A stretch of 64,000 nucleotides of DNA from Ylistrum balloti (Eukaryota). A program made the position numbers and the translations under genes. The stretch covers positions 558,001 through 622,000 of the forward strand of contig NW_026782277.1 of the NCBI RefSeq assembly GCF_031769215.1, written 5' to 3'. Under the pieces are notes generated by a model. The model was not told where the DNA came from. It searched no databases and saw only the letters and a list, made by a program, of their open reading frames with translations. How positions within the stretch are numbered: position 1 is the first letter of the stretch; every line of letters starts with the position of its first letter. This document shows positions 1-64,000 of this stretch, in pieces.

Positions 1-328
1 CCGAAAGACCTCGGAGAGTTATGTGGCAAAATACATATTAAGACTTTTCATTAATTTTCAGTCCTATACCGACTTCGTTACTCATTTTTTACATGATAAT
101 TAAGTATTTGTGACTTGAAATGCTTTATTTGATACTATATTATTTTAAATAACATTTCTTATGTCGTCCTTATATTCCTTCTCAATTGCTGGTTAAATAA
201 ATAAAGGGGAGGTAACTCTAAATGTTGTTCTGATAGAGATGTAACAGGTAAACGTTAACATGTGAGAAATACTAATACACTATCACTCTAGTAAACGGAT
301 TTGTTTATAAATCAAAATGAAATTCTAA

Positions 329-460
<132 letters not shown>

Positions 461-1587
461 GTCATACCAGCGACATCCAGATCTTTTCTTCATGAAAGAC
501 ATTGGTGAACTCTTATACACAATCAGGTGAACAAAAGGAAAATCGACATTGAAAATTTGCAAATACGATATCATACTTCAGATATTCGGTTTTATCTCCA
601 TTTAGTATAAATTCCGTTGGTGAGTCACGTGATATTACGATGGTGTAAGATTAAGAACGGTTTATCGATGGTGGATGTACAAAGAATCCGTAAATAGATA
701 GATAAAACATTTAATTGTATGTTTTATTTTTATCTCATAAAACATACATTCTGTTTCCTTTCTGAATTTTTTATCGTTTTTAATATTCTTACATATAGTA
801 TACTGTTTAAAGTGAATACTGATGTGTATTATCTCCTGATGAGCAAAAGTACAGAAATATTGAAGTTAATGATTCTACATATGTTAAGTAAAATGTAACG
901 AGGCGGGATAGGACGTTTAACGATTCTAAAAAAAGACTTTGTATGTAAGTACGTATAATCATTCCCGGAGTTATCTCCTTTTATCTCTGTTATGTGACAA
1001 ATTATTTTGTGTCAAATTCCTAACTTCAAAAACTCCAATTTTTCTCCTGTTTTGTAATTGATATACTTTTTTCATTTCATGAGGGGAAGTTATAAAGCTT
1101 CGACTGTTAAATAATTTACGCTGCCAGTAAAATTTTGTTGAAATCTAATCGATCCAATGGTAATTGTGTATAGTGTCACCAATGAAAAAGTAAAAAAAAA
1201 ATACACTTCCGGAACACTTGGTCTCATTTTCATTGAACGATTGCGATTGCTTCTGTACAAATCAATATTTTTGTTGTTATTTATTGATGTAAGTACAAAA
1301 TAAACAAAAACAAATAGGAAAAAAAATGAAATCGGCTGAGCTTTAAAAATGTCAAGATAAAGCGAAATCAAACTAGCATTCCGGTAATCAACAATTCAGT
1401 AGTATAAAAACTATAGACTAATGTAAAGTCGGATACCAAATTTCGAGAGAACAATGTTTATTTAAATCATGGTTGAAAATATTAATGGCAGTTTTCAACA
1501 AAGTGATAAAATTCTAACAGGACCTTGTATTACGGAAACGCAAGGGCCATTACCATCACTAAACTGACAATACAAACATTCATTAGG

Positions 1588-1729
1588 TTTAACATCCTCA
1601 CACCAACGAAGGTCATGTATAGACCTTACGTGTTATATGTGTATAGAAGGGATGTCTAATTTAACTTTTGTTTGAAGAATTTAACTTCCTCACAACAACG
1701 AAGGTTATGTATAGACCATACGTGCTATA
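1588..1729. repeat. ~92-bp tandem repeat (TTTAACxTCCTCACAACAACGAAGGTCATGT...), left part, interrupted at 1730
   Basis: Units start at 1588 and 1680. The array resumes at 3480-3560 with the next unit start at 3523. Confidence 0.7.
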
Positions 1730-3479
1730 TGTCAACAGTTACCCGGTCCCGTTTCGCCCTGTATCACCGTCAACACAGGTTCGATGGGTACAGCTTGTTT
1801 TTGTTTTCGGAGGAGGACAAACACTGCTAATTTAAATGTAACAATTTATTTAACAGCAAACATTAATTAACAGGAATTATCAACACAGCATAGGCTGTTA
1901 CCGACACAGAGACCCCCATCTTACACCGAACACATAAACTTATCTATCTCTATACAAAATTACATTCCACCCAGCTATAGCTTCCCACCTGATAAAATAA
2001 CGAATTACGCTACCATCCCCCAACCTACCTCAGAGAAGGTTTCCACCCTGTGGAAGTTAATCCAACGCTCTGCACCCAAATTATTAGACATACTGCATCT
2101 TATACCCTAAAATGACAATACGAGACAGTTTGAACCAATCACAACACATCACCAGAGACAGAACACCCCTGACACGGACGAAAATGCAAGGAAAACAAGA
2201 CAGGAGAACTTGCACGTGATATACATAGACCTCCGACAAAACGGGTTACAGGTGACAGGACAAAACAATGGAGAGGTCACGGGTACACAGGGTACAAACA
2301 CTACAGTAGACCTGACACACGGACACCTGTATAAAGCCGACTAAAATTGAAGCATTGACAGCTTTATATCATATAAAATTACACAAGATATAATGTCCCC
2401 CGCTACAGAAGTAAATGACATAACCCAGTTCCTAGCTCACTGACGGCTTCCTAGTGATGCACTCGTATCGCGCATCTCTCCCCCCTGTGGAGTTGGTGGC
2501 TGGGATATCAACACTAAAAGGTCTCCCGAGGAGCTACATGCCAGCCTGTTCTGGGGACAGTCCCTCCTGCAGCTGAGCGTAACGTCAATCGGTCCCGTTA
2601 CTGCATGCGGAAGACCTAGCGCTCCAATAATACTGACCTTCTGTATCCTTTACAGTGTTGTACCCGCCATGTGAAACTTTAAAGATAAACGAAACGAACA
2701 CTAAACACTCATCCATCCATTCTCGTGATAGTTACCATAACTAACATTTAACATTTTTCCACAAATTACAATTAAATGATAATCCATCATTCGCTACTAA
2801 CATTCTATGAATTATATGTATGACAATACACAAGAACTACATTCTACGGTGCGTGATGAGATTCTATATCAAATTTCAACAAAAGTACAATATCGCAACA
2901 CGAAACAAATAAGGCGACTCCGGCCTTCCATAGATTTTTTTACCTACGCTATCAGTCGCCAGTTCACGCGCACACGACTACCGCTCACGGCTTCCATACA
3001 TATTTCACTCGAACGTAACAACATTTCAATGGGTAGTTAGCTGTTATACAACAACTTAATCATTAACATAATAGCAAATATAGATGTACAATAAGAACTT
3101 CAACTACAAAAGGAGCAAATTCAACGTTATATCCAGAAATTAAACCTGCATTTTACAATCCTGATAGCTACGCATGAACGAACACGCACCGATAATAGAT
3201 GGCTTGACCTATGATAGGGACATGGAAAATATGGCAATAAATAACCACAGAAAACCGCATATTACTAAAAACAGAAAGAATACTTACCTCAGTCAGATGT
3301 CAGGGCTCCTTTTCATGCCAAAAATGTCCCATGAATTAGGCCAACAGGTGACATACCACAACGGCCGTACTGCCTACCTGGGCAGGCGAAACTTGCTGTT
3401 TACGCTTACTGCTCACACACTCGCTCACGTGACCCACACAACACCACAATACCCAGGTAACATACAGATGTACGTGACA
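1730..3479 (-). mobile_element. 1.75-kb LTR-like insertion, probably a composite of two unrelated LTR-like segments
   Basis: Termini are TGTCA...TGACA. Removing 1730-3479 restores the flanking repeat period (93 vs 92 bp). An inner segment 2407->1730 on the minus strand reads TGTAGCGG...TGACA with AATAAA at 1846-1851. No target-site duplication and no gag/pol were recognised. Confidence 0.5.
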
Positions 3480-4537
3480 GTAGGGATAGTAGGGATATAT
3501 AACTTATCTTTTGTTTGAAGAATTTAACGTCCTCACAACAACGACGGTCATGTAAAGATGAGTGAACGAATGTCAAGGGGAGAACCAAGAGTGGAGAATA
3601 AAGTACAGATAAAAAACAGGATAGTACAGAAAGGAAACTATCGAGTATTGTAATGGAGACAGAAGGTTATTTATGATATCCACGAAGTAAGAGGCTTGAG
3701 AGATAATTCCTACGATAGAAATAGTCTGTTCTATCAACTCAGGTATGAAACTTTTACTTTGATAATTGTCTAGTGTTGTAAATATAACACTTCACGAACC
3801 TCACAAAAGCGGTAAGATCAGTCAAGGCATGGACGACATTTATTATTTAACCTGAAGAACAAATAATCTCAAGGCTGGTGACATCATGTCAAGGCGTTGA
3901 CAAGTATAGGCTAGGGGGTTTGATGTCAGATCTATTTCTATGGCTCCTGCTGAATTGCATAATACCACCGTTGTCAAAAAGATTGCTTACATAAAGTGCA
4001 ATTTATAGATCGAGATAAAAGGGTCCTTGAAATCAAATTGTCTGGATTTGTTCAAGGTCAAAGTAATGACATAATCACTTGTGTGTCATGTGTACAGTCC
4101 TTTGGAGCATTTTTATACTTTGTCATTCTATCTTAGGATTTTATTAGCGTCATGTATACTATGCTGATGAATATGCAAATCGACTAATAAAGGATGGGTA
4201 CATTTGCATATGTTTTTTGGTTTGATGTAAAATAAACTTAGTTTAATAAATATTCTAGTTTAACTTTCACTACTTGTGTGATGAATAAGGATATATGTTA
4301 TTAAATCCAACGAATCTGTTCTGAAGTCATGTCTTTTCCTCCTCTTTTTTTTTGTAAACTATCTGTATACCAATCTGTTTTCATTTTCTTCCATTAGAAC
4401 AAAAATATAAACAACAGCAAAAATACCAACTTGTCATCATAATCTTAATTAAAACTTAAAACCGATAATACTAGAGCAAACCATAAACAAAGAAAAGTTC
4501 ACAATAAACGCATGAAAAAAGACAGCGAGAATATGAA

Positions 4538-4695
4538 AAGATGTTTCGGAAGAGTAAGCGTCTTCTACTTCATCGACGACACACACGTTATGTACATCTA
4601 AGTAATTGCAAGTAAATTATATGTTCTCGAGTGGAAAAGCTATGCAAGAATGGAATCAGCAGGAATACTAACGAGCATCAAACATGTCCAACGTC
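4538..4695 (+). repeat. Dispersed SINE-like repeat copy (core GGTGTTCCGGAAGAGTAAGCGTCTTCTGCTTCATCGACGACAC)
   Basis: Recognisable core plus the downstream motif AACGAGCATCAAACATGTCC. About ten related copies occur in the window. Confidence 0.6.
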
Positions 4696-6749
4696 ATACC
4701 GCACAGGTAAATGATATTGCCTGTTGGTGTGAAACCATTTCATTTAGCATTTTTCGGTTTTGCATGCCGTTTCTGATATATCTTTATAGCTAATTGCTCC
4801 AGTGTTATTAGGATACGATGTGTTGTTTTCAGGGATTTGAGGGAAAGTATATAACCCAAGGAAATACATGTTTATATCGAATTACTTTCATCCATCTTTC
4901 CTTTCTTCAAGTATTAAATGTATATGCTTGTTTAAGGGGTCAGACGAACACTAAATCATCGTGTTATCATTGTGATTTGTCCTGTGTACCCCTTCGCTTC
5001 TCCTTATCTAAGCTCGTAGCGGCAGTGTATCTGGTGCATCCCCATTAACAATCATCGCTTTGACCCATTTCCACAGCTCACATTCCAATGACTCTAATAT
5101 TATACAAACTCCCGGTATCTGCCAAGGACATCATTTACCAGGCCCATGACCTATATCACCCTGCTCGACTTTGTTAGCAATCTATTAACTCGTCTAAATA
5201 TCATTGGCTTGTCTTGGGTTTTTTGTATAAATCTTTATTTAAATTCTGTCTGATTATATAGGATTCGACGCCATCGCAACAACGAAGGTCATTTCAAGAC
5301 AGTGTCAACAGATGACGGTGATATTTAAACCGTTATCTCATTCAGATGTTTTGACCTTTCAACGGTTTCCCGAGTCACCATCCATTACACAATCAATGGT
5401 TTACGAATTTATCCACGTGACTGTCATAACAAGCGGTGTACTGGCAAAACATAGTTAATTTCATGGTTACTCTTTATCCATAAATATATATATTAACAAA
5501 CTTTAAAAAAAAATTCACGAAATATGGTTTAAAAAAAAACAAAAAACAAAAAACCGACGAAATCTGTGTTCCGCGAAAATATATATGTTTTAGCAAGACT
5601 CAGCCAAAGTCGTTATTATTATTTTTTTTTCTTTCTTTCTCGTTTATGTCCCCATCAGTGCCAATCGCTCCAAAAAGTAAAAAAAAATGGGACAGAAACT
5701 ACCAAGTTTGATTCAAATTTAATAGTGACGTCGACTTTATTTAAAAATACGTAATATTTGGCGGGAAATGGTATTTTAAATTCTGTTATGTATCATATAA
5801 TGATCTTTTCTTGGTATCTGTCAACTTATACATCACTAATATTAGGTTTAGTATTTATATCTGGAAGATAGGGGTGTTATTGTGTTGTTTTCATTAGGCT
5901 TTGAAATTGCTATCGTGTCCTCTCTTAAAGTGTATTAGATGAATCGCTGATAGTTGCTGCACGCTAATTACATACACAGACATCCAGCTATATGTCGGAT
6001 CACAGTACAAAAGACACATCATGAGTTAATAATAGTTTCACTCCTTCCTTGTTTTTTTTTTTAATATAGAGCAAACTTTGCTGCCTAATTGTCCGTAGTG
6101 AAATTCTGGATGATATGTTCTAAAGGTACTTTGCGCTATTAAATAAGCAATTTTCGATTGCAATTTTGGACAATTGATTTTCTATATACGTGGCCCTGAT
6201 AATGCAAAAAGGTTTATTTTCATAAAATAAATTATTCTGTTTTTTCGCGGGTTGAACTAATCAGTAAAAAACAAGAAAATACCAATGTATCAACATAATA
6301 GATATTTAAAATATATTTTGTTTTTTTCTTTTTAATTTTTTAGGAAAATTGACAAAAAAAAAAAAAAAAAAAAAAAAATGAACCATCGATAAAATTGCAG
6401 TATATATACTATGTAGTTGGCGATCTCAACTGGAGAGACATTACAGCAACAGTTTCCGTATCACTCAAAATAGGAAGAAATCACGTTGTCGATGTGTAAT
6501 GTAAAATGCATAATCTGAATTTCGCACAACAACACGACATATTGTAGGAAAAAATGGTTTATTACAGTGAAATAGTCTTTAGATCATACAAAAATAGTGA
6601 AATTGCTAAACTGGATGGACAGAACACAGCGAACAGGCTGTGATCTGTCTACTTGACAACATTTTCTTACTAAAAAAGAAGTTTATATCACCATAGTATA
6701 GTATAATTAAACCAGCCAAAAGCTATTAGAAAAATAGTCACTATTGTCA

Positions 6750-10388
<3,639 letters not shown>

Positions 10389-11394
10389 CTGTTCAAAAAG
10401 AAAGAAAATGTAAACAAGGTGATTTACTTAATGCATATTTCGTCTTTTATGTACTATGCATTTTGTTTTGATATCTTTTAAAAAAAATTGCTATCACTCT
10501 AATTCGCAAATTTGATAACTTTGTCAGAAATTTTTCTATAGACTGGATACCTTATCTATTTTTAGGTGGTAAACGTCCTCACAACCGCCTGGTTCTTACC
10601 ATTATATGTGCCAAACGGGGCATATTTAGTAGAAAATACAGCACAGAAGGAATGACTAAAACACGTAAGAAATTGAAATACTAAGATACAGTGTGTCAAA
10701 ATGAGAAAAGTAGATTCACTGTACTCTCTCCAACGCCCCCTTAGTACAATAAGATCAGTAAAGCTACTCCAGACCTGCAGGGCACCAGATCTACAATACT
10801 GCAAGAAAGTCCCTTCTGTAGTTCGTCAGAGATAACCGTAGGAAACTCATCTTTTGTTTCAAAACTCGAAATGGACATTGTGGTCAGCCATGAGTGTGAA
10901 CTCAACTAAAATTTTGGCATTTACAACTAAAGCATAATCCTGACGACAGTTAATGCATAAGGTCGTTTAGTAATAACATAATATAGATGATGCCGTTATA
11001 GGTTTATGTTACAAACCGTAAACATATGTATTTTAGCGATTGCCTAGTTTTAACGAAATATTTCAATCGAAAAACGCTAGAAAGGCAGCCTATTTCGCTA
11101 ATTGCAGTTTCTGCTAAAATTGATTATTGAATATACGCGAATTTATCATTCCGCTTGCTCACGCAAAACGTATTACATAGGTATAGAAAAAACAATCCTG
11201 TGATAAAAAAATGTTAACGTGACTTGTACAGATACATACTGACTACTTATAAAGGAAACACAAAACAATGCAGCAATCATGTATATATTAAAGATATTTG
11301 AAATCGTTATTATAACGACAAAATGTTTGAATGAGTATGCGACGTGGTCAGTGATTGGTTAAAGAATGACAATCCTGTTACCAATACAACTTAC

Positions 11395-11490
11395 CGTGCT
11401 CTTTCAGTCTCCCACCGGCACTGTGAACTCCTTCAACAGGTGACAATATTTACAGGGACATAGCTCAGCTCGGAGTCACGTGATCCGAGT
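11395..11490 (-). promoter_or_regulatory. Predicted non-coding exon 1 and core promoter of copy A
   Basis: Donor GTAAGT at 11394-11389, TATA-like TGTAAATA at 11454-11447, and ATCACGTGAC (CACGTG at 11477-11482) 22 nt further upstream. Confidence 0.6.
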
Positions 11491-14145
11491 ATTTACTAAG
11501 GTACCTAGATAAGGATCAATCTGTCTTAGCGGGTTTTCCCTTATTTCAGGATTTTCTTTTTATTTGATTATATGAATATTTACAAGATGTATAATATATA
11601 TAGCCCGTAATAAGAATTTTACAACGTGTTGTCAGGAGACGCTTAGAAAAAAAACAAAGAGGCAATTAGGACCATTCATTTTTTTTTTATTTTATGAGCC
11701 TGATTTACCTATCGAAACACGAACGATACTGCTATTTGACAACAATATTTTACGGGTCTGAAGTATCGAATTTATATATATATGTACATCTATTAATTTC
11801 CTGTCGTCAGAGTTACAATATTTACTAATTTGATATATTGGAAGAAACAAAAACGGACGATTTGCAAATACAGCACGAGGGTCTTTGAAAACAAAACTGC
11901 TTTCTCATTTTCGTTTTATTGTAGTTATGGAGTAAAGGCTAATGTTATCGTGTATTTTGTTTTGATTTGTTTATTTGTGTTATCACAAAGGTCAAGTGTA
12001 AACTTGTTTTGATGGCGCCAATTATAAACACTTTAAAGCACCAGCGTACTGCAATGTCATAACTAGCATATATGTATATCAACACGACGTTCCACCCAGA
12101 ACATCATAACAACGGGGAGCTTAATCAGTGATGTAGATTTAGGTCAAATACGGTCATTTCTTATCTGTGTATCTACTTTACTCAGATTTTGAAATCTTGG
12201 CAGGGGACATCACGAACTCTGTGTTATCTGGCATCGCACACCCGTCTGTCTGTTTAACACAAATATGACCTCAGTGTACACTGAGTATAGTAAGGTAGCA
12301 TGGTATCACCAGACATCATTCCTGTGCAGAATACTGTAAATTATCATATTTTGGTAAGACTCATTCGTGTAAATCTAGATTTGTCGTGAATAAGAACTTG
12401 AATATGTACTTCTTGTGTAAAACTAGAAATAAGAAATCAACTGTATTGGAAGACAATTAAAATATTTATCACTGAAAAATGGAAACAAGAATTTCTCTTT
12501 AAATGATTAAAAATTCGATCATATTTGTATATGATACGCAAGGACTACGTGAATATTAAGGAATGACAACACCAGGCTGCAAATCAATTAAGATAGCCAT
12601 TTATTTGTATATTTGGTCAGTTTTCTGAAATCGGCAATGTTGCTTTCACACTGCAATCTTAAAAGTTGGATTTCATGTCAGATTTGGAGCTGTTCTAAAG
12701 TACAAATTAAGGTTTGCATCGATATGGCAGACAACCATCTAAGCTAGAATATTTTGAAATAAGGAATGAAGTCAGGTTGATTTTTTTATTTTCAACACCC
12801 ACTCCCCACTATCATTCAGGTTGATATAACTGAACCATTTAAAATGTCTAAATATTGGAAAGCAAATATAGATATGTTTTGTGTGTTTATACGATTAGCA
12901 TTCAAGCATACAGAATACACAGTATCTTTATTAAGGGAAATCTAAGCTGTAAAAAGGTTACGTACTTAACCAATTAAAAACATTTTCTTATTCTTCAAAA
13001 TTTTAGTTACGTAACATTCAGCAAGATATTTTGCATATCGTTTATTGAAAATAAATATAATTAAAAAGATAGTGTTCAATATAAGGTTGGTTGTGATTGA
13101 ATGTCGTTTCTCGGATATTTTGTTGTATTGTAATTTAAGCTGCTAAGAACTGGAATGTGTTGTTCTTTTACATAATGCGTCAATATATTAGTATATTCCT
13201 GTGTTGTTTGGCTATTTAATTGCAAATGTCTCCGCTGTCTTGGAAGTAATATGCTTAGCTAGCCCCGTAACAGTAAAAGTATCATAATACAAGATGTACT
13301 GATAGTCGAACAAACAAAAAGGAAGATATAAAGTTTAAAATTTTTAATGCATTATTTTCCCGTGACTAAAATGCATGCGATTAAGATTTCTCAATCAGAT
13401 ATGGGACAAATCGATATAAATAAAATCAGATCAAAATGGGTTTTTTTTCTGATCGGTGGCGAGGATGTTTAAATCGGCACAAAATTTGAAACCCCATATA
13501 GCTACAGCGGGTTGTCATTGATATTACAATTACAATTAATAACGTGTTCTGTGGGCCAAAACTGATCTGCAGGTAAAAAAATGAATTTGTCAGCACTTTA
13601 TTTTTGTGGATTTGAAAGTCCTTTTCATAATAGGGGTACATTGAAACTTTGTAAATTATAAATGACATACAATTGTTCCAAACCGGTCTGATGCCATGTT
13701 ATATAGAAGTGGTTTAGATAGAGAATCTCGTACGTTTGTCTCATTTTTAGTAAATCTTTTACACATTCTGTCCTTGTGATTTTCGAATTCGATCAAGGTC
13801 ATTCATTTCAAAACGTTACCAGAACTCAGTCTTAGCAAGCTTCAAGCCGAATAACAGCATCATGTCATTTATTGTGAGAAGTCGTTTGAGTACATTTGAC
13901 ACATTTAACACATTTGACATATGTGATCTTAACCTGGACCAAGGTCATTCATTTATATATTATTGGTAGTCCTTTATCATAGCATGCTACATGTTTTGAT
14001 TAGTACCCCTGGCATTTATGTTATGAAATAAAGTCTTTAGAATATTTTGACTTTATTTGATCCCCGTGCTATTTCTGCAGCGGTTATAGTTTGTATTTAG
14101 GGAAAACCCATTGTGAAATATTCTATTTACTTCTGTGATATGAAG

Positions 14146-14280
14146 CTGGACGTGTTTGCTGTTCGTTAGTTTGACTGTTATTTCCACTCTTGTATACCTG
14201 TTTCTCATTTGGACACGTGACATTACGTACTTGGATTGACCACGATTTGCATGGCATATGTCGTCGATGTCACAGAAATC
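14146..14280 (-). repeat. Dispersed SINE-like repeat copy
   Basis: The reverse complement matches the 3' two-thirds of the family (CATCGACGACA...ATGAGAA.AGGTATACAAG...AAACACGTCC). Confidence 0.55.
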
Positions 14281-15418
14281 TCTATCGAAAATATCTTTAC
14301 TTCATCTTCATACTTGTATACATGGTTTTATATTGTTACATATCAACAAAAATGTCAAAACTTATAATTTAGCAATGTAAACTTGCAGAATCGTTGTTAA
14401 CCGGGGTCACCTTGACGTATCTCTGTTGCTATCTAATTGAATAATTGAGCAACATAATGGATGCCCATTTGATGGCATACCATCTAAATCAATTAGAATA
14501 ATGTGTTCTGATAAGGACGCAAACATGACAGCAAGGATCGAGATCTTCCTCGGATATCTGAGATACAGAACACAGAAGACAACGAACATTGAACAGTATA
14601 GAATGATATGCCTCGTAATTTCGCCTGAGGTAGCATCGACCGTTGCTTTACACATCGAATTATTATAGTTCCATACGGTAAATTACTTACATTTCGCGTG
14701 GGATATATTTCCATATTAATGCACTAGGACAGTCAATCGCGAATTCAAATCTTTCGCTATTATTTCTAAGGAAAACAATTCTAAATTGCATCAATTTCAC
14801 TAGGTTACCGATATCGGAGTCGCGTTGAGTTCGTGCCTCTAATGGCTAATTATTCACGAGTTTGAAGTTATTTCAAGATCAGAATGCGCGAAATCCTGTA
14901 TTTGCGAGTTTGACTGGAGAGTTAAGTCTGTGAAATAAAGTATACGGTAAATGTAAATTATCTGCCGCGTTCAACATTTAAGCTCTGTAAGTCTACATCG
15001 AATGCTATAGAATGTAAAGATTAAGGAAAAAACCCAAAGCTTTACAAAAAAGTAATTTAATTTCAGAAGAAAACAAAATCACAAACAGCAAATTACAATA
15101 CGATGACAATGTATTACATTTGATAGAGATATAAGGAGATTGCAGTTTAACAGAAACAACACAAAAATATTGAATGAATATAACATGAATTTGCATGCTA
15201 CATTTTATGATTTTATGCTTATTTGTAAACACTCTATGCTGTTTTTTTCAAAAAGAGTATTTTGTTCATGTCAAACACGTCGAACAAAAAATAATATTCT
15301 ATGTATTGCAAGACTTAGGTGTAGTTGTATTCCCAATATCAATATCTTGGCAAATATCAGTAAGTCATTTAATTTGTTGGACAGCTAACGAGTTAACATT
15401 ATAGCTGATAGTTAGTCT

Positions 15419-18380
<2,962 letters not shown>

Positions 18381-18868
18381 CTGTCAAAAAAAGGTAAATA
18401 TTGACATATATAGTATATCTATCAGTTTTGATTTGTGCAAGTATTTGCTTCTGCCTGAATGAACGGCAGAGTCATGTGCAAATAATAACAAAAATATATA
18501 AAAATATAGGGACTTTCCCTCAATCTAACTCGATCTAAATCTACAGGTGTCCTTATTGCAATCGATATTAATATTTTGTTACATCTAACCCCTCAGAAAA
18601 GAAATGGAAGTCAACTTTCTTTTTGTCTGAATCTACAATTGAGTATTTTGTGTAAAACAGAGACCAAAAAAAATAAAAAATAAATAAATAAACACGTGTT
18701 TTTTCGCCCAATGTATCTCCAATGACTAAAAACAGATTCACAAAGTCCCTCTTTTCAGCCGATTCTTAATTATTAGATAATAACATTTTACTCTAAGAAA
18801 AAAAGATAAAGATATAAACTTCTTTATTGGTGTGACTATCTCGTGTAACAGCCTGCGATCAAACTCAC

Positions 18869-18960
18869 CTTGTTTGTTTAAGGAATCAGCCGAGAATGTA
18901 AAGTCTTTAGAAGACAAGCTGCCAAATATATATAGGTGAACTAGCTCGGTACCACGTGAT
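18869..18960 (-). promoter_or_regulatory. Predicted non-coding exon 1 and core promoter of copy B
   Basis: Donor GTGAGT at 18868-18863, TATATATA at 18927-18934, CACGTG at 18953-18958. The flank GCTCGG....CACGTGATCC is shared with copy A. Confidence 0.6.
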
Positions 18961-21900
18961 CCTAAAATGTTTTGCAGGGTAACGAGAGATAACGATTCAC
19001 ACACCCATCACGTTGTTAGAACACACTAAGACCTTTCTGTCGTATATATTGCCATAACAAATTATATAATGTATGTATATTGAGTTCAAAGTCCAACCTA
19101 CTTCTGTTCATGTATTTTTCTAACCTTAGATAAACAACGTTGAAAACCATTTGTTTTATAATGCAAAACTCTTTTGAACGGCCATTGTTGATTGTAATAC
19201 AGAACTGCTTATGAAATTGTCCACTTTTTAAAGAACAAAACATTGCCTTCAAATGTTATATTGTGTTATGCTACATTACCACTTTTTTCAAAAATAAAAT
19301 AAGATCGCATCCCTAAAATGGACGGAGTCGTCCTGAAGGTTTCCGGATAGGTAATCAATTCTATACAAATTTTATCTCAATTCTAAAACGTACTTTTAAG
19401 AAGAAAAAAACCCCGCAATACATGTACATCTCATGGTTCTGAGATTTTGAAAGTGTTTAGTTTTATATTTACTGAAAGTTTCAAGGCATACTAAATTAAA
19501 TCCTGTTTTACATTTACATATTTAAAACTTTTCGTTGTTTTAATTTTACTGCATTAGAGCTGATTTTTTTGTTTATTTTTGTGTCGTTTTTTTTCTTCAA
19601 TCTATTTTTAATGTTCTAATTTTTCAACCCTGACGATCCATGTTTTATTGATAAGCGATTGTAATAATAAAAAAAAATATATATATGTCCTATTTTCAGG
19701 CCACAATTCAAAATGATTAGTATGACATTTGATATCATTTTACCTTGCAAGTGGTATCGAAGATTGTTCAAAACATAACAGAAAATATGACGATTCAACT
19801 TTTGCATAACTTGGTTTTATTCTTTTGCATAGGCCGAATAACTAATAAAACTGACTCAAAAATTTTCCCTCTACAGAAATATTCAGTGTAGCCAATGTCA
19901 TAAGTATGGATATTTGAATTGTGAGTTAAGAAGATTCAAATTATATTAGGCGAGATATATTGGGAAAGCTACAACGAATTACGTTTATCCAGAAAATTCA
20001 TAAACATAATATTTGGCGATTTTGATAGAATGTTGAGTAGCAGTATGAGGTCATTGTTTGAATGTAAGTTTGTTGAACATTACACAAGAGTATGGCAAAG
20101 CTCGTGAGTAGACCAAAGTCCACCAGAAGAGAGAGGTAATCCTTGTCTCTTTTAACCGATAAAACATCATCCATTACGCCTTATCTATCTTTATTGACGT
20201 TTGAAGGACATGAAACCAATAACGGACAAAAGACAGACTGTAAAAGACTAATACCAAGGTTACAGTATAGAGGACAGTTCGGTTTTATTTGTATTAAGTA
20301 AGTCATGTTTTCGGATAATGCATTGCTCAGTCACGTGGATACCTGGTTCAACTCGCATGAACACAATGTTGTACCTGCATGCAATTCAGTGCCCTAAATC
20401 ATTTAGCTGTATGTTTCTGTCATGGTCAGAGGATGTCTGTTAACACGAAAATGAAGAAACATAATCGAGAAATCTATTTAAGAAAAAGGGATTTATTTTT
20501 AACGTCGATTCAAACAAAGCAGACTGATATTGTGTAGTTCCCTAAAATTTGCGCAGGCTTTTGATATATTTGAAGTGTGACATCATGTCATATTTCCAAT
20601 GTTCATATCTGTAGGAAATAAAACCTTTTTCTAATACATGCAAAAGTGGCGATAGAATATGTTTCAGAACGCATGATATTATTACAAGATTCTTTATTAA
20701 TGTGCGATATTTCTTTCGGATTATTTAAACTTTCAACTTAACATTTCCGACTGAGTTCTTTAATCAAACGGTCTGATATAAAAATTATCTTTGTGACAAT
20801 TTATCATTCATTGCCAAACAGCACCACAGAAATAAATCAATACCTCTATCAAATAAATATTTTTGAAAAACTGAAATAGATTGATCTCAAATTTTAGTAC
20901 AAAGCTTCTGGATTTAAAATAACACAGATTATCAGTTATCCTGACTTTTCTGTATATCCCTGTATCAGTCGTTCATTTAACATCATGATTCTTGCTTCTT
21001 TGCTGTCCATACATATTACCGTTATAGAAAGGCAAATTCATCTTATTTTTTAACAGAGAATGATGTTTTTCATAAAAGAAATATGGGTCGCCAGAAAAAT
21101 AGCTCTATCATAAAATAAACAACATTTACCCTTCCTGACCCAATATGATAACGTTATCATGTCATCAAACCCAAGCAAGACGGATAATCCAGTTTGGCAG
21201 AATTTTTTCAGCAAGTCTTTACAATCCTAGAGTTCTTGTGAAATATACATTAATCTTACTGTTTCTTTCGTCACTCATTCATTGTTAGTAATTCTTAATG
21301 CGATGACGTCATGATGATTATGACGCGGTAGTTATTGTGAACGTTTTGCCCGAAGTCGCCTATTTATATCTAATATCGTATTGTTCGTCATAATGTTATT
21401 GGATACACAAAGGTATTGTACAATACATTGGAATAAAAACATACATTTGCTAAACAACTTTAACGCAGCAAGAGTGAGAATTCCTAGCAGAAGTAGTATC
21501 GTTCTTTGTGTTGGAGCAAATATCCCGAAAAGCATGATATATGTCTTGTACATGGATTAATTTCTAAGGTTTAATTGTTTTCCATAATTAACACTGAACA
21601 CATATTCTTAGTTGCTGTTATGGCTGTTTTATTAAGACAAAAACGAAAACATTAAAACTATATTCATATTGTGTTCGAGAAGAACACAAATAATTGATGT
21701 AATTTAACACATTGCTTGGCTCTACTGTGTCTAATTCTAAACTTGTATCAAAATGTGTTATGCTGTAACATCGCCTCAGTTAAACATAATGAACTTACTA
21801 AAACTGAATTTACATTTTAATGGTTTAGACATGATTTTTTTTATTTAGTGATATGGTTTTGGTATCATATGTAACATATAGAGGCTGTACTTAGCACAAT

Positions 21901-24355
21901 CATTGCTAATGTTATTGCATACATCTGTAACGTAATGGCATGCAGAGTGCATTTGAACCAATGTTGGACTCTGTTGCATCTAACTCTAAACATGCATGAA
22001 ATGTTGCTATTCACTATTGACGTTTGTAAAATCTTTGATAAGTATTCATAGGAACCAACAAAATGATATGATACACTTGCAAACATGTTCTATACGTGAA
22101 TTTCTTTCGTAAAATGGTCGGGTAAAACAATGCAATTTAAAACATATCTAAATTCATATTTAAGACAGAATCCCACTCAAATAAGCATGTTTTCATATAG
22201 ATGTGTAATCCTGAAATAATATTCTTCATCATAAATCAATGATTTACAATCATTTCTTTAATATGAAAAGAAGTAACAGCCCATGGTCGTCTTTTAAAGA
22301 TTGCATGTCTGCAAAATATCTATAAAGGAAAATCCATTTCTCTGCATCAGAATTAGTTCCTTCCAAATGGTATCTAATTCGGGTATAAGTGTCCTACAAT
22401 AAATACAAGCGTCAATGGAGGTCATTTCTTATCTCTGTTTCAACTTCACCTATATCTTAAAGATTAGTGGTGGACTTAAACTGTCAAGAATCTCAAGTAG
22501 GGAGATATGTTTATCAAAAACAAGTCTCCATATCTGCTGCGCCAGATGAACTTTCACAACAATGGGACTGATCATCCTTTTTATTAACCGTACTTGTCTT
22601 TTTTCAAACATGATTCATCCTATACAACCCACCAAAGAAAATAGAAAACAAAAATAAAAAAAATATAAATAAACGGGTGGATAAAATGTTAGCTCATATT
22701 TAATATTGACTAAGGACACCAAACGAAGACACAAAAACACTTCTTTGTTAAAGACAATCAAAGAAAAACTATAACAGAGTAAGACCACGCATTTCGAAAA
22801 ATTATTTGTACTTTTGATCTATCCAAGGAATGTTATGACACTATCGAAATGTTAACAATGCAGTCATATAAATGAACCTAATACCAAAGTACATTCATTG
22901 TCTAAACATCCTTCACTCGTTGTTGTACTGCTTTGAAAAAACTGATATTCTGTACAATGGGTGGAACAAAAGACACATACGGGAACAACATATTTTCATA
23001 ATTAAGAGTAATAGAGCCAAAAAATTAGTTAAACCGCATCATACGACTGGATCTTCCTTACAAGACTCGTCGTTGATGCTAATAGCCTAGGAGTTGACTA
23101 AGTTGACATAGGAAAATCCAAAATAATCAAAAGGAAAGTCACAGTCCAGACGGGGATAAGCAAAAGCATCATAGTTAAATAAATTTCGTCATTTTCATAT
23201 ATCAGATCATTTTAGAACAGCGTCAAGTACATGTGTATATTCTGAACCGTTTCACGCGCTAGGTAACTACATTAAATATTTTGGTTTGTAGGTCATTGCT
23301 TCGTCATTGCTTAGTGTTAAGGCATAACAACGTTGTCAACGTCCCGAGCGAAATCGGTCAAGATGAGGTAGAAATGATGTGTCTTGGATAATTCGCGTGT
23401 AAATAAATTATATGTTTTGAAAATATAACATAACAAATATTTGTGTTTAATGGCAAAATATAGAACGTGATACTGATAAGAACACTCTATCAGCATATTA
23501 AAACATACCCGCACATACCCGCACATACCCGCTGATTTTTGTCATAGTAACGATTGCTTTAATGGAACTGTACCCTTATAGTCTTCACTTTAAGTTAATG
23601 GCAAAATATAGAACATGATACTGATAAGAACACTCTATCAGCATATTAACTTCACCCTTGTATATCCTTCAATCTATCTTATTTAGAATTAATATATTCT
23701 TTAAACATTTAAGCAATCACATATAATGTATATTTTAACGAATTGTCATCAACGGAAGAACGTATCGGTCGTCAAATGATATTTTAGAAAGTATCTTTAC
23801 AATACATCAGTTTAGATTTCAAAACTCACAGCTGGCATTTCCAACGAGTTAATCTAGGTAATGAATTAATGAAATTTGATAAAATATTTATCTTGTACTA
23901 TAAAGAGTTATACCAATAATTGATAAATCAGATGTAACAAAAAATAAATAAAGAATAAAGATTATTTAAAATATTTATTTTAAGATATATTTACACTTTC
24001 TTACATATTCTTATGTTTTTTTCGCTTTTTGTATATGGACAGCACGAATTGTGTTTCACCTGTGTATATGTTACTCTTTTTCATACGATTAAAACCATTT
24101 ATTCTGGATAAAAAATATTGAATTCAGAAAGTGTGTGAGGCTGAGGTATGTTCGCGTAAATCTCTATTTGATAGAACGGAAGAGTCATAGTTGTCAAATT
24201 CTCCAAACCGATATTTGTCAGAATTAAAAGTGATTGAAAAAAACATATCATGACGCAAACAATGAATATTTTATTTCAAAAATAAAAACAAAATGAAATT
24301 TTACTAACGACATTTGGAATGAAGAAAAAAATTCAGATGATAAACTTGAGTTTTT

Positions 24356-29079
<4,724 letters not shown>

Positions 29080-29508
29080 CTATAGCATAACAAAGATATA
29101 ACAGAGGTAATAACTCTTTGTAGCATGGAAAACATAAATCATTGATAATGTGACATAGAACAAAAAGAGAAAAGGAAAAAAAACATTCGTAGAGTAGCTG
29201 AAAAAAACCCAGTCAGTATTGATTTAGCATAGCCAAGCTAATGAGTTTCCTGTAAAATCATCAATTTTTGTGGAGACTTATTTTCGTTTAAAATCTTATT
29301 CTACGAATGCTCATGAACGGAAATAATTTATTAATTCGTGTGCACCCACCTATCGAATATTCAACAGTGACGTTTGAAGAAATAAAACAACATGAAAATA
29401 GATATTTCTACAGTTAGTAAGTTTATAAAAAGTTACTTTCTAATGATCATGTAATAGCAAAATATACCTCAGTCAGTCAGGAAAGAACGTAAGGTGCAAT
29501 AATTCAAA

Positions 29509-30129
29509 TCTAGATAAGACATATCTAGAGAAGACATATTTATTGAAGGCATATCTAGAGAAGACATATCTAGAAATGACATATTATTGAAGACATATCT
29601 AGAGAAGACATATATGGAGAAGACATTTCTAGAGAAGCGTATCTAGAGAAGACATATCTAGAAATGACATATTTATTGAAGACATATCTAGAGAAGACAT
29701 ATATGGAGAAGACATTTCTAGAGAAGCGTATCTAGAGAAGACATATCTAGAAATGACATATTTATTGAAGACATGTATGGAGAAGACATTTTTAGAGAAG
29801 CGTATCTAGAGAAGACATATCTAAGTACGACATATCTAGAGAAGACATATCTAAGTACGACATATCTAGAGAAGACATATCTAAGTACGACATATCTAGA
29901 GAAGACATATCTAAGTACGACATATCTAGAGAAGACATATCTAGAGAAGACATATCTAGAGAGGACATATTTAGAGAAGACATATCTAGAGAGGACATAT
30001 TTAGAGAAGACATATCTAAGTACGACATATCTAGAGAAGACATATCTAGAGAAGACATATCTAAGTACGACATATCTAGAGAGGACATATTTAGAGAAGT
30101 AATACCTAAAGAGAACATATCTAGAGAAA
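29509..30129. repeat. 15-bp minisatellite (GAGAAGACATATCTA)n, about 41 units, in predicted intron 1 of copy C
   Basis: Directly visible, with variant units forming ~89-bp and 30-bp higher-order blocks. Confidence 0.95.
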
Positions 30130-30777
30130 TATTATCAATGATCCTCAGTGGAGACAATATTTGACCACATCAGGAAATTATTGCGAAAATTGATCATCCT
30201 TTGCCACCGTTATGTTCTAAGTAAACTATGGTCAGTTGAACTAGTTCCCTTGATTCGATAAGTCGATATGACAGCCATATCAGTTCATTTTTATGTCGTA
30301 ATAAGTAATTTTGAAATATATGGATGTCAAAAAGGGGAAAATACGTTTGTCATGTTCAGTAATGCGTTTTCGGGCTGCATTTATATCCCTGATGAACATA
30401 TATCAAGTAAATTTTCGCTAATCTTTATATAGGTTCGAGCACATATCGAGCATACACTTTACGTTATCTGACTGATTACAGAGCCACATAATATTGACCT
30501 TCGGGTCAATGTATCTCTCGGCGGATAAAAAAGTACAATGTCGTTACAACGTATAGTATAACCTTTGTATGCAATATGATCACAACTAACAGTCAACACG
30601 TGATCGATTTAATAATGTTATGTTGAAAGTTTAAATTTATATTCATTTACAACCAAATAAAAAAAAACACTTTTACTTCGAGTCAATATAATCATAATTC
30701 ATAATGTAAACTTGAATTCAATGAAACTAGGGCGAAATATGGATAAAGAAAGATTTAAGTGGAGACTCCTAAAAAAG

Positions 30778-30950
30778 TACAAGGCAAAATAAGACCAGAT
30801 GCTCTGAAAGAGTAAGCATCTTATGTTTCATCGAAGGCACCCGCCATGTAAATCTTTGTCAATCCGGGAAGTATGGTCACGTTCTCATATGAGAACAAGG
30901 TATACAAGACCGGAACCAACTAGTAAATTAGCGGGCATCAAACACGTCCA
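30778..30950 (+). repeat. Dispersed SINE-like repeat copy
   Basis: AAGTACAAGGCAAAATAAGACCAGATGCTCTGAAAGAGTAAGCATC...CATATGAGAACAAGG...GCATCAAACACGTCC. One of the most complete copies. Confidence 0.6.
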
Positions 30951-31890
30951 TTTTAATCTCGATTATGAAACATAACATTCTTTGAATGAGATCACTATGA
31001 CTTCCGTAGACCGTAATAATTTTTTCATCAACCTGTAGCTTTCGTGTTACGGGTTTGTCCGTAAGTCTATGATTTCCTGAACGAAAATCGTTATAATGGA
31101 ACAGACACTTTAATAACGAACCAACTGCGATTTGAAACCATCATATGTTATGGAAGACACAAGAATTCTGCTTTCAAGAAATGGAATATTCACAATAGGG
31201 AAGTTGAAAGATGTATAGTTTAATACATATCATTTATCCACTTGATATCGAATTGTATATTTAGATCGAATGCGATATGAAATATGCGATAAATGAAATA
31301 GTCTTCCTTGTAATCAATCCCTAGATATTGATAATTTTTACGGAATTACACTTCCAAGATGGCGACAATGACTAAATCGATCTGAACGAAATTTGATGCA
31401 TTGAATAAATCCACTAATGAAATGCATTTGAAATAAAGAAATGCGGAGACTAGAACAGCTAACATGTAATAAAAAATGAATGGTTTCCCCAAAGGTACTC
31501 TAGATACACGAGGTATCTTAATGCTTCATTAACAACAATGCGGTTTATAAAGACCAGTAAGTATAAACAGTGTGACGTCGTAAAGGAGCAGGAAAGTGAA
31601 ATATGGTCTTGTAATAGAGGTTTAACTATGTCTCTTTACAATAGCGAGAAAATATCACCGAGGTTGACAACGCATCAAATAGATCGATGTTACATTCACC
31701 AAAATCGTAATTTCGCAAAGCCGAAAAAGTAAACCAAGAATTTAAAGTCAGAAGAAGTACTGTTAAATGTACGTTACCAAAATTCACTATACATTATACA
31801 TTTCAATATGTGCATAAGTGTAAAATTCACGATCTATACATGAGAACAACGATAAAAAAAATCAGTGATATTAATCAGTACAAAATCTAC

Positions 31891-31960
31891 CTTCGTGTAA
31901 TCTTCAAGTCAGGTTCAGGTCCAGAGTGAAGTGCCGTGACTACAGAGTGCAATTTATATG
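31891..31960 (-). promoter_or_regulatory. Predicted non-coding exon 1 and TATA box of copy C
   Basis: Donor GAAG|GTAGAT at 31891/31890 and TATAAAT (minus) at 31958-31952. No CACGTG is present at the position seen in A, B and D. Confidence 0.45.
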
Positions 31961-34900
31961 CATCCATATCATTTAGTGGATACACTGTGTGGGGGTTGTT
32001 CAACACGCCATTTGCTTTTGCGAGTACGCAGTCAGGTGGAAATTACAATAATGTAACAAAATTACCTAAGAAACCAAAGTATTCATGCCAGGTTTGAATA
32101 AATTCATCAACTTGAGTAGTTGTAAGGTTCAGAAGAAAAAAAAACAATGTTGGAAATTATTGACTTAGATCGTGAGTTAAGTTTTTTTCTGATTTTCTGA
32201 TCAATTGTGATCATTAGTAACATCCTATGCTTCAAACGTAAGGCCTTTGGCATCAGGGACAAGTCCTAGAAGGTCGAAACAGCGGTATGTCTCAGCTTGA
32301 GATTTCTGTAAGATTGGAATTTTTAAAGGTATTTGTAAATGTTTGAGTCTTTTGTGCAGTCATTGTTTGAGAACAATATGACCTTTTGATGATGGTATAC
32401 TGTCCAAAATAGTACTTCAATATTTAAAACCAAATATGAAAAGGTCATCTCCACAAAGGGATTCAATTAATAATTTTGAAAATTGTTTAGTATTTTTTTT
32501 CTTGTGTGAATATCTGAGTTTTGTTTTCGATTATAGGACCATCCAAAGACATTTCTATAGTGAATCATTTTGTAATGTTATCGCAACATAACAAAAATTT
32601 TGTGTCATGATTTATTTAACAAAATGCCAGGGAATGCCTTAGAAATAAATGCAAATTATATCAAAGACTGTATGCAAAATTAAATAGAAAAAATAATGAA
32701 TACCAAAATTTTCTTCGAATGATTGCACTTATTCAATTCATACGTCAATTATCAGTTAGTGCATTGTTCATGGTGTGACATGTCATCTGTTTAAACACAT
32801 GATTGACTCGGTCCTGTGACACTTCACGGGATCTCTTCCTGTTATATCTTGTGATTTGTATCATGTTGGGATCAATTGATATGCAGATATCATTATCACA
32901 AATCAACCACAAATGTTTACAATGTGCGCTCCGATATAGATAATATCACGACGGATTGAGATATTACTTATCATTATAATCATAATACTGCAAGTCACCC
33001 GGCCAAGCCAACAATCAAATGTTGTTAAGTAATTTATGTATCAATTATGATACTGAGTATCGTTGTTTACTATTGAAAAAAACGTGTTTACTAACCAGCT
33101 AGCCTGATACACACTTTATACTTTCTAGTATGAATAATATGGCGTTGAATTATTGATGTATGTTGTAACAAATTTTCCTATCTGAGCTTGAAAAGTTTTC
33201 CTACATCACATTTTTAACTTTAGCAAAATCACAACTTCATAAAAACACTTATTATAAATAAATCGGCGATTGCCTTATATGAAGCAGAAGACCTTTACTT
33301 TGTTTTAATAATTAACATGGCAGGAACATTTAGAGTCATCTATGACTGGTTAAAAAAAGTAAAAATGTGACGTAAAATAATAAAACAAACTTTCTCCCAA
33401 TCCAGCTGGCTTCACAGTTTTAATGTATAGGGTGTATGTTTCTATATATATATATATGTTCATATGTTTGTTAAATTTAGAGACACACAAATCGTCTAAC
33501 TCTGAGAGATCAAAGTTATTAGATAAAAAAAACATAATTAATTTGCTTCTTTTAGATATTAGCTTTTACATTGGAGGCTCACTTAAACTTAAACACAGTT
33601 CTTATTAACAACAAGAAAACATAACAACATCATTTCACCCATAATTTTTGAAGCTAGGTAAATGTATGAATAAACTACAGATTCGTGCAGAGACCACTTC
33701 AAATGTACAACTTGAATAAGAACAGGTGTTCGGCAAAGGTAAGCATCTTCTGCTTCACCGACGACACCCACTGATGTAGTTACTACAGTAGCAATACCAG
33801 CTCGTTCCTGTCACTTAACACTTAAAGTTATGTTGGGATATTTTTCCTGCTGTTGAGATATTATATAAATTCTACCGATGTCTTAATGACAAATAATTGT
33901 AATTATTTTGTTTGAAAATATAATCTCTCAAAAGGGACCCTGGTAAAGTATTTTACACATGTCACAAAGTATCTGCAAATGGATTCTGATAATTTATTTT
34001 TAACATATTTGCGTCAAATGATACTACCAACCTTATCTTAACATTATAAGGATGTAATTTATTAAGTCTAATTTACCTCTTTATCATAGTATGATATCAT
34101 CATATATTAAATTTGATTTTTAAATTACATAAAAAAACCTTAACTATCAGTTTCTATCATCATTACAACTGTTCCATTTGATATCATTACTGTTAATATT
34201 TATCGATTTCCGTGATTATTTAATGTTTCTGGAGAACCTAGCTAAAACTAGGCTACAATCAAATGTCCGTGAATTGACATAAACATTGTTGTTCACATAA
34301 AAACATTTGGGTCATGTTTTCTTTTCCAATAAAATAAATTTAATTTTGAATTAAAATAATACATGGAAGAAACACCCTTGGTTCTGCAAGGGAATCAAAC
34401 ATATCTACCACCTACGATCATGTAGTGGCATGAAACAGTCCACATACTTTGGTTTTTCCGAAAACAAAAGATAAATACTAATCTAGCCTAAATTGACAAG
34501 AGAGTGCCAGATTGAGTTGTCTTTATGACAGTCAGAGAGATACAGCGGACATTTGATTCAATAAAAAGTTAGAGACAGAGGGAGCAGTGGGGTAATAACT
34601 GTACCGGACGACATTTTTACAGTTTCAATCATAGACTTTCCCTCTAGTATATAAATTGGTGTGAAATGAGATAGTGTGTATATGACAAATCGAATTCCCG
34701 TGTGTTTATCATAGATAAAAGGCATATAAATTATTTCCTGTAGTTTGTCTAAGATGCAATATTATGTGGATAACCGTATGTTAAGGAGTCCACTTGTGGT
34801 CACCTTCCTGATATGATAACACTTATTACTAGAAAGAAAACCCCACATGAAGCCTTGCCTTGTTTTTGGTCTTTCTAATAAGAATTTAGTTTATCTTAAT

Positions 34901-36763
34901 CACACCCACCAAAAGATGAAGTCTTCATATTCTGAAGCATTGTACACATCTATTATTAGCTATGATCTGATATGTAGGGGGATATAGTGTTTTATGTTGG
35001 CGATTGTTATATCCTGAAGTGATGGCTCAAATTAATGTAGATAATGCCGACACTAGACTTATCTATTTAATCGTATGATTGCTAAACGGGCATGCTGTCA
35101 ATGATGCTTTTTTATCTTTTCTTTTTTTCTCTTTTTCACAAATGCCGAAACAAAATTATAAAAAAAAACAAATAAAAGCAAAATACAAAACAACCAACCC
35201 CAAAAAGAAGGAAGAAAAACGAAAAAAAAAAAAACAAAAAAACAACAAAAAAAGACAAATGAAAAAAAAAATAATAGAAAAAAATCAATATCTCATTTTC
35301 TGATGCCAAGGACTTCATGTTTTATTTCAATATCTTTACTTTTGGCATTTTCCTTCAGTCAACAGGCAGTCCCTCAAAAATTATAAACATAATCACCTAA
35401 TGGGCGACCTGCGAGGTTTATGGTCGTCTGATTGAAATAAACTATACATGTTGTTATTAGTGTCATGTTCGTGCAGTGGTTCAGAAATATCTCTTATTAA
35501 ACCCTCATTATCCTGAAAGCATGTTTCTGTACAATTTGTTGTCAACATATGGTGTTAGTACAATTTCAAAGCTTATCATCTGTAAATAGATTGAATATAA
35601 TCACAGTAATTTGTATAAGCAATTGTACCATACCTCAAACAGAAAGGCGTAAGACTTCAATACGACAGTATAGCTCTGATAAAATCGAATAGATGATTCT
35701 GTTTATCGAAACCTAAACATCACTATCCTTATACAAAGCATGGATGATCTTACATAAGATTAGATGCATATGAAATATATGAAATATGTCTTCAATTCAT
35801 TTTTATTTCATAGAACCTCCATAATCTTGTATAAGATGGAACTAATGCAAAGGTATCTTTATCATATACAGCAGATATTTTTGTAAACATTAGAAAAAAG
35901 TATTCGAATGATGAAAAATCTAATTAAGAGATATGCTCACTGTGTATTTGTGTTTTGTGATGACAATATTCAAATGATGCAATGAAGCTATGACGTCGCA
36001 ATGGAAACAAACGGGTCTTCATCAGATGACAGCTATGCTAAGTGTGTTAACACGTGTGTAATATTACCGAAACTTACATAATGTATGCTATTACACTAAA
36101 TATAGGATCGTTAAGAGATCATCGATTTATCGTTGTCTTCTCTAAAACATCACAAATGCCTCCAACAGAGTAGTTGGTACATCTGTAGTTGTTTAGAAGA
36201 TTATAAAAAGAGACTAACGTGAATAGCATCTATCAATACAAATGTATAATTAGATACAGAACAATCAAACAATAAAGCTGCACCATTGAGCTGTTGCAAA
36301 GTTAAAAGACTCATCAGTCATGCTAAGGGCCTATGTTTTGGGAATAAGAATTGAACTAACGAGAGTTATCGTTATTGTCTTGATAAAAGTTGGAGTAACG
36401 TTTCTATAACACCTTACAATTCTTATCGCACGTATTAAAGACTTAAACGTAACAAATGATATTTTAAGTAATTAAACTATCAGATAATTTCATTATCATT
36501 TCATAATGTCAAGATTGAATACAAAATTGTAAAAAATTACAATGGTTACAGCAAATCTTACTGTTTTTGTTCTCCATAAACTACATTGGCTAATAATTGA
36601 CTATGTAATTGGTTTGACATTCCGGAAATATGAGTTCCTCCGGACGTTGATTAGGCATAATGATGTCGTACCACGATAATTTGTGTAATTCACTACATTT
36701 TAAAACGGCATACACATGCATGTCCCACTGTCATCTTTAGTGCTGTACCCAGCAGGCATCATC

Positions 36764-37687
36764 ATGGGTCTCTCCGCATACTGTGTAGTGACGTCCTTAA
36801 CTGTCTTTGTATTAAGAGGTAAGTCTTGTCATCATGACTCGAGTGATTATATATCATACACTGTCGTATTTGCAGCACTGAAAAATAATTTTTCGTCGGG
36901 CTGAATTTCCATGGCTTTTTTTTCAAAATATTTATTCCATGGACATTTGATTTAGTGGATAAATAAAAATATAAACAAATCTACTGAAGTAATATTTAAC
37001 AGATCCTCAACGAATGAATTTATACATTAAAAATATCAACGAAAGTAAAACAACAAGGACATGTAAATTCAATTGATTCTATATTCAAGGGTATATTCCC
37101 ATTATCACGATTTAGTGAAAGAACTCGTCAACAGACGGAAAACCTCGTAAAACTGGGGTTCAAAAGATGCAAGATGATGAGAATTATTCGGAAGTTTTTT
37201 GGTCGTCAAAGTGATGTTATTGAGAGAAATTGTATTTCTCTGTGCGGTGTGGAGGTAGACGTGATTCATGCTCGTTAGTTTGCCAGTTGGATATATTGTT
37301 ATACCATGTTCTTTTTTGGGAACGTGACATTACTTACTTTGATTAACCAAGACTCACATGGCGGGTGTCGTCCATGAAGCAGAAGACGCTACTCTTCCAG
37401 AACACCATGTCTTTTTACTTGTACTTTTTTCAGGAGCTTCCGAGTAAACATCATTGTATATCTTGTCCTAGGGTTTTTAATCTAGGTTTGGATTTTTGTT
37501 ATATTGACATTTTGGTATTTTTTTAGATGTTTCATACACTACACAATTTAATCGTGTTTCGTTTATGGGGATTCATTAACTTATACTGTTAAGTTATCCA
37601 TTAAAATACTATCATAAAACAACATAAGATTCTTCATTTAATTACAGAAATGAAGATAGGTCGTGATATCAGTATGCTTTGGCCTAG

Positions 37688-37721
<34 letters not shown>

Positions 37722-40700
37722 ATGTAATTGATAGATCAAAACAATCCTTATGAATATAATATATACGGAACTGAACTGTATCTAATGCATAATTAGATGC
37801 CAAATGTCAAAAGTCATTTAAGTATACTAATCTACGGCTACTTTTTACATATGAGAGCTATGATAATTGTGAGGCATTAAGAGTTCATACCCTTTTGAAC
37901 TCTTAATTCTTTTGCAGTTTAGTTTTTTGTCCGGTATTTTGTTTGTTAACGTTTCAACTTTGGATCCAGAGTCCATTTCGTTTATTACATCAAAGATGAA
38001 AATAAAAAAATACCAACATGTCGACGTAATTATGATTCAAGGTCAAATTTGATAATACTGCGGCGAAAAATGAATAAAACAAACAGACACAGACACACTC
38101 CTGAAAAAGTACAAGGAAAATAAGACAAAGTGTTCCGGAAGAGTAAACGACAAGACACTGTAAAATTGCAAGGCGTCTGTATGATGCTGTCATAAATACA
38201 AACAACTTTCTAATTGCAATCAAATAGTTGTTGGTGGATATCAGGTTTTGATATTTATGAGTTATTAATTCTATATCAGCAATAAAATCAAAACTAACTG
38301 ATCTGAAGCAAATTTCGTGAGGTGGTAAAATTGAGAAAACAAGCTGCATCCCTTTCATAGCTATCTGTTGTCTTTGTTTGATGTATATAGATTTGCAATA
38401 TGACGGTAACATGCGACATTTGATCAACCTTTTTCCAATGGTTTTACAAAATATCCAATAATCTTTGTCGAATGGATGTTCTTGAATAGCACTTAGTATC
38501 ATTATGAACATACATGCAAGTCTCTCTTTAATAGAAAATAAAAACCCGTAGTTGATCGTAAAGCATAAATCAGTTCTAAAGACATTTCTGTGTGTTTGTG
38601 GGAGATAGGGTTGGGGATAGGGGAGAGGATTATCAGCTGTTTTGTTTATTTTATGTGTACTTGTAATCTACGAATTGTCCGCGAACTGTTATAATTGTAT
38701 GGTCATACTGATTGTGCTATATTTTAATCACGAAAGGAATTGATCATAGATTAGAGATCTATTGAAAATTCAACCACATATGAGGCCAACGAAACTATCT
38801 AATTTTACAGTAATCTGTAGTACAAACTAAAACATCTAATTTTACAGGAAATTTGTAGTACAAACGAAAATATCTAACTTTACAATTTTCAGGACAAACA
38901 AAAATTTCTTTATTTACAGTAATCTGTAGTACAAACTAAAACATCTAATTTTACAGGAAATGTTGTGCAACCATGTTCTGAACTGGGATGTTTCGTCTTT
39001 GTTTGGTTTCAGGTAGACATTAGACAAATGAAAATAGATCTGCTTTACTTGAATTCATATATGTCGCTTCGTTTCTGTTGACACTATCCTTCTATCCGTT
39101 TCGGTGGACACCAGCTATAATGCATGTATGACACTGGCTATTACGAGTTCTTACACACTCTAACAAACTATTACTTTCCATTTAGAGTAAGCAGTCCCTC
39201 TCCCTATAATATCATATTGATATTTCGTTGTAGTTGAAGGCGCGAGATGGATGAACGTTGATGAGGCAGTTAGCAGATCCATCAGACACCTGGAGTTGAT
39301 GAATGAGAAACGATCCATACTGGATACAACTCCAGGGGAAGTTATCAACATAGAACAGGAAACTGACCTCATAGAAAGTGACGCGGTCAACACCATAGAA
39401 GGGTCAAAGGTCATGCGATATTTTGAAACATTCCACGGGATTCCAGTTTACGATTCCATTGCTTCCATAGAGGTCGACAGTGAACACGGTACGTACACCG
39501 GACAAGCATCCGGGCAACTGCTTCAAGACATTCACAATGACGTCACATCCGTAATACCAACTCTGAAGAAAGCTGAGGCTCTGGTACTTGCAAAAATGTA
39601 CTTTGGTGGCGACAGCAACGAGTACAGTAACGAAAAAGTGGAACTAGTGATATATCCTGTAGGACATGTGGCAGCATTAGCTTACAAAATATCATTTATC
39701 GCATTCAGGAATGACAATATAGCTAGACGTCGTTTCTTTCTCAATGCAAATACTGGAAAACTCTTGAAAGAAGTGAATTTACTTCCGTCATTTCAGGCAA
39801 AAACTACAGGAGGTAATACCAAGATTGGTAAATTAGAATACGGTAAATCTATGCCCTTTCTGAAAGTAAGAAAAACAGGAACAAATTGTACGTTAGCCAA
39901 CGATAAAGTGAAAGTCTATGATCTTCACCATGGTAAAAGATTGAATAAGGGGGACCGTCCATTTTCCTTTGACTGTAATGAAGGAATTTCAGACGAGGGC
40001 AATGGGGCATTTTCTCCACTCAGCGATGCTTATTTCTACGCGAACAGAGTTTTCAAAATGTACGAGGAACTAGTGCATGCGCCTGCAATTAAAGAACAGC
40101 CAATTCAAATATGGGTTCACTACGGTGAAAATGCTATCGTAGCCCAGTTTTCTGGTCCAATGCTCCTGTTTGGGGATGGCCGGAAGGATATTTTCTACCC
40201 GATGGTTTCTGCAGACGTCCTAGGTCACGAAATGACACATGGATTCGTAGAAGAACATTCAGATCTTGAGTACAGTGGTCAGTCTGGAGCAGTAGATGAG
40301 TCGTTTGCGGACGTTGCCGGAGAGGCGGCCGAAGAATTTATCTTTGGAAGTCACGACTTCAAATCTGGTGAAGACATCTCCATGGGTTACACAGTTCGGG
40401 ATATGTGTAATCCAGAAACAGACAGTAGGTCCATTGACCATGTTAATGACTTCAATGACGATTTAGATGTCCACTACACTAGTGGTATTTTCAACAAAGC
40501 GGCGTGCTTGCTGGTAACATCGGACGAATTCGATATATTTAAAGTGTTTCAGATCTTTGCGCATGCCAATCGTTTTTATTGGCATCCAACATCGAATTTC
40601 AGCGGGGCCGCTTGTGGTATTGCAAAAGCCGCTTATGACCTAGGACATAATACCGACGAGATAGCAGCTGCGTTTGAAAACGTTGGTGTTGAAATCTGCT

Positions 40701-41032
40701 CAATGGAGAAATATACAAGAACAATTCACACAGATATCACTATAAAAAGTCTCCAGGCAAAGGGTGACGAAAAAATAGTATTTAAATTCAATATCAGGTC
40801 CGGAAAAAGCTTCTTGATCTATACTATGAATGGGGATGGAGATATCGATGTAACTATAGATTCGAAACGCAAATTAAGAGGTGCAGCCCCGCTGTATTCA
40901 TCGGATTCAAAGGGAAACCTAGAAATGATCAACGTTGATTTAAAACTGATTCGAAAAGGCTACATCACTTTAAAACCAAAGAAGAAAGGAATGTTTTCAG
41001 GCGTGAAATTTGACTTACGTATCCAACACTGA
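36764..41032 (+). CDS. Secreted M4-family (thermolysin/vibriolysin/pseudolysin-like) zinc metalloprotease, 617 aa, two coding exons
   Basis: join(36764..36818,39234..41032) = 1854 nt. Exon 1 is MGLSAYCVVTSLTVFVLR+G with a GTAAGT donor. Its phase 1 matches the acceptor tttcgttgtag at 39233, giving ...LR-VEG-ARWMN. Motifs: FTP-like RYFETFHGIPV, PepSY-like ELVIYP..ALAYKISF, mature start TTGGNTKIGKLEYG, HEMTH (40226-40240), QSGAVDESFAD (third Zn ligand), DVHYTSG (catalytic His) and a C-terminal PPC-like GDGDID segment. Confidence 0.9.
37300..37412 (-). repeat. Dispersed SINE-like repeat copy in the M4 gene intron
   Basis: The reverse complement reads GGTGTTCTGGAAGAGTAGCGTCTTCTGCTTCATGGACGACACCCGCCATGT, the family core. 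Confidence 0.6.
38797..38960. repeat. 37-38 bp minisatellite (ATCTAATTTTACAGTAATCTGTAGTACAAACTAAAAC), ~4.5 units, in the M4 intron
   Basis: Unit starts at 38797, 38834, 38872, ~38906 and 38943. Confidence 0.8.
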
Positions 41033-41269
41033 AAAATACTGTACATATAATTGCTATTGGTTAACTTTTATATTTTGAAGATCTCTCCGGGAAATACAAT
41101 TGCTATTTACCTAATATGCTACGTCCTGTTTTAAGTACCTTGTACCAATGTGTTTGTGTGTGTGTATGTTTTTTTTTTTTTTTTTTTTTGAGTGATTTGT
41201 ATTTTCGCTATATTCGCGAATATTAGAATAATATTTTTACGTATATTAATAGCTTCATATTTTTGCACT

Positions 41270-41412
41270 TCTGACAGTTGAATGCGAACGACCCTGAAAA
41301 GGTATAGGATCACCTGCCCGACCCTTTGATTTTCCCCGGGTACTACGGTCTTCACCCACAGAAAGACCCCACGAGCGTTTCAATCCGTGCCAACAATAGT
41401 GCTTTATATAAG
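41270..41412 (+). mobile_element. Degenerate SINE fragment (V/Meta-type core resemblance)
   Basis: TTTCCCCGGGTACTACGGTCTTCACCCACA resembles the conserved GGGTACTCCGGTTTCCTCCCACA core of metazoan SINE superfamilies. This is recalled similarity, not a search result. Confidence 0.35.
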
Positions 41413-43750
41413 TAGAAAAAATGGTCTCGCAATTAATGTAAAATAGCGAAAGTTTACTCTTTAAATAGATTAATACATATGTGAAAAAAGGAACCAAACA
41501 GAAATCACACAGTTTGCGGGATCGGCACATTCATCAACTAATACAATCAGATATACCTTCACTTGGCGGATATTAGTAATTGAAGACTTAACCCTCAAGT
41601 ACGTTTCACATCTATAGCCTTATAAGCGATAAACATTTCGAAGCGGCCAATGTAGTAATTTTATGTTCATTTTTTAATATTATTGACAACTTATATTCAA
41701 CACAGACATAATGCAGGGGAGATAAATCTCGTCTGAAATCCTACATCGTAATATCAACGAAGGGTTTTATCGGAGATAAATAATACCACATACGATTAGT
41801 GTTTATATTGTCGACAGTCCGCTAGCCATTTGTGTTTTCATACAATGATGCACTTTTGTAATGTTCGCATTTCAATAACTAAATCATGTTTACAGTGACT
41901 TGTGAACTCTAAATAATACTGTTTTTAAAATATTGTTTGTGTATGGTAATTTGTAGTGATACAAATATCAATCGGCGACAAGACCTCTTTTTTCGAAGTG
42001 TATCAATATATCTCTGATGTCATGATTTCAAAGGATTTGCCTTTCATGTCAGTTTCCCCGGAAATAAACTAGTTTTAAACATATAACGAATACTTAACAC
42101 AATCAACTCATCGAATTTCAACTTAATTACTTAAGCCAACTCAACCCAAAAAGTAACTACCGAATTCTTTCACATTTACTTAGCTCCCTGATTTTCTTAT
42201 ATCTTTCGCACAGACGACGTCCTTTGCATCTGACATTTCTCCTAATTCTATATCTCTTCACTGTCCCTTTAAGCTGCCTTTATAATTATGTTATTGTATA
42301 ATACATTTATTAATATTTCTGTCTGTGGAAGTTACAAAATATATGTCACCATGCGTAGATTAATGATATATTTAATAAGAAACAGAATAATATAATGATA
42401 TATGTCTGTAGCCCTGAGCTGTTTCCAGGTCCAGTTCCATTCTATTCATCTGGACAGGCGTGTTCCTTATAGACAATGGAATAAAGTTTATATCAAATAC
42501 ACGCTCGAACTAATGATGTAAAAGAAAAATGGATGCAGTAATAATATTGCTCAGAATAAAATCTATGTCGAAAAATCTTTTTCCCGGGTGCGTGTGTCTT
42601 TATATGACACGTGATGGAAAATTGAATAAAGTTTGTATTATATAAACGGCCGTACTCTTATAATGTAAAAAGACATAAAGTGGAAGCAGCAATGACCCAG
42701 AAAAAATCTATGTCAGCAAAACGTTTACCGTGCCCATGTTTGCCACGTGATAGAAAATGCATTTAATATAAAGATAAAAAGTGAAAGCAGTTTTTAAATC
42801 CACCGGATATTATGAAAAAATGTGTTTATTACGTGAAAACGTGAATAAACCAGGCTGACAGGGATATGATTTGTAACTCTCGTTCACGTGGAGACAACGA
42901 CTTTTAATTTCATACGTATAGCCTTGTGTGTATGAGACAGTTTTTATTTAAATTTAACTGTAAACCAAGCATAAGTTACATTGTTTTGAAATCAAACAGA
43001 GGATATCGTAAATCTGATATTAACTTGGCATCTATTGCAAGGCGCTATGCATTTACATTACATTGCTATTCATAAAAAAACAACATGACGAAAGAGAATG
43101 ACGATTAATTGTTAATCGTTGTACAATGCAGCGATAATGGGACCAGGTGTTCAAGAATAGTTAGAGTCTTCTTTTTCATCGACGACACATGACATGTAAA
43201 TCATGATTAGTCCAAGTCATCAAATTTGCGTTCGTCGCAAATGAGAACAAGGCATAAGTATCAATTCACTGAATGTATTGTGGAAAGACAATTTGTTAAA
43301 ATCTCCAGGATCTCAGGATTGAAAGAGATGTGTCCGCAACAAAACGTCAGGATTTCTGAATAGCCCGGTGTATCCATTTCGGAATCACTCTCAAAAGGAG
43401 ACATGCGAGGTGACACATTTTTCCTCGTTCAATTACCAAGGGCGTTTTTTAAACCAAGTCTGAAAGAAAGGTCTCCACATCAGCATGTTGGTGCTCGTAC
43501 TGATCGTTCTCTCAGAGCTGTATTTTAAACCTTTAGGTATTGACAGTGAACAAGTTGAACGTCTATCGTCAAATGCTTGATTTATCTCAATGCAGGTGTA
43601 GTTGAATCGCTAATAAACAGTCTTCTAAATAACAACAACAAAAATACAACTGTTTTTCTTAATAACTTTAGCTATTTTGTTGTTTGTCTTTTTATGATTC
43701 AATTGAGCGTTGATTTTATTATCTTAAAAAAAAGATTATTAGGTTAAAAC

Positions 43751-43860
43751 TCACGTGGTAGATATTTTAATATCACGTGACTCACACACCCTGTTATCGA
43801 CTATAAAGATAGTTGGAAGTCTAAGGCCCGGTATCGCAGGCAGGATCTCCATTGGACAAG
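43751..43860 (+). promoter_or_regulatory. Core promoter and non-coding exon 1 of copy D
   Basis: CACGTG at 43752-43757 and 43774-43779 (ATCACGTGAC), TATAAA at 43802-43807, donor AAG|GTAAGA at 43860/43861. Confidence 0.7.
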
Positions 43861-45188
43861 GTAAGAGACCTGAACACTTTACACATAACAACTTTGTATA
43901 GTAGTAGTATTAGAGCATTATTTAACAAAATCATCAAATCATAAAGAATAATTTAAGAGCATCTTTCCAAAAAAATAAATAAACTTAAAGGTGTTAGCCA
44001 TTTCAAGTTTTATCATATCTACAATGATATTCATCAGAGAAAAAATGTATTTCATTCTATCTAAGCTTAGACCAAAAACAGTTGTTTGTTGAAAGGGATA
44101 ATTATGGAAGAAACCACTTCAGGGATTTTATTAGATGGAACAATAAACGTATTTCAACATCTATTAAATTTAATGATGAATTTCATACCACACAAGAAAG
44201 CAATTCAAGTGAGTTACTTTTTTTCATGGTAAAATTTCATCTATCAGTAGACAGTAAAACGGAATGTATTCCTTAGCTCTTTAATATGAACTAAATATTA
44301 CTAAACCTCTGTGCCAGAGATTATTTATCAGTTTTAAATTTCAAAAACATCTAAGAAAATAAAATGCATTCAGATTTTACAAAATATCATAGAAGAGATT
44401 TTATGTGTTTAAACAAAGTAAGCGGATATAATATTAAATAGCAATTAGTGTTTACTTTGCTAATATCACGTTTATCCTCAAAAAACACAGAATAAACAAA
44501 AACAACAACAAGACCTGTTTCGTCGTAGTTGCTAATGTAACCGCAAATCTAATACGATCTCTGGATGTGTACCAAGTTGACAACGGAGACATTTCAAAAG
44601 TTAGGTTTGACCCAGTTCACAATACCAAACATGTTGTGCAAACCCCGCAAATGATAACAGGAGATAGGTCAAACAAGTTCAATAGCATTTCTCTCGTGAC
44701 CTCTTTATCTGTGACGAGAAGATAACGTTTGACAAAGTATCTTGACCTTGTTTCAGTAATATTCCATAGGTTAAACAGCATATTTTCCCCTGGGGGATTA
44801 ACTAGAACATGGCAACGGTCTGAAAATTAATTGATCTTATAGTTGCAACTCCTTCCGTCTTTGAAAAAAGGCGTTGTCATAAGCTTTCTTTTTATGTTTT
44901 TGTCATTATACATCAGCGATATTTTAAGATAATAAATGTGGACATCAGTTGGAAGAATTGGAAGAGATAGCATTTTAATACAAATTGCTGTGACCATCGT
45001 GATTATCATACATAGACAGAGAAAAAATACAATTGAAAAAAAAAAAATATGTTCTTCTTCTTCTTTATATATAGATATATAAGGATGTATTTTTTGGTGT
45101 ATACTTAATGTTTTTAACCACTGTGAATCTCTTCATAAACATTTGATTTGGTTTTGTATTAAGCTATTTAATTTCGTTCCCCGAACAG

Positions 45189-49445
<4,257 letters not shown>

Positions 49446-50064
49446 AGTGTGAAACAGATGATGACAGAACAAAATTGAATGTAATTGTGACAAATATTAA
49501 GATTTTTTTATACAAAATAATAAATAATGTTATACTTAATCTGTGTTGTGTTCTATCTTCCTGTAGTGTCTTTTTATTGTGCATAAGACATACAGCTCTA
49601 TAACAACCCTTAATTAACAATAATTATCTTCATTAACATGTGTGTTAGACTTCGTAGATTAACAAAATAAACCAAATTGCATCATATAACGATTATATCT
49701 TTTAGCTTCCCGATGTTCATTTAAATAGGTAAGTTATTAACATTGAACTTATAAGGGGAGCATTTTTATCTGTTCTGGGTAGGTAACCCAGTGCTTCAGT
49801 TGTGGGTCAGTTTTCACTTTTTATGTATCGGTATACATGTATATAAAGATGTCCATATATTTAATTAGGCTACATGTAACGTAATGGAGCATTTTTCTTT
49901 AAAACAAGTGGCCCATCTGATTTGCATGGCTTCTCTCGTTACGTAAAGCTTTGTCCCTCTATCTTATCCTACTATTATTATTGCATTCTTAACACATAAA
50001 AGTTCATTAGAAACATCAATAGGTAAAACACTCAGCGATCCAAAAGAAAATAACATTAAACAAA

Positions 50065-50353
50065 CCAAAAAGTAAACGACAAATGCTAAATCTTTTAATG
50101 GGTATAATAACACAAAGATAAAAATGGTACGTCATAGTCTATTATATAGACCAACATCTTTCAGGTAATGTAGAATTTTACAAATCTCAACAGCTTCAAA
50201 AAGGGATTTTAGACATGTAATGTTACGATAAAAACATTCTAGAGTAAACAGCAGGTCAACGCAGTCCAACAAAAAATGTTTAACGGTGAATGGCTCATAA
50301 CATCCTATGCACCGAGGTTTATCTTCGTCTTTCAATATATGCGAATGCGTAAC
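50065..50353 (-). mobile_element. Short 3' fragment of an I-group-like LINE (same family as 61031-61755)
   Basis: Encodes PRCIGCYEPFTVKHFLLDC (CCHC-type knuckle). The nucleotide sequence aligns by eye with 61120-61390. Confidence 0.75.
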
Positions 50354-50683
50354 TTATACGATATAAAAGTTTGGTTCAATCGGAGTTTAGATAAAAGTCA
50401 TTGGCAGAAAGAAAATATTTTTTAAAATTACTATTTCTCCCCTTTTAGGCCCCATTTATGAGGCTCTATAGCCTTCATTTATACACAATTGGTTCCCTTT
50501 TCCCCAATGATATCACAGTTTCTTCGGACCAGATGTAGTAGAGTGTTGGATACTGACACAATTGTCACATATGTACAGCAAACTGTATGTGAAAAAAATA
50601 AGATGACTACTAATTAGGTTAAACGATTTATTTGAACAAATTTCATTATGTTTAATTTTACACTACAAAAATGGGTTTGTCCT

Positions 50684-53600
50684 TCATTCATATACAAAAC
50701 TGAGATCGAATGGCATGCCAGCCATCTTCTCCAAATAAGCTTCATCAAACAACTCATTTTGTTTTACTGTCAGTTTTTGTTTCCAATCACCGATAACCCC
50801 TGTAATTAAAAAAGACAAGTAACTTCTAAATCAGGTAAAGCTATGAACAGTAACAATGGAACAAAAAGGAACAGTTTAATATACATTAGCTTATCTTGGT
50901 CGGGGGAATATACCTGCATCACAGAACATTAGGACAAAATGTTATATAAATATATTAAACCTTTATATCTATTCAACATTGACAGGAAATATATTCCCTA
51001 TACACCCTTGTACATCATAGAAACAAACTGAATTTATAGATAATAATACGAGGTTTTATAACGTGTTACAATATCCTATATCAGGAATCGTTAACTATAC
51101 TGATATTTAATATCAAATGAAAGAAGACTGCCAAAAGTACATGAAAAACCTGTAGGTGATCAACGAATTTCAAATAGAAGTCAATTTTGTAGGAAATTAA
51201 GTAAATTCGAGTAACTATAAAGCATGGCTTTAATTGGCCAAACTACGAACATTACATATCACTGCTTTTACTTCTAGATTAATCAATTCATATCGTTTTT
51301 AACCAAAATATAGAGTACACCCAGATCATTTTATAATACATTCGCCACGTTTCTTACACATACTAATTTGATATCTAATAGTCAACATTAAAACATAACA
51401 GTTCGCCAAATATCTAATAATTTAAAAATTAATATATTTTCCACCTCTTAAGCTCCCTGTTGTTATGTAAATGTGTGAGGATTATGGGTGTAAATAAAAT
51501 TAAAAAGAATTAATCCTGCTTCAATAAGGATATCAATAACTTTATGTGGATGTGTATGTATATACGCGTGTGTGAGAGAGGTGTATGTGTATGTGTGAAT
51601 CATGGTGAGAATGCAGTATATAGCATTGTATATGTTCTTATTACATGTATTTATATGTTCAAAATAATTCCAAAATGAACAAAGAATTAAACGAGACATT
51701 TAGCTAAACATATTATACCTGATTTCAAAGGAGCTAATATAGCAAGAGACAAAACATGTTCATATTAATAACCTTTTCGATAAATTGGCAATCTTCCATC
51801 GGTGACCCATGTCAAATATTTTGATGTTTTCCCTTTTTGTGTATTGTGTTCCTTCCTCATATTCTCAAATGTTAGGGTCTGCTCCACTTTCCTCAAGAAG
51901 TTTTCATCGTAGTCTGCTTCCAGGAACTTTGCCAATTTCAAAATACTTGAAAACGGATTCTAAAATGAAAGAAAAAGAATTAATAAATATATTTTAAAAA
52001 ATGACACTCATGTTTATTATAAAACGTAATATATTCATATTTACGCCATTGTCGGAACACACTTGCCACATATATCCAGCAGTGAGAGAAAACAGCTGTA
52101 TTTCAACACGTAGTTCGACAGAATTACTTTCTGAATATACTTGAATATTTTATTTAACATTATTACAGCTGTTGACAAAACTGATTTTATATGTTGTAAT
52201 GAAAGAATTTATTTAATAAAATTCTTTAAATCGCTGTCATATCCATTAAAGTTCAGAGCTATAATTCAGCGTACCATCAATGTCAAGTAAACGAAGATTG
52301 AATCACAAAACTGTTGAAGTTTTGATAACATGATTTTCATTCAACATTACAGAAAAAAAAGTCGGGAGCGGAATACAACATGGGTTCACCAGAGACTCGC
52401 CACTTTTGTCTTTGTTCACTGTCACCAAAATACAGCTCATAGTTTAGGATACTGACCATGTAATCTTTATGTACTGCACGTGTGTATAGCCCTGATAAGA
52501 ACAATATGTGTTGAAACTTTAAGATAGTAACAAACACATCCACCTTTAATGAATCTCAAATAAAAGGGAGGTATGAACAAACGAAAATTGGTACGGAGGC
52601 CTTTAGAGAAGTACAAATAGAACAATATTAGATGTTCCGGAAGAGTAAGCGTCTTCTACTAACAAGCATCAAACACGCCAACTTCATCTCGCTCATGGAA
52701 ACAGAATATTTCCTAATCACATAATAATGACCATCAAACCTCCCCTATAATCTTGATCAACTTGTATTACTCGAACCCCCGTGCTGTATGTTTGCTTTCG
52801 CCGACTTATTTCAAGTTCATTTCGCAAAGAATATTTCATGTTGTATACTACAGATCAAAACATTACGTATTGTATTCTTTCATTTTTACCAGTTGTTCTC
52901 TATTTACCTGACGTAATTTTCGTAATAACTGAGTGTTTAGATGCTTTCATTTCTTTATCAGAAATGATTAAGTTTAGATTTTAGTTTAGATTAAATAATT
53001 TTATTTATTGTTGTACGTCGGAACGATTTGCTTTAACAAATTCCAAGTTATGTTAACATAGCTGCTAAGTGAAACTATAAATGAATAATATTGCTTATTT
53101 AGCAAAGTGTCCTGAAATAGACAGTATTTGAATCGAGTTATCGCCCTTAGTCCACATACACCTTGGTAACAAGATTTAAAAGACTTACATTATAAGTTCA
53201 GTAATTCATATTTTTTATTTAATAATTGGTATTCAAATGTTATCTACCCTTTAAGGTTATATAAAAACGACGTCCTTGAACGCAATGGTTAGTGACTACA
53301 TGAAAGGAGCATACAAGAAAAAACGCCATGTCAACATAATCAAAATCCAAACTCGAGTTCAATAAAACTAGGAACAATGGAACTCTTTACATTGTGACTG
53401 TCTGCCTTTAATGTTGAATTAATGTGTGACTAGGGATGCGACTAGATATTATTTCAAAGATATATTTTTTGTCCAGTACTATACATACATGATTTTGTTT
53501 TCCAGTGGTTTTAGAATTATCTGTCTACAATACTTAGGAGTGACTGTATATCACACACTACGTCGCAAATCCATGCATCGATAACTACGTGAAAATGTGC

Positions 53601-56600
53601 TGCAATCTTCACTACGTCATTATTTTATGTTGCATAAAAACAAGAAAATACCAACTTGTCTACAGAATCGTAATCCAATTTGAATTTAATTAAACTAGCG
53701 TAAAGTAGGGAAAATTGCAAGTGGACTTCTGAGAAGTTCAAGGAGAACAACACCAGGTGTTTCGGAATAGAAAGCGTTTTCTGATTCATCGCCGACAACC
53801 ACCATGTAAATATTGGCCAGTGCAAGTGAGTAATATCAAAATATCAAATGAGAAAAAAGGTATAAAAAACGGAACCAACAGGCAAACCAACGACCATCAA
53901 ACACGTCATACTAAATAACGCAGACAGAAAGATAAATTTATCCTTAAATATAATTGATTACTAGACATGGAGTGTGATGTCAAAATAGTTTAGCATGAAT
54001 TATTTCGCGTCATATTAAATTCATTATTAAAAATGAAAAGTTAAATTTGGTCAACATACAGAAAGAGACAAACAGTTCATACCCGTATTAAGTCTTCATA
54101 TCGTAAGCTTAGACATCGCATGCGCGGATTTGACTTCTTGGCAATTTCCCATTCTTTAACGTGGGTGAACCAGGAGGCTCCGCAGGTCGGCACTGAGTAT
54201 CAATATGATGAGTTCAATATGAAAATATTGTTTCTGATTAACAACACTGAGTCATGCATAAGATTTCCTGCTTTGCTTTATGTGTTAGAAATACTATACC
54301 ATTAGTGTTTTCGGTAGTCAATTAATGCAATCATACGAACATTTGCAATATTTTGTTTTTGTTTTTGTCACGAAATTCTCTTAATGCTTTCTATCAACAA
54401 TCAAACGGTTACAGTGAAGTATACACACACGCAAAAACATGTTTTCTCTTCTCGAAGGCGCATCACCCAAAGTACATGTATATTCCTTCTTATATTTTAT
54501 AAATTATACATCAACTTTTAACCCCACACTAAATCGGGTGTTGATAAAAATACGTATGTACTCATTTGTTAATAATAGGTATATACATTTTTAAAACATA
54601 TATTAGATTCCAACACTAGTGCTGCTTGATTTCAAAAGACTCATTGAACAAGAGAAAACCCCATATACCGCATACATCAGAATTTTCGTCCATATTTAAC
54701 TTTTGCCCTTTCACAAATGGCATGAAATAACAAGACTAATATTTGAAGTAACAGATGAAATTTATACATTTTATTTTTCAATGTTACCACTGAAGAAAAT
54801 AGAAGTTTAGTGCAAATGTGAGAAAATCCCAGGGGCGAGTATTCTCAATATTAAGATACAAATATATACACATATAATAACAACATGAAAATATTTTACT
54901 TACATCCGTCTGACACGAACTGGTGAAAAAATCCGTTGAAACTTCCCTGAAATAACCTGTTGTTGAGTCTAGATTGATATTCGAACAAGGAACAGAACAC
55001 GTCCTTTGGATTTCTGGTAACGTTGATAACTTTGATATTGCCCTGCTTTGCTTCTTCCGGAATAAATGGGTAGGTTAGATGGGTGGCATACGTACGTACC
55101 GAACCCAGTGTATTCATTTGTGATAAATTTTCAAATTCAAGCAGAAAAGGTGAGCCTGCATATTCGAGAGAACGATGTTGTAGCTGACAGATCATGTTGT
55201 ACACCCAATGAGTACCTGAAGTTAAATAAATAACTGAAGTGTATTAAACATGTTTCCTTTTTTCATTTGTTTTTCTTATACCAGACGTCATATGTCATAG
55301 CGTAAGGTCTGTCGCCAAACATGTTGTCGGTCGTCCAATGGTTTCTCGTTGCAACGTTTTCCCGAGAGCATCTTTGAGAAAGGGAACCAACTTGGTATAT
55401 AAGGTCGTTCTGCTTCACATGGGGTCTGTTGTGCATAAATGAGTCACTGCTTCAGATTGGTTGGTGTAGAATCCTATGTGCAGGACAGCTACAAATTTAT
55501 TCAGAATTATTTTATGTTAGTTTTTCTAAGTTAATGTATATGTAGGTATTCTAACCATGATAAGTAAGAACAAGGCTTAGTGAACAACTTCCCATAAATG
55601 GTGGGTTTTGAGTCCCACCTTCCCCAAGACTAAGGGAGAAGGATTACAAGTCTTTTTATCCGCGTACAAAATGGATCAATTGATCATCTTTGGTTAAAGG
55701 ATGCTCAATTCTGTACAAAGGTTGCTCCCGATAGGTGTTACAGAGAACAATCTTTATAATGGTTTTCTTCTCTTGGGATGAAAGTCTCATGACTACATCG
55801 AGTTAGAACCGGATTGTTTTCAACTTTTCTTCCGTAGGTCAGGTTTGATTAATATTGTATAACGTCCTATCAAAGCTTTTGTCATTTAAGTACAGCCTCG
55901 AGATGTATGTGAGTTGCATGTGATGCGTGTGCGTTTCAGAGGCCACAGTATGTTGCTGTAAGCCTTTTTCCTGATGGCGCGGAACCGAAGCCGATTTTAT
56001 GCTGCTTACCACCTGAAGTTTACTGTCGAAGTCCCATGAAGTCATCACAATCGGTCGCATTACAAAATGACCAACCTGTCGTTGCTCTATTACATTGACT
56101 AACGCTAAACAGTAAGTAGTAACTACCACTATTATAGACTTTGATATGTCTCGACAAATAAACTGAAAACAAAGCCTTATTCTTAGGTATAAATTGCATG
56201 TTTTTGAAACTTCATCGTCTATTTTAACACTCAGTGGAATAGAGATTTTTGTCAAAATAGCGGTTCACACTATGTCACATATTAAAATAAAACATGTTAG
56301 ATGGTAAAGCAAACCCCGAAAGTCCATAGGCTGTATAGATGCCATACCCAAACTAGCACACTACACATATAGATTACCTTCGTGCTAATTTTTCAATATT
56401 GCAAACATTCGTGGATATATAAATAAGTATTTGTTTGAATTAAGTTGTTCAAGTCATGTACATGCACATGATATCAATAGAAATAACATGTCTAAGTGAC
56501 ATTTTACAGTGTACCGCAGGCTACATAACTTTATCAATCACACTTACTATAGTATTTATCATGTTTGCGCAAAACTTTAACACATGAAGATAATTCAGTT

Positions 56601-57659
56601 TCATTCGTATGTATCTCGCTTGTTTATATATGTATATATAAGGCCTTCATGATATTGCTGTATTTTTCATAATATCATGTATTGTGGATCCTACTAAAAT
56701 CAAACATGATTTTGTACAGTCAAACCTGTCGTAAAGTTCATCTTTATACAAAGGTCTATAAAGATCACATTTTGGTTCACTGTGTAAGGCAATTCATATT
56801 ACTTTTCTCTGCTCCTTTGACTGCCATTTGTAGACAGGATTGACTGTTTATTTGAAATCTAGGGCTAGTACACTTCTCAATTTGATTTTGGTGTTTCATT
56901 CGATAGATTAACGGTCTTATTAGTCGTCTTCAGCATTTCAAACTTAAGGCCATATTTGTCGCTGATAAATCCTTAACGGACGAAATAGCTGTATGATGGA
57001 GTTTAGTCTAATTTTGAATTTGTATTCAAGCTATTATTTTTTTCGTATATCAAATACACATAAGGATAGCTAATAAGGATTCATTTTAATGACAAGGGAC
57101 TGATTATACTGACAAATAACTCGTTACAATGACAAATAACTCATCATACTGACAAAATGACAAATTATACTGACAAAAATATTGTTACACTGACAAATAG
57201 CTCGTCATACTGACAAAATGACCAATGACACGGGGAAAATGACTCTTTACACAGACAAATGACTCATCATACTGACAAAATGACCAATTATACTGACAAA
57301 TGACTCATCATACTGACAAAATGACCAATTATACTGACAAATGACTCATCATACTGACAAAATGACCAATTATACTGACAAATAACTCGTTACACTGATA
57401 AATGACTCCTTATACTGACATGACAAGCTTGTATTCTGTAACGAATGATGAACCTGCGAGCATGTATTACATGTATCACCCTCTTACCTGATTTAGGATA
57501 TGAACACAATAGGACGTCGTCTTCATGGAACTGCAGGGAAGATATTTCAGCTAGTGTGTCACTTATATTTCCAGACATCTCTGGATGAAATCGCCTACCT
57601 TTGTGTTGCTTAAAACCTATTGTGTTTCCATCGTTATCTACCACAGTTATTACATCCAT
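50684..57659 (-). CDS. Cytosolic sulfotransferase (SULT family, Sulfotransfer_1 type), 298 aa
   Basis: Exons (minus): 57488-57659, 54904-55215, 54083-54192, 51773-51959, 50684-50799. Total 897 nt, GT-AG, phases consistent. Motifs: SYPKSGTHW (5'-PSB loop), ATHL (catalytic His), RNPKDVFCS (3'-PB), YEDL, RKGVIGDWK and KQKLTVKQNE (KxxxTVxxxE dimer motif). Confidence 0.92.
53745..53910 (+). repeat. Dispersed SINE-like repeat copy in a sulfotransferase intron
   Basis: CCAGGTGTTTCGGAATAGAAAGCGTTTTCTGATTCATCGCCGACAAC...CATCAAACACGTC matches the family. Confidence 0.55.
56717..56846. mobile_element. 130-bp Tc1/mariner-type MITE
   Basis: 14-bp terminal inverted repeats CAGTCAAACCTGTC / GACAGGATTGACTG (1 mismatch). 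TA lies at the left flank. The right flank is TT, so the TSD is imperfect. Confidence 0.6.
57105..57420. repeat. 41-bp minisatellite (two ~20-bp ATACTGACAAA subunits) in sulfotransferase intron 1
   Basis: ATACTGACAAAATGACCAATTATACTGACAAATGACTCATC is repeated, with degenerate edges. Confidence 0.9.
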
Positions 57660-59290
57660 CTTCTGTGCGCTTCCACATGAAATAACAACTTTAGATTAAT
57701 CTAAGGTAAGAATAGTACACCTCAAGTTGATGAATATAATTGGTAATTTAAACGCAGCAGATGTCTCACTTTATTATCATGTATGTATGTCCGTTAAACA
57801 GCTTTTAGTAAAGCAGTTGTTGTACATCGATATGGCATTTGCAATTCAATATACATTTTTACAGCATTTACACAGTATTAACTATTTGATATATCTATAT
57901 GGCTACATTATTACCTATCTTATATATACATAATCGCAGTATTTAATATTTCATATATCTATCATAACAGTATTTACTATTTTAATATATCTATATTGCT
58001 ACCGTATAATATACTATTTTATATACTATTTTATATAACAACTGTCTTTTTCGAATCCATGTAGTTAGATTTATTCAATTATGTTTCGATAATACTTAAA
58101 ATATACATATATAAATGAAAAAAATACTCTCACGCATACATAAAACACCCTTAAACAATTATAATTAACATATGTAACGTCTTAAACAATTTAACTTACT
58201 TGATGGTATGAAAATCTTAGGATTAGATTTAGAATACCCAGTTTTCCGTCGGACATGTAGATACTGCTGTTTATCATGAACGTATTAAGATCAGTTAAAG
58301 ATGTTGACCCTTTCAATGAAGTAACTCTAAGGACAGTGTTAAATAGCTCTATCACTGAAATAATCCAGGTAACATCGGTACGATAACGTCTTGCTGTTGA
58401 TTGGACAAGACGTTGTAAGGGTCCAGTCGGAGTTTTACACATTTGCAAGTAAATTATGAGTGTGTACAGTTTTGGTGACGACAGCAGCCGAACGTTTGTG
58501 AAAAAGAGTTCGAGTGGTCGGTAACGATAATGTGAAATAAGCTCATAGCGAGGACACAATATTTGTGGAAAATTGGGAAAAAAAAAGAAACAAAAATATC
58601 ACATTCAATCACTTGTAGATGGTAGAGATATTTATTCTGAAATATATAAACTGTATGTGATAATAAATACTTAAAATAAAATTCCATCACAGAAGTTTCT
58701 AGTCATGTTAAAGTTGTAATACTGTAATGTAAGAGCAAGCAAATTATCAAATATTCACCACATTTTCATTAACAGGTGTTTTGACTTACCCTCTCTCAAT
58801 AACCGTGTATCTACAGAACGTTGCACTGTTACTTTAAAAGACTTTATTACTTCTGCTGAAGATAACTAAGTCATAAGCTGAATAAATATTCTTGTCATTG
58901 ACCTTGAGGTAAAGGTCAAAGTGACCCAAAAGAACGGTACTGCATATCACATTCAAGTGATAAAGGTGTTCATCAACTTTCATTAAGATATTTGAAAATA
59001 GTATAGATGTAATTGCCTGAACAAGAAACTAACAAAAGATCCAGGATTACTTTTACTAAAACAATATTTTCCCTTCACTGATTTCAAGAGAAGACATAAT
59101 CAAAAATATCCAGAGAGTGAAAATAAACTATATGAAACTAAGTATCATAGAAAGCAAAAGGTCAAAGAGCGTAATGGTCATCTTAGTATAGTCATACCAA
59201 AATATATGAAACTGTTCTGTAATTCTATTGTGGTTTAGATAATACAAATTTTCAGTTCAAATTAATCACAGCAATATCAATGTTTTGCAG

Positions 59291-60450
59291 ATGGCTTGTG
59301 GTACAAGATAAAGGATCACAAATGCAGTTGCAAGCTGGCCAGGATCAGTCCATAATGCCAGAATCTTCAGGGGTCGAATATATGTTTCAATTTGAAAAAT
59401 GGTAAATCCAGTAAATCAAATGATTTAGTTCTTCATAATAAATCCATAATGCCAGAATCTTCAGGGGTCGAATATATGTTTCAATTTGAAAAATGGTAAG
59501 TAAATCCAGTTCATAAACGATACAAATGATTTACCGTTCTCGTACATAATAAATCTTAAGTTAAAAGTTATTTTTGATGTAAAATCGAGATTATCAAAAA
59601 CTGCATTGGTGATTACTAGGAATGACAATCTGAGACGTAGTGTAACGGTATATCTACAACATGGTTAGCATATTTTTTATTCATTCTTTATTTAAATACT
59701 ACAAAGTTGTTCATTCTGGCATCTTCACTCAAATCCACTCATCTAACTGCTGATACTGCAATGTTATTCTATTGGTTGACGAGTTGAGCCTATTAAAGAT
59801 GTCACAGTAACATTGGCCTGTGCTGTTTTGCACAATATTGGGATTGCCAGAAATGACATTGAAGGCCTTCCTGAAGAAGATGAGAGTGGATTGTATTCCC
59901 ATTGTCCCTCGCGTTTTGAAAATTTAAGGGAAAAATATGTAAGAACATACCGTTGAGTGTAAATTAATCTTTTCATCCTAGTGCACTACTAGCGCACGCG
60001 ATAAAGACTAAAAGTTCACACGAAAAAGATTACAGGTGCACAAAACCAACACAGGTGATACCACAATTTCCCGTACAGATGAATGGGCCGTTCCAGAGCT
60101 ACTTCAGCAACCAGAATACCTCATCTGATGAAACCCAACAGGTAAAGTAGCCATTTCATCAGCAGGGGTCTTAGTGCACTTCTAGTTTACATGTAGTCTA
60201 TTTTTCATGCACTTGTCTTAACCGTGTGCACTACAAGTGAACTTTGTGTTGATTCAACGATTAGTCTATTCAACTCTTATAGCGTTATTTACCTTCTTCA
60301 TAAAGGAATTCTCAATCGGGTCGCTTAAGCCGTCGCAAAAATCCCTCAGCTTAAGGAATATTTATACAAGGCAAATTTGAGGAAATCTCAAGGATGGGAA
60401 CCTTAACCTGAGGAAATCTCAAGTTGAGATTGTTGAATACAAGCGGGGCC
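59291..60450 (+). mobile_element. Decayed PIF/Harbinger DNA transposon (HARBI1-like transposase 3' half plus probable right terminus)
   Basis: Translates to RITNAVASWPGSVHNARIFR (59312-59371) and RVEP...ACAVLHNIGI...YVRTYR* (stop ends at 59956), both Harbinger transposase hallmarks. It has an in-frame stop and frameshifts. The subterminal CTCAAG/TTGAG repeats end in GCGGGGCC at 60450. Confidence 0.75.
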
Positions 60451-60909
60451 AGGCAACCTTTAGTAATGCAAAAGTAGTTTCCAACTTAATGAATATGTAG
60501 GCGATACGTGTCTGGCGTTATTGAAGTAGTGACGTATAGAGTATTACTTCCAAGTCTCCCAAACTCTACGTTTGCAAGACCTGAGCAGACGCCTCTGAAT
60601 GCTGGAATTCAATAGCGTATATTTCGGTAAGTAACCCTTGTACAATGTCATCGTTGGCAACATATAATCAGATAATTGTTATATAGATTCGATCAGTAAC
60701 ATAAAAGTAGTAACATTATATAAACAATATTATTCAATAGTTTTTTACATACGTTTCTAAAAAAACTAATGGGATTTATTCAATAATCGTCATCGGATTT
60801 GTTTCAAATAGCTTGATTTTCAAGAATCTTCCTTAAATTATACGTTGCATATTGCAAGGCTTAGAAGAATTAATCTTCAACTAAATGTAAATTTATGTTC
60901 CGATTTCTA

Positions 60910-60990
60910 CAGTCGAACCTCGTTATCTCGAAGTCCGCGGTATCAAGGGAAAACTTCGAGATAACCGAATTCGATTTAATCGAGTTCGAA
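60910..60990 (+). mobile_element. Left end of a Tc1/pogo-type MITE
   Basis: TA|CAGTCGAACCTCGTTATCTCGAA followed by TTCGAGATAAC subterminal repeats. No matching right end was found. Confidence 0.45.
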
Positions 60991-61030
60991 TGTGCTGTGT
61001 CAAGTAAAGCAGCGACCAACGAAATGTTTT

Positions 61031-61755
61031 AAATTATTATGATTATTATTATGATAATCTTAACAGCCCGTCAACCCATAAACGATCAACAGGGCCACCA
61101 AACGGTAAAACACAAGGTAAAAGACAACTGTTAAAAATCTTAAATGGGTATGTTAACACAAAATATCAAAATGGTACATCATAGTCTATTATATAGACCA
61201 ACATCTTTCAGGTAATATAGAATTTTTAAAATCTCAACAGTTTCAAAAAGGGTTTTAGACATGTAATGTTACGATAAAACATTCTCGAATAGACAGAAGG
61301 TCGATGCGGTCCAATAAAAATATTTAGCGGTGAATGGCTCATCACATCCTATGAGTCGAGGATTAACTTCGCCTTTCAACAAATAGGAATGTGTAAGGTA
61401 TGTATGACCAATCCGAAGACGGGCCAGGACAACTTCGTCTCGGTGGTTGTCTCTATAGCCTGGAGACCATTCACCGATAAAAGGTGTAACGGAGTGCAAA
61501 TTGTTATTGGGATATGTATTCCATTGCTCCTGCCACTAAGCTTTTAAAATTTGTTCAATAGATGGTTTAAAATCGGTAAAATGAAGTTTGAAAACAACAG
61601 GTGGTAGCGATAAAGCTTCCTTTGCGGCACGATCTGCTTTCTCGTTGCCTGGTATTCCCATGTGCCCAGGAACCCAGCAAAAAACAATACAAACGTTAAA
61701 GGCAAGATCATGATATAGAATTAATGTATTACGAATGGAAATATTTTCTTTTATT
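61031..61755 (-). mobile_element. 5'-truncated non-LTR retrotransposon (I-group-like; RNase H plus C-terminal zinc knuckle), degenerate
   Basis: The minus strand encodes CWVPGHMGIPGNEKADRAAKEAL (RNase H) and EVVLARLRIGHTYLTHSYLL, with stops and frameshifts. A (TAA)n-like tail lies at 61031-61056. Confidence 0.85.
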
Positions 61756-62039
61756 TGTAGCTAAACGTGGGTGTATAGTGTATATACGTCTTTTATGTAA
61801 TATTTTATCTTCTCACAGTATGACATTGATACAATCAAAATCCACGATCACGTGATGGCTTAGAGGACAGGTGTGTTTGTACGTCGGGGATTGTATTCTG
61901 TTGATTATATTTCTCAATTTGTGTCTATTGTCAAAAATTTTTGTCAGTAAGTACTTGGAACTCTTGGTGCATAGATATACGGAACATTGTGTCTGTTCTT
62001 CTGTTTATCGTTGATATATTTGGTTTTCTTTGGAGGACA

Positions 62040-63100
62040 ATGGATAAGCCTACGCACGGACTCACCGTAGACGGAGCGCCGACACGTACATGTACCTCTC
62101 AGGTGAGCGGTGTTGAAACTATTTTGATTACTGAAGACCAAGCTAACATTTATTCATCCCCCGTTCATACTGGAATGAAACGAAATACTCCAGATACTTC
62201 CCCTAGTCCTCATTTTGTGGATAGCGTTTCTAAAAAAGCGCAATTTTCTGATACACCGCCCGGTCACGCCCAGTCTCCCTGGCATTTGGGACACACAGCA
62301 GGGCAGTCTTCTCCACAACCTGATCTCTCTATTAAAACTGATGTGATTAAACGTTTGATTGATGAACTTGTTGGTCCCGTGTCACAATCAGTTGCCCAGG
62401 TGTTGAAGACTACCTTGATAGATGAGTTTCGTCCGATGATCGAGAGCGCTGTAAAAGTGGTTCTGGAATCAAACGACAGTATAGGTCGTTTCATAACTAA
62501 TTGTGTGGACAGCAAAATCCAATCTGATCCGCATCTTGTAGACAGGGAAGCAGAGGTAAAGAAAATAGAGGTACACGAAAAGGAAATCGAGACTGAAAAA
62601 AAGCGATTGATCTGCTTGAAAAGAAAGTTGCAAATCAAACTAGCATTATGGATGAACATGAACAGTACTCGAGAAGAACGTGTTTAAAATTTCTTAATGT
62701 TCCTGTACCTGAAGGACAAACGAGCTCCACATTCGATCCATTAAAAGCTGTACTAAACATATTAAGCAAACTTGATATCGACATGCCTTCTCATGCTATA
62801 TCTAGGTGTCACATCTTAGGTCAAATTACTGATGCCAGAGTAACAATCATCGCCAGGTTTGTTCGTTACTATGACCGGCAGATGGTGTTCGAGAGGAAGA
62901 AAAAGTTAAAAGGCAACGCCCACCGGACTATGATCGTAGAGTCACCGACAAATGATCGTCAGCGAGTTGAACAAACTTCGACGCGACAATAAAATTCATT
63001 CGTTTTGGACAAGAGACGGAATAATTTTTGGAAGGAAGAGAGATCTGCAAAGACACTGGTGTTAAGTGTTCTTCAATCAGCCGTCTAGTTCCAGACTATG
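62040..63100 (+). pseudogene. Frameshifted LINE ORF1-like gene (coiled coil plus RRM-type EQYSRR domain plus WTRDG C-terminus)
   Basis: A coiled coil (EVKKIEVHEKEIETEK) frameshifts into EQYSRRTCLKFLNVP...ISRCHILG...TIIARFVRYYDRQMVFERKKKLKG. A further frameshift leads to HSFWTRDGIIFGRK (63006). No ORF2 follows within the window. Confidence 0.75.
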
Positions 63101-63554
63101 TGTATGTACCGCGCGTAAACTCGAGACATTCTTAACTAAACAAAAAAAATATTTTGTGAAATTCAATGTTTATTATGAATTCTCAATATATATATATTAA
63201 GTAATACTTTCTATATCTCATAAAGCTGGTGAATTGAATTCAATGCTCTGGTAACACGTGGCTATTTGGCGTAACACGTGGCTTTTGTTATTGTTGTCAA
63301 TGAGCCGCACGCGGGCTAGAGGGGCGTGGCCTTAGCTTGTTTACCTTTTTCTATAGTTGTTCAGCGTGGTGTGAATAAAATATATAAAGTTACATGCAGA
63401 GCATTAATATACAAGTGTATATATATATATTAGTAGTAACGCTAGGGTGAATATACAGCCCAAGCTAACCCTACGCTTTTAGCACTTTTTTTTCAACCAG
63501 GGTACGTATGTTGGCCTGAATCTGTATGCAAATGAATACATTTCAAGGGTCACA

Positions 63555-64000
63555 CTTCGGGTACCAGCCCAAGCACATGATATATGTATATATAACTAGA
63601 AAACTATATATATATATATATTGTATTATTATAAGTACATATGCAAATAGCGTACATGGGCTACACATCAATTCTAGTATAAAATATTGGGACCAGTCCA
63701 AAAGTATAGTATGATTTTATTATGTTAAATACTCGGGGTAAACATTGAAGCTCTATATGCAAATCAAGTTTTTGACTCACTGATGTGTCGTATGCGCATG
63801 CTTAATGGGTACCAGCCCCAGTGCATAACTTGTGTTTATACTTTTTTGTTTTGTATTATTATAAATACATATGAACATAGCTTACACTTCAGTTTTAGTA
63901 TAAAGTGTTGGGACCAGCCCAAATGTAGAGTATAATCTTATTATGTTAAATATCCAGGGTAAAAATCGTAGCTCTATATGCAAATCAAGAATTTAGACAC
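63555..64000. repeat. Imperfect ~220-250 bp tandem/satellite repeat running to the window edge
   Basis: GGGTACCAGCCC at ~63559 and ~63807. GCTCTATATGCAAATCAAG at ~63750 and ~63971. Confidence 0.7.

What the first reader, a model, noticed from the sequence alone, without database searches (positions are those of the whole stretch)
36764..41032. Bacterial-type M4 metalloprotease (vibriolysin/pseudolysin-like) as a spliced gene in an animal genome: candidate domesticated horizontal transfer
Seen: an intact 617-aa ORF with the full architecture of gammaproteobacterial secreted M4 proteases (signal, FTP, PepSY, catalytic domain, PPC-like tail). The predicted mature start FQAKTTGGNTKIGKLEYG parallels Pseudomonas LasB AEAGGPGGNQKIGKYTYG. 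HEMTH, the third ligand Glu, the DVH His, the LEY Tyr, the VR Arg, the Ca-binding D/E pattern and both LasB-type Cys pairs (TNC..FDC and GAAC..VEIC) are all present. Established: M4 is mainly a bacterial family and includes Vibrio virulence proteases. Inference: an ancestor acquired the gene from a marine bacterium and kept it as a secreted digestive, antimicrobial or matrix-remodelling enzyme. I cannot tell from the sequence whether orthologues in this lineage have been described.
Basis: partly seen in the sequence, partly recalled or inferred. Interest (0 to 1): 0.9.

Follow-up and report, generated by a model that had tools for sequence, protein, structure and literature searches.

The report
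Scallop M4 protease of bacterial origin
This is a real, intact scallop gene for a secreted zinc protease of a bacterial type, one member of a family that all the main mollusc classes inherited from an ancient bacterial gene transfer, and that origin was already published for the octopus copy in 2018.

Summary
Window 36764-41032 (+) holds a two-exon gene: a 55-nt signal-peptide exon, a 2415-nt phase-1 GT-AG intron, and a 1799-nt exon. The product is identical to the 617-aa RefSeq protein 'elastase-like [Ylistrum balloti]'.

It is a complete pre-pro M4 zinc endopeptidase of the pseudolysin/vibriolysin type. All zinc, catalytic, calcium and disulfide residues are present. The propeptide and the PPC-like tail are seen at fold level but fall below Pfam thresholds.

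It is not contamination. It lies in a 0.94-Mb contig inside a cathepsin-L gene cluster, and that arrangement is conserved in Pecten and Argopecten. Its GC content matches neighbouring host exons. Among scallops dN is 0.14-0.26 while dS is saturated.

Named relatives come from bivalves, cephalopods, gastropods and a chiton. They form one clade that excludes 87 bacterial sequences with known organisms (NJ bootstrap 82-94%). The best bacterial identity is 32-39%. A single ancient bacteria-to-mollusc transfer is therefore the best reading, but it is far older than scallops and the donor cannot be resolved.

The idea is not new. Liu et al. 2018 listed the octopus orthologue (ZnMP1) as an ancient HGT gene expressed in hepatopancreas. 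The scallop copy is a new member of a known kind.

The parts
36764..36818 (+). Exon 1: start codon plus 18 codons + 1 nt encoding a hydrophobic signal peptide. It ends at a GTAAGT donor (phase 1).
   Evidence: Residues 1-18 of P0001 match 100%. Mean Kyte-Doolittle hydropathy is 1.54 for residues 2-18 versus -0.48 for residues 25-60.
36819..39233 (+). Single spliceosomal intron: 2415 nt, GT-AG, phase 1, GC 0.325. It contains a 37-nt tandem repeat at 38792-38956.
   Evidence: An intron of the same phase and the same place (within the signal peptide) occurs in Pecten, Argopecten, Octopus sinensis and Tegillarca. The acceptor is also seen in a fifth pectinid-like genomic contig, L010.
39234..41032 (+). 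Exon 2: the rest of the CDS (residues 19-617) and the stop codon. GC is 0.42 and GC3 is 0.405.
39248..39790 (+). N-terminal propeptide (about residues 24-204) with an FTP-like plus PepSY-like fold. It is the predicted intramolecular chaperone and inhibitor. It is followed by a low-confidence linker (residues 203-225) where the mature N-terminus is predicted.
   Evidence: Pfam gives PepSY 0.0011 and FTP 0.053, both sub-threshold. The pro-elastase alignment starts at ORF residue 50. Foldseek matches the MCP-02 propeptide chain 3nqz_A with TM 0.82. pLDDT is below 50 at residues 203-225.
39821..40252 (+). Catalytic domain, N-lobe (Pfam Peptidase_M4, residues 215-358). It includes the first Cys pair (C237, C266) and the HExxH motif at 40226-40240.
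40259..40690 (+). Catalytic domain, helical C-lobe (Pfam Peptidase_M4_C, residues 361-504). It carries Y365, zinc ligand E374, Ca-site acidic residues, R407, H432 and C479. The partner Cys507 lies just beyond, at 40697-40699.
   Evidence: Foldseek gives TM 0.90-0.92 to vibriolysin MCP-02, PlM4P and LasB.
40721..41029 (+). C-terminal beta-sandwich tail (about residues 515-617) with a PPC-like (pre-peptidase C-terminal) fold.
   Evidence: Pfam PPC E = 0.19, below threshold. BLASTP colinearity with the PPC tail of a Collimonas M4. G552 and G554 are conserved across the alignment. Foldseek match to 5sv5: TM 0.67, E 2.9e-4. pLDDT is about 84-92.
24971..29079 (-). Neighbour: upstream cathepsin-L-type gene (Inhibitor_I29 + Peptidase_C1). 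Only part of its span is delimited here.
   Evidence: The gene called in L005 at 1-2316 maps to window 26764-29079 and runs on. The exon at 24971-25396 hits Peptidase_C1 at 2.3e-28.
45189..49445 (+). Neighbour: downstream cathepsin-L-type gene (328 aa; Inhibitor_I29 + Peptidase_C1).
   Evidence: L005 18426-22682, offset 26763. A homologous exon lies at 48533-48844.

Best explanation
The locus is a functional nuclear gene of the scallop Ylistrum balloti. It encodes a secreted pre-pro zinc endopeptidase of MEROPS family M4, pseudolysin/vibriolysin type.

It descends from a bacterial (proteobacterial-type) gene that entered the molluscan germ line once, before the living mollusc classes diverged. 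The gene then gained a eukaryotic signal-peptide exon separated by a phase-1 intron, drifted to host base composition, duplicated into at least two old paralogue clades, and has since been inherited vertically.

Inferred mechanism, from homology to LasB and MCP-02:
- The signal peptide directs the protein into the secretory pathway.
- The FTP/PepSY propeptide folds and inhibits the catalytic domain until it is cleaved autocatalytically near residue 205.
- Zinc is held by H350, H354 and E374.
- E351 activates the water molecule.
- Y365 and H432 stabilise the transition state.
- Two disulfides and a calcium site stabilise the extracellular enzyme.
- The PPC-like tail assists substrate binding or is trimmed off.

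The most likely role is an extracellular digestive protease of the digestive gland. The evidence for that is indirect: the octopus orthologue's cDNA came from hepatopancreas, and the scallop gene sits in a conserved cathepsin-L cluster.

Shown here: gene structure, integration, family membership, residue conservation, purifying selection and distribution across molluscs. Inferred: direction and singleness of the transfer, activation mechanism, and tissue and role.
For: - Identity and gene model.
- M4 membership: Pfam domains above cut-off. PDB phmmer gives pro-elastase 1e-79, MCP-02 about 1e-64, ProA 5e-53 and thermolysin about 1e-20 to 1e-24. The AF2 model has pLDDT 84.4 and pTM 0.88, with Foldseek TM 0.90-0.92 to vibriolysin and LasB, 0.82 to the MCP-02 propeptide and 0.67 to a PPC domain.
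- Catalytic, zinc and Cys residues are kept in 17/17 named mollusc proteins.
- Host integration: a 938,652-nt contig. The order cathepsin L(-) / M4(+) / cathepsin L(+) is shared by Ylistrum, Pecten maximus and Argopecten irradians. The window holds four cathepsin-L-type genes.
- Host-like composition: exon 2 has GC 0.42 and GC3 0.405, against 0.40-0.41 and 0.42 for cathepsin exons. The bacterial relatives have a median GC of 0.63.
- Selection: four pectinid genomic copies have intact ORFs of about 598 codons. dN is 0.14-0.26 and dS is above 2 or not computable. Omega is 0.03-0.15 where it can be computed.
- Distribution: named homologues come from Pectinidae, Pinctada, Ostrea, Tegillarca, Octopus, Argonauta, Haliotis, Pomacea, Patella and the chiton Liolophura. 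No named non-mollusc animal appeared.
- NJ tree (139 sequences, 585 columns, 200 bootstraps): clade A (bivalves + cephalopods) 100%, all named molluscs 82%, with 13 unnamed sequences added 94%. Two of those 13 were checked and lie on eukaryote-like contigs. All 87 bacterial sequences with known organisms fall outside.
- Bacteria: the best identity is 32-39%, colinear over residues 56-611, in a scan of 185,579 species genomes.
- Prior publication of the octopus orthologue as HGT, with hepatopancreas cDNA: PMC6011040.
Against: - The tree is neighbour-joining on Kimura-corrected distances with no outgroup. It is not a model-based ML or Bayesian analysis.
- The nearest bacterial neighbours (Vibrio, Shewanella, Pseudoalteromonas and one Dyella MAG) have under 45% support, so neither the donor nor strict nesting inside a bacterial subclade is demonstrated.
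- Many close sequences are unnamed (ENA/Logan), so their hosts are unknown. Non-mollusc animals could be among them.
- No expression data for the scallop gene were available. L010 turned out to be genomic, not a transcript.
- No AATAAA or ATTAAA was found within 770 nt after the stop codon.
- The digestive role rests on one PCR result in octopus and on gene neighbourhood.
- The AF2 model was built with bacterial sequences in its alignment, so the fold matches are not independent of the sequence homology.
Confidence: 0.75

Rival explanations
1. Several independent transfers: mollusc clade A (the scallop, oyster and octopus ZnMP1 type), clade B (the abalone, limpet, chiton and ark-clam type) and the third unnamed group each came from a separate bacterial donor.
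For: Identity between the clades (30-40%) is no higher than identity to the best bacteria (32-39%). Support for A+B is only 82% in an NJ tree and was 74% in the first tree.
Against: All named molluscs group together to the exclusion of 87 bacterial sequences with known organisms at 82-94%. The same single phase-1 intron within the signal peptide occurs in clade A (scallops, octopus) and clade B (Tegillarca). Both clades contain bivalves and cephalopods, which is the pattern of an old duplication.
Confidence: 0.12
2. Vertical inheritance: M4 is an ancient eukaryotic or metazoan gene that was lost almost everywhere except in molluscs.
For: The family is old and widespread within Mollusca. Unnamed eukaryote-like contigs (L011, L012) and a EukProt transcriptome entry carry relatives.
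Against: No named non-mollusc animal was found among the closest relatives in three large searches. The mollusc proteins keep the complete bacterial vibriolysin-type domain order including the PPC tail. They are much closer to proteobacterial pseudolysin and vibriolysin than to thermolysin-type M4 (272 vs 90 bits), which places them inside bacterial diversity. This reading would need very many independent losses.
Confidence: 0.07
3. Same gene and origin, but the main role is not digestion. It could be an immune or antimicrobial effector, or an extracellular-matrix, shell or byssus remodelling protease.
For: Nothing in the sequence fixes the tissue. Bacterial relatives degrade matrix and host-defence proteins (general knowledge of LasB and vibriolysins). 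The scallop gene's expression was not examined here.
Against: cDNA of the octopus orthologue was cloned from hepatopancreas, though no other tissue was tried (PMC6011040). The gene sits in a conserved cluster of cathepsin-L genes, a protease class prominent in mollusc digestive glands (own knowledge).
Confidence: 0.3
4. Bacterial contamination or mis-assembly rather than a scallop gene.
For: The protein is of bacterial type and most of the CDS is a single long exon.
Against: There is a spliceosomal intron and a signal-peptide exon. The gene lies mid-contig in 0.94 Mb of AT-rich animal DNA with no assembly gaps in the window. The same gene with the same neighbours occurs in independent chromosome-level assemblies of Pecten and Argopecten. 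GC matches host exons. Identity to any bacterium is at most 39%.
Confidence: 0.01

Closest known systems
Octopus bimaculoides ZnMP1 (XP_014767445.1) and the octopus 'horizontally acquired Zn-metalloproteinases' of Liu et al. 2018 (Data Brief, PMC6011040; companion paper in Gene, doi 10.1016/j.gene.2018.05.013, not readable here)
   Same: It falls in the same orthologous clade A as the scallop gene (NJ 100%), with 37% identity and 407 bits over residues 21-611. It has the same M4 domains. The sister species O. sinensis shows the same plan of a signal-peptide exon plus one large exon with a phase-1 intron. It is already interpreted as an ancient bacteria-to-mollusc transfer and is expressed in hepatopancreas.
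   Different: It comes from a different class (Cephalopoda). Octopus has seven listed paralogues, whereas this window holds one. The scallop copy sits in a cathepsin-L cluster, whereas the O. sinensis copy has other neighbours. The scallop orthologues carry only automatic names ('elastase-like', 'Virulence metalloprotease').
Vibriolysin MCP-02 of Pseudoalteromonas (PDB 3nqx, 3nqy, 3nqz)
   Same: It is the best structural match: the catalytic domain has TM 0.90-0.92 at 40% identity, and the propeptide chain has TM 0.82. phmmer gives about 1e-64. The zinc site, both Cys pairs and the pre-pro organisation are the same.
   Different: It is a bacterial, intron-less gene with a bacterial signal peptide. 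Identity is only about 40%. No equivalog-level match was found to any named bacterial enzyme (the NCBIfam ProA model scores 247 bits against a cut-off of 900).
Pseudolysin / elastase LasB of Pseudomonas aeruginosa (PDB 1ezm, 8cr7)
   Same: It is the best sequence match among solved structures (pro-elastase 1e-79, aligned over ORF residues 50-482, propeptide included). The catalytic and disulfide residues align.
   Different: The solved pro-elastase chains end just after the catalytic domain (alignment ends at chain residue 495 of 514), so no counterpart of the scallop's PPC-like tail is present there. It is a bacterial virulence factor, not an animal gene.
Thermolysin (type enzyme of family M4)
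   Same: It has the same family, fold and zinc chemistry (TM 0.74-0.77).
   Different: It is much more distant (about 75-90 bits, 26% identity). It lacks the two LasB-type disulfides (own knowledge).
Other bacterial- or phage-derived secreted enzymes fixed in bivalve genomes, such as phage-type lysozyme (PMC5303276, listed)
   Same: The evolutionary pattern is the same: a microbial hydrolase is captured and retained by bivalves.
   Different: The enzyme family is unrelated, and that transfer is younger and taxonomically narrower.

Membership tests
MEROPS family M4 (thermolysin family) | HExxH zinc motif plus a third Glu ligand 20 residues after the second His | tested here: met
   H350, E351, H354 and E374 are invariant in a 37-sequence alignment and in 139/139 sequences.
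MEROPS family M4 (thermolysin family) | Both Pfam catalytic-domain models above gathering score | tested here: met
   PF01447 scores 80.3 bits (cut-off 22.4) and PF02868 scores 102.8 bits (cut-off 24.4).
MEROPS family M4 (thermolysin family) | Transition-state residues (the Tyr and His equivalent to thermolysin Tyr157 and His231) and the substrate-binding Arg | tested here: met
   Y365, H432 and R407 align with the LasB residues and are conserved in 17/17 molluscs. The residue equivalences to thermolysin come from my own knowledge.
MEROPS family M4 (thermolysin family) | Two-lobe thermolysin fold | tested here: met
   The predicted model (pLDDT 84.4) matches MCP-02, PlM4P and LasB with TM 0.89-0.92 and thermolysin with TM 0.74-0.77. 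This is a prediction, not a solved structure.
MEROPS family M4 (thermolysin family) | Zinc-dependent endopeptidase activity | not testable with these tools
   No biochemical data exist for any scallop copy.
Pseudolysin/vibriolysin subgroup of M4 | Closer to LasB and vibriolysin than to thermolysin-type enzymes | tested here: met
   Scores are 272 bits (pro-elastase), 221 bits (MCP-02 mature chain), 184 bits (ProA) and 75-90 bits (thermolysin).
Pseudolysin/vibriolysin subgroup of M4 | Two conserved disulfide-forming Cys pairs | tested here: met
   C237/C266 and C479/C507 are present and align to the LasB cysteines. They are conserved in 17/17 molluscs. Actual bonding was not tested.
Pseudolysin/vibriolysin subgroup of M4 | N-terminal FTP + PepSY propeptide | tested here: inconclusive
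   Pfam hits are sub-threshold (FTP 13.8 bits against 21, PepSY 19.6 against 24). However, the pro-elastase alignment covers the region and the fold matches the MCP-02 propeptide with TM 0.82.
Pseudolysin/vibriolysin subgroup of M4 | C-terminal PPC (pre-peptidase C-terminal) domain, as in vibriolysins | tested here: inconclusive
   Pfam PPC scores 13.1 bits against a cut-off of 25.9. However, the BLASTP alignment runs into the PPC tail of a Collimonas M4, and the fold matches PPC domain 5sv5 (TM 0.67, E 2.9e-4).
Pseudolysin/vibriolysin subgroup of M4 | Equivalog of a named bacterial enzyme (NCBIfam) | tested here: not met
   The best model, ProA, scores 246.8 bits against a cut-off of 900. The protein is a diverged relative, not an equivalog.
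Horizontally acquired, domesticated gene in an animal | Physically integrated among host genes, reproducibly | tested here: met
   It lies mid-contig in 0.94 Mb, and the cathepsin-L flanks are conserved in three genera.
Horizontally acquired, domesticated gene in an animal | Eukaryotic gene features (spliceosomal intron, host base composition) | tested here: met
   A phase-1 GT-AG intron is shared by five mollusc genes. GC and GC3 equal those of neighbouring host exons.
Horizontally acquired, domesticated gene in an animal | Patchy distribution in the recipient kingdom, with the nearest outgroups in the donor domain | tested here: met
   All named eukaryotic relatives found are molluscs. The next nearest named sequences are Pseudomonadota. 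Limits: many hits are unnamed, and the tree is NJ and unrooted.
Horizontally acquired, domesticated gene in an animal | Identifiable donor lineage | tested here: inconclusive
   Identity plateaus at 32-39% across Lysobacterales, Burkholderiales, Vibrionales and Alteromonadales. The nearest neighbours have under 45% bootstrap support.
Horizontally acquired, domesticated gene in an animal | Maintained by selection and expressed | tested here: inconclusive
   Purifying selection is shown (omega 0.03-0.15, dS saturated). Expression of the scallop gene was not testable here. Only the octopus orthologue has cDNA evidence (PMC6011040).

The most novel reading that the evidence does not exclude
One transfer before the mollusc crown group (Cambrian or earlier) seeded a pan-molluscan, possibly wider, family of secreted M4 proteases. 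The family kept the whole bacterial pre-pro-catalytic-PPC plan for over half a billion years. It shares one signal-peptide intron and split early into at least three paralogue lineages. Unnamed eukaryote-like contigs and a transcriptome of a polychaete parasite (host contamination is possible) hint at members outside Mollusca. This would make it one of the oldest and most widely retained bacterial protease acquisitions in animals, and a core digestive enzyme of the phylum. The published octopus work may already cover part of this reading, but I could not read the main paper.
Probability: 0.4. Interest if true: 0.45.

Novelty: new member of a known kind. Interest (0 to 1): 0.3.

Why it matters
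It is a clean, well-supported example of a bacterial secreted protease that became a normal animal gene. It has a host signal-peptide exon, an intron, host codon composition, conserved synteny and strong purifying selection.

Bivalves are constantly exposed to Vibrio species whose own M4 proteases are virulence factors. Telling the host's endogenous M4 from bacterial ones therefore matters for annotation (names such as 'Virulence metalloprotease' on scallop genes mislead), for metagenome decontamination, and for reading protease activity in shellfish disease studies.

For evolution, the family offers a datable, phylum-wide marker of an ancient transfer. The basic claim, however, was already made for octopus in 2018.

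Tried and rejected
- Literature: eight word searches on HGT, M4, thermolysin, pseudolysin, molluscs and scallops found nothing on endogenous mollusc M4 genes (one search failed on a term that was too short). Only an accession-number search found the octopus paper. The companion Gene paper is not held.
- Expression evidence: I hoped the 2-kb Logan contig L010 (P0005) was a transcript. It carries the intron acceptor, so it is genomic. It therefore shows intron conservation but not expression.
- Missing record: P0002 (Mizuhopecten) has no contig on record, so it could not be used for synteny or dN/dS.
- Alignment: a MAFFT L-INS-i run timed out, so I used --auto.
- Spurious ORFs: the first version of the second tree placed a 'bacterial' sequence among the scallops. 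That sequence and one other (L023, L065) were wrong-frame longest ORFs from high-GC loci with no similarity to M4. I removed them and recomputed the tree.
- Pfam on ORFs inside the intron and on other long ORFs of the window found nothing, except cathepsin exons and a minisatellite read as 'pentapeptide repeats'.
- No tRNA genes or Rfam families occur in the window.
- No AATAAA or ATTAAA lies within 770 nt downstream of the stop codon, so the 3' end of the transcript is undefined.
- Contamination, pseudogene and scallop-specific-transfer readings were considered and rejected for the reasons given under the rival explanations.

Full report
**1. What is there**

The window is AT-rich animal DNA (GC 0.31-0.41) with no tRNA genes or Rfam families. 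The ORF at 39251..41032 (+), 593 codons counted from its first ATG, is by far the longest in the window.

- Exon 1 is 36764..36818: the ATG, 18 codons and 1 nt, ending at a GTAAGT donor.
- The intron is 36819..39233: 2415 nt, ending in AG.
- Exon 2 is 39234..41032.

The sum is 617 codons. The protein search returned a 617-aa entry at 100% identity, 'elastase-like [Ylistrum balloti]' (P0001). The window therefore comes from the saucer scallop, and the gene model already exists in RefSeq. The locus is mid-contig in JAUZWB010001256.1, which is 938,652 nt long.

Procedure note: my by-reference searches used exon 2 alone (window:39251-41029 or window:39236-41029). Whole-protein analyses used the database's own P0001. 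I did not search with a self-joined model. Inside one script exon 1 was joined to the first 90 nt of exon 2, for each of five species, only to test the splice junction against the annotated proteins.

**2. What the protein is**

- Pfam finds Peptidase_M4 and Peptidase_M4_C well above threshold.
- Against solved structures the best hits are P. aeruginosa pro-elastase (1e-79, aligned from the propeptide to the end of the catalytic domain), vibriolysin MCP-02, a PlM4P peptidase and Legionella ProA. Thermolysin, bacillolysin and aureolysin are far weaker at 1e-19 to 1e-24.
- An AlphaFold2 model built on a 37-sequence alignment is confident (pLDDT 84.4, pTM 0.88). The only long low-confidence stretch, residues 203-225, is where the propeptide meets the mature enzyme.
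- Foldseek matches three parts separately: the catalytic domain to MCP-02 and LasB (TM 0.89-0.92), the N-terminal 190 residues to the MCP-02 propeptide chain (TM 0.82), and the C-terminal 105 residues to a pre-peptidase C-terminal (PPC) domain (5sv5; TM 0.67, E 2.9e-4).
They are in the right order, and BLASTP to a PPC-bearing Collimonas enzyme is colinear over residues 71-586. I accept them at fold level and mark them 'inconclusive' for strict Pfam membership.
- NCBIfam gives no equivalog (ProA model 247 bits against a cut-off of 900).
These are H350, E351, H354, E374, Y365, R407, H432, the acidic positions D346, E382, E385 and D393, and Cys237, Cys266, Cys479 and Cys507. My own recollection of LasB numbering assigns those four acidic positions to the calcium site.
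- The zinc, catalytic and Cys positions are kept in all 17 named mollusc homologues.
- Exon 1 encodes a hydrophobic leader, with mean hydropathy 1.54 against -0.48 just downstream.

**3. It is a host gene, not contamination**

- Neighbours. The gene is flanked by cathepsin-L-type genes (Inhibitor_I29 + Peptidase_C1) on both sides. A sulfotransferase gene lies beyond. The window holds four cathepsin-L-type genes in all.
- Synteny. The same order, cathepsin L(-) / M4(+) / cathepsin L(+), is found in the chromosome-level assemblies of Pecten maximus and Argopecten irradians.
- Gene structure. All three scallop genes, the Octopus sinensis orthologue and the Tegillarca granosa homologue have the same plan. 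Each has a 12-20-codon first exon, one phase-1 GT-AG intron of 2.2-15.5 kb within the signal peptide, and one large exon. A fifth pectinid-like genomic contig shows the same acceptor.
- Composition. Exon 2 has GC 0.42 and GC3 0.405, like the neighbouring cathepsin exons (0.40-0.41 and 0.42). The bacterial relatives have a median GC of 0.63.

**4. Selection**

Four pectinid genomic copies all have uninterrupted reading frames of about 598 codons. Pairwise Nei-Gojobori estimates give dN of 0.14-0.26. dS is above 2 or too saturated to compute. Where omega can be computed it is 0.03-0.15, and it is lowest in the catalytic domain. This is strong purifying selection, but the saturation means the numbers are rough.

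**5. Distribution and origin**

An exhaustive profile-free search of 1.84 billion cluster representatives found 8514 M4 relatives. Six clusters score 359-467 bits. After those comes a plateau of hundreds of sequences at or below about 300 bits.

Cluster look-ups named the close ones. They are Pinctada, Ostrea edulis, Octopus bimaculoides and Argonauta. A second group holds Haliotis (two paralogues, including a GenBank 'metalloprotease' from H. discus hannai), Pomacea, Patella, the chiton Liolophura, a second Pinctada gene, Tegillarca and a second Argonauta gene.

I built a neighbour-joining tree with 139 sequences, 585 columns and 200 bootstraps. Support values were (an earlier 239-sequence tree agrees):

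| Group | Bootstrap |
|---|---|
| Pectinidae | 100% |
| Clade A bivalves | 96% |
| Clade A (bivalves + cephalopods) | 100% |
| All 17 named mollusc sequences (clades A + B) | 82% |
| The above plus 13 unnamed sequences | 94% |

Two of those unnamed sequences sit on gene-sparse contigs 0.24-2.5 Mb long, one of them with a reverse-transcriptase ORF nearby. They are therefore eukaryote-like. One is a EukProt transcriptome entry. A search started from this third group found another octopus paralogue but no named non-mollusc animal.

All 87 bacterial sequences with known organisms lie outside this clade. The nearest are Vibrio, Shewanella, Exilibacterium, Pseudoalteromonas and one Dyella MAG, but support is below 45%. 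In a scan of one genome for each of 185,579 prokaryotic species, the best matches are only 32-39% identical. They come from the Rhodanobacter/Dyella/Lysobacter group, Collimonas/Undibacterium, Vibrio and Pseudoalteromonas, and they are colinear over residues 56-611. One locus returned by that scan (L069, a Vibrio cholerae contig) was left out of all downstream work.

My reading is one bacteria-to-animal transfer before the mollusc classes diverged, then duplication and vertical descent. The limits are these: the tree is distance-based and has no outgroup, many sequences are unnamed, and the donor is unresolved.

**6. What is already known**

Word searches found nothing. A search by accession number did.

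Liu et al. 2018 (Data Brief, PMC6011040) list XP_014767445.1 as 'ZnMP1'. This is my P0123, the clade-A orthologue of the scallop gene. It is one of seven octopus Zn-metalloproteinases among their twelve genes 'nested within bacteria homologs'. They amplified and sequenced cDNA fragments from hepatopancreas RNA. [quoted passage not shown]

The scallop gene is therefore a new member of a known kind.
- the scallop gene model and its conserved cathepsin-L synteny;
- the shared phase-1 intron;
- the four-class distribution with old paralogue clades;
- the selection estimate.

**7. How it most likely works**

This section is inferred from homology. The leader sends the zymogen into the secretory pathway. 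The FTP/PepSY propeptide acts as folding aid and inhibitor, and is cut autocatalytically near residue 205. The mature two-lobe enzyme binds zinc through H350, H354 and E374 and uses E351, Y365 and H432 in catalysis. Disulfides and calcium stabilise it outside the cell. The PPC-like tail helps bind substrates or is trimmed.

A digestive-gland role is the best guess, from the octopus hepatopancreas cDNA and the cathepsin-L neighbourhood. Immune or matrix-remodelling roles are not excluded.

Noticed in passing
window 7369-7677 (-), 15867-16277 (-), 24971-25399 (-), 48533-48844 (+): Four cathepsin-L-type genes (Peptidase_C1 exons, 57-71% identical to each other at protein level) form a tandem cluster. 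The M4 gene sits inside it, with three copies upstream on the minus strand and one downstream on the plus strand.
   Followed up: partly
window 50684 onward (-): A sulfotransferase gene (Sulfotransfer_1) lies downstream of the second cathepsin-L gene, according to the gene calls on the same contig.
   Followed up: no
window 29508-30128: A 15-nt minisatellite with about 42 copies. It creates long ORFs on both strands that Pfam reads as 'pentapeptide repeats', which is an artefact of the repeat.
   Followed up: yes
window 38792-38956: A 37-nt tandem repeat (4.5 copies) lies inside the M4 intron. The intron also holds a 173-codon minus-strand ORF (37990-38511) with no Pfam hit.
   Followed up: partly
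window 57081-57420: A nested tandem repeat with periods of 20, 41, 61 and 82 nt.
   Followed up: no
window 2001-4000 and 60001-64000: These segments have higher GC (0.41 and 0.37-0.39) than their surroundings, and the first has a strong AT skew (0.18). They contain ORFs of 114 aa (3174-3518) and 248 aa (61941-62687) with no Pfam hit. They may be transposon remnants or exons of unexamined genes.
   Followed up: no
L003 (Tegillarca granosa) 4030-4209 and 5083-5454: Two short M4-like fragments (53% and 31% identical to parts of the intact gene's product) lie about 5-8 kb upstream of the intact Tegillarca M4 gene. They look like the remains of a second, decayed copy.
   Followed up: no
L006 (Argopecten irradians) 13193-15178 and 19376-20896: The Argopecten M4 intron is 15.5 kb long and holds two ORFs of 661 and 506 aa with weak SCAN and zf-CCHC hits. 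These are probably gag-like retroelement insertions.
   Followed up: no
ENA contig of 1,190,152 nt (proteins P0325, P0327, P0328, P0329, P0331) and L012 contig (P0119, P0142): Unnamed eukaryote-like contigs carry several M4 paralogues each (five on one contig, two on another). This suggests local tandem expansion of the family in some unidentified hosts.
   Followed up: no
database names of the orthologues: Scallop and oyster orthologues are auto-named 'Virulence metalloprotease' or 'virulence metalloprotease-like'. These names are inherited from bacterial best hits and are misleading for an endogenous animal gene.
   Followed up: yes

What the first reader, a model, noticed from the sequence alone, without database searches (positions are those of the whole stretch)
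36764..39250. Signal peptide of the M4 gene comes from a separate 55-nt exon across a 2,415-bp spliceosomal intron
Seen: the 593-aa ORF called by the track starts at MNVDEAV and has no signal peptide. Directly upstream is an acceptor (tttcgttgtag, 39233) followed by in-frame codons xVEGARW. A mini-exon at 36764-36818 (Kozak-like atcATGg, donor GTAAGT) is in the matching phase and gives MGLSAYCVVTSLTVFVLRVEG|AR, a hydrophobic signal with a small-residue cleavage site. The remaining 1.8 kb has no intron, unlike every neighbouring gene. Inference: a 5' intron or recruited host signal exon on an otherwise intronless body is what a transferred prokaryotic gene adapting to eukaryotic expression would look like. 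It also argues against assembly contamination.
Basis: partly seen in the sequence, partly recalled or inferred. Interest (0 to 1): 0.72.

Follow-up and report, generated by a model that had tools for sequence, protein, structure and literature searches.

The report
Scallop M4 protease: split signal peptide

Summary
Exon 1 (36764-36818, 55 nt), a phase-1 GTAAGT...TAG intron (36819-39233, 2,415 nt) and one long exon (39234-41032) reproduce the public RefSeq protein XP_060074769.1, "elastase-like" of the scallop Ylistrum balloti (617 aa).

Three other scallops have the same model. Sequence conservation stops at the donor and resumes at the acceptor. A promoter-like block lies just upstream of the ATG.

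The gene is not a recent arrival. Eight of eight mollusc M4 genes mapped have the same plan: a tiny first coding exon, a phase-1 intron inside the signal peptide, and a single-exon body. They cover bivalves, a gastropod and an octopus, in two old paralogue groups.

All mollusc-type sequences form one group against the bacterial ones (support 100). The protein keeps the full bacterial pseudolysin/vibriolysin layout: propeptide, M4 catalytic domains and a PPC-like tail.

The best reading is one ancient bacterium-to-mollusc transfer. The signal-peptide intron was fixed before the paralogues split, and I saw no later intron in the bodies I mapped.

I saw no transcript data, the trees are unrooted, and I found no paper on this. 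Moderate interest.

The parts
36644..36723 (+). Conserved upstream block, probably core promoter and 5' UTR, at -120 to -41 of the start codon
   Evidence: 75% and 61% identical to Pecten and Argopecten, with 47 of 84 columns identical in all three. Intron flanks are only 25-35% identical. The promoter role is inferred.
36764..36818 (+). Coding exon 1: Met1-Arg18 plus the first base of Val19, the main part of the signal peptide
   Evidence: Matches residues 1-18 of XP_060074769.1 exactly. It is the only strong-donor hydrophobic candidate in the 12 kb upstream. Orthologues have a stop 3-8 codons upstream of this ATG.
36819..39233 (+). Phase-1 GT-AG spliceosomal intron, 2,415 nt
   Evidence: GTAAGT donor and ttgtAG acceptor. 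Alignment identity falls to background inside it. It holds a 37-nt x4.5 tandem repeat at 38792-38956.
39234..41032 (+). Exon 2: the rest of the coding sequence to the stop codon, with no further intron
   Evidence: Continuous ORF. Matches residues 19-617 of P0001 exactly.
39234..39250 (+). Codons upstream of the ORF-caller's ATG: (V)EGARW, with the predicted signal-peptidase site between Gly21 and Ala22
   Evidence: 76% and 71% nucleotide identity to Pecten and Argopecten, at least as high as the coding sequence that follows. The GARW / A[KR]W motif is kept in scallops, octopods and metagenomic eukaryote contigs. The cleavage site comes from a heuristic only.
39242..39790 (+). Propeptide (FTP/PepSY type)
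   Evidence: The LasB pro-elastase chain aligns from ORF residue 50 (E 1e-79) and the MCP-02 propeptide chain to ORF residues 18-174 (E 6.5e-7). PepSY (E 0.001) and FTP (E 0.05) are below the Pfam cut-offs. The boundaries are approximate.
39791..40693 (+). M4 catalytic domains (Peptidase_M4 and Peptidase_M4_C)
   Evidence: Pfam E 2.5e-22 and 2.4e-29, both above the gathering scores. Mature pseudolysin aligns to ORF residues 184-481.
40226..40240 (+). HEMTH zinc-binding motif
   Evidence: H350, E351 and H354 (P0001 numbering), E374 (third zinc ligand) and H432 are invariant in a 20-sequence mollusc and bacterial alignment.
40733..41026 (+). C-terminal PPC-like domain (bacterial pre-peptidase C-terminal type)
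   Evidence: Profile-profile comparison of mollusc tails with bacterial PPC domains: probability 96.4%, E 1.2e-9, 97 columns, including the G-x-G-D-x-D-x-Y/T-V motif. The single-sequence Pfam hit is only faint (E 0.2).

Best explanation
This is the Ylistrum balloti gene for a secreted zinc metalloprotease zymogen of family M4, pseudolysin/vibriolysin type. It has two coding exons.

Inferred mode of action:
- Transcription starts just upstream of 36764, at a promoter block conserved among scallops.
- Exon 1 supplies the start codon and the hydrophobic core of the signal peptide.
- A phase-1 GT-AG intron of 2,415 nt is spliced out.
- Exon 2 supplies the last signal-peptide residues (V-E-G|A-R), the inhibitory and chaperone propeptide, the catalytic domains and a PPC-like tail.
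- The signal peptide sends the zymogen into the ER. The propeptide is then removed and the enzyme acts outside the cell, perhaps in digestion given the flanking cathepsin-L genes. That last point is a guess.

Evolution: a bacterial M4 gene entered an early mollusc ancestor once. It gained its only intron inside the signal-peptide region, either by capturing a host 5' exon and promoter or by intron insertion. It then duplicated and has been inherited vertically since. In scallops of this paralogue group the exon boundaries moved by a multiple of three bases, which kept phase 1.

Shown: the gene model, its conservation, the domain content and the grouping of mollusc sequences. Inferred: splicing in vivo, secretion, the direction and age of the transfer, and the function.
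For: Gene model
- Exact identity with XP_060074769.1 and its CDS span.
- Same-phase exon 1 in Pecten and Argopecten, and the same 24-residue N-terminal addition in Mizuhopecten XP_021347169.1.
- Conservation stops at the donor and resumes at the acceptor. The upstream block is 75%/61% identical.
- Unique candidate exon within 12 kb.
- In orthologues a stop lies just upstream of the ATG.

Ancient shared structure
- 8 of 8 mollusc genes mapped have 9-20 codons plus 1 nt, then a phase-1 intron, then one exon: Ylistrum A and B, Pecten, Argopecten, Octopus, Tegillarca, Haliotis, Solemya.
- An unidentified eukaryote contig also has a phase-1 acceptor at the equivalent place.

Family
- Pfam M4 and M4_C and invariant catalytic residues.
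- PDB ranking: pseudolysin 1e-79 > MCP-02 > ProA >> thermolysin 1e-24. This is the same order as for a Collimonas enzyme.
- PPC-like tail.

Origin
- 14 and 31 mollusc-type sequences form one side of a branch against bacteria, SH-aLRT 100.
- Both paralogue clades contain bivalves and cephalopods.
- Every named animal hit is a mollusc.
- More than 579 bacterial loci were found, with at most 39% identity, mostly Gamma- and Betaproteobacteria.
- Host integration: cathepsin-L genes on both sides in three scallops. ORF GC is 42% against 34% for the window.
Against: - I saw no transcript data. RefSeq models are computational and I cannot see what supports them.
- The signal peptide and its cleavage site rest on a simple hydrophobicity and -3/-1 heuristic, not on SignalP or an experiment.
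- The trees are unrooted quick searches with flagged compositional heterogeneity. Nesting inside bacteria rests on score ranking, not on an outgroup-rooted tree.
- Only about a quarter of database proteins carry names, so absence from other animals is not proven.
- In scallops of this group the intron lies 7 codons before the ARWxN landmark, against 14-17 elsewhere. One ancestral intron therefore requires a boundary shift.
- A 5' non-coding exon further upstream cannot be excluded.
Confidence: 0.85

Rival explanations
1. There is no upstream exon. Translation starts at ATG 39251 and gives a 593-aa protein without a signal peptide, as the ORF track and the GenBank Mizuhopecten model OWF53457.1 have it.
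For: The 593-aa ORF is complete on its own. One deposited scallop model has this form.
Against: - The 17 nt upstream of that ATG are conserved as coding sequence (GARW) exactly down to the acceptor, and not beyond it.
- That Met is not kept in octopods or in the B-group genes.
- RefSeq models of four scallops include exon 1.
- An M4 zymogen with a propeptide is a secreted type of protein.
Confidence: 0.03
2. The signal-peptide introns of the different mollusc lineages or paralogues were gained independently, because this region is a hot spot for phase-1 introns. They are not inherited from one ancestral intron.
For: - A general excess of phase-1 introns near signal-peptide cleavage sites is known (PMC1626468).
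- The position relative to the ARWxN landmark differs: 7 codons in group-A scallops against 14-17 elsewhere.
Against: - 8 of 8 genes have exactly one intron, always phase 1, always inside the signal peptide, and none anywhere in about 1.8 kb of body.
- That many parallel gains with no gain elsewhere is unparsimonious.
- Shifts by multiples of three keep the phase and are expected in fast-evolving signal peptides.
Confidence: 0.1
3. M4 is an old eukaryotic or animal gene, inherited vertically and lost in other phyla. There was no transfer from bacteria.
For: - The tree is unrooted, so the mollusc group is simply the sister of all sampled bacterial sequences.
- No close donor exists; the best bacterial identity is 39%.
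Against: - No named non-mollusc animal appears among hits that score better than the bacterial ones.
- The protein keeps the whole bacterial multi-domain layout, including a PPC tail.
- It ranks with Gram-negative pseudolysins far above thermolysins, just as a proteobacterial enzyme does.
- The body has no intron in genomes whose other genes are rich in introns.
Confidence: 0.07
4. It is a recent transfer into scallops, or bacterial contamination of the assembly.
For: The body has no intron and the protein is bacterial in type.
Against: - Same locus and same neighbours in three scallop genomes.
- 73-76% identical orthologues.
- Host-like GC content.
- Mollusc-wide paralogue clades.
- At most 39% identity to any bacterium.
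Confidence: 0.01

Closest known systems
Pseudolysin (LasB) / vibriolysin (MCP-02) subfamily of peptidase family M4
   Same: Same domain order: signal peptide, FTP/PepSY propeptide, M4 catalytic domains, PPC tail. HEXXH, the Glu zinc ligand and the catalytic His are kept. Best PDB matches are pro-elastase at 1e-79 and MCP-02 at 2e-64.
   Different: Encoded in an animal nucleus behind a spliceosomal intron. Only 31-39% identical to any bacterial member. AT-rich codon usage. The signal peptide looks eukaryotic and lacks the basic n-region.
Bacterial genes domesticated in animals that gained introns and secretion signals, such as plant-parasitic nematode GHF5 cellulases (PMC2633302) and the alpha-amylase transferred to Basidiomycetes (PMC3584928). 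From my own knowledge, also the tick dae genes.
   Same: A prokaryotic enzyme gene integrated among host genes, with host-like composition, a eukaryotic promoter, secretion and at least one acquired intron.
   Different: Here exactly one intron was fixed, in the signal peptide, and the mapped bodies show no other across three mollusc classes. The amylase case shows rapid and massive intron gain.
The general excess of phase-1 introns at signal-peptide cleavage regions (Tordai & Patthy and Vibranovski et al., as reviewed in PMC1626468)
   Same: A phase-1 intron inside or next to the signal peptide. In scallops it lies 2-3 codons before the predicted cleavage site, with a G|G junction context.
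   Different: Because the gene looks bacterial in origin, this intron is most likely a datable gain rather than a relic. In most mollusc members it lies in the hydrophobic core, 10-13 codons before the cleavage site, not at it.
RefSeq models XP_060074769.1, XP_033725568.1, XP_069103018.1 and XP_021347169.1 ('elastase-like' or uncharacterized proteins of four scallops)
   Same: The other three share the 24-27 residue N-terminal addition.
   Different: They are unreviewed automatic annotations. They say nothing about origin or intron history.

Membership tests
Peptidase family M4 (thermolysin family), pseudolysin/vibriolysin branch | Peptidase_M4 and Peptidase_M4_C domains above the curated cut-offs | tested here: met
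   80.3 and 102.8 bits against cut-offs of 22.4 and 24.4
Peptidase family M4 (thermolysin family), pseudolysin/vibriolysin branch | HEXXH zinc motif, downstream Glu ligand and catalytic His | tested here: met
   H350, E351, H354, E374 and H432 (P0001 numbering) are invariant across 20 mollusc and bacterial sequences. HEMTH lies at window 40226-40240.
Peptidase family M4 (thermolysin family), pseudolysin/vibriolysin branch | N-terminal FTP/PepSY propeptide | tested here: met
   Pro-elastase aligns from ORF residue 50. The MCP-02 propeptide chain matches at E 6.5e-7. The Pfam PepSY and FTP hits are below threshold.
Peptidase family M4 (thermolysin family), pseudolysin/vibriolysin branch | Closer to pseudolysin/vibriolysin than to thermolysin/bacillolysin | tested here: met
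   272 against 90 bits for the window protein and 301 against 98 for paralogue P0126. A Collimonas enzyme shows the same ranking.
Peptidase family M4 (thermolysin family), pseudolysin/vibriolysin branch | Zinc-dependent endopeptidase activity | not testable with these tools
   Needs expression and an assay
Secretory (ER) signal peptide | Hydrophobic core followed by small residues at -3/-1 | tested here: met
   Best 10-residue window KD 2.5. A single -3/-1 site after residue 21, V-E-G|A. The same pattern is seen in 8 mollusc homologues. This is a heuristic, not SignalP.
Secretory (ER) signal peptide | Cleavage and secretion in vivo | not testable with these tools
   No experiment or proteomic data were available
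Spliceosomal GT-AG intron | Canonical donor and acceptor with matching phase that restores the reading frame | tested here: met
   G|GTAAGT ... ttgtAG|TT, phase 1. The join equals P0001.
Spliceosomal GT-AG intron | Conserved in orthologues, with conservation confined to the exons | tested here: met
Spliceosomal GT-AG intron | Junction seen in transcripts | not testable with these tools
   No RNA-seq was available for this species. Full-length contiguous ~2.3-2.5 kb Logan contigs of relatives (P0011, P0128) look like spliced transcripts, but I did not verify this.
Bacterium-to-animal horizontally transferred gene | Integrated among host genes, with synteny shared between species | tested here: met
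   Cathepsin-L genes on both sides in Ylistrum, Pecten and Argopecten
Bacterium-to-animal horizontally transferred gene | Restricted to one animal lineage, with the nearest outside relatives bacterial | tested here: inconclusive
   All named animal hits are molluscs and the next-best hits are bacteria. Most database proteins are unnamed, and only the top 120 of each search were listed.
Bacterium-to-animal horizontally transferred gene | Nested inside bacterial diversity in a rooted tree | tested here: inconclusive
   The mollusc sequences form one clan with support 100, but the trees are unrooted. Nesting is supported only by score ranking against thermolysins.

The most novel reading that the evidence does not exclude
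One bacterial pseudolysin-type gene entered the common ancestor of bivalves, gastropods and cephalopods, a split I take from general knowledge to be roughly half a billion years old. It fixed exactly one intron, phase 1, inside the signal peptide, before it duplicated. Since then it has fixed no further intron in either paralogue in any of three classes.

That would make the family a datable natural experiment on two questions. One is how phase-1 signal-peptide introns arise: 5' exon capture or insertion. The other is how low the intron-gain rate has been in molluscs.
Probability: 0.5. Interest if true: 0.55.

Novelty: new member of a known kind. Interest (0 to 1): 0.42.

Why it matters
For annotation, the finding shows that a bare ORF call (593 aa, no signal peptide, as in GenBank OWF53457.1) misses the true start of the gene. 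It also confirms that the RefSeq model is right.

For biology, it points to a mollusc-wide family of secreted proteases of a type otherwise known as bacterial virulence or nutrition enzymes. I found no paper that describes this family.

The gene looks bacterial in origin, so its single signal-peptide intron is probably a gain. This gives a clean case for the old debate on why phase-1 introns cluster at signal peptides. It also suggests very little intron gain in molluscs over deep time.

The function of the family (digestion, immunity or shell matrix turnover) is open and easy to test.

Tried and rejected
- Recruitment of exon 1 from the neighbouring cathepsin-L gene. Its first coding exon (window 45189 onward) encodes an unrelated signal peptide fused to the I29 domain. 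Rejected.
- The upstream in-frame ATG at 36716 as the true start. It is specific to Ylistrum, and orthologues have a stop 3-8 codons upstream of the shared ATG. Rejected as the conserved start.
- A second in-phase AG 6 nt downstream (39238-39239) as the acceptor. It is absent in Pecten and Argopecten. Unlikely.
- Other M4 copies in the window: none (tblastn).
- Other features near the gene: no Rfam family in 29000-45200 and only two overlapping ORFs of 90 aa or more, at 29773-30157, in 29000-36760. I did not scan those two or the 173-aa ORF inside the intron (37990-38511, minus strand) against Pfam.
- Literature: nine searches found no paper on mollusc M4 genes or their origin (one search was a malformed query). 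The octopus HGT list PMC6011040 does not mention a peptidase.
- Identity of the metagenomic eukaryote contigs (L006-L008): not resolved.
- A short in-frame intron in L007: only a weak GTTTGT donor fits. Left open.
- Mizuhopecten genomic locus: P0002 was not on record, so its intron was not mapped.
Searches used exon 2 (window:39251-41029) and exon 1 (window:36764-36817) by reference, plus the public protein P0001, which a tool returned and which equals the join.
- The large representative-protein search was not used, because that library has no names and so cannot show taxonomic absence.
- No structure prediction was run.
- The window has no N, and nothing in it looked human.
Full report
**What is there**

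The window is genomic DNA of the scallop Ylistrum balloti: GCA_031769215.1, contig JAUZWB010001256.1. The 593-aa ORF at 39251-41032 carries Peptidase_M4 and Peptidase_M4_C well above Pfam's cut-offs.

- The ATG is at 36764, in the context atcATGg.
- 18 codons plus one base run up to 36818.
- The donor is G|GTAAGT.
- The acceptor tttcgttgtAG ends at 39233, which gives a 2,415-nt phase-1 intron.
- The split codon is G+TT (Val), followed in frame by E-G-A-R-W and then the Met of the ORF call.
- An in-frame stop at 39218 and no ATG before 39251 mean these upstream codons can only be read through a spliced upstream exon.

**The model is already annotated**

The word-index protein search with exon 2 alone returned a 617-aa public protein that is 100% identical: P0001 = XP_060074769.1, "elastase-like [Ylistrum balloti]". 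Its CDS span in the record is 4,269 bp, which is 36764-41032. Mapping it back on the window gives residues 1-18 at 36764-36817 and residues 19-617 from 39233.

I did not build the joined sequence myself. I searched the exons by reference and used this tool-returned protein.

**More than chance, and conserved**

Among 168 phase-1 ATG..GT mini-exon candidates in the 12 kb upstream of the acceptor, only the 36818 donor has both a good donor score and a hydrophobic core.

Pecten maximus (XP_033725568.1) and Argopecten irradians (XP_069103018.1) have the same structure: 18-20 codons plus 1 nt, then G|GTAAG, then a phase-1 acceptor directly before V-(D/H)-G-A-R-W-M. Mizuhopecten RefSeq XP_021347169.1 has the same N-terminus. 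The GenBank model OWF53457.1 lacks it.

DNA alignments of the three loci give these identities to Pecten and Argopecten:

| Segment | Pecten | Argopecten |
|---|---|---|
| Exon 1 | 62% | 45% |
| First 100 nt of the intron | 33% | 25% |
| Last 150 nt of the intron (-150 to -21) | 31% | 35% |
| 17 nt between acceptor and ATG 39251 | 76% | 71% |

A block at -120 to -41 of the start codon (36644-36723) is the best conserved non-coding stretch, at 75% and 61%. I read it as promoter and 5' UTR; this is an inference.

The in-frame ATG at 36716 is specific to Ylistrum. Orthologues have a stop 3-8 codons upstream of the shared ATG.

**Signal peptide**

By a simple Kyte-Doolittle and -3/-1 heuristic, the N-terminus has a hydrophobic core (KD 2.5) and one small-residue site, V-E-G|A-R after residue 21. 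The seven other mollusc homologues I examined have comparable N-termini. SignalP was not available.

**The protein**

- The closest solved structures are Pseudomonas pro-elastase/LasB (E 1e-79, propeptide included), vibriolysin MCP-02 (2e-64) and Legionella ProA (5e-53).
- Thermolysin is far weaker (1e-24).
- The second Ylistrum paralogue and a Collimonas enzyme give the same ranking.
- HEXXH (HEMTH, 40226-40240), the Glu zinc ligand and the catalytic His are invariant across mollusc and bacterial members.
- The C-terminal ~100 residues are homologous to the bacterial PPC domain: hhalign probability 96.4%, E 1.2e-9.

So everything from the propeptide onward is the bacterial layout. Only exon 1 and the intron are additions of eukaryotic type.

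**Not a recent arrival**

A second search, seeded with the ark-clam homologue, shows M4 genes across molluscs:
- Bivalves: Solemya, Tegillarca, Pinctada, Pecten, a second Ylistrum gene, unionids and venerids.
- Gastropods: Haliotis, Pomacea, Littorina, Batillaria, Nucella.
- Cephalopods: three Octopus species and Argonauta.

No named non-mollusc animal appears ahead of the bacterial hits.

In maximum-likelihood trees, the 14 mollusc-type sequences and then 31 form one side of a branch against 53 and 25 bacterial sequences, with SH-aLRT 100. Inside the mollusc group there are two paralogue clades, and each contains bivalves and cephalopods. Clade B splits into a cephalopod group, a gastropod group and a bivalve group.

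A scan of one genome per bacterial species found more than 579 loci. The best are only 31-39% identical, mostly Lysobacterales, Burkholderiales, Alteromonadales and Vibrionales.

**The intron is shared**

I mapped public proteins onto their loci. All eight genes have 9-20 codons plus one base, then a GT donor, then a phase-1 intron, then one uninterrupted exon.

| Gene | Intron length |
|---|---|
| Ylistrum A (window) | 2.4 kb |
| Pecten A | 4.0 kb |
| Argopecten A | 15.5 kb, with two SCAN/zf-CCHC ORFs inside |
| Octopus sinensis A | 6.2 kb |
| Tegillarca B | 2.2 kb |
| Ylistrum B | 0.6 kb |
| Haliotis B | 12.1 kb |
| Solemya B | 2.7 kb |

An unidentified eukaryote contig from a metagenome (L006) has a phase-1 acceptor at the equivalent place.

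Measured to the conserved A-[RK]-[WR]-x-N landmark, the split codon lies 14-17 codons upstream in most genes but 7 in group-A scallops. A boundary shift by a multiple of three would explain this. The most economical reading is one intron fixed before the paralogues and the classes diverged, with no intron gained since in the mapped bodies.

**Interpretation and rivals**

- Host integration is further shown by cathepsin-L genes on both sides in three scallop genomes and by host-like composition.
- What does not stand is the flavour of a gene caught in the act of adapting. The arrangement appears to be as old as the major mollusc classes.
- Whether exon 1 was captured from the host or an intron was inserted into the original signal sequence cannot be decided here. 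The adjacent cathepsin-L signal exon is unrelated.
- Independent gains at a known phase-1 hot spot (PMC1626468) and vertical descent from an older eukaryotic gene remain minor possibilities. The trees are unrooted, and database naming is incomplete.

**Known or new**

The spliced model is public annotation. Genes of bacterial origin that acquire introns and secretion signals are a known kind (PMC2633302, PMC3584928). Nine literature searches found nothing on mollusc M4 genes or their origin. I therefore file this as a new member of a known kind, of moderate interest. Its value is as a datable case of a signal-peptide phase-1 intron gain followed by a long stasis.

**Limits**

- I saw no transcript evidence.
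- The signal peptide rests on a heuristic.
- The trees are quick searches with compositional warnings.
- Gene-structure look-ups were capped, so eight genes stand for the family.
- The large unnamed protein library was not searched, because it cannot show which taxa lack the gene.

Noticed in passing
window 36644-36723: The non-coding block 41-120 nt upstream of the start codon is better conserved among three scallops (75% and 61%) than exon 1 itself. It contains TGACATTCCGG, GTTGATTAGGCATAATGATG, TAATTTGTGT and an A/T-rich TAAAA element. It is probably the promoter.
   Followed up: partly
window 38792-38956 and 37689-37725: The intron holds a 37-nt tandem repeat (4.5 copies), and each unit carries an acceptor-like TTTTACAG. 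It also holds a (TA)n(TG)n microsatellite.
   Followed up: no
window 39238-39239 and 36716-36718: Two Ylistrum-only features. A second AG in the same phase lies 6 nt after the acceptor; if used it would drop Val-Glu. An in-frame upstream ATG would add 16 residues. Neither is present in Pecten or Argopecten.
   Followed up: partly
L003:10061-25525 (Argopecten irradians): The orthologous intron has grown to about 15.5 kb. It contains two called ORFs of 661 and 506 aa with weak SCAN and faint zf-CCHC hits, probably retroelement-derived.
   Followed up: no
window up to about 29079 (minus strand) and 45189-49445 (plus strand); L002, L003: Cathepsin-L-like genes (Inhibitor_I29 + Peptidase_C1) flank the M4 gene on both sides, and this order is kept in Pecten and Argopecten. 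A sulfotransferase gene follows downstream in Ylistrum. This may be a small cluster of secreted protease genes.
   Followed up: partly
L009:3001-5532 (Ylistrum balloti contig JAUZWB010001275.1): A second M4 paralogue in the same genome (P0126, 650 aa) has a 9-codon exon 1 and a phase-1 intron of about 0.58 kb. It belongs to the other mollusc clade.
   Followed up: yes
L007:2037-2160 (unidentified eukaryote contig from a metagenome): The 650-aa ORF call seems to read through a possible 81-nt in-frame phase-1 intron (GTTTGT...TTTCAG) inside its signal peptide. The donor is weak, so this is uncertain.
   Followed up: partly
P0002 versus P0236 (Mizuhopecten yessoensis): GenBank OWF53457.1 ('Virulence metalloprotease', 593 aa) lacks the signal-peptide exon that RefSeq XP_021347169.1 (617 aa) includes. 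This is an annotation inconsistency for the same gene.
   Followed up: yes
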